Source of the DNA: Paraburkholderia solisilvae
GTDB taxonomy: Bacteria > Pseudomonadota > Gammaproteobacteria > Burkholderiales > Burkholderiaceae
NCBI RefSeq assembly: GCF_042682325.1
Contig: NZ_JBHUHI010000001.1
Coordinates: 3,523,622-3,563,621 of the forward strand
Length of the DNA stretch: 40,000 nucleotides
Reading direction: 5' to 3'
Shown: positions 1 through 40,000 of the stretch, piece after piece
How the letters are laid out: each line of letters starts with the position of its first letter
How positions within the stretch are numbered: the first letter of the stretch is position 1
Program-made: the position numbers and the translations under genes
The notes under the pieces: model-generated
What the model was told of the DNA's origin: nothing
Seen by the model: the letters and a program-made list of their open reading frames with translations, nothing else
Database searches by the model: none

Positions 1-430
1 TCGTGTGCCGTGGAATAAAGGCAAGCTCACGGGGCAGACGCCACCGTTGAAACTTCCTGAGATCTGGGCCATCCGGACCCGGCTGCAGATTGCATCGAAC
101 GTTCGGGAGCTAGCGATGTTCAATCTCGCGATTGATAGCAAGCTTCGCGCATGTGACCTGACTCGGCTGCGCGTGCAGGACATCTGTCACGGCAATCACG
201 TCGGGTCGCGCGCAATAGTGATGCCGCAGAAGACGCAACGGTCAGTGCAGTTCGAAATAACGGAGCACACCCGTCAGAGCGTGGAGGCTTGGATCGCCGC
301 ACGTCACCTGAAATCTGCCGACTATCTTTTCCCGAGCCGGATACATACATCGCAGCATCTTTCGACTCGTCAATACGCACGGTTGGTACACCGGTGGGTT
401 GCGTCGATAGGACTGGACGACACCGCGTAA
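1..430 (+). pseudogene. Tyrosine recombinase (phage-integrase family) fragment; 5' end off-window, 3' truncated before the H-x-x-R / Tyr catalytic region
   Basis: The frame of ORF 5..430 is open to the window edge. The peptide NLAIDSKLRACDLTRLRVQDI ... QKTQRSVQFEITEHTRQSVEAWI ... YLFPSR ... LSTRQYARLVHRWVASIGLD is the first half of an integrase catalytic domain. It stops at GLDDTA*, where family members continue into the THS-RRTK / LGH / Tyr motifs. Confidence 0.6.
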
Positions 431-746
431 AATCACGCTCGAGGACGTCGAGGAAGATCCCGAGCACGTGGCGATGGGCGATGTGGAATACGAGATTTCG
501 ACGACCGGCAACTACCCCGATGCAGGCTGCCAGCTGCTCGGCGACGCACACATACTGAAGCGCCACAACCGCTATATCCTCGAGGACCGCACCGCAGCGT
601 ACCTGCTCACCGACAACTGTAAGTTCGACGGATAACCACGACGAAGGTAACGACATGAAGCGAGCGAAAATCTTCACCGTAACTGAGACGGCGAAGATCA
701 AAGGATGACCTTGCCCTCGTTTGACGAATCCCATAGCTGGGGGGAA

Positions 747-1667
747 TTATGCGGCTTCGCCTCTTTGAGCTGCGAACCAGTTCTTTTCGAACGTCATGGG
801 GCTGACGTAATCGAGCGTTGAATGTAACCGGCGCGCATTGTAAAAGCCCAGCCAGTCAATCACCTCATCCATTGCTACTCGCCGAGTGGCGAAGTGTCGT
901 CCGTGCATGCGTGCTACCTTCAGCGAACCCCATAGACTTTCCGTCGGCGAATTATCCCAACAATTTCCACGTCGGCTCATCGACGAACGCATGCCGTAGG
1001 CCTTCAACGTGTCCTGAAACAGGCCGCTGCAATATTGGCTGCCCCTGTCGCTATGCACGATTACGCCGGCCTCAGGGCGACGCCGGAACCACGCCATTCG
1101 CAATGCGTCCGTGACCAGTTCAGCTTTCATGTGCGGCTGCATCGACCAGCTCACCACCTGCCTGCTGAACAGGTCGATGATAACCGCGAGGTAGACCCAG
1201 CCTTCGGCTGTCGCCAGGTACGTGATGTCGGTCGTCCAGACCTGGTTCGGTGCGTTAGCGGTGAAGTTGCGCTCCAACAGATTCGGCGCCACCGGCAAAT
1301 CGTGGTTAGAGTTTGTCGTCGCGATGTACTTGCGCTTGTGGCGAGCTCGAATGCCATGCTGCGCCATCAGTTTGCGAACCCGTTCTTTACCCACGCGCAC
1401 GCCTTGTGTGAGCAACTCCTTCCACATGCGGGGCCAGCCGTATTCGCCTTTAACCTGCGTGTGAATCGCCTTGACTTGCGCGAGCAGTGCATCGTTGCTT
1501 ACGCCGCTTCGGTGCGGCTTGTCCTGCGCGGTGCGTTGCCGGCGCTGATGATATCCGCTGGGACTGACTTCCAGCACTTCGCATAGCACCGAGACTGGCC
1601 AGTAGCGTCGATTGTGCTCGATGAACGCGTACTTCACATCGATTCCTTCGCGAAGTACGCTGCGCAC
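747..1667 (-). CDS. IS3-family transposase OrfB (DDE/RNaseH-fold integrase core), expressed as an OrfAB fusion
   Basis: DDE context: VWTTDITYL ... WVYLAVIIDLFSRQVVSW ... VHSDRGSQYCS ... SMSRRGNCWDNSPTESLWGSLK. It overlaps orfA in the -1 frame. Confidence 0.9.
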   Translation of the reverse strand: MRSVLREGIDVKYAFIEHNRRYWPVSVLCEVLEVSPSGYHQRRQRTAQDKPHRSGVSNDALLAQVKAIHTQVKGEYGWPRMWKELLTQGVRVGKERVRKLMAQHGIRARHKRKYIATTNSNHDLPVAPNLLERNFTANAPNQVWTTDITYLATAEGWVYLAVIIDLFSRQVVSWSMQPHMKAELVTDALRMAWFRRRPEAGVIVHSDRGSQYCSGLFQDTLKAYGMRSSMSRRGNCWDNSPTESLWGSLKVARMHGRHFATRRVAMDEVIDWLGFYNARRLHSTLDYVSPMTFEKNWFAAQRGEAA

Positions 1668-1930
1668 TTTTTTAATATATCTCGCTCCATCTTCAGGCGC
1701 GCTACCTCCGCACGCAGCCGCGCCAGCTCCATCTGTTCCGGGCTCACGGGCTTCGTGCCTGCTCCCGCGAGCTTGCCTTCCCGGTCAGCCTTCACCCAGT
1801 TGTACAGTGTCTGTTCAACCACACCCAGTGTCGCCGCCACTGCTGCCATGCTTTGCCCGGCTTTCACCAACCGTACCGCTTCCAGCTTGAACTCGAGCGT
1901 GTACTGTGCTCGCTTTGCCTTGCTTGTCAT
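1634..1930 (-). CDS. IS3-family transposase OrfA (HTH + leucine-zipper-like C-terminus)
   Basis: 98 aa: MTSKAKRAQYTLEFKLEAVRLVKAGQSMAAVAATLGVVEQTLYNWVK ... ELARLRAEVARLKMERDILKK is a typical IS3 OrfA. Confidence 0.9.
   Translation of the reverse strand: MTSKAKRAQYTLEFKLEAVRLVKAGQSMAAVAATLGVVEQTLYNWVKADREGKLAGAGTKPVSPEQMELARLRAEVARLKMERDILKKCAAYFAKESM
1667..1673 (-). promoter_or_regulatory. Programmed -1 ribosomal frameshift heptamer A AAA AAG
   Basis: The minus strand reads ..ata tta aaa aag tgc.. (orfA ..ILKKC..). Slipping -1 gives KKVRSVLREGIDVKY.., which is the start of the orfB frame. Confidence 0.7.
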
Positions 1931-2081
1931 CGTTCTTCTCCTTGCTTGAGTTTACCTGTTCAGCAAGGGATTCGTTTTTCGGGGGCAAGCTCACTCCCTG
2001 TACGCGCCACCATCTGATCCCAAGCAAACCGACCAAATAGGAGAACCGCCATGAGGTAATTTTCAACTACCGAGAACCTCA

Positions 2082-2315
2082 ATGAGCAGGAGCAGAAGGA
2101 AAACGCCGATTACGTCTCACGGCCTGTCCGAAGCAACCGACAAAGCCGCGTGGCACCGCGGATATCGCAAGCGCGAGCAGCAGCGCCTAAACGTCGAGCA
2201 CCTCGAATTCATCGAGCGCAGTCACCGAGAGTATTCCGACCCGTGGGGCATGCTCAAGGATGGCAAGTGCGCGTGGAATGCGAGCCTGTACGGCACGCGG
2301 TGGATGCGCAAATGA
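2082..2315 (+). CDS. Small basic hypothetical protein (77 aa), paralog 1
   Basis: MSRSRRKTPITSHGLSEATDKAAWHRGYRKREQQ...PWGMLKDGK. The stop overlaps the next start (ATGA at 2312..2315). Confidence 0.55.
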   Translation: MSRSRRKTPITSHGLSEATDKAAWHRGYRKREQQRLNVEHLEFIERSHREYSDPWGMLKDGKCAWNASLYGTRWMRK

Positions 2316-2542
2316 GCCGCAGCCGCCGAAAGACCCCGATTTTCGGGTACTCGCGCGCCGAGTCCGAAGCCGCAGACAAGGCCATCTGGCATCGGCGACA
2401 TCGCCGCGTGGAACGAAGCGCGTTAAAGGTCGCCGGCGTCGCCTACATGGCGACGAGTTACCGAGCGCATTCGAACCGGGCGTGGATGGCCAAAGACGGA
2501 CGCCAATACTATCCGGACGATCCGCGATATCTCCGCAAATGA
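2312..2542 (+). CDS. Small basic hypothetical protein (76 aa), paralog 2
   Basis: MSRSRRKTPIFGYSRAESEAADKAIWHRRHRRVERS...AWMAKDGR. It has the same N-terminal decapeptide and the shared DKA-WHR and W-x-KDG motifs. It is followed by a terminator. Confidence 0.55.
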   Translation: MSRSRRKTPIFGYSRAESEAADKAIWHRRHRRVERSALKVAGVAYMATSYRAHSNRAWMAKDGRQYYPDDPRYLRK

Positions 2543-2545
2543 AAG

Positions 2546-2569
2546 AAGCCGCCCTCGGGCGGCTTTTTC
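2546..2569 (+). terminator. Rho-independent terminator
   Basis: Stem aagccgccc / gggcggctt with loop tcg, followed by a T-run (2564..2568), 4 nt after the stop at 2542. Confidence 0.7.
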
Positions 2570-2940
2570 GTTGGCCGGTATTGGTGTGTCGGGAACCGGT
2601 CAAACCCTGCAGCGGCAGCCCATCCCGCGTTTCGCCCTGGCGGAGGCGCAGACAGCAAGGGGATCACGCGATCTACTTATCCGGCCGCTGTGACGAAAAC
2701 CGCATCTGCGCGCCGGCTTGGGTGCGATTTTTTTTCGACCTGGGGTTTTCGTACATCCCAACTGAGAGCCTTATAAAACAAGGGCTTGCAACCGGGCGAT
2801 TTGTTGCTCGAGCAGAATATTGTCCATGGGGCAGAAACGCCCGTCGCCGGCGCTCCGCGGGCTATGTTGCAGCGGCGTGATTTCGGATAGAGTATTTTCT
2901 TCGCACCGCGAACGGTTGCACACGCAACCAGAAAGTGAAA

Positions 2941-2968
2941 AGCCCCGATCTCGACAATCGGGGCTTTT
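2941..2968. terminator. GC-rich hairpin, possible bidirectional terminator
   Basis: Stem agccccgat / atcggggct with a 7-nt loop, flanked by gaaa.. and ..tttt. It lies in a ~590-bp stretch with no credible ORF. Confidence 0.4.
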
Positions 2969-3128
2969 CGAAGGCTGATCCGTGGGCAAACGGGAAAGCC
3001 GGGCAACAGGACTAACAGGACATTCGACGAGTGGAAATGTTAGCCCAGCACCGGCAGATTCGCAACACCAACCCGTCGTCTTCGGGTCGCCTTCGAACTG
3101 AGATCCAACACTCATCGAAGGAACCCAG

Positions 3129-3608
3129 ATGGTTACACTTGCAGAACTGAAGCAGCAATACGCTGACCAACCGGCGGCGATCACACATCCTGATACTGGC
3201 CCATCGCGGTCGATGCGCCGCACCCATGCGCGCTCGGAGCGTACTGCCAAAGCGGACCGCTTCTTTCGTATCATCGGCGTCGGTCCCGGCTCCAGATTCC
3301 GTCGTCGCCTGGCCGTCGCGCGCATCATCAAGCGCACGAACATCGAGAGGCGCATGCCGGTCGTCGCCGACTTGCGGCCGATCATCATGTCGTTCAACGT
3401 GATGCGCCGCGCTGAGGCATGGATCGCCATGCGCCGCGAGCTGACGCCAGCTGATGACTCTAACGACGCCAGCTTGTCCTTCATTGTCCCGCCGCCTTCC
3501 CTGCCAGCACCGCCTCCTCCTGCTTCAGCTCCCACGCCTTACATCCTGCCTATTAGGCAGAGATTTTTCACAGCACTGTCACGCAAGGCCGTCGCGAGGT
3601 TCGCATGA
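3129..3608 (+). CDS. Hypothetical protein (159 aa); strand assignment ambiguous
   Basis: AAGGA lies 7 nt upstream of the ATG, and there is an ATGA overlap with the next gene. GC3 cannot discriminate it from the antisense ORF 2771..3535, because the third codon positions coincide. Confidence 0.4.
   Translation: MVTLAELKQQYADQPAAITHPDTGPSRSMRRTHARSERTAKADRFFRIIGVGPGSRFRRRLAVARIIKRTNIERRMPVVADLRPIIMSFNVMRRAEAWIAMRRELTPADDSNDASLSFIVPPPSLPAPPPPASAPTPYILPIRQRFFTALSRKAVARFA
3546..3579. repeat. Two short palindromes upstream of the 3605 start (possible operator)
   Basis: ctgcct-att-aggcag (3546..3560) and acagcactgt (3570..3579), in a locally AT-richer patch just before GAGGT-N6-ATG at 3605. Confidence 0.25.
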
Positions 3609-3805
3609 ACACATTCGATGAAGTGTCACATGCAGCTCGCTGGGATGCCGCGCATTGGGTCGCGCACGGCGTCGCGTCGGTCCCTCAGCGGCATAAGGAC
3701 GCCGCGGTTAAGGGCGTGATCGCCGGTCTGCTGCGCCTGCTTCCGCCTGCACCTGAAGGGCGCCGCGCTGTTTTTGATCCGCGTCTCTGGTCGGAGGTGC
3801 GCTAG
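3605..3805 (+). CDS. Hypothetical protein (66 aa)
   Basis: GAGGT lies 6 nt upstream. Its stop overlaps the next gene's GTG start (TAGTG at 3803..3807). Confidence 0.45.
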   Translation: MNTFDEVSHAARWDAAHWVAHGVASVPQRHKDAAVKGVIAGLLRLLPPAPEGRRAVFDPRLWSEVR

Positions 3806-4677
3806 TGGCCCGCATTCGCACCATCAAGCCCGACTTCTGGACCGATGAAAAAGTGGTCGAGCTTTCGCTTGCAGCTCGCCTGTTCTTCATCGGCTCATGG
3901 AACTTCGCGGACGACAACGGCAACCTCCAGCGGTCAGCCAAAAAACTGAAGATGCAGATCTTCCCGGCCGACGCGATTGACTGCGAGCCGATTATTCACT
4001 CACTGATCGCTCACGGATTACTCACTGAGTATTCCGTGAGTGGCGAAAACTATTTGCATATCATGGGTTTTAAGCGCCATCAGGTCATCAACCGTCCGTC
4101 GAAAACGGTCCTTCCGCAGCCTGATCCTGCTGTTCTTGCGGGGACACTCACGGAGTGCTCATTGATGGAAGGGAAGGGAAAGGAGTTAACTACTACTACG
4201 TCCCCAGGGCGTGACGTCCCTGGCGACCTGGTAGCAGCACCGGTGGCCAGGGACGAACCCGAACCCGCCGAAGCAGACGGTCAGCAGCCGTTCGAGCTCA
4301 CTGCACCGACGGCAACCAAGGCGGTATCGAAGCTGCCAGCGTGCCCGGTCGAAGAGATCGTCAGGCTGTACCACGAGTGCATGCCCGACAACCCGCGCGT
4401 GCGCCTGATCAGCGACGAGCGCCGGCGAATCGTCGAGAAGCGCTGGCGACAGGCCGCGAAGATGACGGCCGTGCCGTTCGGCTATGGGTCAACGGCTGAG
4501 GGCGTGGCTGCATGGCGCACGTATTTCGAGGTCTGCAGCCAATCGCTGTTCCTGACGAACCGGACGCCACCAAGCCCGCGTCACGAGAACTGGCGAGCCG
4601 ATTTCGATTTTCTGATCAGCGAAAAGGGCTTCACCCGCGCACTTGAAAACCGCTACCACCCCGAGGCAGCCGCATGA
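3805..4677 (+). CDS. Phage/integrative-element replication-associated protein (helicase-loader/initiator-like)
   Basis: GTG start with GGAGGTG 4 nt upstream. N-terminus ARIRTIKPDFWTDEKVVELSLAARLFFIGSWNFADDNGN is a conserved motif I recognise from prophage/ICE genes sitting upstream of helicase or primase genes. ATGA overlap with dnaB. Confidence 0.8.
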   Translation: MARIRTIKPDFWTDEKVVELSLAARLFFIGSWNFADDNGNLQRSAKKLKMQIFPADAIDCEPIIHSLIAHGLLTEYSVSGENYLHIMGFKRHQVINRPSKTVLPQPDPAVLAGTLTECSLMEGKGKELTTTTSPGRDVPGDLVAAPVARDEPEPAEADGQQPFELTAPTATKAVSKLPACPVEEIVRLYHECMPDNPRVRLISDERRRIVEKRWRQAAKMTAVPFGYGSTAEGVAAWRTYFEVCSQSLFLTNRTPPSPRHENWRADFDFLISEKGFTRALENRYHPEAAA

Positions 4678-6086
4678 GCGCGATTCACGAAAACCCAGTG
4701 GCCGACGTCACCGTCGAAGCCGAGCAGGCGATACTCGGCGCGTTGCTCACCGACTCGCGCGCTATCGACCGCGTCGAGTTCCTGCGCGATGAGCAATTCT
4801 TCTTGCAAACCCACCGCCGCATCTTTGCCGCCATCCGCCGGATCTCGGCCCGAGGCGACGTGCCCGATGTGATGCTCGTGTGGACCGCGTTGAAGGACGC
4901 AAGCCATGCCGAGAACGACTCGCTCGCGTACCTCAACCAGATCGCGGGAAGCAGCCCGGGCGGCGCCAATGCGAAGCGCTATGCCCGCATGGTCGCCGAC
5001 CGCTGGACACTGAGGAACATCGCCAGCGTCGCGCTCGATCTCGCGGATAAGGCGCGCAATCCCAAGGGTACCGAACCAGCTGCAATCGTCGAGACCGCGA
5101 TCACCGCGCTCGAGGCGCTGCTGCCGAAAGCACCCAAAAGCCGCCAGTTCCTCAGCGGATGGTTGACGGACATCGTCGACCGCATCGATGCCGAGTACCA
5201 GGGCAACGCCGAGCGCACGAAACTCGTATCGACCGGGCTGCGCGATCTCGACGCGAAGCTCGACGGCGGCATGCGGCCCGGCGAAGTCATCATCGTCGCT
5301 GGACGCCCGAGCATGGGCAAGACGGCCGCGGCGCTCGGGATCGCAGACGCCGCCAGTACGACCGATGCGCCGGCGCTGGTCTTTAGCCAGGAGATGCCCG
5401 GCGAGCAGTTGGCGTTGCGTGCGCTCTCGCGGGCGTCAGGCATCCCCATCCCAAAGCTGAAAGATGGCAGCAAGATGGTCGATGCCGACTTCGCGCTGCT
5501 CACCACAGGCCTCGCCGATCTGAACGACGACCGGATCCTCATCGATGACCGTCCTGAGCTGTCGATCGCACAGATCCGCAGCAGCGCCCGCGATGTCAAG
5601 CGCGAGCATGGAAAGCTCGGCGTCATCGTGGTCGACTACCTGCAGCTGATGGCCGAGACCGAAGGCAGCAACCGCACGCAATCCGTCGGCGCGAACAGCC
5701 GCGGCCTCAAAGCACTGGCAAAGGAGCTGGACGTCCCCGTCGTCGTGCTCGCGCAGCTGAACCGCAAGCTCGAAGAGCGCGCCGACAGGCGTCCGATCAT
5801 GTCCGACCTGCGCGACTCGGGCGAGATCGAGCAGGACGCCGACATCGTGGTGCTGCTCTACCGCGACGAGGTCTACAACCCGGACAGCGCAGACAAGGGC
5901 ATCGTCGAACTCAACGTGGCCAAGCAGCGCAATGGCTCGACTGGCGTCGTGCCGGCGATCTTCGTCGGCGAGCGCACAGCGTTCCTCGACGCGCATGCCG
6001 GCGTGCAATTCGGTGCGGTGCGCGAGAAGAAAGCGGTGGGCTTCGGCTCAAGGCGCGCGTCCAAGCTTTACACGGAGATCGACTAA
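4674..6086 (+). CDS. dnaB: Replicative DNA helicase, DnaB family (element-encoded)
   Basis: Walker A GRPSMGKTAAAL, Walker B VIVVDYLQLM, LAQLNRKLE, and SDLRDSGEIEQDADIVVLLYRDEVY. Confidence 0.95.
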   Translation: MSAIHENPVADVTVEAEQAILGALLTDSRAIDRVEFLRDEQFFLQTHRRIFAAIRRISARGDVPDVMLVWTALKDASHAENDSLAYLNQIAGSSPGGANAKRYARMVADRWTLRNIASVALDLADKARNPKGTEPAAIVETAITALEALLPKAPKSRQFLSGWLTDIVDRIDAEYQGNAERTKLVSTGLRDLDAKLDGGMRPGEVIIVAGRPSMGKTAAALGIADAASTTDAPALVFSQEMPGEQLALRALSRASGIPIPKLKDGSKMVDADFALLTTGLADLNDDRILIDDRPELSIAQIRSSARDVKREHGKLGVIVVDYLQLMAETEGSNRTQSVGANSRGLKALAKELDVPVVVLAQLNRKLEERADRRPIMSDLRDSGEIEQDADIVVLLYRDEVYNPDSADKGIVELNVAKQRNGSTGVVPAIFVGERTAFLDAHAGVQFGAVREKKAVGFGSRRASKLYTEID

Positions 6087-6111
6087 CGTGCGCCCTGGGG
6101 GCAAGCGGTGC

Positions 6112-6945
6112 TCACGTTTCGGCGCGTTGCCCAATCCAAGACAGTACGGTGAGCACATCGCGGTATACCTCATTGACCATTTTTTCTTTGGAAAGCAGGC
6201 CGTCAAAGTACGTGGCGTACGCGATGTACATCATGTCGGCGACGTCGCTAGCGAGGTGATCGCTCCCGACGGAGCGATGGCCTCCACTGAGCAGCTTGCG
6301 GAGGAAAAGCAGGTAGTTCGCTATTGAATATCGGGCAGGAAGTCGTCGCACAGCCGCGTCCAACCGCCGCGGGAAGTCCTGCACGTCAGGATGCTTGCTG
6401 AGCGAGAAGGCGGTAAGTTCCAGCATCTGACGAACGATCTTGTTTCGCAGCGGACCACTGGTATGGTCGAGGCCCATTCGTAGTTGACGCTTATCGGCGT
6501 CGGTATAGATCGAGGCCATTCCATCGTATGCAGCTGGTATTTCAGCAACGTCGCGGCGTACTCGGTTGAAATGTTCAACGGCGTCCGTCGCAGTCCGTTG
6601 CACTGCGCGAATATGAGGCTCATCGCCACCTGCTGCACGTTTGATTTGCCCGTAAAACTGCGCAAACCCCGCTGTCTGCTCCTTGTCCACCATCCAACGC
6701 GTGTGGTTCTTTGTGTCAGCTGCGGTCTTTACGATTATGCGAGTCCCTCGCAGGATGAGGACCTGCTGCGGGAATCGATGGAGAATCTCGTACGACCGTT
6801 CAAGATTCCTGACGGGGTCGCCTTTGTACGCCTCCATGCCGGCTATGTCTGGAAGCACAGCGATGTTCGCCTTGGATGTCTCGAGGTAGCGCGTCAAGTC
6901 AGGCGACTGAAAGTAGTTTGCGTCGATTATTTTTCGCACGAGCAA
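6112..6945 (-). CDS. Hypothetical protein (277 aa), possible PIN-like fold
   Basis: Long clean ORF with locally lower GC. N-terminus KIIDANYF and C-terminus DVADMMYIAYATYFDGLLSKEK are reminiscent of the first and last acidic motifs of PIN-like domains. This assignment is weak. Confidence 0.7.
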   Translation of the reverse strand: MLVRKIIDANYFQSPDLTRYLETSKANIAVLPDIAGMEAYKGDPVRNLERSYEILHRFPQQVLILRGTRIIVKTAADTKNHTRWMVDKEQTAGFAQFYGQIKRAAGGDEPHIRAVQRTATDAVEHFNRVRRDVAEIPAAYDGMASIYTDADKRQLRMGLDHTSGPLRNKIVRQMLELTAFSLSKHPDVQDFPRRLDAAVRRLPARYSIANYLLFLRKLLSGGHRSVGSDHLASDVADMMYIAYATYFDGLLSKEKMVNEVYRDVLTVLSWIGQRAET

Positions 6946-7309
6946 ATCCTGTGGGCAGCTATTAGTCGCGCCGTCGGGGGGCCGCCGCGACGGTTATGCG
7001 AGGGTCATTATCGGTCATTGCGTGCCGTGGCCAGCTTGGCGCATCAAGCCCAAGCAGATCCCGGGCGACGAGGCAGAACCCAATCAACGCGATGTGCCAT
7101 CGCCACGGCCCCGCAAACCGGCTGGCGATGGGCACGGCAAGGGGCGGGGCGGCAATTGGCGTGGCAGCCGCACAGACCGCGTGTCACGCGACGCCGATCA
7201 GTTGCAGCAGCCGGGCGGAACAGAGATCGCAAGGAGGCTTTACGGCGACGGCGCTAAGAATACGATGGCGGGCGGCTTCGACACGATGCCGGACGACGAC
7301 GTTTGAACG

Positions 7310-8092
7310 TCACGCGAAACCGTTGCCGGGTACCGAATGCAGCGAGAAGGCAAAATCGTATTCCAAGAGATGCACATTGCTCACGGCCGCTACGGCGTAT
7401 CTGAGGCTTTCAGAGATGGACGCCCCGATGATCACGCCGAAAACGGCGCGCCCTTGCGCGATATGCATTCGCACCCAGCCCATATATCGAAGAAGCTGAC
7501 TGAGCGCCTTGTCCGTTGCCGCACCACGCTTCAGTTCGATGACGTAAAGAGCGTCGTTTGCGATCGCTAAAATGTCGATTCGGCCAACGCCGGTCTGATA
7601 TTCAACGCCGCGTTTACCGTCGGCATTGAATAGTGCGAGTGGGCGCTTGTGCCCCGGCATTGTTGGCAGATTGTCGACTATGAAGTTGTTCAGCTGGCGT
7701 TCTATCGGAAATTCGGTGAGGTGGACAAGCGACGCGGGATGTGTCTCACCCGTGACACGCTCGAGCAGACGTAATGTTTTGGCGCGACAATCACCTGCCC
7801 ACTTCCCCGGAACGCTATCACCCAAGGCCTGCATGGCGGCGAAAACATGCCCGACGCCGCGAAGGTAGGTAGATGCTACGGATAACGAATCCTGGGCGTT
7901 CGCATCGTCTACCCAGTCTTGTAGCAATGCCAAAACGCAATGCAGGAGATTCTCACTGATTGCGGTCAGCGATTGAAACAGGTCGTCGTGTTCGGTTTCT
8001 CTGTATGCGTACTCGAAGCTTCCGAGCAGTTCAGAAATCCGTTCGGCGACAACGCGCAGGATCGCGCGGCTGTCTCGGCTAGCTTCGATCAT
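7310..8092 (-). CDS. NucS/DUF91-like PD-(D/E)xK nuclease-domain protein with an unassigned helical N-terminal domain
   Basis: C-terminus ERQLNNFIVDNLPTM...GVEYQTGVGRIDILAIANDALYVIELKRGAATDKALSQLLRYMGWV carries the D...ExK core and the QL-RY motif of NucS C-domain-like nucleases. The start is set at the first ATG (8092) downstream of the overlap with gene 8241..8522; the exact start is uncertain. Confidence 0.75.
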   Translation of the reverse strand: MIEASRDSRAILRVVAERISELLGSFEYAYRETEHDDLFQSLTAISENLLHCVLALLQDWVDDANAQDSLSVASTYLRGVGHVFAAMQALGDSVPGKWAGDCRAKTLRLLERVTGETHPASLVHLTEFPIERQLNNFIVDNLPTMPGHKRPLALFNADGKRGVEYQTGVGRIDILAIANDALYVIELKRGAATDKALSQLLRYMGWVRMHIAQGRAVFGVIIGASISESLRYAVAAVSNVHLLEYDFAFSLHSVPGNGFA

Positions 8093-8240
8093 CGACCGAA
8101 TATGTTCTAAGTCTTGTCCGCTGCCCAAACTGTTCCCCGTGCTGTTTTTGGTGGGGCGGCACAGTACCAGACGGGAAATCCCGTTCTTAATGCGGATCAG
8201 ACGCGAGTGATGGGATTGCGAAGACCGGACGCCACGCCGC

Positions 8241-8522
8241 TCAATCGCCTTCGAACGCGCTGAGCAGATCCGCCGGCAGCGGCGCGTCGAAGTCGTCCGC
8301 GACCTGGACTTGGCCGCGCAGCGCACCGCGCGTGCGTTCGGGCTTTGCAGGCGGCGCATCGACCCACATATCGATCTGGCGCGGATCGATGGCGGGTTCG
8401 TCAGGATCGACGCCACGCACCGCACGCTTGCGAGAGCCATCGGCAGGCTGCGCAACGGACACGCGCGGAAATATCTCGCGATTGAATATGGCGTCGGCCG
8501 TAATACGGACCAGTTCAGGCAT
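8241..8522 (-). CDS. Antitoxin-like protein (C-terminal DDFDAPLP..FEG motif), no cognate toxin adjacent
   Basis: GGAG lies 7 nt upstream of the ATG at 8522. The C-terminus RGALRGQVQVADDFDAPLPADLLSAFEGD resembles the tail of Phd/YefM- or VapB-type antitoxins. The N-terminus is atypical. Confidence 0.6.
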   Translation of the reverse strand: MPELVRITADAIFNREIFPRVSVAQPADGSRKRAVRGVDPDEPAIDPRQIDMWVDAPPAKPERTRGALRGQVQVADDFDAPLPADLLSAFEGD

Positions 8523-8604
8523 CTTCACTCCTGCACAGCATGGCGTGTCCTCACATTGCGGACTGCCACGTACGTTACTCGAAAGGCGACCGGGGCGGCA
8601 CTAC

Positions 8605-8708
8605 CCCGCGCAACAAACGACCGAAAGTTGCGCGATGCCAACAGGCCTTAAAAAGTGCGCAACAATCCCATTGCTATCGATGTTGCGCACCGGCATGATG
8701 TGCGCACG
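8605..8708. repeat. Cluster of GTGCGCAAC-type sites upstream of the serine recombinase (res/operator-like)
   Basis: gtgcgcaac (8655..8663) and its exact inverted copy gttgcgcac (8682..8690). Also the palindrome gtgcgcac (8700..8707), and related gttgcgcga (8628..8636) and cgcgcaac (~8607). Confidence 0.4.
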
Positions 8709-8730
8709 TTTGATGAGCACAAGGACCGCA

Positions 8731-9321
8731 ATGAGCCGCACTTTTCTTTACAGTCGTGTAAGCACCGCCACGCAGGACACCGCGAACCAGCTTCTCGAAG
8801 CCAAGAGCGCCGGATTCGACATCCCAGCATCGCGCGTCATTGCGGAAACCGTGTCTGGAACCGTGGCCGCGATGGAGCGCCCAGGGTTTCAGGCGTTGAT
8901 CGAGCACAAGCTCGAAGCGGGTGATGTTTTGATCGTGACCAAGCTGGACCGACTAGGCCGCAACACAAGCGACGTGCTCGCAACCGTTGAACGGCTGACC
9001 GCGATGGACGTGCGCCTGCATTGCATAGCTATCCCAGGGACCGACCTCACCAGTCCATCGGGACGCTTTACGCTTACTGTGTTGGCCGCAGTGGCGACAT
9101 TTGAACGCGACCTGCTGGTCGAACGAACACATGCGGGGTTGGCCCGTGCCCGCTCTGAAGGCCGCATAGGCGGTCGCAAAGAGTCGCTGACACCCGAGCA
9201 GAAAGCCGAGATACAGGCCGCAATGGCGCAGGGCAACGTGAGCGCCCGCGCGTTGGCGAAGCAATACGGCGTTGCACCCAACACGATCACCAAAGCCTGT
9301 CGAGAAACCGTGGCCGCGTAA
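8731..9321 (+). CDS. Serine recombinase (resolvase/invertase family)
   Basis: MSRTFLYSRVSTATQD (catalytic Ser), VTKLDRLGRN, VATFERDLLVERTHAGLARARSEGRIGGRK, and a C-terminal HTH. The start was moved to ATG 8731 (AAGGA upstream) from the longer track ORF. Confidence 0.92.
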   Translation: MSRTFLYSRVSTATQDTANQLLEAKSAGFDIPASRVIAETVSGTVAAMERPGFQALIEHKLEAGDVLIVTKLDRLGRNTSDVLATVERLTAMDVRLHCIAIPGTDLTSPSGRFTLTVLAAVATFERDLLVERTHAGLARARSEGRIGGRKESLTPEQKAEIQAAMAQGNVSARALAKQYGVAPNTITKACRETVAA

Positions 9322-9333
9322 CGCAACCGCCGA

Positions 9334-10056
9334 TCAGAGCGATTCCGGCTCTGCTGTTGAGGTAGGGGCGAGCAGGGCATCCGCGTTCAGGATCGGCGGC
9401 TGCTTACCCGGCACGCGATAGAAGTTGCAGACAACCACGCAACCGTTGAACTGCTCGTCGAGCCGCTTCAATTGCTGGTCCTGCTTTTCCTTGATTGCGC
9501 GGCCGAGCTTGAGCAGTCGGTCGGCCTCGGTGCTGTCGCTGGTCTGCGCCGCGGCGACGAGCTTGCTCTGGTGATATCGCAGCTCGATGTCGTGGTCCTT
9601 CAGCAGCTGGTCACGCTCACGCAAGTATTGCACGCCGAGCTCGCCCTTGCGCGTCGGTTTGCGCGTTGGCCGTGGCACGAACTGAACCGTCGTGTAGTCG
9701 TGCTCGAAGCCGGGACGCACGGGATCAGTGCCAGGAATACGGTATTCAGATGCGTACTCCGGCCCCGTGCGAGTCGATTCTGAGGCTTCACCGTCGTTTT
9801 TGGCGGCGCTGTGAAGATCGGGCGCGCGGCTCGAGCTCTGTGCACGCTTCTCCCCCTCCGCAACAACAGGCCCAAGCAAAGCGCGCCGCTGCGGATTAAT
9901 CGCTTTCTGCCACTTGTCGCGCTGCGATTTCTGCCACACGGCCGGTTTGGAAATGCCCCATTTCTTTGCGATATCTCCGTAGCTGACGTCTTCGTCACGC
10001 TCCCACTCATCGCGTGCCTGTTCCCATTGTTCTTCAGTGAGTTTTCGATTCGCCAT
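9334..10056 (-). CDS. HTH DNA-binding protein (240 aa), function unknown
   Basis: The N-terminus MANRKLTEEQWEQARDEWERDEDVSYGDIAKKWGISKPAVWQKSQRDKW is HTH-like. It is followed by a low-complexity linker and a coiled C-terminal part. Confidence 0.75.
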   Translation of the reverse strand: MANRKLTEEQWEQARDEWERDEDVSYGDIAKKWGISKPAVWQKSQRDKWQKAINPQRRALLGPVVAEGEKRAQSSSRAPDLHSAAKNDGEASESTRTGPEYASEYRIPGTDPVRPGFEHDYTTVQFVPRPTRKPTRKGELGVQYLRERDQLLKDHDIELRYHQSKLVAAAQTSDSTEADRLLKLGRAIKEKQDQQLKRLDEQFNGCVVVCNFYRVPGKQPPILNADALLAPTSTAEPESL

Positions 10057-10082
10057 GCGTTACTCCGAGCCTTTACACATGC

Positions 10083-10182
10083 CTTCACGTTAAGGTCACG
10101 ACGATGCATTTGATTCACGATGTAGACGCACCGCTTCACGCTTTGAGGGGGTGCAGTTCGTGTTCGGACTTCACGCGTGAAG
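10083..10182. repeat. Repeated (C)TTCACG hexamers ending in a 14-bp perfect palindrome, upstream of gene 9334..10056
   Basis: cttcacg at 10083 and 10134, ttcacg at 10114, gtcacg at ~10096, and the palindrome cttcacgcgtgaag at 10169..10182. Confidence 0.4.
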
Positions 10183-10248
10183 AGACGTTGCCGAAACGTC
10201 CATCAGATAAAGGCAAAGCTGTGTTTACGGCGCTTTCGAAAACACATC

Positions 10249-10272
10249 GCGGCGATGTATAACCGATGCTCC
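10249..10272 (+). repeat. 24-bp direct repeat, copy A
   Basis: gcggcgatgtataaccgatgctcc. It is 23/24 identical to 12604..12627, with weaker similarity continuing ~10 bp downstream. Confidence 0.6.
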
Positions 10273-10329
10273 TCACAGACAGCGGACAGCAGCGTGGCAC
10301 GGATTCCTGAAACCATGCGTTGCGGCCTT

Positions 10330-10710
10330 TTGGTCACGGCAGCGGCCGTCGACCGCCTCGCCGCAACGCGATGGACGTGCGTGCCACCGTCGACCTGCTC
10401 AACAAGATGGGAGGCGCGTTCGTTGCCTCGTGCTCAGTGGAGTCGACCTGACGAGTTCTGCCGGGAAGATGATGATGGGTGTGATATTGCAACCGTCGCC
10501 GAGTTCGAACGCGATCTGCTCATTGAGAGTACGCATGCCGGCCTCGCGCGCGCAAAGGCCGAAGGGAAGGACGCCGGTCAAAAGTCTAATGTGACCCGTG
10601 CGCACGCAAAGCGTAGAACCGGTTCAAACAAGGCGCAACCGTCTCTGGACTGACCACACACTTTCGACCACGTGGTGGGCCATCACCCGGATCCGAGAGC
10701 GCCTCGATTG
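10330..10710 (+). pseudogene. Serine recombinase pseudogene (N-terminally truncated, multiple frameshifts)
   Basis: Across three frames one reads: DRL(G)RNAMDVRATVDLLNKMG.., ..VDLTSSAGKMMMGV.., TVAEFERDLLIESTHAGLARAKAEGK, and an HTH remnant ..ITRIRER. The catalytic Ser region is absent. Confidence 0.75.
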
Positions 10711-10803
10711 CCATCGACTAGATGGTGTTGGAATTGATTCGCGACCGAATGTGCCAAGGGGAGGGGGTGTCCCTTGAGAAGGGTAACCTCCCCCAGCGGT
10801 ATC

Positions 10804-11169
10804 CTAATCGAGCAGGGTTACGAACGTGAGGTCGAAGTCCGCAGCGTATCGATCATCATTCGGCCGACGTTTGCCGCCATTCACGAATACGATGTGAGCC
10901 TTGCACTCTCGCCCGATGGCCCCAGAAATCAGATCGGAAAGTTTCGTCGTCAACGCATCGGATACAAACAGTTCCGCGTCCGGGACATCGCTGATAATCG
11001 TCATGCGCTTCTCGATCTGCAAACCTCTGCGATTGCGAGGAATGGTGCCGTCCTCAGCCTCCTCCTCGGCGACATCGAACGCCCTTTTAATACGCTCGAC
11101 TTCGACTTCGAAATCCGCCGGCACGACGACTTCGAATAGCATGGGAATATTGAGTGAAAGATTTTTCAT
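10804..11169 (-). CDS. Hypothetical protein (121 aa), downstream partner in a two-gene cassette
   Basis: Clean ORF 29 nt downstream of 11199..12410 on the same strand. No motif recognised. Confidence 0.7.
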   Translation of the reverse strand: MKNLSLNIPMLFEVVVPADFEVEVERIKRAFDVAEEEAEDGTIPRNRRGLQIEKRMTIISDVPDAELFVSDALTTKLSDLISGAIGRECKAHIVFVNGGKRRPNDDRYAADFDLTFVTLLD

Positions 11170-11198
11170 AAATTGCTTTCGTTGTCATCGCGCGCCGA

Positions 11199-12410
11199 TC
11201 AGCTGCGCAAGATCTCTACCGATTCGATGAAGGGATTTGAGAGCCGCGGCCTCAAAGGATCGTTCTTACCGTCTTGGACAAGTTCGAAGTCTGCTCGCCA
11301 GTCCACATTGAAATTATAGGGCGGCAGCTCAATCATTCGAAATGACCCGTACATTTGGTCGAGTTTAAGTTCGGACAAGCCGATGATCGGAGCCGTGTAG
11401 CTGAAAGACACGGGCTCGACCTTTGGCGTAGGAATATCGACATAGCTGGCCGAATACGGCATGCCTTCTTGCCATAGTGTCCCCGGGACGAGCTGCGGGT
11501 GAACGTCCGCGCTCGCAAAACCCAAAGCGTGTCCTGGTACCCACTCCCACCCGTCGCGCGAGATCGAATACGTATTGCGAAAATAGACGTGACGCATTTC
11601 CTTCTTCACGAATACCGGTGGGTTATACATTGAATGACGCAAACGTTCGTTGCTTATGCCCTCAAGCGTGGGCTGTAGGTCAATACGATGCTTCGCCATC
11701 GGGAATACATGCCCCCAGAATTCAGTGGCACCGTCCAAAAGTAATGCAGCGGCGTCGACTATCTGTGGCGCGATACTTGGATCAACATCGGAAGACAGGA
11801 AGTTCAGCTCGCTCGCCAGCTCGTCCGCGTTGCTTACGAATTTTGTATTCGGTGCCCGCGACTTTACGTGCTCGACGAGCCGTTTATCGTTGCTCACGAA
11901 CATCGCCGTCTCTGTACCGTGCGCCGGCAGAGTCCCCGCCATCTGAATGAATGTCTCGGCGATCACCGCGTCTTTGAATCCCTTTTCTTTGCTAGGGTCG
12001 GGATCGAACGGGGGCGCCCTTCGGCCCGCCGCCTTTATAAGGCTTGCCCAATTAACGGTGGAAGTGTCACACGGGACGACTTCGACGCCATGACGCGCCA
12101 ATTCATCGCTAACGAACCTGGCGATCTCACTGGTCATGGACTCCTCGGCTGCCAGCCATGTCGCGCCGAAGAGTTTCGGCATTTTTGACGCGACGCCGAA
12201 GATGTGCTTGATATTCGCCCGAAGCTGAACTTCGCGTTCCACTTGAACCATTTCCGGAATCGTCCACCGGATCTCAAGCTCCTCATGCTGAGGGTCGAGA
12301 ATGATCTTCGAGATGTTCGGCGGAATTAAATCTTCACCGCTCTCCTTCACCCACAGGGCATTGGCATCGAACATGATATGCAATTGGGATTTTTTCGTCG
12401 GAGCGTTCAT
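11199..12410 (-). CDS. PIN-like (DUF4935-like) N-terminal domain protein with an unassigned beta-rich C-terminal domain (403 aa)
   Basis: LHIMFDANALW ..., PPFDPDPSKEKGFKDAVIAETFIQ ..., and AMFVSNDKRL match, by my recollection, the acidic-residue pattern of PIN-like DUF4935 domains. The C-terminal ~200 aa have no recognisable motif. Confidence 0.8.
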   Translation of the reverse strand: MNAPTKKSQLHIMFDANALWVKESGEDLIPPNISKIILDPQHEELEIRWTIPEMVQVEREVQLRANIKHIFGVASKMPKLFGATWLAAEESMTSEIARFVSDELARHGVEVVPCDTSTVNWASLIKAAGRRAPPFDPDPSKEKGFKDAVIAETFIQMAGTLPAHGTETAMFVSNDKRLVEHVKSRAPNTKFVSNADELASELNFLSSDVDPSIAPQIVDAAALLLDGATEFWGHVFPMAKHRIDLQPTLEGISNERLRHSMYNPPVFVKKEMRHVYFRNTYSISRDGWEWVPGHALGFASADVHPQLVPGTLWQEGMPYSASYVDIPTPKVEPVSFSYTAPIIGLSELKLDQMYGSFRMIELPPYNFNVDWRADFELVQDGKNDPLRPRLSNPFIESVEILRS

Positions 12411-12603
12411 ATTGTTATTTCCTCCAGAATCTCAAAACACGTTGCGCCCGAATGGTACCTGAGAGGCTCGTCGCGCGCTCAATTGCGGGCGGTCTAGTAG
12501 CCGGAGGGCCGTTACGGGCAACGCGATGATCGGCTCGTTTCCGAACCGAACGCACACTCAAAAGATCGGGGGAAGCAGCGCGCTTTGACTTGTTATGGCC
12601 GTT

Positions 12604-12627
12604 GCGGCGATGTATAACCGCTGCTCC
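12604..12627 (+). repeat. 24-bp direct repeat, copy B
   Basis: gcggcgatgtataaccgctgctcc, in the same orientation as copy A. Confidence 0.6.
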
Positions 12628-12688
12628 CCAACAGCGCTTGACGTCCAATGCGCCACGCGCTGAGCTTCGCACCGACCAGGGAGTGAAT

Positions 12689-13525
12689 ATGACAGAAGCG
12701 TCTGAAGGAAAGGACAATCAACCGCTACTGCGCAGCGCCAGTGCCGTACAGGCCGATGCGTCGAAGGCGTGGCTCATCGACCAATTGCTTGAGCGGGGCA
12801 AACTTGGCGTGATCTACGGGCCACCGAAGTCGGGCCGCTCGTTCGTCGCGCTCGACCTGGCCGTCGCCGCAGCGAATGGAGAGCCGTGGTTCGGTCGCCA
12901 GGTCAAGCAGGTGCCCGTCACCTACGTCTGGAACGGCGATGCGAGCAGTTGCTCACGCCGGCTCGAGGCGCTGAGCAAGCGAGGTCGGCGCTTGCCCGAT
13001 ACCCTGCGAGTTTTCGGCGGCACCTTCAGTTGGGGATTTAAGCGCAACCTTTGGGATAGTGGCGACAAAGAACCGGAACCGCTGGTCCGGGAGATTAACG
13101 CAGCCAATGCGCGCGACGGGCTGATCGTGATCGATTCGGTCATGGAGACCTGGAAGGTGCTCAACGAAGTCCCGCATATCGTCGCCGAATGCGCGGCGCT
13201 GAGCGAGCAAACGGGCTGCGCTGTAGTCTTGGTCGATCAGTTCGGCACCGTGAGCAGCACAAACGGCACGCCACGCGAACTGTCCGGCATCCTCGGCTCG
13301 GTCGATTTCGCGGTACAGGTAGCGCCGTCGCAGTTCGGCGGCCGCGAATGGACCGTCACCGCCGCGCGCGAGGCAGCAAGCGGCGAGCGGCGCTCATTCG
13401 ACTTGGTGCCGGTCCAGATCAGCGAAAACAACTTCGGGCATCAATCAACGGCGTGCGTGGTTGAGGACCGTGGCGTAGATCGCGGGCTTGACGAGCTTCG
13501 CAGCGCAGGCCAATCAGAGAAGTGA
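12689..13525 (+). CDS. RecA-fold P-loop ATPase (AAA_25/RepA-like)
   Basis: GGGAG lies 6 nt upstream of ATG 12689. Walker A is GVIYGPPKSGRSFVALDLAVAAANGEPWFG, and the Walker B-like motif is GLIVIDSVMETW. Confidence 0.8.
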   Translation: MTEASEGKDNQPLLRSASAVQADASKAWLIDQLLERGKLGVIYGPPKSGRSFVALDLAVAAANGEPWFGRQVKQVPVTYVWNGDASSCSRRLEALSKRGRRLPDTLRVFGGTFSWGFKRNLWDSGDKEPEPLVREINAANARDGLIVIDSVMETWKVLNEVPHIVAECAALSEQTGCAVVLVDQFGTVSSTNGTPRELSGILGSVDFAVQVAPSQFGGREWTVTAAREAASGERRSFDLVPVQISENNFGHQSTACVVEDRGVDRGLDELRSAGQSEK

Positions 13526-13625
13526 ACCGGGGGCAACTGCCGTTGTAGCTCTCCCGGAAGCATCGCGACGATTTAAAGCAGCGCTCCCGCGCCGACGTGA
13601 ACTCAGCGTCGGCATTTCGACGCGA

Positions 13626-14261
13626 TCACCGCACCCCACGACGGCGAGAAACGCGGCGCCTGACCGGTCGTGCCGCAGGGGCGCTGGCGTTTGCCCGTTG
13701 ATCGGGATCGGCAGGGGCAGCCGTCGAGCCCGGGTCGACGATCCGGTCTTCGCGGAAGTCGATGACCGGCGCCCAGAAGCGCTGCCACCATGTGACTTTC
13801 GCGAGGAGATCGCGGGGATACCGTTCCGCGCGCAGCAGCTCGTTATGGCAGATGACGTTGAGCACGTGCAGCACGGGAGGTTCGTCGGCTTCGATCTCCA
13901 GCCGCGCGTCTGTCACGCGCAGCAAAACATCCTCGCTCGGAGCGCCGACCATCTGACGCTCCAAGCCGCTGTACTCGCGTGACAGATCGTGGTGAAGCCG
14001 AGCCCGCTGAGCTGACCCATAGACGAGATTGATCGCCGAAATAATGGTGACAAGCGCTGACGCGATCAGTGCGAGCGCATGATAGTCCTTGTCGAGCACG
14101 CCATAGATCGCAGCCGATCCGAAAATCAGCGAAATGACGTTCCCCCACTGGTCACAGCGGTCAAAGAACGCGCGCCTACGCTGATGGTATCGGATCGAGC
14201 GGCGGATACCGAAAAGCATGTCCGCCCAGCGACGGTCGAGCGGCCTATCGGTATCGGTCAC
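13626..14261 (-). CDS. Two-TM membrane protein, SLATT-like (inference)
   Basis: N-terminal amphipathic IRRSIRYHQRRRAFFDR, then two hydrophobic helices (WGNVISLIFGSAAIYGVL and ALALIASALVTIISAINLVYG), then a helical tail. GTG start overlaps the upstream stop (GTGA). Confidence 0.7.
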   Translation of the reverse strand: MTDTDRPLDRRWADMLFGIRRSIRYHQRRRAFFDRCDQWGNVISLIFGSAAIYGVLDKDYHALALIASALVTIISAINLVYGSAQRARLHHDLSREYSGLERQMVGAPSEDVLLRVTDARLEIEADEPPVLHVLNVICHNELLRAERYPRDLLAKVTWWQRFWAPVIDFREDRIVDPGSTAAPADPDQRANASAPAARPVRRRVSRRRGVR

Positions 14262-14449
14262 CGCTTCGGCTTCCGGCCCGGATCAGGGGGTGCCAATGTA
14301 TCGCGCACGATCGGGCGGTCTTTGTAATCCTCCTGGACATAGCCGCCGCGCTCCGAATCGTGCGTCGGCCGGCTCGGGCGCGAAGGAACGCTGTCTTGAC
14401 CCATGCCACCACGCCCCGGCGGGACGGGCTTTTTACTTTTGTCGTTCAT
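14258..14449 (-). CDS. Small Pro/Arg/Gly-rich hypothetical protein (63 aa)
   Basis: ATG at 14449, in frame within the 231-aa track ORF. The stop overlaps the GTG start of the 2TM gene. Weak RBS and a disordered-looking sequence. Confidence 0.35.
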   Translation of the reverse strand: MNDKSKKPVPPGRGGMGQDSVPSRPSRPTHDSERGGYVQEDYKDRPIVRDTLAPPDPGRKPKR

Positions 14450-14690
14450 GGCTTTCTCGATTACCCCGTGAAGTAGCCGGACGATTCTACAGGACAGATG
14501 GCCCCAATTTAATGCGCATACGGCCACGCAGGGGCGACGAGCGAAGGCTCTGGGGCACCCAGAACGGCACAGTGCGGTACCCCAGAATCGCCGGCACAAC
14601 GCCGAACGTTCGCCGTTCACTAGCCTTACCGCTTCTCGAATGGATAGGGTCGCGGGCTGCCGGCTATCATCCGCGTCCGGTTGATGAACT

Positions 14691-15116
14691 ATGGACCCTG
14701 AAATGACCGACCCGAACCGGGCAGCGAGCGCGCTGCAGCCCTTGTTTGAGCGCCTGAATGCCGAGGGCACCCTGCCGTTTCTCGCGAAGCAGAGCGGCAT
14801 CCCGGAACCGGAGATCCAGCGAGCCCTGAGCGTGGACTCCCTGCGGACATACGCAGTGGTCGAACACATTCTGCGCGCGCTCGACCTGCAGGTGCGCGTG
14901 ACCGCTGTTGACCCGACCATGCCGCGGGCACCGCTGAACCTGCCGCTAATCACGTCCGAAGACCACGCGGCGGCCGTGGAGCGGTTTCTGGCACTGGAAG
15001 CGCGCTATCCAGGCGAGGGCTCGCCGGTGACGATGGAGATGATGGTCCTCTCCGTGGCGATCCAGAAATATGACGACCGACACCGGCTCGCGCCGAGCAT
15101 CGACTACCTACATTGA
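14691..15116 (+). CDS. HTH / HigA-like regulatory protein (141 aa)
   Basis: LPFLAKQSGIPEPEIQRALS is HTH-like. The C-terminal ITSEDHAAAVERFLALEA...LSVAIQKYDDRH motif is typical of HigA/COG5499-type antitoxins. Confidence 0.65.
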   Translation: MDPEMTDPNRAASALQPLFERLNAEGTLPFLAKQSGIPEPEIQRALSVDSLRTYAVVEHILRALDLQVRVTAVDPTMPRAPLNLPLITSEDHAAAVERFLALEARYPGEGSPVTMEMMVLSVAIQKYDDRHRLAPSIDYLH

Positions 15117-15162
15117 CGGGGCGGCACATTGAGATCAAACTACAGGCGTGATATGCTACGTC

Positions 15163-15459
15163 ATGGCTGATAAGAAACCAATCGACGAAAGCCACCATGT
15201 CACCAGACGAAAGGGCGGCGGCATTTTGCGCCGGGAAGTCTGGGTCGACGAAGACGGCAATGTGACCCGATACAACCTCGCGTACATCAATCGCGAGCTG
15301 TATCAGAGTGACAACGGCAGGGTAGTGGGATACGACAACGCGCACGGCTACCACCACCGGCACTACTTCGGAACCATTGAGCCGGTCGAGTTTGTCAGCT
15401 TCGAAGGCGTCGAGGAACAATTCGCGCGTGATTGGATTGCATTAAGGAGTCAGGCATGA
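15163..15459 (+). CDS. DUF6516/TumE-like putative toxin
   Basis: RYNLAYINRELYQSDNGRVVGYDNAHGYHHRHYFG is the YDNAHG-HH-H signature as I recall it for this family. ATGA overlap with the downstream HTH gene. An alternative GTG start lies at 15148. Confidence 0.75.
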   Translation: MADKKPIDESHHVTRRKGGGILRREVWVDEDGNVTRYNLAYINRELYQSDNGRVVGYDNAHGYHHRHYFGTIEPVEFVSFEGVEEQFARDWIALRSQA

Positions 15460-15830
15460 CCAAGCTGAAAATCGGATTGGGAACGGAAGCGGATTTCTTC
15501 GCACGCGGCAAACAGATCGCGCGCAAGCTGGATCGCGGCGAGAAGGTCGAAGAATCGTTCTCGATCACGTTCGAGGATCCCGCCGATGCACTGGAGCTGC
15601 TCACGCAGGCGCGTGTCGGGCTGTTCCGTGCGATCAAGGCGGAGCCGGCATCGATCACCAGCATCGCTGCCCGCCTGCATCGCGATCGCAGCGCCGTAAA
15701 GCGGGACGTCGACGCCCTGCTCGCGGCGGGACTGGTGTCGGTCGAAGTGGCACCGAATCCGGGCCACGGCACGCATAAAGTGGTGCGGGCGGTCGCGTCG
15801 CGGGTCGACATGCATGTGCTGATCGACTGA
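15456..15830 (+). CDS. Winged-helix (MarR-like) DNA-binding partner of the DUF6516-like gene
   Basis: AAGGAG lies upstream of ATG 15456. MTKLKIGLGTEADFFARGKQIARKLDRGEKVEESFSITFEDPADALELLTQARVGLFRAI...SITSIAARLHRDRSAVKRDVDALLAAGLV fits the regulator usually paired with such genes. Confidence 0.8.
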   Translation: MTKLKIGLGTEADFFARGKQIARKLDRGEKVEESFSITFEDPADALELLTQARVGLFRAIKAEPASITSIAARLHRDRSAVKRDVDALLAAGLVSVEVAPNPGHGTHKVVRAVASRVDMHVLID

Positions 15831-15838
15831 CACGCAAA

Positions 15839-16081
15839 ATGGACATCCAGACCGAAGACGAGCACCAGTCAGCGCTCGCACGCTGCTCCGTGCTAGTCGA
15901 CATCGACCCGGAGCGGGGGGCGCCCGAGGGCGACGAGATTGAGGCGCTGTCGATTGCCATCGAGCGGTACGGAGACGAGCACTACCCGATGCGGGAATCC
16001 GTCGAGGACATGGAACTGGCGAAGATCGTCTGCGACCGCGCCGACGAACCGCCCGTGCCGGTCGACATCAAGAGCCTGTAG
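15839..16081 (+). CDS. Small HigA-N-terminal-like protein (80 aa)
   Basis: IQTEDEHQSALARCSVLVDIDPERGAPEGDEIEALSIAIERYGDEHYP is the same motif as the C-terminus of 14691..15116. Confidence 0.6.
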   Translation: MDIQTEDEHQSALARCSVLVDIDPERGAPEGDEIEALSIAIERYGDEHYPMRESVEDMELAKIVCDRADEPPVPVDIKSL

Positions 16082-16159
16082 CGGCCAGGTGTGCGCGGCA
16101 CAGAGGGTCCGGCTACGTTGCTGGAACCCTTTGTAAAGCTCGAGGAAAAGGAAGGCGAA

Positions 16160-16303
16160 ATGGACCACGATCAGATTTTGTTCACGCTCGAGGAACTGGC
16201 GTTCGAAGCGTTCGTCGCCGAACTGGATCCACCGCAGCCGCAGCGCAATGCTGGCCTCGAGCGTCTGATGGCCGTGCAGGCACCGTGGGACGTCGATGAA
16301 TGA
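16160..16303 (+). pseudogene. DUF1778 (TacA-type antitoxin) C-terminal remnant, 47 codons
   Basis: ILFTLEELAFEAFVAELDPPQPQRNAGLERLMAVQAPWD matches the C-terminal half of DUF1778 antitoxins. There is no RHH N-terminus and no GNAT toxin downstream. Confidence 0.5.
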
Positions 16304-16572
16304 ACTGCCGTACGACGAGCACGTCGAGCGCACGCACTACCATAGCCTGCGTCGGCTGATCGATGCGGAGCGCAGGACGTAGCCTAGCTGGCGTTGTCCG
16401 ACCGCTCCAATTCCTTGTCCGGACCAACCTGATACGCCCTGCGCTTGGCATCAGCGAGAATGCGTGGCCACACGGCCATGATATCGATCTGCGGCACCGC
16501 TAAAACCGACTGCTCGCCGTCATCAAACGGCGCGTCGATTACCGCCGTATCCGCGTTTTCTTGTTCGTGCAT
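16292..16572. repeat. Diverged direct repeat R1 (paralogous to 19713..20118)
   Basis: Alignable by eye at roughly 75-80% identity with R2. It carries an internal deletion of roughly 130 nt relative to R2. Confidence 0.7.
16384..16572 (-). CDS. Small acidic hypothetical protein (62 aa) inside repeat R1
   Basis: GGAGA lies 5 nt upstream of ATG 16572. Sequence MHEQENADTAVIDAPFDDGEQSVLAVPQIDIMAVWPRILADAKRR... The R2 counterpart has lost its start and carries a stop. Confidence 0.45.
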   Translation of the reverse strand: MHEQENADTAVIDAPFDDGEQSVLAVPQIDIMAVWPRILADAKRRAYQVGPDKELERSDNAS

Positions 16573-16636
16573 TTCGTCTCCGGGACGTTGGGAATTGACG
16601 CAGAGAATCACGTCACGAACTCATAGACCCAAACGC

Positions 16637-17170
16637 ATGAAAAACACAAAACCATTCGACGCTGCGAAATACCTGACCGACGACGAGACAATCCGCCATT
16701 ACCTCGCTGAGGCCTTCGAGAGCAGCGTCCCCGCGATTGCCCGGACCGCGCTGCACGACGTCGCACGGGCAAAGGGCGTGCAGGACGTGGCGCGCGATGC
16801 CGGCATGACACGCAAGGCGTTCGAACAAGCGCTGGCCGACGAGCATGTCGGCTATCTGACCATCCGCCGAATCGTCGAAGCGCTGGGGTTTTCGCTAACC
16901 ACAGTGCCGGCCGAATCGCCAGTTTTCCGGCGAATCATGGCCGCACGCTACAAGCGGTCGACTAGGCGTCTGCACGTCGAATTCTTGCTCGGCGTCGAGT
17001 ACATGATCCCGGTCGGACATATCGAGAAGCTGACTGCACTGGAGCCGACGGCCTCCGACCTGAAGCACGTCGAGGTGTCCAAGCGCGGTCGCTGCATCCG
17101 CTTTCCCAAGCTCGGCGTGAAAATTCGCGTGCCCGACATCAAGCGGGCGGCCATGGGGGCGTTCAGCTGA
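16637..17170 (+). CDS. Fusion of an addiction-module antidote HTH domain (TIGR02684-like) and a DUF2442-like domain
   Basis: KPFDAAKYLTDDETIRHYLAEAFES...ALHDVARAKGVQDVARDAGMTRKAFEQAL...IRRIVEALGFSLTTVP matches the antidote family. The C-terminus LHVEFLLGVEYMIPVGHIEKLTALEPTASDLKHVEVSKRGRCIRFPKLGVKIRVPDI is DUF2442-like. Confidence 0.8.
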   Translation: MKNTKPFDAAKYLTDDETIRHYLAEAFESSVPAIARTALHDVARAKGVQDVARDAGMTRKAFEQALADEHVGYLTIRRIVEALGFSLTTVPAESPVFRRIMAARYKRSTRRLHVEFLLGVEYMIPVGHIEKLTALEPTASDLKHVEVSKRGRCIRFPKLGVKIRVPDIKRAAMGAFS

Positions 17171-18009
17171 TGAACCCAACCAGCGACTACCGGCTGGATC
17201 TGAACAAAGACGACTTCGCAGAAGCCGTCCGGCTACTGTCACGCATGCATCCGTCCGACGTGAACGGCCGCTTGTTGTTCGTCTTCCGGCGCGGTTGGTT
17301 GGAACTCAAGCGTACCACCCCGATGGGCATAGCACAGGCTCAAACGTCGATCTACGCGAGTGGATGGTGGCAAGGCCTCGTAAGCGTCGACTGGAAAGAC
17401 GCGCTAAGCGTGCTCGATGACCTGTGGTTTCTCGACCCGTTCTATCTGACGTTCTCGCAACAATCGAACGTGTTCGCATTCGGCAGTCGCGTCGTCCGTG
17501 GCCGGGGCGGTGCCACACAGCAGCAATTGAAGTTCGACGCACCCGCGAACACCGATGCTCGGGTGCAGCCAGAAGCAGAGCCAGTCACGCTGCTAGACGA
17601 ACTGCTCGCCCGAATTGCACGGATTGACGTAGGGAACGCTGGGAAGCCTCCGGTGAAGATGAGCGAGATCGCCGAGCGGTACGAGCGCGATGCGGAGCTT
17701 GTGCGGCTGCTGAAGGATGCGCGAGGGGGAAAGTGCCAGGTGTGCGGGCATACCTTCAGAATGCGCAACGGCGGCACGTACACGGAAGCGCATCATCTCG
17801 AAGAACTGGTGAATGGTGGCCTCGACGTGTCGCGCAACATGCTGATCGTCTGCGCGAATCATCACCGCATGTTCCACTACGGCGACGTCGAGATCATCGA
17901 GCACACCGCCGAGCAGATCATAGTGCGGATCGACGACGAAACACATACGATCCCGCTCGCGTTCGTTCCGCCGCCAAAGCAAGCGTCAGCGGAAGCGCTG
18001 GCGCCATGA
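17170..18009 (+). CDS. HNH endonuclease-domain protein with an unassigned N-terminal domain (279 aa)
   Basis: CQVCGHTFRMRNGGTYTEAHHLEELVNGGLDVSRNMLIVCANHHRMFHYG (CxxC ... HH ... N ... CxxHH). Its start overlaps the upstream stop (TGATG at 17168..17172). Confidence 0.85.
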   Translation: MNPTSDYRLDLNKDDFAEAVRLLSRMHPSDVNGRLLFVFRRGWLELKRTTPMGIAQAQTSIYASGWWQGLVSVDWKDALSVLDDLWFLDPFYLTFSQQSNVFAFGSRVVRGRGGATQQQLKFDAPANTDARVQPEAEPVTLLDELLARIARIDVGNAGKPPVKMSEIAERYERDAELVRLLKDARGGKCQVCGHTFRMRNGGTYTEAHHLEELVNGGLDVSRNMLIVCANHHRMFHYGDVEIIEHTAEQIIVRIDDETHTIPLAFVPPPKQASAEALAP

Positions 18010-18042
18010 GCCAACTGAGAGGATGCGGTATCACCCCGCCTG

Positions 18043-18639
18043 CTATCTGAACCCGAGCGACATAAGTTCGCGCTCCAGCGACGTACGCGAAACGAACTTC
18101 TTCAGGAAGCCCCGAGATTCCATTTTCGCGCGCGCCTGCAGGACCGCTTTCTCTTTCGACAGTCGAACGATGGACATCAGACTCGTCGCGCGTCGCTCCA
18201 GCGCTGCCTGCCAGCTCTGGTCGTAGGAAGCCAAGGTTTGAAGTGCGCCGGCGAGGCCGGCGACAATTTCCGGACACGAACCCGCTCGCAATTCGGGGCG
18301 ACCACTCCGGTCCAGGAACCACCCATAGATGTATCCGGCCGCGTCCCACAACACTAGATCGAGCCGGGTCGGCTGCCCTTCAAGCAAGTAGTTGTTGAGT
18401 TCCTCAATCTACTCAAACAATGTGGCAAGCGCCGCGTGCGTGTCTGCGCCAACGCCTGCAAGCGATTCGTCGAGCGAGCGCAATGCAAGCCGCTGTGTTG
18501 CAACGTGTGCGGCCATCAAGGCGGCTCCTACTTCGCACCGGATGGGATGGCTGTCGTTGAACGGCGTGAACATGCAGGACAATTCGTCGTCAAGTTCGAG
18601 CGGCGTAAGCTCAAATAGTGGCTTCTTTTCTGTCGACAC
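18043..18639 (-). pseudogene. Hypothetical gene interrupted by a single in-frame amber codon (or read-through candidate)
   Basis: Track ORFs 18409..18639 and 18043..18387 are in the same frame, separated only by TAG (18409..18411) plus 7 sense codons. The upstream part has GAGGTG + GTG. The downstream part begins only at a TTG and has no ATG. Confidence 0.6.
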
Positions 18640-18677
18640 GGGTCACCTCGTCACGCAAACAATGTAGTGCGCCATCT

Positions 18678-19082
18678 TTAACGCCAGTCAGACAGATCCA
18701 TGTACGGCATGAAGCGCGTCTTAAGCACGTCAAGCTGCTCCGTGGCCCATGCGGCTGCGGCAGCGCGATCCCGATCGGCATGCGCGGCTTGATCCGAGAC
18801 GTCTTTCAAAAAGTCCGCGATCTCCCGCTTGAAAAGGAAGGGAGCTGCGGCTGTGCGCCCACGAAAGATCCCGACATCGTGCGGTTCCATCGGCCGCTCC
18901 AACACTAGTTCAGTGAGAAACGTCGCCGTATACAAATAAATTTCATGGCGCTTCTCGAACAAGTCCAGCATGAACCTAGCGTGCGCAACCTTGTACTGGC
19001 GATAAGCAATGGCTGCGGCTATGCAGCCGATCACCAAGGCGACAATTGCTGCCGGGATACCCTTCATTATCTCGCACCACAT
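18678..19082 (-). CDS. Membrane-anchored hypothetical protein (134 aa)
   Basis: N-terminal TM helix IPAAIVALVIGCIAAAIAY. GGGGGA lies upstream of ATG 19082. It is the second gene of a minus-strand three-gene run. Confidence 0.6.
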   Translation of the reverse strand: MWCEIMKGIPAAIVALVIGCIAAAIAYRQYKVAHARFMLDLFEKRHEIYLYTATFLTELVLERPMEPHDVGIFRGRTAAAPFLFKREIADFLKDVSDQAAHADRDRAAAAAWATEQLDVLKTRFMPYMDLSDWR

Positions 19083-19109
19083 GCCATCCCCCTGTACTGC
19101 GATGCGCCG

Positions 19110-19622
19110 CTACTCGGTCGTGTCATTGAGCAAGTCCGGTTTTCCCTCAAGGATTTCGCGCGCCCATGGCTGCATCAAAAACGGGAATCCGTTAAGTGTG
19201 CCAACCTGCGACGCCCGAAGAAGTATGCCTTTTGCTTCAAGCCCCCGCGCGACGCCGTCGCTGATCGAGTACGACACCGACGATTTTCGATCCCGGATGT
19301 ACGGGCGCAAGCGCTTCTTTTCGTCGGGCTCCAGCCGCTCCATCTTCCTGCGTTGACTGCGGCTGGTCATACCAGTCAATATCGCTATCCCGATCCAGTC
19401 GTGGATTTCGCCGATCAGGTGCGCGAGTAGAAAAGCGCATGACGCGACGAATAGCGCACCAATCCATGATCGGTACGTTTGAACGAACGCCGTCGTGCCC
19501 ACGGTTGCCTGGATCGTCGCCGGCGCGAACAGCAGGAACGCGCTCGCTGCCGCAATGCCGATCAACGGCTTAACGGCAAACTCGGCGAACGCTTTTATGC
19601 CCTCCAGCACTTCTTTTAGCAT
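19110..19622 (-). CDS. Two-TM protein, superinfection-exclusion SieB-like (inference)
   Basis: GGGGAGAAG lies upstream of ATG 19622. Two TM helices (LIGIAAASAFLLFAPATI, WIGALFVASCAFLLAHLIG), then LEPDEKKRLRPYIRDR...GVARGLEAKGILLR...FLMQPWA. This layout resembles the SieB family as I recall it. Confidence 0.7.
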   Translation of the reverse strand: MLKEVLEGIKAFAEFAVKPLIGIAAASAFLLFAPATIQATVGTTAFVQTYRSWIGALFVASCAFLLAHLIGEIHDWIGIAILTGMTSRSQRRKMERLEPDEKKRLRPYIRDRKSSVSYSISDGVARGLEAKGILLRASQVGTLNGFPFLMQPWAREILEGKPDLLNDTTE

Positions 19623-19712
19623 GTCTCTTCTCCCCGTCTGGACCGGCGTATTCTGCCACTGTGCGGACCGGGTAGGCGACGCGTTCAAAACCGGGGCGTC
19701 TATGTAAAATTC

Positions 19713-20118
19713 ATCGCATGAACGAACTGCTGTACGACGAACACATCGAGCGCACGCGCCATGCGATCATGAAGCGCATCGAACAGGCGCGCGAGCATTC
19801 ACCAAGCAGCCCGCAGCACGAAGCGTATCTCCGTACCGCCGGGACGATCCTGACCGGCCTGACCCGCAACTTCGAGGTCGCCGACGAGGACTACGATAGC
19901 CTGCGTCGGCGGATCGATGCGGAGCGCGGGACGTAGCCTATCCGGCGTTGTCCGACTGCTCCAGTTCGCTGTCTAGAGCAGCCTGACATACCCGGCGTCT
20001 CGCACCTGCCATGAGGAGTGGCCAGACGGCCAAGAGATCAACCTGCGGCGTCGTTGAAGCCGACTACTCAAACGGCGCATCGAGCACCGCTGTATCCGTG
20101 TTTTCGTGATCCTGCCAT
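19713..20118. repeat. Diverged direct repeat R2 (paralogous to 16292..16572)
   Basis: See R1. It contains the intact 72-aa plus-strand ORF and a degraded copy of the minus-strand small ORF (19938..20117; start lost, TAG after ..DAPFE). Confidence 0.7.
19718..19936 (+). CDS. Small hypothetical protein (72 aa) inside repeat R2
   Basis: MNELLYDEHIERTRHAIMKRIEQ...DYDSLRRRIDAERGT. The R1 counterpart (16296..16382, MNELPYDEHVERTHYHSLRRLIDAERRT) lacks the central part. Confidence 0.45.
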   Translation: MNELLYDEHIERTRHAIMKRIEQAREHSPSSPQHEAYLRTAGTILTGLTRNFEVADEDYDSLRRRIDAERGT

Positions 20119-20137
20119 GCGCCCTTCGAACGTGTCC

Positions 20138-22390
20138 TTATGACGTACTGACCGGCGCCGGGCTGTCCTGCGGTGGGCTGTTGCGGATTGTATCCATGCC
20201 CTTTTCGAATTCCCGCGTGGCTTCAGTTTCCACTTCATCGAGTATTCGACCGGAAGCGATCTCACGCAGGCGTGCGGATAGTTGCTCGAGATTCGTTGGA
20301 GGAAGAAGATAAGGCTCGAAAAGTTTTGGATCAACCGAGGCGATGCGATGCGTGACCCGCTCTCCGTATGTGTAGGACGTCCCGACTCGTACGGCCTTGA
20401 CGAGCAATTTCAACAGCACTTCGTCGTCGTCCATGGCGCGTTGGAACCATTGCTGGATTTCTGCTATGTCAGCCCAATTACTCCATACCAGCAGCGCGAG
20501 GTAAACATCGGGCAGTTGAATTAGGCCGTCACCCCGCGCTATTTTACGCAACCGGGCAGTCACAATGTCTCTCAATTGTTCCACCGTCGCAGGCGCAAAG
20601 GCTTGGAAGGCCGAATCACGTTGCGCAGCGTCCGCCTGATACATCCGGTCAATGCTATACGCGATTCTGCATGCTAATCCGATGGCTTCGCCTTCCCGGA
20701 TTAGTCTCAGAATTGTTGTTTCGCGTTGGTTGTCGGGCAACGCCTTTGCAAGGTGATTGATGAGCCAGAAGGCGTGTACGTCCGCGTGAACACTGAAAAA
20801 TCCGGGTACCGAATTACGTGGGTCACTCAAAAACCCGTCTCCCACGCGGAAAAATGCTTCCATGCATGCGGCTGCAAATGGGACCGGTAGGTCGTCGAGC
20901 TTTGTCAGTGCTGTGATCAAGTCGTTGGCTTTGCAAGGCCCGGAAGGTCGGCGCTCGTCGAACGCCACGACCCAAGCGTCAGCCAGCGCATCAACATTTT
21001 CCCCAAGGCGGATAAAGGCGCGTAACTCCTGCTCGCTCAACACGTCGGGGGAAACTCCGAACTGGAAATATCTATCGAACTTTTCGGACACGCAAACTCG
21101 GGCTTGTGCGCTCCAGCGACGCAGCGAGTCGGTGCCGTACGTAACATTTCCCCATACCCACTGCAGGCGTGGGAAAAGGCGTTTCATTAATGCTTTAACC
21201 GGCGCTCGATGTCTGGCAGACAGGGTTTCCAACCATCCGTCGTGGAACTGCTGAGCTTCCACGCGCTCCCCTCGGTCAGGCGCAAGACCGGTGAATTTGG
21301 CTTTGTTATCGCGGATCACTGCGTATGCGGCCGGAACAAATACACGTAGGAACTCGAGGGCAATGAAATCCACAGGATTCACCTCACCCCGTACCGCGGG
21401 AAACGTAACCATAAGTGCGTTCACTGCCCGAACCACATCGCGGGGAGTCTGGACTAGCGGCGATAGTCCATCATGAAAGACATTGCTCCAATGTGTCGTA
21501 TCGACCGCAATCTCATCGTTCCCGAGCGTACCAATGAGGCGATCAAGGTCGCGCAGAAGCTTCTGGATGAGGAACTCGTCCGAAACCGCGGGCAAGACGA
21601 ACTGCGCCTGTACAATTTTTTCGAGGTATGCATCGCCATCTGCAATTGCGAGCGAAGTCCGTAACGCTTCGGAGACAAGACGGCGGTCGAAAGCCAATAT
21701 GTATACAACGTTCGGGAAATCCGCGACGGCTTTGATCACCTTGAAGACTTCGCGTATTTCATACGGTGCAAGCCTATCGATGTCATCGACGAACACTACA
21801 AATCGCTGTGCCGCCTTCTCCAAAGCGTCGGACACTTCCGCCTTCAGTTTTCGAACGTCTTTGGGCGTTCGCTTGAACCTCTTAAGCAGCCCTGACGCAA
21901 ACGTTCCAAGCAACGGAATCGGAGCTCCCGTGGCAGCAGAAATGCTTGTTGCTACGGCAGAGCCGATCGCATCGGCATATTCAGCAAACGCGTCGGCGAC
22001 GGCCATCAGTGTTTTGTTTTCTTGCGGGAAGCGTGCACGAAACTGCTCTAGAAACTGCAACGTCAGTTGCTCACGGTCCGCAAACCACCACGGATTGAAC
22101 TCTACGCTCACGGGAAGCACTAATTCGTTTTTGACGACAGCTACATTCTGATCCAGCAGATAATGCCGCACGAAATTGAGTAAGCTCGTCTTCCCGGCGC
22201 CCCATGGCCCATCTATCGCCATTACGAGGCCCTTTGGACTCGGGGTCGTCGCGGCGGCTCGAGCAATAGTACGGGCGAAAGGGGCATAGCCGAACTCGTC
22301 AAAGGACGGATGCGCTTGCGGCGCGTCGCTGCCCAATGGGCTCTCGATTACGGGCTCAACGGCGGATGTTCTCTGGTTTTCGCCTGCCAT
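20138..22390 (-). CDS. KAP family P-loop NTPase (750 aa)
   Basis: DEFGYAPFARTIARAA...LVMAIDGPWGAGKTSLLNFVRHYL (Walker A) and RFVVFVDDIDRL (Walker B). The size and helical C-terminal region are typical of KAP NTPases. Confidence 0.95.
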   Translation of the reverse strand: MAGENQRTSAVEPVIESPLGSDAPQAHPSFDEFGYAPFARTIARAAATTPSPKGLVMAIDGPWGAGKTSLLNFVRHYLLDQNVAVVKNELVLPVSVEFNPWWFADREQLTLQFLEQFRARFPQENKTLMAVADAFAEYADAIGSAVATSISAATGAPIPLLGTFASGLLKRFKRTPKDVRKLKAEVSDALEKAAQRFVVFVDDIDRLAPYEIREVFKVIKAVADFPNVVYILAFDRRLVSEALRTSLAIADGDAYLEKIVQAQFVLPAVSDEFLIQKLLRDLDRLIGTLGNDEIAVDTTHWSNVFHDGLSPLVQTPRDVVRAVNALMVTFPAVRGEVNPVDFIALEFLRVFVPAAYAVIRDNKAKFTGLAPDRGERVEAQQFHDGWLETLSARHRAPVKALMKRLFPRLQWVWGNVTYGTDSLRRWSAQARVCVSEKFDRYFQFGVSPDVLSEQELRAFIRLGENVDALADAWVVAFDERRPSGPCKANDLITALTKLDDLPVPFAAACMEAFFRVGDGFLSDPRNSVPGFFSVHADVHAFWLINHLAKALPDNQRETTILRLIREGEAIGLACRIAYSIDRMYQADAAQRDSAFQAFAPATVEQLRDIVTARLRKIARGDGLIQLPDVYLALLVWSNWADIAEIQQWFQRAMDDDEVLLKLLVKAVRVGTSYTYGERVTHRIASVDPKLFEPYLLPPTNLEQLSARLREIASGRILDEVETEATREFEKGMDTIRNSPPQDSPAPVSTS

Positions 22391-22749
22391 TGTGGGTGCT
22401 CTTACTGGTTAAGTTTTCCGTAGGCCAGCCTAACCGTCGGCATCGATCGTTCGATGCTCATCTGCGCCTGGCGATCCTGTCATGTTTGATGCGAGAAGAG
22501 TATCGGGCGACGCTGTTTCAACGAAAAGGATAGTGCTAGCATGACGCACTTGATGCAAGTGCTAAGGTTGCCCAGCAAATGCGGAACGAATCTCATGCAC
22601 CTCTGGGCAGACCTGTGAAAAGATGCCGGCCTTGCCATGCAAGCCGTTGATGCAGTGCTGATTCGTTGCAATGCGTTCTGGGTGCGCGTGTGCAAGGAGG
22701 CATGCGCAATCCAATGCGGATCGGGCCGTAGTCGGCCGCAGGCGGTCGG

Positions 22750-22781
22750 TCAATTGCAACGTCGAGATAGTTGACAATTGA
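22750..22781. repeat. Imperfect inverted repeat containing a TTGACA hexamer, upstream of gene 22899
   Basis: tcaattgcaac - N9 - gttgacaattga. The arms match except for one extra t. No convincing -10 element was found. Confidence 0.3.
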
Positions 22782-22898
22782 TGCATGTGCCCGGTCCATG
22801 ACCGGTTACAGGAAGTGGGTAAAGCACCCCGATTTTCCGAGGGCTAAGCTGCGAAGCCGTGTCAGAGCAGAACAAGACTGTTGGTGGGCGAAAGAGAG

Positions 22899-23837
22899 AT
22901 GATTACGAATATACCGACTCCAGCCGACTACTATACGTCGGGGAAGGAACTCTTGAATTTTGCTTGGGACACTACCGCGAATCTCCTTATAGACTTCGAC
23001 CAGGCAGACTATTACGGCTACGACGAAACAGAAATATCGGACGCGTATTGGGCGGCCGCAAAGCGTACGCTGACGACGGCACTGACGATTGTGCAGCAGG
23101 CCGTAGAGCTAATCATCAAAGGACGGATCGTTGAAGTCTCTCCATACCTGTTGATATCTGATTCTCCATCGCGATGGCCCTCGCCATACGAGGGTGGTGC
23201 GATTGATTTCGAACTCTTCAGAACCATCGATGCGCAAGACCTTATCCGTGTGCATGACACATTTTCGGATACGGCATTCGACGCAAACTTCGTCGAGAAA
23301 TTTCATAACCTACGGGCCGTCCGAAATGTAGTTACGCACTCAGCCGGTAAGAACGTTTCCGTACGCGTTGCAGAGGTCATCGACAGTGCGTTGTATATGC
23401 ACAAAGCTCTATTTCCTGGCGAGAGTTGGTTCAAAATTCGCCGAGAATTTCTGCGTCGTGCGCCGAGTTCTCAGCTCGGGGCAGAGGAGTTTGCAACGAA
23501 CACAACTTGCTGGGAAGCGTCGATCGTTGTGAAGCTGTTACCACCAGCAAAGGTAGAGGCCTATCTAGGCATCGACAAAAAGCAGCGCTTGTACCTCTGC
23601 CCCGAATGTCTTTACGACGCTAATACGGACGGTGGTTTTGAGCATAAGCTAGCCGTTCTGAGGCCGAAAGGCCCTGATTCAATCAACTTGTACTGCCCCG
23701 TATGTGACCAGACACATAGCGTGGTTCGGAAGGACTGTACCAAAGCGGACTGTCCGGGGAACGTCATCGGGGAAGAATATGACCAGTGTCTGACATGCTC
23801 GTCGTGGCAAGATGAGGAAGACGAAGGCGAGTCCTGA
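22899..23837 (+). CDS. HEPN-like (Rx4H) N-terminal domain + C-terminal Cys-rich zinc-ribbon protein (312 aa)
   Basis: AAKRTLTTALTIVQQAVELIIKG ... FVEKFHNLRAVRNVVTHS (R-NVVT-H). C-terminus: CPECLYD...CPVCDQTH...CTKADCPG...CLTCSSW. Start taken at ATG 22899. Confidence 0.8.
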   Translation: MITNIPTPADYYTSGKELLNFAWDTTANLLIDFDQADYYGYDETEISDAYWAAAKRTLTTALTIVQQAVELIIKGRIVEVSPYLLISDSPSRWPSPYEGGAIDFELFRTIDAQDLIRVHDTFSDTAFDANFVEKFHNLRAVRNVVTHSAGKNVSVRVAEVIDSALYMHKALFPGESWFKIRREFLRRAPSSQLGAEEFATNTTCWEASIVVKLLPPAKVEAYLGIDKKQRLYLCPECLYDANTDGGFEHKLAVLRPKGPDSINLYCPVCDQTHSVVRKDCTKADCPGNVIGEEYDQCLTCSSWQDEEDEGES

Positions 23838-24080
23838 CACAACACCTAGAATGTCAGGCAGACGGACGTCGGCTTTCTGGCAATCCGACGATCTGCTCAG
23901 GGTCGTCCTAAGCCCCTCGCATGAGACGGTAGTCGGCCAACCACGGGCCGCTCGATCCGATCCTCAGGCGACCAGTTGAACTTCGGCATTATGCGGTAAC
24001 GAGCCCCTCGCCGCCGCTGATCTGCGCCTGTTTGGACTCGAGCATTTCAATGACTTTGTGGCCAATAATTTCGAGCGGGA

Positions 24081-25811
24081 TTGCGCGATATCGGCGAGTT
24101 CATCAACCGGATCCCTGACAACCCGCTTCGGTCGCGTGTCAGGAAGCGCCGAGCGGAGGCGATTATCAAGCGTGCCGAGCGGTGTTACCGTATCGGTTAT
24201 CGGAATTTCAGCCAGCGGTCGAGCCGGATTCTGCCAATGAAAGTATCGACGTTCCAGGGTGACTTGCCCTTCGCAATGCGCCTCGCTCGAAAAATGCCCG
24301 TGCATAAAATCAGCATGGATGAAGCGTACCGGTCTATCAGGAACCGGCTCGCTCGCTACAGCGCGACCTCGGTTCTGAACGCGGCGTTGCACATGCTGTG
24401 GAATCCCCCTGCGGGCCGGCTGGAGGAACTGAGAAGTGCTCCGTGGTTGACCATGCTGATCGTCAAATGGGCGCTCCAAGACAACGCCGTAAGGCTACAA
24501 GCCGGCCCCGCGATCACGATAGCCGAGATGGACGAGATTCGGCAGAAGTTGTGGGACATGCCGGAGCATGTGCGCGATCCACAGCCGAAAAACATCTTCC
24601 TCATGCTCCGCAGCCTGATGCATCCGCAAGTAGAGTTCCAGCGAAAGGAAACCCGGAACTACATGCGGTGGGCTGCACTGTATGCGCGGCTGCCGAAGAA
24701 CGGTGCGGACCGACAGCAGTTCCGAGCCGCCTTCGGGATGGAACCGGACGATTTCCTCGCGCTCTCGTACGCCCTGTACGCGGCCGTGCTGAACGGGGAT
24801 GTCCCGCTAAGTCGCGACTGGATGATGCCTCTGCGCGCGACGTACGGCGACAAGGTCGACAGGATTTTCGATGTGTTCGCCCGGGACATGGTGACCCTGC
24901 GCGAGGAGTTGCAGAAGGACCCGGCGCAACGTATCCATGGAAAGAACGAGCTGTACGAATTCCCATACTTGAAGCGCTTTCCGCTGCTCCAGTTGCCTAA
25001 CGGACTGATCCATTGCTGGCATAGGCTGGTGTTCGCGCGCGGGGCCGAGGAAATCGTTCACCTGCGGCTCTCCGATCTCTTCGACTCGAAATATACGGCG
25101 TCTTTCAGTCGGGTGTTCGAGAGTTACGTCACCGAGCTCGCGGGGGAGTCGGGGCTGAGCCTGATGGACGAGGCCGAGTACAAGCGTCTCGTTGGCCCGC
25201 AGATGCCCTCGGTCGAAGCCATATTCGACGGCGATGATGATTGCAATGTCTTCGTCGAGGCGAAGCTGAGCAAGTTCGAAGACGACAGTATCGTGGAGGA
25301 CAGCCCGTTGTGGGCGCATAGAAAGATGCGGCGAGTGCGTGAAGCGCTTGAACAGGGATGGAAGGTGGGGAAGGTTGTTCGCGAGAACGAGGCTCTGGCG
25401 GCGCGCTTCGCAAAGCGAGAGGATTTCCTTCTGATCGTCACCAGCCGCGAGCTCTTTATCGGCGGTGGGCAAGCGCTGCAGCGCCTGATACCGGAAGAAC
25501 ACAGAGGCTATCCCGACGACGCCGCCGAGCACACGCTGCCGCTCTCGAACGTCTTCGTGATGGGAATAGAAGAATTCGAGCGGCTGGTGGGTGCGGTGCG
25601 CAAGGGCGAGGTCAATCTGCCACGGCTTTTGCGCGACGCCGCGATGGCCAATGACGACGGGGCAACCTCGCGAATGTTCTTCAGCGACTTCTTCCGGAGT
25701 CAGGTCGCCCCTACTGGATGGACAAGTCCTCGGCTAATCAAAGACGCACACGAAAGGGTGGACGCGCTGATTGCTCATGCGATGAACCTGCCGGCGGCTG
25801 AAGATGTGTAG
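24081..25811 (+). CDS. Large hypothetical protein with a PD-(D/E)xK-like nuclease motif
   Basis: FESYVTELAGESGL...VEAIFDGDDDCNVFVEAKLSKF is a D...ExK pattern. The start is uncertain; in-frame ATGs at 24237 and 24315 are alternatives. Confidence 0.8.
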   Translation: MRDIGEFINRIPDNPLRSRVRKRRAEAIIKRAERCYRIGYRNFSQRSSRILPMKVSTFQGDLPFAMRLARKMPVHKISMDEAYRSIRNRLARYSATSVLNAALHMLWNPPAGRLEELRSAPWLTMLIVKWALQDNAVRLQAGPAITIAEMDEIRQKLWDMPEHVRDPQPKNIFLMLRSLMHPQVEFQRKETRNYMRWAALYARLPKNGADRQQFRAAFGMEPDDFLALSYALYAAVLNGDVPLSRDWMMPLRATYGDKVDRIFDVFARDMVTLREELQKDPAQRIHGKNELYEFPYLKRFPLLQLPNGLIHCWHRLVFARGAEEIVHLRLSDLFDSKYTASFSRVFESYVTELAGESGLSLMDEAEYKRLVGPQMPSVEAIFDGDDDCNVFVEAKLSKFEDDSIVEDSPLWAHRKMRRVREALEQGWKVGKVVRENEALAARFAKREDFLLIVTSRELFIGGGQALQRLIPEEHRGYPDDAAEHTLPLSNVFVMGIEEFERLVGAVRKGEVNLPRLLRDAAMANDDGATSRMFFSDFFRSQVAPTGWTSPRLIKDAHERVDALIAHAMNLPAAEDV

Positions 25812-26480
25812 GCCTGACACCCCCGGATCAGGCGGTTCTGGAACGGCACGTGCGGCGCGGCCCACCGTGTCCGGTCCACACAAGGCGGTCGAACACAACG
25901 TAAAAGCGCCGCGCCATCGAGGCGATGACGGGGATGGCAGAGTAGCGTCTGTTGAGCCTTGGCAGGAGACATTGAGACAACGAGGTATCGCATCGCCGGA
26001 GAGGGTGGGTGCTGCGGTCCGCTAAAGGTCCGACCTACAGACCGCGTATGCCAATCGCATGAGGGCGGGGTCATGTACATTTGGTCGGGCGCCGCAGAGC
26101 TGGATGTTCCACGGCCGGCTGCATTCAGATAATAGACCTGGAGCTGAGGCAACCGCGACGCTGCAAACTATATTCAGGCGACGCACGCATAAGGTTCGCG
26201 CCGACTAAATGAGGCAGCTGTACGGTCCAACAAAAACTATCCTGACGCCGCTGAAGTCTGTCGCGAGTCCGATAAGACGCCAAGATGGGAACTACCAGGC
26301 CGGTTAACGTGCTATGGCCCCAGACTTGAAAACGTTCGGTCGACGGGTAACGAAGTACTATTTGCACGCGCGGTATTTGTGACGGTATGACCTAGCTATG
26401 TTTGCAAAAATGCACGTTCGCACACGTACTTATCAGTCGAGTTGACAATCGAGTGGGAGTGAATTTACGTCCTTCGAGGA

Positions 26481-26760
26481 CTATCGTCAGCTATCGAAAA
26501 ACTGCTGTAACGTGTTGATTTTCAAGTAAATACGTCGCGGTATCTATCGGTGGCTATCGCCGGCCAGCAAAATAAGTTGGCGGTAGAGCTGACGGTAAAA
26601 ATCGGGGCCGGATTAAGACATTCTCGTTCACTATTCAGACTTTTACCGTCTTTGACGGTAAAAGTCTTCTCGGGAAAGCTTGTTTTACGCGGCTTTCCGG
26701 GCATCAACAGGTCTCCCGATCCCTGACGGTAAAACCTGACGGTAAAGCCGTCAAAATACC
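26481..26760. repeat. Dense short-repeat region upstream of int (arm-type / accessory-protein binding-site candidates)
   Basis: GACGGTAAA(A/G) at 26591, 26654, 26725 and 26738 (+), with an inverted copy at 26641..26650. CTATCG-N3-GCTATCG at 26481..26496 and 26544..26559. Degenerate copies at 26341 and 26381. Confidence 0.6.
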
Positions 26761-26773
26761 GGAGGAAACCTCG

Positions 26774-28030
26774 ATGCTCACCGACGCTGCACTACGCAAT
26801 CTGAAGCCTAAGTCCAAGATTTATAAGGCTTCTGACCGGGACGGGATGTACGTGACGGTATCGACCAGCGGTACCGTCACCTTCCGCTACGATTACCGTC
26901 TCAATGGTCGCCGCGAAACGCTGACCCTCGGGCGCTATGGCCCTGACGGTATTTCGCTGGCGATGGCGCGTGAACTACTTATAGACGCACGCAAAGCCCT
27001 TCTCAAAGGCATCTCGCCCGCGCTTGAAAAGCAGCGCGAGAAACGCCGCGTGACCGACATCAAGACCTTCGGCGCGGCGATGGGCACATTTTTGGCTCAT
27101 GCCCGATGGGCCGACAGCACCCGCGCTGCACGCAAGCACATCATTGACCGGGACATCCTGCCGGTTTTCCGCAATCGCCTGCTGACCGAAATCCAGCCTG
27201 ACGACCTGCGGACTTTGTGTAGCAAGGTCAAGGAGCGTGGGGCACCGGCTACGGCGGTGCAGATTCGGGACATCGTGAAGCAGGTCTACGTCTACGCCAT
27301 CGCTCACGGGGAAAAGGTGGACAACCCCGCCGACAGCGTGGGGCCATCCACGATCGCTACCTTCGTGCCGAAGGATCGCGCCTTGTCGCCGTTGGAAATC
27401 CGGCTGATGGTGCAGCAGATGGAATCGGTGGCGACCTATCCGACCATCAAGCTAGCGTTGCGCCTGATCCTGCTGACGCTGGTACGCAAAAGCGAATTGA
27501 TTCAGGCCACGTGGGATGAGGTCGATTTCGAGAACAAGACCTGGACAATTCCTAAGCAGCGGATGAAAGGGCGTAATCCGCATGTGGTCTATCTGTCGCG
27601 CCAGGCGCTCGACATTTTCGTGACGCTGCACGCTTGCGCGGCCGGCTCAAGGTTTGTTTTCCCATCTCGTTACGATGCACACCGGTACATGTCCAATGCA
27701 ACCTTGAATCGGGTCACAGGACTCGTGGCAGAGGCCGCACAAGCCAAGGGGCTGCCGCTGCAATCGTTCACCGTCCATGATCTGCGCCGTACCGGCTCGA
27801 CGCTGTTGAACGAAATCGGCTTCAACCGTGACTGGATCGAGAAGTGTCTGGCGCACGAGGAGGGACGTTCTTCCCGTGCGGTTTATAACAAGGCCGAGTA
27901 CGGCGAGCAGCGGCGCCACATGCTGCAAGAGTGGGCCAACATGGTCGGGGCTTGGGGCGAAGGGCAGGCCTATGTGCCGAAGCTGATGCCGGAGAACATA
28001 GTCGTGCCAGCGTTGAGTGCGACGGTTTGA
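26774..28030 (+). CDS. int: Tyrosine integrase, P4-like with a DUF4102 N-terminal arm-binding domain
   Basis: GGAGGA lies 7 nt upstream. MLTDAALRNLKPKSKIYKASDRDGMYVTVSTSGTVTFRYDYRLNGRRETLTLGRY, and the catalytic region FTVHDLRRTGSTLL ... IEKCLAHEEGRSSRAVYNKAEY. Confidence 0.95.
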   Translation: MLTDAALRNLKPKSKIYKASDRDGMYVTVSTSGTVTFRYDYRLNGRRETLTLGRYGPDGISLAMARELLIDARKALLKGISPALEKQREKRRVTDIKTFGAAMGTFLAHARWADSTRAARKHIIDRDILPVFRNRLLTEIQPDDLRTLCSKVKERGAPATAVQIRDIVKQVYVYAIAHGEKVDNPADSVGPSTIATFVPKDRALSPLEIRLMVQQMESVATYPTIKLALRLILLTLVRKSELIQATWDEVDFENKTWTIPKQRMKGRNPHVVYLSRQALDIFVTLHACAAGSRFVFPSRYDAHRYMSNATLNRVTGLVAEAAQAKGLPLQSFTVHDLRRTGSTLLNEIGFNRDWIEKCLAHEEGRSSRAVYNKAEYGEQRRHMLQEWANMVGAWGEGQAYVPKLMPENIVVPALSATV

Positions 28031-28050
28031 GCTGGCCGGCTTGCCTTAAT

Positions 28051-28087
28051 GGCCGGAGTTGACAAAAAGTCAACTCCGGCCTATCCT
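28051..28087 (+). promoter_or_regulatory. Perfect 13-bp-arm palindrome overlapping a candidate sigma70 promoter for higBA (it could also terminate int)
   Basis: ggccggagttgac-aaaaa-gtcaactccggcc (28051..28081). TTGACA (28059..28064), then 17 nt, then TATCCT (28082..28087). higB ATG is at 28111. Confidence 0.5.
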
Positions 28088-28110
28088 CTTATCTGCGAGC
28101 ATGGACCGAG

Positions 28111-28422
28111 ATGCACGTCATATCCAGAAAGCCGTTCAGCGATGCAGCAAAGGCTTATCCGAACGATGCCGAGGCGATCGACCGCACCTACCGGGTGCTG
28201 CGATCCGGAGATTTCGATACACCCCAAGCACTGCGACAGGTTTTTCCGTCGCTGGATAACTTCAAGTACAAGGACAAGTGGTGGGTGCTGGACATCGGCG
28301 GCAACAATCTTCGACTGATTACCTTCATCGAGTTTCGCGACAACCGCATGTACGTCAAGCACATCACAACCCATGCCGAGTACGACAAGCTTTGCAAACG
28401 CTACCGGAAGGAGGGCGACTGA
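28111..28422 (+). CDS. higB: Type II toxin HigB (mRNA interferase)
   Basis: MHVISRKPFSDAAKAYP...VFPSLDNFKYKDKWWVLDIGGNNLRLITFIEF...THAEYDKL closely parallels E. coli HigB (FPSLDNFKY motif). Confidence 0.92.
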   Translation: MHVISRKPFSDAAKAYPNDAEAIDRTYRVLRSGDFDTPQALRQVFPSLDNFKYKDKWWVLDIGGNNLRLITFIEFRDNRMYVKHITTHAEYDKLCKRYRKEGD

Positions 28423-28423
28423 A

Positions 28424-28840
28424 ATGGGATTTGCCGCCATCAAGGAACGAGCCCATGCCTTGTTCGACGAGGCGGGCTTCATTGGCCATATCGCCAATGA
28501 AGGTGATTATGCCCAGGCACTGGCCTTGATGGATGAACTGGTCGAAGACTACGAGGCCAATCGCCCGCTGATCGCGATCCTAGCCCGTTCCATCGAAATC
28601 TGGGAAAACGAGTCCGACGAGTTTGCGGCGTTCAACGCGCGCGTGGCGAAGCTGGGTGGCGTTGACGTGCTCCGGTTGCTGATGGAGCAGCATGGGTTGG
28701 GCGTGGCCGATCTACCGGAGATTGGGAGCAAGTCGCTGGTGTCGAAGATTCTCAATGGCCGAGGCCGCAATCTGACTCGCGACCACATCGCGGCATTGAG
28801 CAAGCGGTTCTCAGTCAGCCCGGCTATTTTCTTCGGTTGA
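28424..28840 (+). CDS. higA: Antitoxin HigA (XRE-type HTH)
   Basis: EGDYAQALALMDELVED...IEIWENESDEFAAFNA...LRLLMEQHGLGVADLPEIGSKSLVSKILNGRGRNLTRDHIAALSKRFSVSPAIFF. The start is 1 nt after the higB stop. Confidence 0.92.
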   Translation: MGFAAIKERAHALFDEAGFIGHIANEGDYAQALALMDELVEDYEANRPLIAILARSIEIWENESDEFAAFNARVAKLGGVDVLRLLMEQHGLGVADLPEIGSKSLVSKILNGRGRNLTRDHIAALSKRFSVSPAIFFG

Positions 28841-29011
28841 GTTGATTCCTGCGCCGGTGCATGGGGGTAGCGCGTCGATCTGGCACTTGGCGGACGTGTT
28901 GAACGTGGCGTAGATGGCTTTGCCGGTTAACGTGAAGGGAAGGCTCGCGGTTGCCGCGCCCGGCGTCCCAGGAGCTGGAAGCCTTGTCTGGATGTGAGTT
29001 GCTGCCCGGTC

Positions 29012-29392
29012 TTATTCCTCACTCGAACCCGCCCGAACAGGGCGGGTTTTTCGTAGGTGGACATCCGGCTTCGAGATGCCGCGAGGGGCTTGCTTGCGCC
29101 GCTCGATCCACGCTTCCACTTCAGCCAAATCCCACACTACGCAGCGCGGCGTCAGATTGAAGCGGCGGGGGAACTCGCCGCGTCGCTCCATTTCGTAGAT
29201 CGTCGTTTCGGCGAGGGGGACTATCTGCCGCAGTTCCTGGCGACGAATGGTGCGTCGGAAGGGAAGAGGATTACCCTTCGGAAATTGTGGCAGCGCCTCG
29301 TAGGCTTCCGTCCCTGGCAAAGGGAGTGACTGGTCGGCATCGATGTTGGCTGCGCTGGATGTTTGCGATAGCTGTTCCACTTCGGACTCCAT
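29012..29392 (-). CDS. alpA: AlpA-family HTH regulator/excisionase-like protein with an N-terminal extension
   Basis: IRRQELRQIVPLAETTIYEMERRGEFPRRFNLTPRCVVWDLAEVEAWIERR is the AlpA/MerR-type HTH. The start is uncertain (ATG 29392 or 29428). Confidence 0.75.
   Translation of the reverse strand: MESEVEQLSQTSSAANIDADQSLPLPGTEAYEALPQFPKGNPLPFRRTIRRQELRQIVPLAETTIYEMERRGEFPRRFNLTPRCVVWDLAEVEAWIERRKQAPRGISKPDVHLRKTRPVRAGSSEE
29026..29051 (+). terminator. Rho-independent terminator-like hairpin (plus strand)
   Basis: aacccgccc-gaaca-gggcgggtt followed by ttttt. It lies within the last codons of the minus-strand alpA-like ORF. Confidence 0.5.
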
Positions 29393-29518
29393 GAGCACGC
29401 TGCATGGAGACATTGTGAAGTTCAGCACCTATCGAGACAACTTGCTGCGGCGTAGCGCAGCGAATTCGGGGGAGGTCGATGTCCACCAGTCTCTGCCTTC
29501 CGATCTCAACATCGAACT

Positions 29519-31315
29519 CTATGGGACTTGATCGTAGTCGAACTTGCACGCTGCCAGTTTCCGAGTCGCTTCGTATTCCTTTCCGGAATATTGCGTGCGA
29601 CCGCGTTCCGAGATAAGGTGCAGATTTTTCCGGGCACGAGATCCGATGACGTAGAGCAATTTCATCGCGCTTTCTTGGCCGTTTGGATCGTTGAAGTGGG
29701 GCACTATATCTTCAAGAAGGGCGTAGGCGATCACAGTATCGAACTCCGCTCCTTTCACGCCGTGGATCGTTGAAATGGTTATCCCCGTGCGGCTTTGAAA
29801 GACCTTACGGAATGTCTCGATGCCCCCGATAAATTCAGTCCCTTCTTTTTTCAGTCGATCAATTCTGACTTGAGAGCTTTCAAAGAATGCTTTATGGTGT
29901 TCTTGAAGTAGTGGGAAAAGCCGAAAATCTATGACTAGGTTAAAGAATAGAGTCTCAAAGAATTTCTGAAGATAGGCGAGTCCGTCACCCTCATCGATCC
30001 GGATTTTATTGCATTCTTTGAGTAGCGATTTTCTAGTGAGGCCGGAAGTGCTCACGCCGACGGTCTCCAGGTCATTCAGAATTTCCCCGGCCCATCGTAG
30101 TCTGCGTACGTACATGCTCGGCGATGCTTGTGTCAAAGCAATCTTCGCAAGCTTGTACCAAAAATTGTCTGTGTCCCGAGCGAAGGGAACCATGCCTGGA
30201 CCATCGAATGAATACTCTGGCATGCTGGCAACCAAGCGGCGCGTCATGCTTGCCAGATGCACCCACTGCGGCGCAAGTATGCAGATCTCGTGAGGAACAA
30301 TTCCCTTGGTCTGGATGTTGAAACGAATCAGTCGAATCAACTCATTTTCCAGATCTTCCTTGCTGACCGTCGTGTTAAAAGAGATCAGGCTTTGATAGCT
30401 CTTGTCTTTAGACTCAGATTCGATCTTGGTTGCATGGACGTTGAAGTTGCCAAAATATTCGATGATGCGTTCAGAAGAACGATAGTTCTTTGAAAGTTCG
30501 AGTTCGTCAATATCGATTCCCGCCATGGCCTTGAAATCTTCATAAGCCATCGGGTAGCCACCGAGTGTCTGGTAAATTGCCTGATTGGGGTCTCCTACAA
30601 TCAGGGTTTTCGTCGTGCCTTGGCCGGCTCTCAGAATTGAAGTGATGATTGAATACTGGATTCGTTTAGTGTCTTGATACTCATCTACCAGAACGAAGGC
30701 AAACAATTTGCTCAAAATGGCACTAATGGCTGGGCGGCTGACAATTAACTGATGGGCGTAGAATAGAATTAACTCGAAATCTATTTCTCTGTTTTTTATT
30801 AGAATGTCAAAATAACCTTCCAGTATCTTATGTAAGCCATCATGCTTCCAATCCTGCTGGCATGAAAGGATGTAGCCGGTTTCGGTAAAATAGAAATCGC
30901 AGTCCCAGAAAGTAATTTTGGGCTTTTTGTACGGTTCGCACAGCTTTTCTAAAATCTTCTCGCGCTCATGTTGGTCGATGACGCGAAAGCCGCGCTTCAG
31001 AGCATCGTGATAGATGCCATATGGTTTCAATATCCATTCCAAGCAAAAGGAGTGGATGGTTCCAATCCACAGCTGGGACGTGTCTACCCCCAAATCCTCG
31101 ATCCGTTCGTGAATCTCGTCAGCCGCACGATGCGTATAGGTGATGGCGATGACAAATTGTTTTTTTGACTCCAGTCGAGATAGCTCATATGCAATCTTGT
31201 AGGTCAGGGTCCGAGTTTTACCGCTCCCTGGGCAGGCGACAAGAAATACACTGCCAGGGTGCAGGATTGCCGCATCCTGCTCAGGGTTCAGGTCGTCGTT
31301 ATCCCACGTGAACAT
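29519..31315 (-). CDS. gajB: UvrD/Rep-type SF1 helicase, Gabija GajB-like
   Basis: Walker A VACPGSGKTRTLTYKIAY, VLVDEYQDT, IVGDPNQAIY, and TIHGVKGAEFDTVI. The start is 2 nt after the gajA-like stop. Confidence 0.85.
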   Translation of the reverse strand: MFTWDNDDLNPEQDAAILHPGSVFLVACPGSGKTRTLTYKIAYELSRLESKKQFVIAITYTHRAADEIHERIEDLGVDTSQLWIGTIHSFCLEWILKPYGIYHDALKRGFRVIDQHEREKILEKLCEPYKKPKITFWDCDFYFTETGYILSCQQDWKHDGLHKILEGYFDILIKNREIDFELILFYAHQLIVSRPAISAILSKLFAFVLVDEYQDTKRIQYSIITSILRAGQGTTKTLIVGDPNQAIYQTLGGYPMAYEDFKAMAGIDIDELELSKNYRSSERIIEYFGNFNVHATKIESESKDKSYQSLISFNTTVSKEDLENELIRLIRFNIQTKGIVPHEICILAPQWVHLASMTRRLVASMPEYSFDGPGMVPFARDTDNFWYKLAKIALTQASPSMYVRRLRWAGEILNDLETVGVSTSGLTRKSLLKECNKIRIDEGDGLAYLQKFFETLFFNLVIDFRLFPLLQEHHKAFFESSQVRIDRLKKEGTEFIGGIETFRKVFQSRTGITISTIHGVKGAEFDTVIAYALLEDIVPHFNDPNGQESAMKLLYVIGSRARKNLHLISERGRTQYSGKEYEATRKLAACKFDYDQVP

Positions 31316-31317
31316 GA

Positions 31318-33459
31318 TCAGAACACCTTGAGCACGTCATTGATGCGATCATCGGGAAATGCAGCAAGCACCTCGTTCCGGATGCTCACGAAGTCGATTT
31401 CCCCGTTCAAGAAGGCCGTTAGCTTTTGTCGGAACGCATTGCATTGTTCCGTGGTTGCGGCAGAAAAAATATCTTCTTCTTGAAGCTTCAGCCGATAGCT
31501 CAGAACGTTGAACCAGACTTCCTTCTTGACTACCGGATGAGCGAAGGCAACGGCGCGGAGAATATATTCCGGGATGGCTGCATCTGAATCGATTTTCTTG
31601 CCAAGCAGGATGGCGAGCCAGCCTTTGCCGTAGTTATCGGCAATCGTCAATGCCCGCTGTCCGTAGAGCGCCACATCTGCGGATTCGAGATCCGCCTTGG
31701 CTGTAGCGATGGTGGCCTTGTCCTTGTATACCTCGGGAAGAATGCCGACTACTTTTCGTGCGTTGCCTGCCGAGACGAAATCGACTTCAAACGTATGTGA
31801 TGCGAAGAATGACGCAATCCACGGGTTTCCATTGAATGCCGCTTCCAACGCAGCCTTCCTCGCGATTCCCTTCTCTTGGGACGCCTGGTACTTCTTCTTG
31901 CGCTGCTGCACCGCTTCGGGCTCGCCGGCTATGAGAGTCGTGTCGATGATGGCCTTATCGAGGTCGGTGACGATACTGCATCGCTTCCGAATTCGATCGC
32001 TATGGAAAAGGGCAGCGACGTTCTGGAAGCCGGTGCTTCTTATATTAATGAGGCTGATGCCAAGTTCATCCAGGCTTACTCCAAATACCTTTTTGATGAG
32101 TATCGGGATCAAAATCTCTTCGGCGTCGCCTTCGACTAAGACTACGCTTTTCGCGAATAACAGGTTGCTGCGCACCGCGTCCAAGTAGCGTTGGACGTTA
32201 CCGATCTCTTCATCTGTGAGGCCGGCCGTCGGCTGATAGGCTTCGCATCGATCAGGCTCTCTGCCAAGAATGTTCATATTCTGAACATTGCTGACCTCTG
32301 AAATATGCGACGAGTGGGTAGAGTAGATAATCTGCGTCTCGTCGTACTGGATGCGATCAAATAGCGTCTTTTGAATGTGTGTGTGAATATGGGCTTCCGG
32401 CTCTTCAATCAACAGAAAGTTTGCTATCGATTGTTTGGCCTTCTGGTACTTGAATTCCAGTAGTTTCAACGTGAGAAATATCAAATTGGCCCCACCAAGG
32501 CTTAGCTCGTGGATTGGTCCTTCATAGCCCTCTGTTGACTCCCCAACAAACAGCTTGAGCGACTGGAATAGTCTGTCAGCTTCATCCGGAAGATCTGATT
32601 TGATCGATAGAGAGGCAGGCGAGTACGCCTCGCCGGCAGCGTCCTTGATGGTGTCTCGTATGTCGGTGCGAACAACCTGGACATCCTGTAAGGACTCTAT
32701 CGAGTCATTCAGAGCTTTCACCCCATCGGTGATGGCCTGAAAGGCCACGGGATCGATGTCGCCGCTCTTAGCCTTCAGTAGCGATAGAAGGGGGTTTGTC
32801 CGGTTGTTGTGAAATTCAGATACTACGTCTCGCAGTGCCTGAACAAACGTGAAAGATATTTCCTTGGAAACGGATAGCACGCTTGGAATTTTAGCGCCGA
32901 TTACAGGGAATTCAATTTCCTCACTGAATCTGGCGTTTTCGAAATCGCCAACGACTTCCTTATAAAATTTATCGTCATTGAAGTCCGCTGCACTTCGGCC
33001 TGTAAATATCGTCTCGTAGTCTTCTATGGATATTGAGTTCTGAATTGCAGCAAGGCCGTCGTGATCGCCATCATCCAGTTGGGACAGGCTGAGGCGAATT
33101 TCTTTCTTGGGGCGGAAAATCAGGTTGTAAGTTGCTCGTCCGACAGGCTCGTCGTCGACGATTCCGGCCCCATGGCAGAACAACGCTTGAACAGCTTCGT
33201 CGGCCGAGATTTCTTCAAATTCCAGGCTGATGATGATCCAATGTCCTTGCCATTTCTCTAAGCCGCGATGGAAGTCAGTCGAATCCAGGCGGTAGGCAGA
33301 CCGGATCATGTTGTCATCGAGCAATAGCCTGATCGCGCGGAATAGGTTGGTTTTCCCTGACCCATTCTCGCCAATGATGGTGTTAACGCCCTTATTGAAT
33401 AGGAGTTTCGTATTCGCGAAATTTCTGTAGTTGATCAGGCTGAGCTTGGAAATGTGCAT
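31318..33459 (-). CDS. gajA: OLD-family ATPase + Toprim nuclease, Gabija GajA-like (713 aa)
   Basis: ISKLSLINYRNF...IIGENGSGKTNLFRAIRLLL (Walker A), LSLGGANLIFL, LLIEEPEAHIH (Walker B), and STHSSH. Toprim: VVLVEGDAEEILIP ... SIVTDLD. Confidence 0.85.
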   Translation of the reverse strand: MHISKLSLINYRNFANTKLLFNKGVNTIIGENGSGKTNLFRAIRLLLDDNMIRSAYRLDSTDFHRGLEKWQGHWIIISLEFEEISADEAVQALFCHGAGIVDDEPVGRATYNLIFRPKKEIRLSLSQLDDGDHDGLAAIQNSISIEDYETIFTGRSAADFNDDKFYKEVVGDFENARFSEEIEFPVIGAKIPSVLSVSKEISFTFVQALRDVVSEFHNNRTNPLLSLLKAKSGDIDPVAFQAITDGVKALNDSIESLQDVQVVRTDIRDTIKDAAGEAYSPASLSIKSDLPDEADRLFQSLKLFVGESTEGYEGPIHELSLGGANLIFLTLKLLEFKYQKAKQSIANFLLIEEPEAHIHTHIQKTLFDRIQYDETQIIYSTHSSHISEVSNVQNMNILGREPDRCEAYQPTAGLTDEEIGNVQRYLDAVRSNLLFAKSVVLVEGDAEEILIPILIKKVFGVSLDELGISLINIRSTGFQNVAALFHSDRIRKRCSIVTDLDKAIIDTTLIAGEPEAVQQRKKKYQASQEKGIARKAALEAAFNGNPWIASFFASHTFEVDFVSAGNARKVVGILPEVYKDKATIATAKADLESADVALYGQRALTIADNYGKGWLAILLGKKIDSDAAIPEYILRAVAFAHPVVKKEVWFNVLSYRLKLQEEDIFSAATTEQCNAFRQKLTAFLNGEIDFVSIRNEVLAAFPDDRINDVLKVF

Positions 33460-33894
33460 GTAGGGCCCCGGTTTGGACGAGGCAAGTTCGATGCTGGATT
33501 GCCTCCTTAAATTCCGATCATGTTACAAGGTGTCGCTCGATTCTGGTGCAGGAACTATCGGGCGAGAGATGAGCGTGCTGTTGTGTTGCTTTGCGCGTCT
33601 CTGCGTTCCGCCGTCGGGTTCGCGGACTGTCCCCGCGCCTCCCGCTGAGCCGCGGTCATTTGGCTTTGCTCCCTGACGTCTCCGGCTCTTGCAGGCCCGC
33701 ACGCTCCGCTTGCCGGCGCGGATAGCAGAGAGGAGGGGGGGGCTTGCTGTTTCCTTCGCCGTATCACGGCATACTCGCCGTCAAGGGCTGCGCGTGCGAG
33801 CACGCTGGCAGCCCGTGGCTGACCCGTGACGGCTTGCGTTGCGCCGTGCTGGCGACGGTTCCGGGCAATTCCGCCCGTGCAACCGGAGATCGCC

Positions 33895-34025
33895 ATGAGC
33901 GTACTCATCACTTGACGAACAACGATTCCTGATGCTGGCCAATGGCCGTAAATCACTCCAGACTCCGGACTTTAATCCGGTGCCCGTGGTCATGTTGTTC
34001 ACGCCGGACGCCGGCGCGAGCTGGC
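33895..34025 (+). pseudogene. DUF2958 (ICE-associated) gene remnant, frameshifted and 3'-truncated
   Basis: MSVLIT (frame 1), then after a 1-nt shift LDEQRFLMLANGRKSLQTPDFNPVPVVMLFTPDAGASWLL. Similarity to the family ends where the AT-rich DNA begins. Confidence 0.6.
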
Positions 34026-34093
34026 TGCTGCACGAGAAGCTGCGTCATGTTCTTTGCCGATCGCTGCTTGGCTTGAGAGCCTCAATTGCCAAG

Positions 34094-35341
34094 TTAGTTA
34101 ATTTTTTCAAAATATTCACGGATCAGGTCATCATTTTTGAAATACGAATCGAGAACTTGAAGTAGGAACAGATCCCCGCCAATATTTATGTTGAACGGGA
34201 TAGTCGAGTTATCTATTTTGAACGTTTTTATTTTTCTATGCCCTTTGATGTTGGCATCACTCAATCTTTCTTGGTACCTATCCAGCGTATATACGATGAA
34301 TTCGTGATCCAAGTGATTTATAAAAAAATCATCATCTTTTGATCTGTATTCAAGATGGATGACTTGCGTGACGATGCCGTCGCCTACCACCTCAAAATCC
34401 TCCATCAATTCTTCAAAAGTCAAACTTTGCTTCTCTGCGTCATGGCGAATCCACAGATTGTTCTCGTATCTATCAGTGGAGTAGAACTTTGACAATTTAG
34501 GTAGGGAAGATATTTTCAACCGCAACGGAGCGCCAAACTCCATCTCCTCCATTGCAGGGGTATACTCGGATACATAATCAATTCTGAATGCTATTTCGGA
34601 CAGCATTCCTTTTTCAATGAGTTCCTCTATAGAGGTAAGCAGCTTCCTTGGGACGTTAATCCAGAAATGTTGCCCTATGCGCTCATCGCGTATTGTCTGG
34701 CTATCCTTGTCGTTGAATATCTGAATATTCTCGTTCAGGCTAACAAGGCTGTATTTGGAGAATTGAGCATCCTCCTTTCCTATGTCAATGCCAATTTTCT
34801 CGTACTCACTTTCAACAACCTTGGAATACTTTAGCTCCAGCATCTCAGTCCTCCCCTTGATTGATTGGTGCTTCGAATAAAGAATGCAACCAATACGGTA
34901 ATTTACGTAATTTTCTCTTATGTACGAGGAGCCATCTTCGTCATGGATGTTCTTGTAAGAGTTATTGAGAATTTCCAGCACCCCCGGATACTCATCGAGA
35001 TAATTATTTAGGCCACCTATTAGCTGCTGAACCGTCTTTACGGCCAACCGCTTGTCCACTAGATCAAGCTGCGGCATATAAAACATGGCCGCGTTTGGAT
35101 GGTCGCGCTTGGCTTCAAATTCTTTCAGAACGGCTGCCTTCTCATTCATGCAGCCCTCCGTGTAAGCACGCATTACGTCTGCTTGAAAGCTCTCATTTGC
35201 CAGCGAGGTTTCGATGAGGGGAAGCAATTTCTTGATAAAGATCGGATCTTTATCAAGAAAGGCATAGGAAAACTTCCCCAGGCTGAATTTCTCGATTTTT
35301 TCCGAAGACAATCCATTGATTTCTTCAAAGATGTTTTTCAT
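34094..35341 (-). CDS. Hypothetical protein (415 aa) in a strongly AT-rich insert
   Basis: Uninterrupted ORF with K/N/I/E/Y/F-rich composition, contrasting with the GC-rich flanks. No motif recognised. Confidence 0.8.
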   Translation of the reverse strand: MKNIFEEINGLSSEKIEKFSLGKFSYAFLDKDPIFIKKLLPLIETSLANESFQADVMRAYTEGCMNEKAAVLKEFEAKRDHPNAAMFYMPQLDLVDKRLAVKTVQQLIGGLNNYLDEYPGVLEILNNSYKNIHDEDGSSYIRENYVNYRIGCILYSKHQSIKGRTEMLELKYSKVVESEYEKIGIDIGKEDAQFSKYSLVSLNENIQIFNDKDSQTIRDERIGQHFWINVPRKLLTSIEELIEKGMLSEIAFRIDYVSEYTPAMEEMEFGAPLRLKISSLPKLSKFYSTDRYENNLWIRHDAEKQSLTFEELMEDFEVVGDGIVTQVIHLEYRSKDDDFFINHLDHEFIVYTLDRYQERLSDANIKGHRKIKTFKIDNSTIPFNINIGGDLFLLQVLDSYFKNDDLIREYFEKIN

Positions 35342-35438
35342 ATTTCTATCCTCAACTAACCGTATGCCAAATAATAAGCGACGGAACCTTGGGCGTCTCC
35401 ACTTCGTGGATCGCGCTGCTCTAGGTTCGCTGTCTGCT

Positions 35439-36051
35439 CATCCCTGGCGGAACTGGCGTTCGCCAGCCTTCCACATCCGCCGCGACCTGTTCGCCGAAGG
35501 CGATGCCGGAACCTACCTGACCGATGCCGCGCTGCTGGAAACGCTGGTGCGCGGCAAGCTGGATGCGCAGGCCGAGGACGTGCGCGCCGAGGGCTGGGCG
35601 TGGGTGGAAGCCGTACCGCACATGAGCCACGCCGACCGCCAGACGTTCCAGAACGCGCCGCGCCAGCGCCGCGAACCGAACGTCCGCGAAGCCCGCCGCA
35701 TCGCGTCCCTGCAAACCCGCCTCGACAAGCTCGATGCCGAACTCGAAGAAGCCTACGACGCCGAGAACGAGGACAAGACCGAGGCGCTGGAACCGCGCCG
35801 CGAGCAGGTGGTCGAGGAACTGCAAGCCATCGAGGAAGGCTTGCGTGACTACGCCCCGGACGTGCGCGCCGTGGCCGGTGCCATCGTCACGCTCGACCGC
35901 GAAGGCGAGGCCGTGATTCATCGCGGTCTGCTGCGCGAGGCCGAGGCCAAGGCACTGCGGACGCTGGAAAAGCTGCGGCAGGGTTTCGGCGCAGGCGATG
36001 GCGCGAACGACGAGGAAGGCCACGACGACGAAGCGCCCAAGGCCGCAAGCC
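35439..36051 (+). pseudogene. ICE-type ParB-like protein, internal fragment
   Basis: HPWRNWRSPAFHIRRDLFAEGDAGTYLTDAALLETLVRGKLDAQAEDVRAEGWAWVEAVP...REPNVREARRIASLQ...IVTLDREGEAVIHRGLLREAEAKALRTLEKLRQGFG. It lacks both the ParB N-domain and the C-terminal half. Confidence 0.7.
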
Positions 36052-36365
36052 TGGCGCACCCGCGCCTGCGGCCGATGCCGCGCGATCACGCACGGCGCGG
36101 GCACCAGCCGCGACCCGCTCGCCGGCGGCCTGTGCGCCGCTGCGCGCGACGTTGGCCATACCAGCACCGAAAGCACGCGCGCCGGTCGCGCCCGATGCGG
36201 TCGCACCGGCGCGATATGCCGACGCGGCGCCGCTGGCCGCGCGTGCCGTGCCGACCGCACCGCGCGCTGCAAGGCGTGCGCCGGCCGCGACTGCCGCACC
36301 GCCGGTGGCCACGGCTGCGCCGCCAGCGACAGCAAGGCCCGCTACGCCCAGCGCCGTACCGGCGG
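36052..36365 (-). pseudogene. TrbL/VirB6-like Gly/Ala-rich C-terminal fragment (inverted relative to trbG/trbI)
   Basis: The minus frame reads GVAGLAVAGGAAVATGGAAVAAGARLAARGAVGTARAASGAASAYRAGATASGATGARAFGAGMANVARSGAQAAGERV, like the low-complexity tail of ICE TrbL proteins. Low complexity makes this tentative. Confidence 0.35.
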
Positions 36366-36575
36366 CAGTTCCAGCACGTCGTCGATGTCGTCGAACGGAA
36401 TGGCCGACAGGACCGGCCCGAAGATCTCTTCGCGAGCAATGGTCATGTCGTCGGTGACGCCGGCGAAGACCGTGGGCGGCACAAAATAGCCGTCGCCAAG
36501 GTTGCCCTCGGTGGCGCGGCTGCCGCCTACAAGCGTCTTCGCCCCTTCTCGGGCACCTGCGTTCAGGTACCCGAA
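36366..36575 (-). pseudogene. Aldehyde dehydrogenase family fragment (~70 codons)
   Basis: The minus frame reads GYLNAGAREGAKTLVGGSRATEGNLGDGYFVPPTVFAGVTDDMTIAREEIFGPVLSAIPFDDIDDVLEL, which carries the EEIFGPV motif and the GY-x-x-G-x-x-EGAK-L-GG context. Confidence 0.65.
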
Positions 36576-36963
36576 GGATCAGATGCTGGCGTTGAAGGTT
36601 CAGGCACAGGCCGCCGATGCCGCAGCGCCCGCCGCTTCGGGCCTGTCGCTCGACCAGTTGCATTTCCGCTATGCGATCACGGGCGACAGCCCGCCGTGGA
36701 AGCCGGTGCGCGCGTTCGACGATGGGCAGCATGTCTATATCCAGTTTCCCGCCGGCATCGCACAGGGCGAATTGCCGCCGCTGTTCGTGGTCGGGCCGGA
36801 TGGCAAGGGCGAGCTAGTGAACTATCGTTTCCACGCCCCTTACGACATCGTGGATCGCCTGTTCGGTGCGGCCGAGCTGCGCCTCGGTGGTGACAAGGCG
36901 GCGGTGGTACGCATCGAGCGTACCGATGGCGTCGCTGCGGGAGCTGGTCATGGGCACGACTGA
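36574..36963 (+). pseudogene. trbG: TrbG/VirB9 C-terminal fragment (5'-truncated)
   Basis: LHFRYAITGDSPPWKPVRAFDDGQHVYIQFPAGIAQGELPPLFVVGPDGKGELVNYRFHAPYDIVDRLFGAAELRLGG. The N-terminal two-thirds are absent. Confidence 0.75.
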
Positions 36964-38242
36964 CCACGAAGCCCAGCCCGCTCCGAAGGTCGCCCCGGAG
37001 GGCATTGCGTTGCGTGCAGCACCGCGCGCGGTAACGCGGCTCAACCGCCGCACGCTGGCCGTCTCCGCCTCGCTGCTCGCGGTGGCCGTGGCCGGCGCGT
37101 CGATGTGGGCGCTGCAATCGAAGGGCCGGCGTGGTTCGGGCGATCAGACGAACCTCTACAACGTCGATCGGATCGCCAAAGTCGACGACCTCGACCAGTT
37201 GCCGGCTGACTACTCGAAGCTGCCGGCGAAACCCGCTCTGGCATCGCCGGCCAGCGTGCCGCAGCTCGGGCCGCCGTTGCCCGGCGACTGGGGTGCAGCG
37301 TCGGCGATGCCGCCGCTACCGGGTGGCAACGTCAATCCGCGGCCATCGGCTGAGAACATCGACCGGCAGCGCCAGGCCGACGAGACTGCACGCTCGGCGG
37401 TGTTCTTCCACACCGGCAGCGATGCCGGCAAGCCGGATGTGGGTTCCACGTCTGCGGGCACCACGCCGACGGCCAATGCCGCGGCCGGCGCGTTCAATCC
37501 GATGGGTGCCGGGCCGGCATCCACGGCCGCGCAGCCCAACGACCCGACGGCAATCCAGAACCGGCAGGACCAGAAAGAAGCGTTCATGACAAAAGGCGGT
37601 GATGCTGCGACCAGTAACACCGGCAGCTTGCAGGCACCGGCCTTGCCGTACACGGTGATGGCCGGCACGATCATTCCTGCCGCGTTGGTGACGGGTATCA
37701 ATTCCGACCTGCCGGGAGAGATCATCGCCGAGGTCACGCAGCCCGTGTACGACACGGCAACCGGCCACTATCTGCTGATCCCGCAGGGTTCGCGCCTGAT
37801 CGGCCGCTACGACAGCCAGGTTGCGTTCGGGCAGCAGCGAGTGCTGCTGCTATGGCTGCGTCTGGTGCTACCCGATACCTCGTCGATCGCCCTCGATAAG
37901 CTGCCCGGTATCGACCCGGCCGGTTACGCGGGTCGGGAGGACGGTGTTGACTGGCACTGGGGCCGCATTCTGACGGGGGCTGTGCTGTCTACGATGCTCG
38001 GCGTCGGCTCCGAGCTGGCCGTCTCGAATCAGGGCAGCGCCAACGGCAATACGGTCATCGCGCTGCGAGATAGCTCGCAGGACACGGCCAATCAGGTCGG
38101 ACAGGAAATCACGCGCCGCGACCTGAGCATCCAACCAACGCTGACTGTGCGGCCGGGGTTTCAGGTCAACGTGATGGTGAACAAGGATATGGTGCTGCGG
38201 CCGTATCAGCCGCTCTTTGTACAGCGGGGGCCCATGCCATGA
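36950..38242 (+). CDS. trbI: Conjugal transfer protein TrbI/VirB10
   Basis: GGGAG lies 7 nt upstream of ATG 36950. KVAPEGIALRAAPRAVTRLNRRTLAV (TM), a Pro-rich linker, then YTVMAGTIIPAALVTGINSDLPGEIIAEVTQPVYD...LIPQGSRLIGRYDS...IDPAGYAGRED. Confidence 0.9.
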   Translation: MGTTDHEAQPAPKVAPEGIALRAAPRAVTRLNRRTLAVSASLLAVAVAGASMWALQSKGRRGSGDQTNLYNVDRIAKVDDLDQLPADYSKLPAKPALASPASVPQLGPPLPGDWGAASAMPPLPGGNVNPRPSAENIDRQRQADETARSAVFFHTGSDAGKPDVGSTSAGTTPTANAAAGAFNPMGAGPASTAAQPNDPTAIQNRQDQKEAFMTKGGDAATSNTGSLQAPALPYTVMAGTIIPAALVTGINSDLPGEIIAEVTQPVYDTATGHYLLIPQGSRLIGRYDSQVAFGQQRVLLLWLRLVLPDTSSIALDKLPGIDPAGYAGREDGVDWHWGRILTGAVLSTMLGVGSELAVSNQGSANGNTVIALRDSSQDTANQVGQEITRRDLSIQPTLTVRPGFQVNVMVNKDMVLRPYQPLFVQRGPMP

Positions 38243-38460
38243 GCACGACGCGCAAGCTGCGGCTGGGACCGCTACCGAAAACCGAGAACGTCAAGCTAGC
38301 GTTCACATGCTCGGTTGGCTTGAAAGCCGATTTGGACCGCTACGCCGCATTGCACGCGCAGACCTACGGCGAAGCGGTTGATGCGACGACTCTGATACCG
38401 TACATGCTGGAAACGTTCATGGCACGAGACCGGGGATTCAGACAGAAAGTGACGGGGTGA
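38239..38460 (+). CDS. DUF2274 protein (typically follows trbI in ICEs)
   Basis: MSTTRKLRLGPLPKTENVKLAFTCSVGLKADLDRYAALHAQTYGEAVDATTLIPYMLETFMARDRGF. ATGA overlap with trbI. Confidence 0.75.
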   Translation: MSTTRKLRLGPLPKTENVKLAFTCSVGLKADLDRYAALHAQTYGEAVDATTLIPYMLETFMARDRGFRQKVTG

Positions 38461-38554
38461 GGGATTGGCGTAAGGCCCTCGCCGACGCCGTTTCATCTAA
38501 AATCTTGCAAGAAGAAGGAGCGCAAACCAAGCGGAAGACAAGGATTTCGAGCAC

Positions 38555-39493
38555 ATGGTGACCAATTCCTCAGAGCGCATCACGATCAGCACGATTGATT
38601 GGTCAAAGCCCGTTGTCGAGTGGAAATCGACCTTGGCGGATTTTGGTCGTCGTCGGCACCTGAGCTATACGATGGACTTTGACTCTCGGGCTCATGTTTT
38701 TGATGAGCCCGGTGAGGGGTGGACGGAGGAGGCCAAGCGTCTCCATATGGAGAATCGGGAACGGACAAAGATTGGTCTTGTTCGGGAGTTCGGGGAGATT
38801 TTTTCCGAGAAAAATATCGAGAACTTTGTTGCCATAGGTACCAAGCCGTTCTCCGTCCTTGCCTATCATAATCACTTCTTCGACCAAGTACGACGCGCAT
38901 TTGTCATTGGCGCGTACTACCCGGCGCTTGTAGGCGCCTGCGCGCTTGGCGAGCGAATCTTGAATCACCTCGTTCTAGATTTGAGAGACTTCTACAAGAG
39001 CACGCCGGAATACAGAAAGGTTTTCCGGAAAGGCTCCTTCGATAATTGGCAGGTGCCAATCGACACATTGGAAGCATGGAACGTCCTGCAACCGAAAGCT
39101 GTAACGGAGTTTCGCGCGCTCATGGAACTCAGGCACAGGTCGATCCACTTCAATGTTGGAACCTACGCCACATTGAAAGAAGACGCGCTCTCTGCGATCC
39201 ATCACATGCGAGAAATAATCGATCAGCAATTCACGGCATTCGGCGACAGGCCGTGGTTCATCACGGGGACGAGAGGTCATCTTTTCATCAAGCGTGAGTG
39301 GGAGGAGAACCCTTTCATCAAGACCTACTACTTGCCGAGCTGTCCGTTTGTTGGGCCTTACTTTGCGATCTCTTTTGACCAAGGGCTGCAATTCCATGAC
39401 CACCATGACTATGGTGACGGTCATTGGTCGGATGACGAGTTCGCAGCGGTGTTTGAGGCTAGATCGTTGGACCAGTTAGCCAAGGCAGAATAG
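38555..39493 (+). CDS. HEPN/DUF4145-like protein (312 aa)
   Basis: FFDQVRRAFVIGAYYPALVGACALGERILNHLVLDL ... VTEFRALMELRHRSIHF (R-HRSI-H, i.e. Rx4H). The N- and C-terminal regions are unassigned. Confidence 0.8.
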   Translation: MVTNSSERITISTIDWSKPVVEWKSTLADFGRRRHLSYTMDFDSRAHVFDEPGEGWTEEAKRLHMENRERTKIGLVREFGEIFSEKNIENFVAIGTKPFSVLAYHNHFFDQVRRAFVIGAYYPALVGACALGERILNHLVLDLRDFYKSTPEYRKVFRKGSFDNWQVPIDTLEAWNVLQPKAVTEFRALMELRHRSIHFNVGTYATLKEDALSAIHHMREIIDQQFTAFGDRPWFITGTRGHLFIKREWEENPFIKTYYLPSCPFVGPYFAISFDQGLQFHDHHDYGDGHWSDDEFAAVFEARSLDQLAKAE

Positions 39494-39646
39494 GGGACTT
39501 CTAACAGCTTTGCGGGTGGGCTGTTCCAGTACTGAAGACGCCGCCTGGCTTTTTCCTACTACCCAACCGGGTGTTCGAAGGTTGCGATGCTATTCGCGAG
39601 AGACCGTCGAGCGCGAAGAACTGCAACTCTAGGCCGACAGGGAAAG

Positions 39647-40000
39647 ATGACTATGGAAAAGACGCAACCCGAGGGTGATGACCCTGGCGTCCGTGATCAA
39701 CAGGGAACGAGTACGGCGTCTAGCGGGCCCGCTGGAGCACACTTTGAAGGGCAGGTTGCCGCATTTTATCTGCTTGCAATGCTCTGTGGCGCACCGCCAC
39801 GCGGCCTTCCCGGCACAACGATCGATCGAATTGCCCTTCAACAAGCAAACACCGGGCGACCTCTCGACGACGTGATCGTCCATGCAATCGATGGTTTCGG
39901 CAAACCTGCTGTACTGGAGATACAGGTCAAACGGACGATCACGTTTACCCCGGCGGACCCGGTGTTCCGAAAAGTTGTAGGTCAGATTGTGGAGGCCGTG
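39647..40000 (+). CDS. Partial CDS (runs off-window): N-terminal DUF4297/Cap4-type nuclease-like domain
   Basis: AGGGAAAG lies upstream of the ATG. GAHFEGQVAAFYLLAMLCG...LDDVIVHAIDGFGKPAVLEIQVKRTITF shows the D...E-x-Q-x-K pattern. It is not in the ORF track because there is no stop within the window. Confidence 0.65.
   Translation, partial: MTMEKTQPEGDDPGVRDQQGTSTASSGPAGAHFEGQVAAFYLLAMLCGAPPRGLPGTTIDRIALQQANTGRPLDDVIVHAIDGFGKPAVLEIQVKRTITFTPADPVFRKVVGQIVEAV

Follow-up and report, generated by a model that had tools for sequence, protein, structure and literature searches.

We suggest that positions 10249–12675 of the window, by which we mean the whole 40,000-nt stretch of Paraburkholderia solisilvae DNA that was analysed, are a mosaic insertion of ~2.4 kb and that its cargo, a 403-aa PIN_12 protein, is a stand-alone defence nuclease, a reading to which we give a somewhat better than even chance. 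The direct repeat that brackets the segment is probably the 5' end of a resolvase gene, with a 17-codon stub as its right copy; a recombination event that joined related resolvase genes at their 5' ends is therefore the most likely route of entry. The insertion lies in a mobile-element-rich defence island, and the window also encodes PifA (388 bits) and the Gabija proteins GajA (1049 bits) and GajB (891 bits) as well as SieB, a PDC-S02-like NucS-type nuclease, an HNH nuclease, and a SLATT-like two-transmembrane protein. The relevant features, from left to right, are the following:

8731–9321, plus strand: intact small serine recombinase (resolvase) of 196 aa (Pfam Resolvase, 121.7 bits, and HTH_7).
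9334–10056, minus strand: 240-aa ORF that adjoins the insertion on the left; its N-terminal DNA-binding region resembles that of a small terminase subunit.
10172–10248, plus strand: left flank of the insertion site, kept in metagenome contig L013 (window 10172–10270 against L013 1–100, 84% identity).
10249–10275, plus strand: left repeat copy (6 nt, then ATG at 10255 and the codons M-Y-N-R-C-S-S).
10255–10653, plus strand: serine-recombinase pseudogene (Pfam Resolvase, 22.8 bits) with an N-terminal Y-x-R-x-S-S motif.
10804–11169, minus strand: acidic (pI 4.7) alpha/beta protein of 121 aa from a very rare orphan family, 29 nt downstream of the PIN_12 gene.
11199–12410, minus strand: 403-aa PIN_12/DUF4935 protein (PF16289, 32.4 bits against a cut-off of 32).
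12411–12603, no strand: inner right arm, which forms the upstream region of the PIN_12 gene and precedes the right repeat on its 5' side; it shows no relation to the left flank.
12604–12630, plus strand: right repeat copy, from the repeat search.
12610–12663, plus strand: resolvase 5'-end stub, translated as 17 codons (MYNRCSPTALDVQCATR) followed by a stop.
12634–12675, plus strand: 42-nt stretch between the right repeat and the AAA_25 ribosome-binding site, absent from L013 in the alignment.
12689–13525, plus strand: AAA_25 ATPase gene (RecA-family, RepA-like), right neighbour (Pfam AAA_25, 79.7 bits).

The original prediction started from a pair of directly oriented 24-mers with 23 of 24 identical positions, and this pair was confirmed: GCGGCGATGTATAACCG(A/C)TGCTCC is present at exactly two places in the 40-kb window, at 10249–10272 and 12604–12627, both on the plus strand, and none of 100 dinucleotide-preserving shuffles contained a match to the 24-mer. 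As had been proposed, the copies bracket a decayed resolvase gene, the 121-aa gene, and the 403-aa PIN_12/DUF4935 gene. The copies are identical at 25 of 27 positions without gaps, and their identity extends over ~33–36 nt if a single 3-nt indel is allowed; outside the repeat, similarity was no better than in shuffled sequence (p = 0.27 on the left, p = 0.18 on the right). A weak dyad symmetry, GCGGCG-N9-CGCTGC, had also been attributed to the repeat, but the two arms are complementary at five of six positions in the right copy and four of six in the left, which we estimate to be about the chance level for a 24-mer. It had further been asked whether the 24-mer occurs elsewhere. A collection of genomes from 185,579 species (~600 Gb) gave one chance match of the repeat core within a cytochrome c gene and no other, and collections of metagenomes and viruses contained no copy.

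A search for an empty site identified one contig. The metagenome contig L013 (963 nt), from a diverged relative, joins the equivalent of window positions 10172–10270 (84% identity) to that of 12676–13539 (93% identity) across a single core. Because the left flank, one repeat copy, and the AAA_25 gene are joined in this contig, it looks like an empty site and supports the notion that the segment was inserted as a unit; the protein of the AAA_25 gene, upstream of which the insertion sits, is 93% identical to P0018, which is encoded on L013. Also in line with insertion, the GC content of the segment (53–55%) is below that of its surroundings (59–64%). The 42 nt at 12634–12675 are absent from L013, and therefore at least one additional indel is needed to derive one arrangement from the other. 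To the left of the site, the 240-aa ORF had no Pfam match and only weak matches in PHROGs, namely to terminase small subunit (E = 2e-4) and to a DNA-binding domain (E = 4e-3).

The original prediction overlooked that the repeat, instead of being a free-standing site, appears to coincide with the start of a resolvase coding sequence. Based on a short motif alignment together with the reading frame, the repeat probably contains the ATG and first codons (M-Y-N-R-C-S, the catalytic-serine motif) of a serine-recombinase gene. Specifically, the intact paralogue carries the catalytic motif LYSRVSTATQDTA, to which MYNRCSSQTADSS can be aligned (p = 0.002 against shuffles); the six-frame translation of the window contains Y.R.S[ST] only four times, and the ATG at 10255 is in frame with an LLVT..DRL remnant. 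The Pfam Resolvase model did not detect the MYNRCSS start and is silent on the N-terminal part of the pseudogene. The pseudogene has lost ~40 codons by an internal deletion, carries two or more frameshifts, and ends in a C-terminal HTH that has decayed. Over 37 aa, its FERDLL...AGLARAKAEGK segment shares 62% identity with the intact resolvase, a paralogue that lies 0.9 kb to the left of the left repeat and, judged by translation, starts at MSRTFLYSRVST; at the DNA level, the 5' end of this paralogue showed no similarity to the core with up to three mismatches allowed. The core in L013 translates as a stub of five codons.

We propose that a short resolvase 5' stub would already have been fused ahead of the AAA_25 gene at the resident site and that a circularised donor unit with the order [small gene <- PIN_12 gene <- (intergenic) -> resolvase] would have recombined with this stub via the 27–36 bp of shared resolvase 5' sequence. 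A single crossover, either by RecA-type homologous recombination or mediated by a resolvase, would have left the insert with a copy of the shared core at either end. The putative donor order matches that of a unit on contig L008, [small <- GIY-YIG <- / -> resolvase]; L008 carries the same small gene (81% nucleotide identity) and a remnant of the same resolvase lineage (71% nucleotide identity to the pseudogene region), and its gene order is a circular permutation of that in the window. Because the incoming resolvase has since decayed, the cassette would now be fixed in place. Neither a second locus with other cargo at the core nor a circular form of the cassette was found.

Short direct repeats also flank foreign DNA in attL/attR islets of the Campbell type and in resolvase cointegrates, where the res sites are directly repeated. 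The segment resembles them in having direct repeats around the element, a single copy at the unoccupied site (in one short contig), and a recombinase gene that abuts one repeat. It differs in that the repeat appears to be the 5' coding end of a recombinase gene rather than a tRNA end or an upstream res site, and in that the recombinase gene inside the element is a pseudogene; a second use of the site did not turn up, the scans having returned no further copy of the core.

Two other histories of the repeats have to be weighed against an insertion by recombination between resolvase 5' ends. The occupied state could be ancestral, with L013 as a deletion derivative, the repeats as the remains of two tandem paralogous resolvase genes, and the cassette as decaying island content, so that nothing was inserted. 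That both resolvase copies are degraded fits this history, as do the many rearrangement scars of the island, which include an IS3-family transposase gene as well as direct repeats at 16296 and 19718. Clean recombination between the repeats would, moreover, have kept the 42 nt that L013 lacks, and L013 is therefore not a precise excision product. Yet it is precisely within the repeat that L013 has its junction: the sequence agrees with the left copy in its left part, where the variable position is A, and with the right copy in the next six bases (TCCCAA versus CCCCAA), which is the pattern expected of an exchange within the core. The flanks are unrelated, whereas the repeats are identical at 23 of 24 positions over a stretch that includes 6 nt ahead of the ATG, which points to a recent shared origin of the two cores rather than to old paralogy, and the GC content of the segment is lower than that of both flanks. 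We consider an ancestral occupied state improbable.

Alternatively, the first ~27 bp of the resolvase gene could be, or overlap, the crossover site of the enzyme itself, so that [defence cargo <- / -> resolvase] units would be excised in circular form and then become fused to further copies of the site, making them a serine-recombinase counterpart of integron cassettes that builds defence islands. The position of the repeats at resolvase gene starts, the existence of a stub-bearing empty site, and the intact paralogous resolvase 0.9 kb away are all consistent with such an activity. Moreover, three units share the architecture, namely a NucS-like PDC-S02 gene divergent from the intact resolvase (7310–9321), the inferred PIN_12 donor unit, and the GIY-YIG unit on L008, in which the small gene has a second resolvase gene on its far side. 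Against this reading, known resolvase res sites span ~100 bp with several subsites, are located upstream of the gene, and favour intramolecular resolution. The dyad symmetry of the core is at chance level, the scans of ~600 Gb of genomic sequence and of the metagenome and viral collections found no further copy of it, and the 5' end of the intact paralogue is unlike it in DNA. Because 27–36 bp of identity suffice for rare RecA-dependent crossovers, a dedicated enzyme is unnecessary, and we regard a resolvase-specific crossover site as unlikely. The more general proposal that the first ~27 bp of the coding sequence in this resolvase lineage are a working crossover site, at which cassettes of the form [defence gene(s) <- / -> resolvase] fuse into stubs and so assemble islands, with the 121-aa protein as a portable accessory to nucleases of the PIN_12, GIY-YIG, PIN_4, and NucC-like types, appears to us quite unlikely. 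Under the preferred reading of recombination between resolvase 5' ends, this single case suggests that new cargo can be stitched into defence islands with resolvase-gene stubs serving as landing pads; if this idea were general, it would help to explain how such islands grow.

The 403-aa protein, the sequence of which is 100% identical to an annotated P. solisilvae protein, is a member of PIN_12 and forms a divergent, rare branch of this family. As had been predicted, its N-terminal domain is PIN-like (DUF4935-like). The PF16289 match is at threshold and covers residues 42–176 (profile positions 28–170 of 172), but the homologues P0003, P0009, and P0011 reach 37–44 bits over the whole profile, and each of the 12 homologues has a precomputed assignment to PF16289. 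Across an alignment of 10 sequences with 23–44% identity, D15, D147, and D175 never vary, and E58 and E152 hardly do. The AlphaFold2 model (pLDDT 77.5) places these acidic residues where strands 1, 3, and 4 end C-terminally and where the helix that follows strand 2 begins, and its order of secondary-structure elements fits the published description of DUF4935 (PMC5499597). In the same model, a helical linker connects a PIN-like nuclease domain at residues ~1–206 to a beta-sheet domain at the C-terminus, which contains a disordered insert of ~55 residues (298–352). In answer to whether the predicted structure has a PIN-like fold, the topology thus agrees, and Foldseek support is weak, with HARP (8ssg, E = 0.05) and Rrp44 (5k36_K, E = 0.12) as PIN-domain matches and further weak matches to BPI/SPLUNC1-type folds. 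The subfamily comprises 12 clusters reachable by word-indexed search, mostly from Burkholderiaceae or soil metagenomes. The gene is preceded by a ribosome-binding site (GGAGGAAA) upstream of its ATG at 12410.

PF16289 (PIN_12, formerly DUF4935) belongs to the VapC-like group of PIN-domain-like proteins (Matelska et al. 2017, PMC5499597). Like the family, the 403-aa protein has a length in the range of ~350–400 aa, a match that reaches the gathering score, conserved acidic residues in a PIN-like N-terminal domain whose strand 2 is followed by a long helical insert and whose strand 3 is followed by two helices, and a C-terminal alpha/beta region of ~180–200 aa without a known homologue, and its relatives are mostly solitary genes. 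Unlike the family, it belongs to a divergent rare subfamily that scores only 32–44 bits on the model, contains the disordered C-terminal insert, and is followed at 29 nt by a second gene. The original prediction recognised no named system. PADLOC-DB v2.0.0, which had been suggested as a check for both proteins, contained no model matching either at E <= 0.01, whereas PifA, GajA, and GajB nearby gave strong matches, but a PIN_12 protein, Cosus (Brc24), has been shown experimentally to be a single-gene anti-phage protein encoded in a mobile-integron cassette (bioRxiv 10.1101/2024.07.02.601719). Cosus confers complete resistance to T7, and the substitutions T12A, D14A, and D96A strongly lowered resistance (bioRxiv 10.1101/2024.07.02.601719).

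For comparison, we used a Cosus sequence stitched from a machine-read PDF, with frameshifts, which scores 101 bits on PF16289. There was no BLAST-level similarity to the 403-aa protein (tblastn found nothing), and the subfamily HMM recovered only the PF..K.K..F.DA motif (E = 0.004, 2.4 bits, in a one-sequence search). The two proteins share the PIN_12 domain, a similar size (Cosus being ~380 aa), a beta-rich C-terminal half, equivalent motifs in hhhD(T/A)N at the N-terminus, PF..K.K..F.DA, and VS(Q/N)DK, and a situation as mobile cargo among other defence genes, and the Asp positions to which the mutational data on Cosus point are the ones conserved in the 403-aa protein. The 403-aa gene differs in having no integron or attC context, and no neighbouring small gene has been described as needed for Cosus. 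By analogy with the distantly related Cosus, which is reported to work in this way, the 403-aa protein most likely acts alone as a Mg2+-dependent PIN-type nuclease effector in defence against phages or mobile elements, and its C-terminal beta-sheet domain would be the regulatory or sensing part. We note that the defence role is assigned from family and genomic context. A likely stand-alone defence nuclease is thereby assigned to a divergent Burkholderiaceae branch of PIN_12/DUF4935, a family in which Cosus is the only tested member and the conserved C-terminal domain is without a known structural relative or an assigned function.

As stated in the original prediction, the 121-aa protein has no recognisable motif: Pfam, PADLOC, PHROGs, and NCBIfam gave no match, a profile search of PDB sequences found nothing, and Foldseek against PDB and BFVD returned nothing at E < 1e-3. 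Because the first nine residues are conserved in homologues, we prefer the start giving 121 aa over the annotated start giving 112 aa. The AlphaFold2 model is confident (pLDDT 86) and shows a sandwich of beta-alpha-beta-alpha-beta-beta topology, and the family comprises five clusters at 90% identity and three at 50% in two libraries. DNA homology to L006 and L008 is limited to ~10771–11185 and ends 33 nt after the stop codon and ~20 nt before the start codon of the small gene. Because the block ends just before the start, the junction with the PIN_12 gene is a recombination joint. We infer that the 121-aa gene is an independently mobile orphan that was placed beside the PIN_12 gene by recombination and is not an obligate partner; at this locus, the two genes are probably co-transcribed.

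This bears directly on the proposal that the two genes form a module with the logic of a toxin–antitoxin (TA) or abortive-infection system, in which the small protein neutralises or regulates the nuclease and the pair moves by site-specific recombination at the 24-mer. The genes are on the same strand and 29 nt apart, the small gene has its own purine-rich ribosome-binding site, its product is acidic with a confidently predicted fold, the surroundings are a defence island, and homologues of the small gene elsewhere adjoin genes for GIY-YIG, PIN_4, and NucC-like PD-DExK nucleases, all of which would suit such a module. The original prediction itself named a lack of joint conservation as grounds for refuting it, and the pair was found only here. 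The small gene was present in none of five independent close-subfamily PIN_12 loci (with only 200 nt of downstream sequence for L009), neither it nor any other conserved downstream partner was present in 80 further, distant PIN_12 loci, and the PIN_12 gene was present in none of the five other small-gene loci. Also against a dedicated pair, the small gene elsewhere lies 107–509 nt from its neighbours or is divergent from them, its homology stops at the recombination joint, DUF4935 genes are described as mostly monocistronic (PMC5499597), and Cosus is active as a single gene (bioRxiv 10.1101/2024.07.02.601719). We therefore consider a dedicated TA or abortive-infection pair very unlikely. For genome scans, the case is a caution that two genes inside a repeat-flanked segment are not one system just because they are tightly spaced.

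Two TA types were considered individually. The locus resembles VapBC type II systems in that a PIN-fold nuclease lies beside a small acidic protein on a mobile element. Unlike in VapBC, the nuclease is three times larger and has an extra domain, and the small gene is downstream, whereas the VapBC antitoxin is encoded upstream and binds DNA; the predicted model of the 121-aa protein contains no HTH, RHH, or AbrB element and no DNA-binding fold. The downstream position of the small gene, the missing DNA-binding element, and the unconserved pairing (0/5, 0/80, and 0/5 loci) speak against a VapBC-like system. A type III system is not indicated, with neither tandem RNA repeats nor an Rfam match at the locus. 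Finally, the two proteins may still have acquired a functional link locally, with which the 29-nt spacing and the common orientation of their genes would agree.

The segment between the two copies of the direct repeat, which start at 10249 and 12604, contains a frameshifted serine-recombinase remnant and two minus-strand ORFs, as originally predicted, and has a GC content of 53–55% compared with 59–64% on either side. The region around it is mobile and rich in defence genes; besides the features listed here, the window contains genes for an IS3-family transposase, a DnaB helicase and TrbI.

Selected features of the window
7310-8455, NucS-like PD-(D/E)XK nuclease (PADLOC candidate PDC-S02, 88 bits)
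8731-9321, intact resolvase
10804-11169, minus strand, 121-aa ORF between the repeat copies
11199-12410, minus strand, 403-aa ORF (PIN_12 gene), 29 nt from the 121-aa ORF
12689-13525, AAA_25 ATPase gene, right neighbour of the segment
13626-14261, SLATT-like two-transmembrane protein of 211 aa, adjoining the AAA_25 gene (strong match to phrog_11791, 217 bits)
16445-18009, antitoxin-like protein (PF21716, dnstrm_HI1420), then HNH nuclease
19110-19688, SieB
20138-22390, PifA (388 bits)
26774-28030, tyrosine integrase
29519-31315, GajB (891 bits)
31318-33459, GajA (1049 bits)

The window contains two copies of the 24-mer GCGGCGATGTATAACCG(A/C)TGCTCC in direct orientation, compared with 0 matches in 100 shuffles. 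The identity between the copies extends to up to 27 nt without gaps (25/27) and to up to ~33–36 nt with one 3-nt indel; beyond the core, the similarity of their 120-nt flanks is at the level of shuffled sequence (p=0.27 and 0.18). The dyad symmetry that had been claimed is weak, with 5/6 complementary positions in the right copy and 4/6 in the left, and by our estimate at chance level. Searches of genome, metagenome, viral and plasmid collections agree that the core is neither a widespread repeat nor a reused site. In the genome scan (one genome per species, the source genome apparently lying outside this collection), the single match was within a Ruegeria cytochrome c gene, which by our estimate is about the chance expectation for 20 specified bases; there was no match in the metagenome and viral scans, and plasmid blastn returned chance matches only, among which an intergenic match in Ralstonia was checked and dismissed. 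Because the scans recovered neither the window itself nor the related metagenome contig L013 described below, the relevant organisms are poorly covered by these collections. No plasmid matches were obtained either when the 6-kb region or the two proteins were used as queries.

The closest relative of the AAA_25 ATPase (P0018, 93% amino acid identity) is encoded on L013, a 963-nt JGI metagenome contig that we take as an empty site. Positions 1-100 of L013 match window positions 10172-10270, i.e. the left flank and the left repeat, with 84% identity, while positions 103-963 match 12676-13539 with 93% identity. L013 has a single core, CGCGACGATGTATAACCGATGCTTCCCAA, followed directly by GGAGTGAATATG, which comprises the ribosome-binding site and start codon of the AAA_25 gene. 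The left part of this core equals the left copy in the window (with A at the variable position) and the next six bases equal the right copy, a sequence pattern that is what an exchange within the core would leave. There is one discrepancy: in the window, the right repeat is separated from the ribosome-binding site by 42 nt (12634-12675) that are absent from L013. Only one longer contig, L012, has a related AAA_25 gene and, because this gene is all that it has in common with the window, L012 does not provide a second empty site. Nevertheless, the single core joining the left flank to the AAA_25 gene in L013 supports the original reading of the repeat-flanked segment as an inserted cassette.

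Each copy of the repeat contains an ATG, at 10255 on the left and at 12610 on the right. The left copy translates to M-Y-N-R-C-S-S-Q-T-A-D-S-S, which aligns with the N-terminal catalytic-serine motif of the intact paralogous resolvase, L-Y-S-R-V-S-T-A-T-Q-D-T-A (score 30; p=0.002 relative to shuffled sequence). Moreover, the left ATG is in the frame of the downstream LLVT..DRL remnant, and the six frames of the window contain only four instances of the pattern Y.R.S[ST], two of which are those in the intact resolvase and in the left repeat. Based on the motif alignment, the shared frame and the rarity of this pattern, the decayed resolvase gene, which has lost ~40 internal codons and contains frameshifts, most likely begins in the left repeat. 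Read from its ATG, the right copy gives a stub of 17 codons (MYNRCSPTALDVQCATR) that ends in a stop codon just upstream of the AAA_25 gene; the corresponding stub in L013 has five codons. Because the Pfam Resolvase model did not match the core N-terminal piece (the positive control, the intact N-terminus, reached only E=0.016), we infer rather than assert, albeit with good support from these sequence features, that the repeat represents the beginning of a recombinase gene and not a free-standing site.

The locus L008, which also carries the small gene, bears on how the segment could have been inserted. L008 and the window share the small gene (81% nucleotide identity) and a resolvase of the same lineage (71% nucleotide identity), and the L008 resolvase likewise is without its first 66 residues. 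In reversed orientation, L008 reads small gene (leftward), GIY-YIG gene (leftward) and, divergently, resolvase gene (rightward), and relative to this order the window, with the resolvase gene (rightward), the small gene (leftward) and the PIN_12 gene (leftward), is circularly permuted. Joining the window segment at its two repeats regains the L008 order, which fits a circular intermediate. We suggest that such a circle, carrying the small gene and the PIN_12 gene divergent from a resolvase gene, would have fused with a resident resolvase stub via the shared 5' ends of the two resolvase genes; the crossover could have been either homologous, for which 27–36 bp are short but sufficient, or made by a resolvase. 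A PDC-S02-like nuclease gene divergent from the intact resolvase gene is also present at 7310-9321 of the window. Because the nuclease gene at 7310-8455 is divergent from the resolvase gene at 8731, the same architecture is found three times, counting L008 and the inferred PIN_12 donor unit. That resolvase gene stubs possibly function as landing pads in defence islands is a point of remaining interest.

The original prediction proposed that the 403-aa and 121-aa proteins form a novel two-gene defence module. The pair, however, is not conserved. Gene calls and tblastn did not detect the small gene at any of five independent loci of the close PIN_12 subfamily (P0002, P0003, P0004, P0005 and P0007; 35–43% identity), with only 200 nt of downstream sequence covered at the P0004 locus L009, and tblastn or phmmer detected the small protein in 0/80 further metagenomic PIN_12 loci (25–44% identity). 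In the 48 of these 80 loci with enough downstream DNA, there was no shared downstream partner family except for one 67-aa ORF. Elsewhere, the small gene has different neighbours.

Neighbours of the small gene at other loci
L006, unknown 210-aa gene 509 nt upstream; HNH gene nearby
L007, divergent PIN_4 gene; downstream NucC-like DUF6602 gene
L008, GIY-YIG/PDC-S14-like gene 291 nt upstream
L014/L015, divergent 344-aa unknown gene; tyrosine integrase gene
L016, short contig

Around the small gene, the window is homologous to L006/L008 at the DNA level only from ~20 nt 5' of the start codon to 33 nt past the stop codon. Because the homology is confined to the small gene, its junction with the PIN_12 gene is a recombination joint. 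We conclude that the functional unit is most likely the PIN_12 gene alone and that recombination put the small orphan gene beside it. Of note, the conserved 67-aa ORF, which has two CxxC pairs (zinc-ribbon-like), is the only recurring downstream neighbour in the 48 loci; it lies directly 3' of the PIN_12 gene in L042, L044 and L085 and starts 7–15 nt past the PIN_12 stop codon. A 350-aa Phage_portal-family gene lies 0.5–5 kb upstream of the genes for P0003 and P0004 (L004, L005 and L009), and the PIN_12 homologue in L005 also adjoins an integrase fragment, which suggests that these close homologues are carried on prophage remnants or satellites.

A Paraburkholderia solisilvae protein encoded on a 4.5-Mb contig and annotated as 'PIN domain-containing protein' has the same sequence as the 403-aa protein (100% identity), and a word-indexed search found relatives in 12 clusters only. 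The predicted PIN-like N-terminal domain is borne out by a PF16289 match at threshold, by conserved acidic residues (D15, D147 and D175 invariant and E58 nearly invariant in a 10-sequence alignment) and by an AlphaFold2 model (pLDDT 77.5). In the model, a PIN-type alpha/beta domain with helical inserts as published for DUF4935 is followed by a linker of helices and by a C-terminal, long-stranded sheet that a disordered stretch (298-352) interrupts. In Foldseek searches against the PDB, the N-terminal part weakly matched the PIN domains of HARP and Rrp44 and the C-terminal part weakly matched BPI, SPLUNC1 and juvenile-hormone-binding-protein-type folds, with a best E-value of 5e-3 overall and low TM-scores; a profile search of PDB sequences gave no match.

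PADLOC v2.0.0 matched neither protein. A known system for comparison is Brc24 ('Cosus'), a single-gene mobile-integron cassette with a PIN12 domain, which is reported to give complete resistance to T7 that is greatly reduced by the substitutions T12A, D14A and D96A (bioRxiv 10.1101/2024.07.02.601719). Our Brc24 protein was stitched together from a machine reading of the cassette in the supplement of that paper, which limits the comparison; this sequence matches the whole PF16289 profile with 101 bits, and its direct similarity to the subfamily of the 403-aa protein is at the motif level only, with ..GKDKKNEFPDAIA.. and ..VSQDKGW.. in Cosus (from the mutagenesis primers) corresponding to ..SKEKGFKDAVIA.. 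and ..VSNDKRL.. in the 403-aa protein. Judged by these matches, the two proteins belong to the same Pfam family and probably share the same mode of action, the 403-aa protein being at most a candidate member of a narrower 'Cosus family'. The resemblance of a nuclease with a small partner to a VapBC-type toxin–antitoxin system does not hold: the nuclease is a large two-domain protein, the small gene, which encodes a protein without a predicted DNA-binding fold, lies downstream, and the pair is not conserved. The 403-aa protein is a new and divergent member of a family in which one single-gene defence protein has already been validated.

The 121-aa protein is acidic (pI 4.7) and confidently modelled by AlphaFold2 (pLDDT 86) as beta-alpha-beta-alpha-beta-beta. 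In agreement with the original prediction that it has no recognisable motif, there was no significant structural or family match, and Foldseek against PDB and BFVD returned nothing at E<1e-3. Its weak top matches in both libraries are mostly phage head-tail connector, neck and tail-terminator proteins, and also YajQ; with E-values of 7e-3 to 0.6 and TM-scores of at most 0.36, they are too weak to interpret, yet consistent across libraries. A hairpin 3' of the small gene was rejected as an intrinsic terminator (z-score -0.88, without a T-tract). Because neither an Rfam match nor tandem repeats beyond three units were found, there is no indication of a type III toxin–antitoxin system or of a known RNA. 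The family is rare, comprising five clusters at 90% identity and three representatives among 1.84 billion at 50% identity, and its recurrence beside different nucleases is a further point of remaining interest. In L014 (positions 1122-6360 of JAVDRN010000001.1, GCA_031454815.1), a more distant homologue, P0021, is encoded divergently from the unannotated 344-aa gene, of which a 63-residue N-terminal remnant persists beside the small gene in L008. The L014 locus adjoins a triad of Peptidase_C14 (caspase-like), Y4kD_C and metallo-beta-lactamase genes as well as the tyrosine integrase gene, and lies at the edge of a mobilisable island.

Three further observations concern the island in the window. 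The protein encoded at 13626-14261 weakly matches SLATT domains and the PADLOC '2TM effector' model and could be a membrane effector. The complete Gabija pair and two ORFs without assignment (33555-33956 and 34094-35341) lie in a low-GC block (29500-35350, 42–52% GC) that borders, with a sharp compositional boundary, a stretch of ~70% GC (35500-37500) overlapping the start of the TrbI conjugation gene (36866-38242). Finally, a direct repeat of ~220 nt (16296-16515 and 19718-20069; 40 nt at 90% and 180 nt at 79% identity) brackets a 3.4-kb segment with the antitoxin-like gene (PF21716, dnstrm_HI1420), the HNH nuclease gene and SieB; the copy at 19718 opens a 72-aa ORF (MNELLYDEHIERT...) and the copy at 16296 is apparently truncated, and this repeat may represent a second cassette-like duplication in the same island.

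Follow-up and report, generated by a model that had tools for sequence, protein, structure and literature searches.

The window, i.e., the whole 40,000-nucleotide stretch of the Paraburkholderia solisilvae genome analyzed here, encodes the defense proteins PifA, SieB, GajA and GajB (Gabija) and HigBA, and a type IV restriction-like HNH protein. Between the genes encoding PifA and an integrase there are two open reading frames on the + strand, hereafter gene 1 and gene 2, both of them present as they were described in a preliminary description made from the DNA alone. That description was also right in placing a KAP NTPase on the opposite strand, which we have identified as PifA, and in recognizing the integrase that bounds the adjoining island. 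The features of the locus are the following:

Upstream of gene 1, opposite strand: PifA, divergent KAP NTPase
22750-22781, no strand: imperfect inverted repeat with TTGACA in the PifA/gene-1 intergenic region
22872-23847, + strand: putative mobile unit of gene 1, comprising the ORF, the 27-nt ribosome-binding region before it and the 10 nt after it
22899-23837, + strand: gene 1 CDS (312 aa), with a helical HEPN-like domain resembling DUF3644 and HEC-08 in the N-terminal part and a double zinc ribbon at the C terminus
23322-23339, + strand: R142-N143-V-V-T-H147, a putatively catalytic Rx4H motif of HEPN type at the C-terminal end of the predicted helix 129-147
23598-23798, + strand: predicted pair of Cys4 zinc ribbons, the first with C234/C237 and C266/C269, the second with C280/C285 and C297/C300
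23848-24154, no strand: junction DNA between the modules, outside both homology blocks
24155-25816, + strand: putative mobile unit of GapS1, comprising the ORF, 82 nt upstream and 5 nt downstream
24237-25811, + strand: gene 2 CDS, 524 aa, a single-protein PD-(D/E)xK anti-phage protein of the GapS1 family
25215-25265, + strand: predicted PD-(D/E)xK core, with E327 ('VE'), C336-N337 and E341-A-K343
26774-28030, downstream of gene 2: integrase

The ORF of gene 1 runs from 22881 to 23837, and the alignment of its homologs sets the start at the ATG in 22899 (MITNIPT). The ORF of gene 2 extends from 24081 to 25811 and can indeed encode up to 576 aa, but its homologs begin with MKVSTFQ, and the alignment places the start at the ATG in 24237, yielding a protein of 524 aa. 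The distance between both genes, initially estimated as about 240-480 bp, can now be fixed at 399 nt (23838-24236). The ORF scan of this gap detected short overlapping ORFs but no credible small ORF, and terminator prediction found none in it. By blastn, the junction DNA is common to relatives of neither gene 1 nor GapS1. A scan for sigma-70-like promoters between 22300 and 26800 called none, and an Rfam search of the whole window matched no family.

The inverted repeat containing TTGACA that had been noticed upstream of gene 1 does exist, its arms TCAATTGCAAC...GTTGACAATTGA forming 11 pairs with one bulge. However, as a hairpin it does not outperform its shuffled versions (z = -1.18), 28 of 200 of which fold equally well or better. 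The segment that gene 1 shares with its nearest relative (locus L003) does not reach the repeat, which is not part of the conserved gene-1 unit and is probably meaningless.

Gene 2, a member of the GapS1 family

Gene 2 encodes a full-length member of the GapS1 family. Its product matches the NCBIfam model NF047931 (GapS1) with 461.6 bits over model positions 1-454 of 455, well above the curated cutoff of 320 bits, and NCBI names its homologs GapS1. The earlier statement that the nuclease core was embedded in otherwise unrecognizable sequence was wrong, given this end-to-end match; the assignment of the protein to the PD-(D/E)xK type holds, both through the GapS1 family and through the fold match to Upx. 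The AlphaFold2 model of the protein (pLDDT 89.3) has Upx (PDB 9wuf) as its sole significant Foldseek match in the PDB (E = 2.3e-4, probability 1.00). Upx is a protein of ~1270 aa that contains two nuclease domains and a middle domain, described in a paper without mention of GAPS1 (Nat Commun 2026, PMC13099982). Both Upx and gene 2 represent single-protein PD-(D/E)xK defense, but the TM-score between Upx and the gene-2 model is only 0.33.

The sequence FDGDDDCNVFVEAK, initially proposed as the nuclease core, is present in gene 2 and contains an invariant E-A-K, whose E341 and K343 in the protein of 524 aa are E393 and K395 when counted over the whole ORF. Nevertheless, the DGDDD run that had been taken to provide the catalytic D is not conserved, and the acidic residue that is conserved lies 14 residues upstream, in 'VE' (E327; E379 in the ORF numbering). 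In alignments of 13 and 55 sequences, the columns of E327, C336-N337 and E341-A-K343 are invariant or nearly so; among the 55 homologs, E327 is at least 90% conserved and E341-x-K343 is invariant. In the GAPS1 protein of V. parahaemolyticus the D313A and K328A substitutions abolish defense (10.1101/2023.03.28.534373), and the core of gene 2 appears to be equivalent to these D313 and K328 residues, as judged from their spacing and not from an alignment.

Gene 2 resembles the GAPS1 system (Mahata et al., 10.1101/2023.03.28.534373) in being a single gene found in variable island contexts and in having the ExK core. It differs in belonging to a Burkholderiales branch, with 37-90% identity to the relatives retrieved, and in the upstream acidic residue, which is the E of 'VE' in this branch. 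As in GapS1, there is no obligatory partner. In blastn, the GapS1 unit shares 86.5% identity over 1663 nt with locus L061, and this homology stops 82 nt upstream and 5 nt downstream of the gene. The genes upstream of other GapS1 relatives encode an MFS transporter, NucS_C and DUF2971 proteins, an integrase, or a rubredoxin, and the flanking genes on both sides vary from one inspected relative to the next.

Judging from its homology to GAPS1 proteins that have been studied, the product of gene 2 would serve as both sensor and effector in a single polypeptide. Its C-terminal PD-(D/E)xK phosphodiesterase domain would be activated by a structural protein of the phage (for T7, the major capsid protein), and the growth of the infected cell would then stop; this trigger and this phenotype are ascribed to the GapS1 of the window by analogy. 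For gene 2 the annotation as GapS1 is straightforward, and the gene adds only one more Burkholderiales member to the family.

Conserved motifs and predicted fold of gene 1

We retrieved 260 homologs of gene 1, and its family comprises 776 clusters (at 50% identity) that range from Proteobacteria to Cyanobacteria, Chloroflexi, and Planctomycetes, everywhere labelled as 'hypothetical protein'. Searches of Pfam, NCBIfam, PHROGs, and PADLOC with the protein of the window yielded nothing above threshold. Only one contig of IMG/VR carries a homolog, and we have rejected on this basis that gene 1 is a typical phage gene.

The LRAVRNVVTH stretch highlighted at the outset is present, and it contains R142-N143-x3-H147 (nt 23322-23339), i.e., the Rx4-6H motif of the HEPN superfamily. 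R142, N143, and H147 are invariant in 150 diverse relatives (28-48% identity), far beyond chance. In these 150 representatives, C234 and C237 are also invariant, and conservation reaches at least 90% at E70 and at the other six cysteines. The C-terminal cluster of eight cysteines was correctly noticed, but not all of its pairs are of the CxxC type, since three are (C234/C237, C266/C269, and C297/C300) and the fourth, C280/C285, is a Cx4C pair. The order of these cysteines along the protein suggests two zinc sites. Eight longer members of the family (389-433 aa) have C-terminal extensions, in which no Pfam domain was found below E = 0.001.

The AlphaFold2 model of gene 1 (pLDDT 89.3, pTM 0.85) contains helices at residues 8-38, 48-80, 129-147, and 157-171, with an insert at 81-128, whereas the zinc-ribbon region is rich in beta-strand. 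The core of HEPN domains is all-alpha; helix 2 bears a conserved acidic residue and is separated by an insert from helix 3, which ends with the motif (PMC3710099). The predicted structure of gene 1 has this layout, its motif closing the third long helix, which is preceded by the insert, and E70 lying in helix 2. Foldseek searches of the PDB and BFVD with this model gave no match at E <= 1e-3, and HEPN toxins appeared among weak matches only (E ~1, TM-score 0.3-0.5). Sequence searches of solved structures in the PDB with profiles A2 and A4 returned cysteine-rich noise only.

The PADLOC DUF3644 model is matched by 70 of the 150 members (best single member E = 3.9e-6) and by the family consensus (E = 1.2e-6), and the PADLOC HEC-08 model (PDLC04162) by 52 of them (best E = 4.9e-7). 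The consensus aligns co-linearly with HEC-08, residues 67-300 against model positions 48-267 of 358 (E = 5.5e-4). Below threshold, 15 of the 150 members match three HEPN families of Pfam, and the consensus matches Pfam Swt1 (E = 0.008). Two candidates for membership in the gene-1 family are the architecture 'Zinc Ribbon (Npun_R5629)', listed under Swt1-like HEPN (PMC3710099), and Esos, a V. cholerae integron defense whose sole domain is HEPN-like. The zinc-ribbon region gave sub-threshold matches to DZR_2 and to the C-terminal region of HEC-08. The protein of the window matches no curated HEPN model, and its similarity to HEC-08 is restricted to the zinc-ribbon part (E = 0.012, 12.8 bits). Taking together the conserved motifs, the predicted fold, and this remote profile similarity, the initial reading of gene 1 as a HEPN-like protein with C-terminal zinc ribbons holds, and the protein appears to be a remote relative of HEC-08 and not a detected member of it.

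HEC-08 provides phage defense that requires the histidine of its Rx4-6H motif (Payne et al., 10.1101/2024.01.29.577857). Gene 1 shares with HEC-08 and with the DUF3644/EC042_2821 HEPN proteins (PMC3710099) an N-terminal HEPN domain with Rx4-6H, C-terminal zinc modules, and a single gene of ~310-360 aa, and its profile similarity to HEC-08 is co-linear. In contrast, this similarity is remote, with Pfam and NCBIfam empty for the protein of the window, and gene 1 forms its own large family that also occurs as an integron cassette. Moreover, HEC-08 sits within the Hma (helicase-methylase-ATPase) system, whereas gene 1 lies beside PifA and GapS1 and no neighbor is conserved across its 54 loci.

Linkage between the two genes

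Linkage between gene 1 and gene 2 is absent at the loci compared. By tblastn and HMM searches, GapS1 was found within 7 kb of a gene-1 homolog at 0 of 54 genome loci. Conversely, 0 of 21 loci with a GapS1 homolog carry a member of the gene-1 family. The nucleotide homology of each gene to its closest relatives ends at the gene borders. In the case of gene 1, the unit shares 88.7% identity over 976 nt with Paraburkholderia sp. BCC1886 (L003/L059), and the homology breaks off abruptly 27 nt upstream and 10 nt downstream of the gene. Vibrio parahaemolyticus carries gene 1 in its superintegron, as a cassette with this ORF alone. An all-against-all clustering of the ORFs of 56 loci revealed no conserved partner of gene 1. 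Its homologs have as immediate neighbors genes encoding a type I REase, GajB, KwaB, AriA, HEC-01, and PDC-S71, as well as many housekeeping genes, and mobile-element genes adjoin gene 1 in many loci. The association of gene 1 with defense islands is only moderate, as judged from these raw neighbor lists.

Because the two genes do not co-occur, their homology stops at the gene ends, and gene 1 can be an integron cassette, we consider it probable that this interval contains two anti-phage modules, each of them a single gene, unrelated to the other and mobile on its own, that adjoin within a defense island on a mobile element. The preliminary description had interpreted the pair as a candidate two-gene nuclease system, expected to be syntenic in other genomes, that could not be mapped to a named defense system. 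The genes are not syntenic and this proposal is not supported, and the lack of a named counterpart is out of date, gene 2 being GapS1 and gene 1 sharing with HEC-08 its architecture and a weak homology.

Alternatively, both genes could belong to one operon and their products work as a two-component nuclease system, in which a HEPN RNase would act together with the PD-(D/E)xK protein or regulate it. Both lie on the + strand, the 399 nt that separate them contain no predicted terminator, and thus their co-transcription in the P. solisilvae genome is possible. In addition, the GapS1 of L061, which is 85% identical, follows a gene of the same strand that matches HEPN_RiboL-PSP weakly. However, the product of this upstream gene of L061 shows no homology to gene 1 (BLASTP E = 0.15), and the other GapS1 relatives are preceded by assorted unrelated genes and lack such a neighbor, so that a general pairing of a HEPN gene with GapS1 was rejected as well. 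If we add the absence of co-occurrence at all loci of both families, the homology blocks that stop at each gene, and the fact that GAPS1 proteins defend as single cloned genes (10.1101/2023.03.28.534373), such a two-component system is very improbable. As this case shows, finding two genes side by side on one strand of a defense island says little in favor of their forming a multi-gene system.

Possible function of gene 1

Under the reading of two independent modules, gene 1 would encode a divergent HEC-08-like protein composed of an N-terminal HEPN RNase of the DUF3644/EC042_2821 type and a double zinc ribbon. The protein would form dimers through contacts between HEPN domains, with one active site built from two R-N-x3-H motifs, and would be idle until infection. 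Once triggered, it would cleave RNA and translation would halt, leading to abortive infection or growth arrest. RNase activity, dimerization, trigger, and defense phenotype are all proposed here from related proteins. We regard as an evenly balanced proposal that gene 1 represents a widespread family of single-protein abortive-infection RNases missed by current tools, i.e., a DUF3644-like HEPN triggered, by analogy with RAZR (see below), when the double zinc ribbon recognizes a phage component, and carried as a minimal promoterless cassette, including integron cassettes.

Anantharaman et al. (PMC3710099) proposed an addiction or stress role for HEPN proteins of integron cassettes, and gene 1 could be a selfish toxin of this kind, a HEPN RNase that stabilizes integron arrays or islands, or that induces dormancy under stress. 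Its occurrence as a single-ORF cassette in the Vibrio superintegron and the mobile-element genes at many loci agree with this idea, as does the finding that 5 of 54 copies (L044, L051, L052, L055, and L056) are split by frameshifts, as expected of a costly gene. Against it, gene 1 has no conserved antitoxin-like partner and its mobile unit leaves no room for one, its closest characterized relative, HEC-08, is a phage defense protein, and integron cassettes are themselves rich in defense genes (10.1101/2024.07.02.601686). We therefore consider the selfish role unlikely. Even less probable, indeed barely credible, is a non-nuclease zinc-ribbon regulator that binds nucleic acids or proteins, with RNxxxH being structural or ligand-binding as in existing non-catalytic HEPN domains. 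Such a role would fit the lack of a significant structural or curated-profile match between the protein of the window and catalytic HEPN domains, but R, N, and H do not vary at all among the 150 diverged members and the glutamate of helix 2 is also conserved, which is the signature of active HEPN RNases (PMC3710099), and the equivalent histidine of HEC-08 is needed for function.

As a working model for gene 1 as a defense RNase we have used RAZR/PD-T7-4 (Zhang et al., Nature 2026, PMC13017515), whose zinc-finger domain senses phage ring-forming proteins and whose HEPN domain cleaves ssRNA, stopping translation. RAZR is, and gene 1 would be, a single protein that combines a Cys4 zinc ribbon with a divergent HEPN RNase, and the zinc-ribbon region of gene 1 may be its sensor or regulatory part, as the zinc-finger domain is in RAZR. 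On the other hand, the domain order is reversed, RAZR having an N-terminal zinc finger and a C-terminal DUF4145-type HEPN, and the motifs differ (R146...H154 in RAZR versus R142...H147 in gene 1). No PD-T7-4 or DUF4145 match was found for the protein of the window, nor among the families listed for the 150 members. The gene-1 family is well conserved and falls below the thresholds of defense finders, yet it has the architecture of a validated defense protein, HEC-08, and a profile built from it would widen the annotation of defense genes across many phyla and across arrays of integron cassettes. Gene 1 would also provide, beside RAZR, a second and domain-swapped case of zinc-ribbon control of HEPN RNases.

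Gene 2 and its identification as GapS1

Two long ORFs lie on one strand in the interval (22881..23837 and 24081..25811), and the motifs quoted for them in the preliminary description are present in both. Alignment with homologs fixed the starts at ATG 22899 (MITNIPT) and ATG 24237 (MKVSTFQ), leaving a gap of 399 nt between the following genes:

22899-23837, +, gene 1, HEPN-like/zinc-ribbon protein of 312 aa
24237-25811, +, gene 2, GapS1 protein of 524 aa

No terminator was called in this gap, and a promoter scan called no sigma-70-like promoter across 22300-26800. The inverted repeat described upstream (22750-22781) does exist, but it folds no better than shuffled sequence (z = -1.18).

Gene 2 is already known, as a member of the named GapS1 family. 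Its product matches NCBIfam NF047931 'antiphage_GapS1' with 461.6 bits (curated cutoff 320) over model positions 1-454 of 455, and several homologs carry the NCBI name 'GapS1 family protein'. GAPS1 defends as a single protein and has a C-terminal PD-(D/E)xK domain; its D313A and K328A mutants have lost defence, T7 escape mutations fall in the capsid protein Gp10, and co-expression of GAPS1 with Gp10 causes growth arrest while viability is kept (Mahata et al., bioRxiv 10.1101/2023.03.28.534373). By homology, this mechanism would also apply to gene 2. Across 55 relatives of the window GapS1, E341-A-K343 does not vary, and the acidic residue E327 ('VE') shows conservation of 90% or more. The DGDDD run, previously proposed to supply the catalytic aspartate, is variable.

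The AlphaFold2 model of GapS1 (window 24237-25811, model mced9ede636a7; pLDDT 89.3, pTM 0.88) has a sole significant fold match in the PDB, namely Upx (9wuf; E = 2.3e-4, probability 1.00, 529 aligned columns), a dual-nuclease protein that is also a single-protein PD-(D/E)xK defence. The Upx paper (PMC13099982) makes no mention of GAPS1, and the link between them may be previously unnoted. The weaker PDB matches include the PD-(D/E)xK nucleases SduA, SfsA, NucS, and SgrAI. The PD-(D/E)xK reading of this gene is thereby borne out.

Linkage of gene 1 and GapS1

The proposal that both genes form a two-gene nuclease system is refuted by their genomic distribution. In 54 genome loci of gene 1 homologs, taken with flanks of at most 7 kb to either side, tblastn detected neither GapS1 nor PifA (0/54), the GapS1 family HMM detected no GapS1 (0/54), and clustering of all ORFs revealed no neighbour common to more than a handful of these loci. 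Reciprocally, none of 21 GapS1 loci contained a gene 1 family member at E <= 1 (0/21). The gene upstream of GapS1 relatives varies by locus, being an HEPN_RiboL-PSP-like protein, an MFS transporter, a NucS_C protein with a DUF2971 protein, an integrase, or a rubredoxin.

Nucleotide homology also ends around each gene. For gene 1, the alignment with the closest relative (Paraburkholderia sp. BCC1886, 89% identity) is confined to window 22872-23847, and for GapS1 that with its closest relative (86.5% identity) is confined to 24155-25816; the 307 nt between both blocks are part of neither. Moreover, in Vibrio parahaemolyticus (locus L057; JABCIA010000004.1, 7800-20909) the gene 1 homolog (10001-10909) forms a cassette of one ORF flanked by two attC-like repeats, within an array that counts 19 of them and adjoins an integron integrase (6902-7864); therefore, gene 1 moves alone. 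The earlier observation is partly confirmed: its domain assignments (HEPN-like/zinc ribbon and PD-(D/E)xK) were right, its two-gene system is refuted.

In one GapS1 locus (L061, 1274-2257), a 327-aa protein with a weak HEPN_RiboL-PSP match and the motif VRHDIVH precedes an 85%-identical GapS1 on the same strand. This protein is unrelated to gene 1; that another HEPN-like gene, of a different kind, should lie upstream of GapS1 is most likely a chance effect of defence islands.

Gene 1, a predicted HEPN-like and zinc-ribbon protein

Gene 1 encodes a real, conserved, and unannotated protein with a predicted HEPN-like domain and zinc ribbons. A word-indexed search yielded 260 homologs at E <= 1e-3 and an exhaustive profile search 776 clusters at 50% identity, nearly all members being about 300 aa long and all the named ones being 'hypothetical protein'. 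Relatives occur in Beta-, Gamma- and Deltaproteobacteria, Cyanobacteria, Chloroflexi, Planctomycetota, Acidobacteria, Chlorobi, Spirochaetes, Verrucomicrobia, Firmicutes, and Actinobacteria. Across 150 representatives (28-48% identity), R142, N143, H147, C234, and C237 are invariant, and Q67, E70, K74, and six further cysteines reach 90% conservation or more. AlphaFold2 gives a confident model (pLDDT 89.3, pTM 0.85) with the following elements:

residues 8-38, helix
residues 48-80, helix
residues 81-128, insert
residues 129-147, helix ending in RNxxxH
residues 157-171, helix, with more helices after it
residues 234-300, beta-rich region with four cysteine pairs

HEPN domains carry an Rx4-6H motif at helix 3's end, plus a conserved acidic residue in helix 2, and often have inserts between helices 2 and 3 (Anantharaman et al., PMC3710099); the predicted structure fits all three points.

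Matches to known families are remote but consistent. Sub-threshold Pfam matches to HEPN_RiboL-PSP, HEPN_Swt1 or HEPN_Cthe2314 were found in 15 of the 150 members and to DZR_2 in 10, and HEPN_Swt1 matches residues 65-149 of the family consensus (E = 0.008). The PADLOC models DUF3644 and HEC-08 are matched by 70/150 (best E = 3.9e-6) and 52/150 members (best E = 4.9e-7), respectively. The consensus aligns co-linearly with HEC-08 (residues 67-300 on model positions 48-267 of 358, E = 5.5e-4), taking in both the HEPN and the zinc-ribbon parts. Two results count against the relationship: the window's own protein reaches just E = 0.012 with HEC-08, and Foldseek returned no significant match for the gene 1 model, the HEPN-MNT toxins (8xeh, 7bxo, 1jog) being listed at no better than E about 1. 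Gene 1 is most likely a divergent and unannotated relative of HEPN plus zinc-ribbon defences of the DUF3644/HEC-08 type, with a putative role in defence.

As the best model we propose, by inference at every functional step, that the gene 1 product would act as a single-protein abortive-infection RNase, forming an HEPN dimer whose composite R-N-x3-H site would be held inactive until infection is sensed by the zinc-ribbon region. This model draws support from two characterised proteins. HEC-08 has the same architecture, and its defence depends on the motif histidine (10.1101/2024.01.29.577857). In RAZR/PD-T7-4 the domains come in reverse order, the zinc-finger domain binding phage ring proteins and the HEPN domain cutting ssRNA (PMC13017515).

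The homolog is split over two frames in 5/54 loci (L044, L051, L052, L055, L056), pointing to frameshifted or decaying copies, and such decay is what a costly or toxic gene should show. In Pusillimonas sp. (CP049990; locus L001, 4446-10481), the homolog lies directly after dnaA-dnaN-gyrB, with a MauJ-family gene upstream and, downstream, an unknown gene of 251 aa and then an IS21-type insertion (IstA/IstB).

Defence neighbours and island borders

The window is a mobile region rich in defence genes. It encodes an IS transposase, DnaB, a resolvase, a PIN_12 protein, an AAA_25 protein, an addiction-module antidote protein, an HNH protein resembling a type IV restriction enzyme, SieB, an integrase, and TrbI, together with:

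20138-22390, -, PifA (KAP NTPase), full-length homolog (PADLOC PDLC02361, E = 2.8e-116, model positions 4-707 of 720)
28111-28840, HigB/HigA, inside the integrase island
29012-29428, AlpA, inside the integrase island
29519-33459, -, complete Gabija system, GajB (PADLOC E = 1.2e-268) and GajA (AAA_15 plus OLD-like TOPRIM), within the same island

PifA of the F plasmid excludes T7, with gp1.2 or the capsid protein gp10 as its trigger. If this holds, two capsid-sensing systems, PifA and GapS1, would lie on either side of gene 1. Among 101 immediate neighbours of gene 1 homologs individual genes match strongly to a type I REase, GajB, KwaB, AriA, HEC-01A/B, and PDC-S71, and many others are housekeeping genes; the association of the family with defence genes is suggestive.

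The HNH/SieB segment is bracketed by two copies of a 180-nt direct repeat (16336-16515 and 19890-20069; 79% identity, or about 85% as the mean over columns when the wider region is aligned with gaps), which covers DNA downstream of a small ORF (19718-19936, ending ...DYDSLRRRIDAERGT) together with the 3' end of that ORF. Window 26445-26974 shares 82.6% identity with a stretch of the Ralstonia solanacearum megaplasmid CP025986 made up of the final bases of guaA and the start of an integrase, and the integrase island from 26774 onward appears to be of the type inserting next to guaA. The guaA gene itself is not upstream of this island, which suggests tandem or nested islands.
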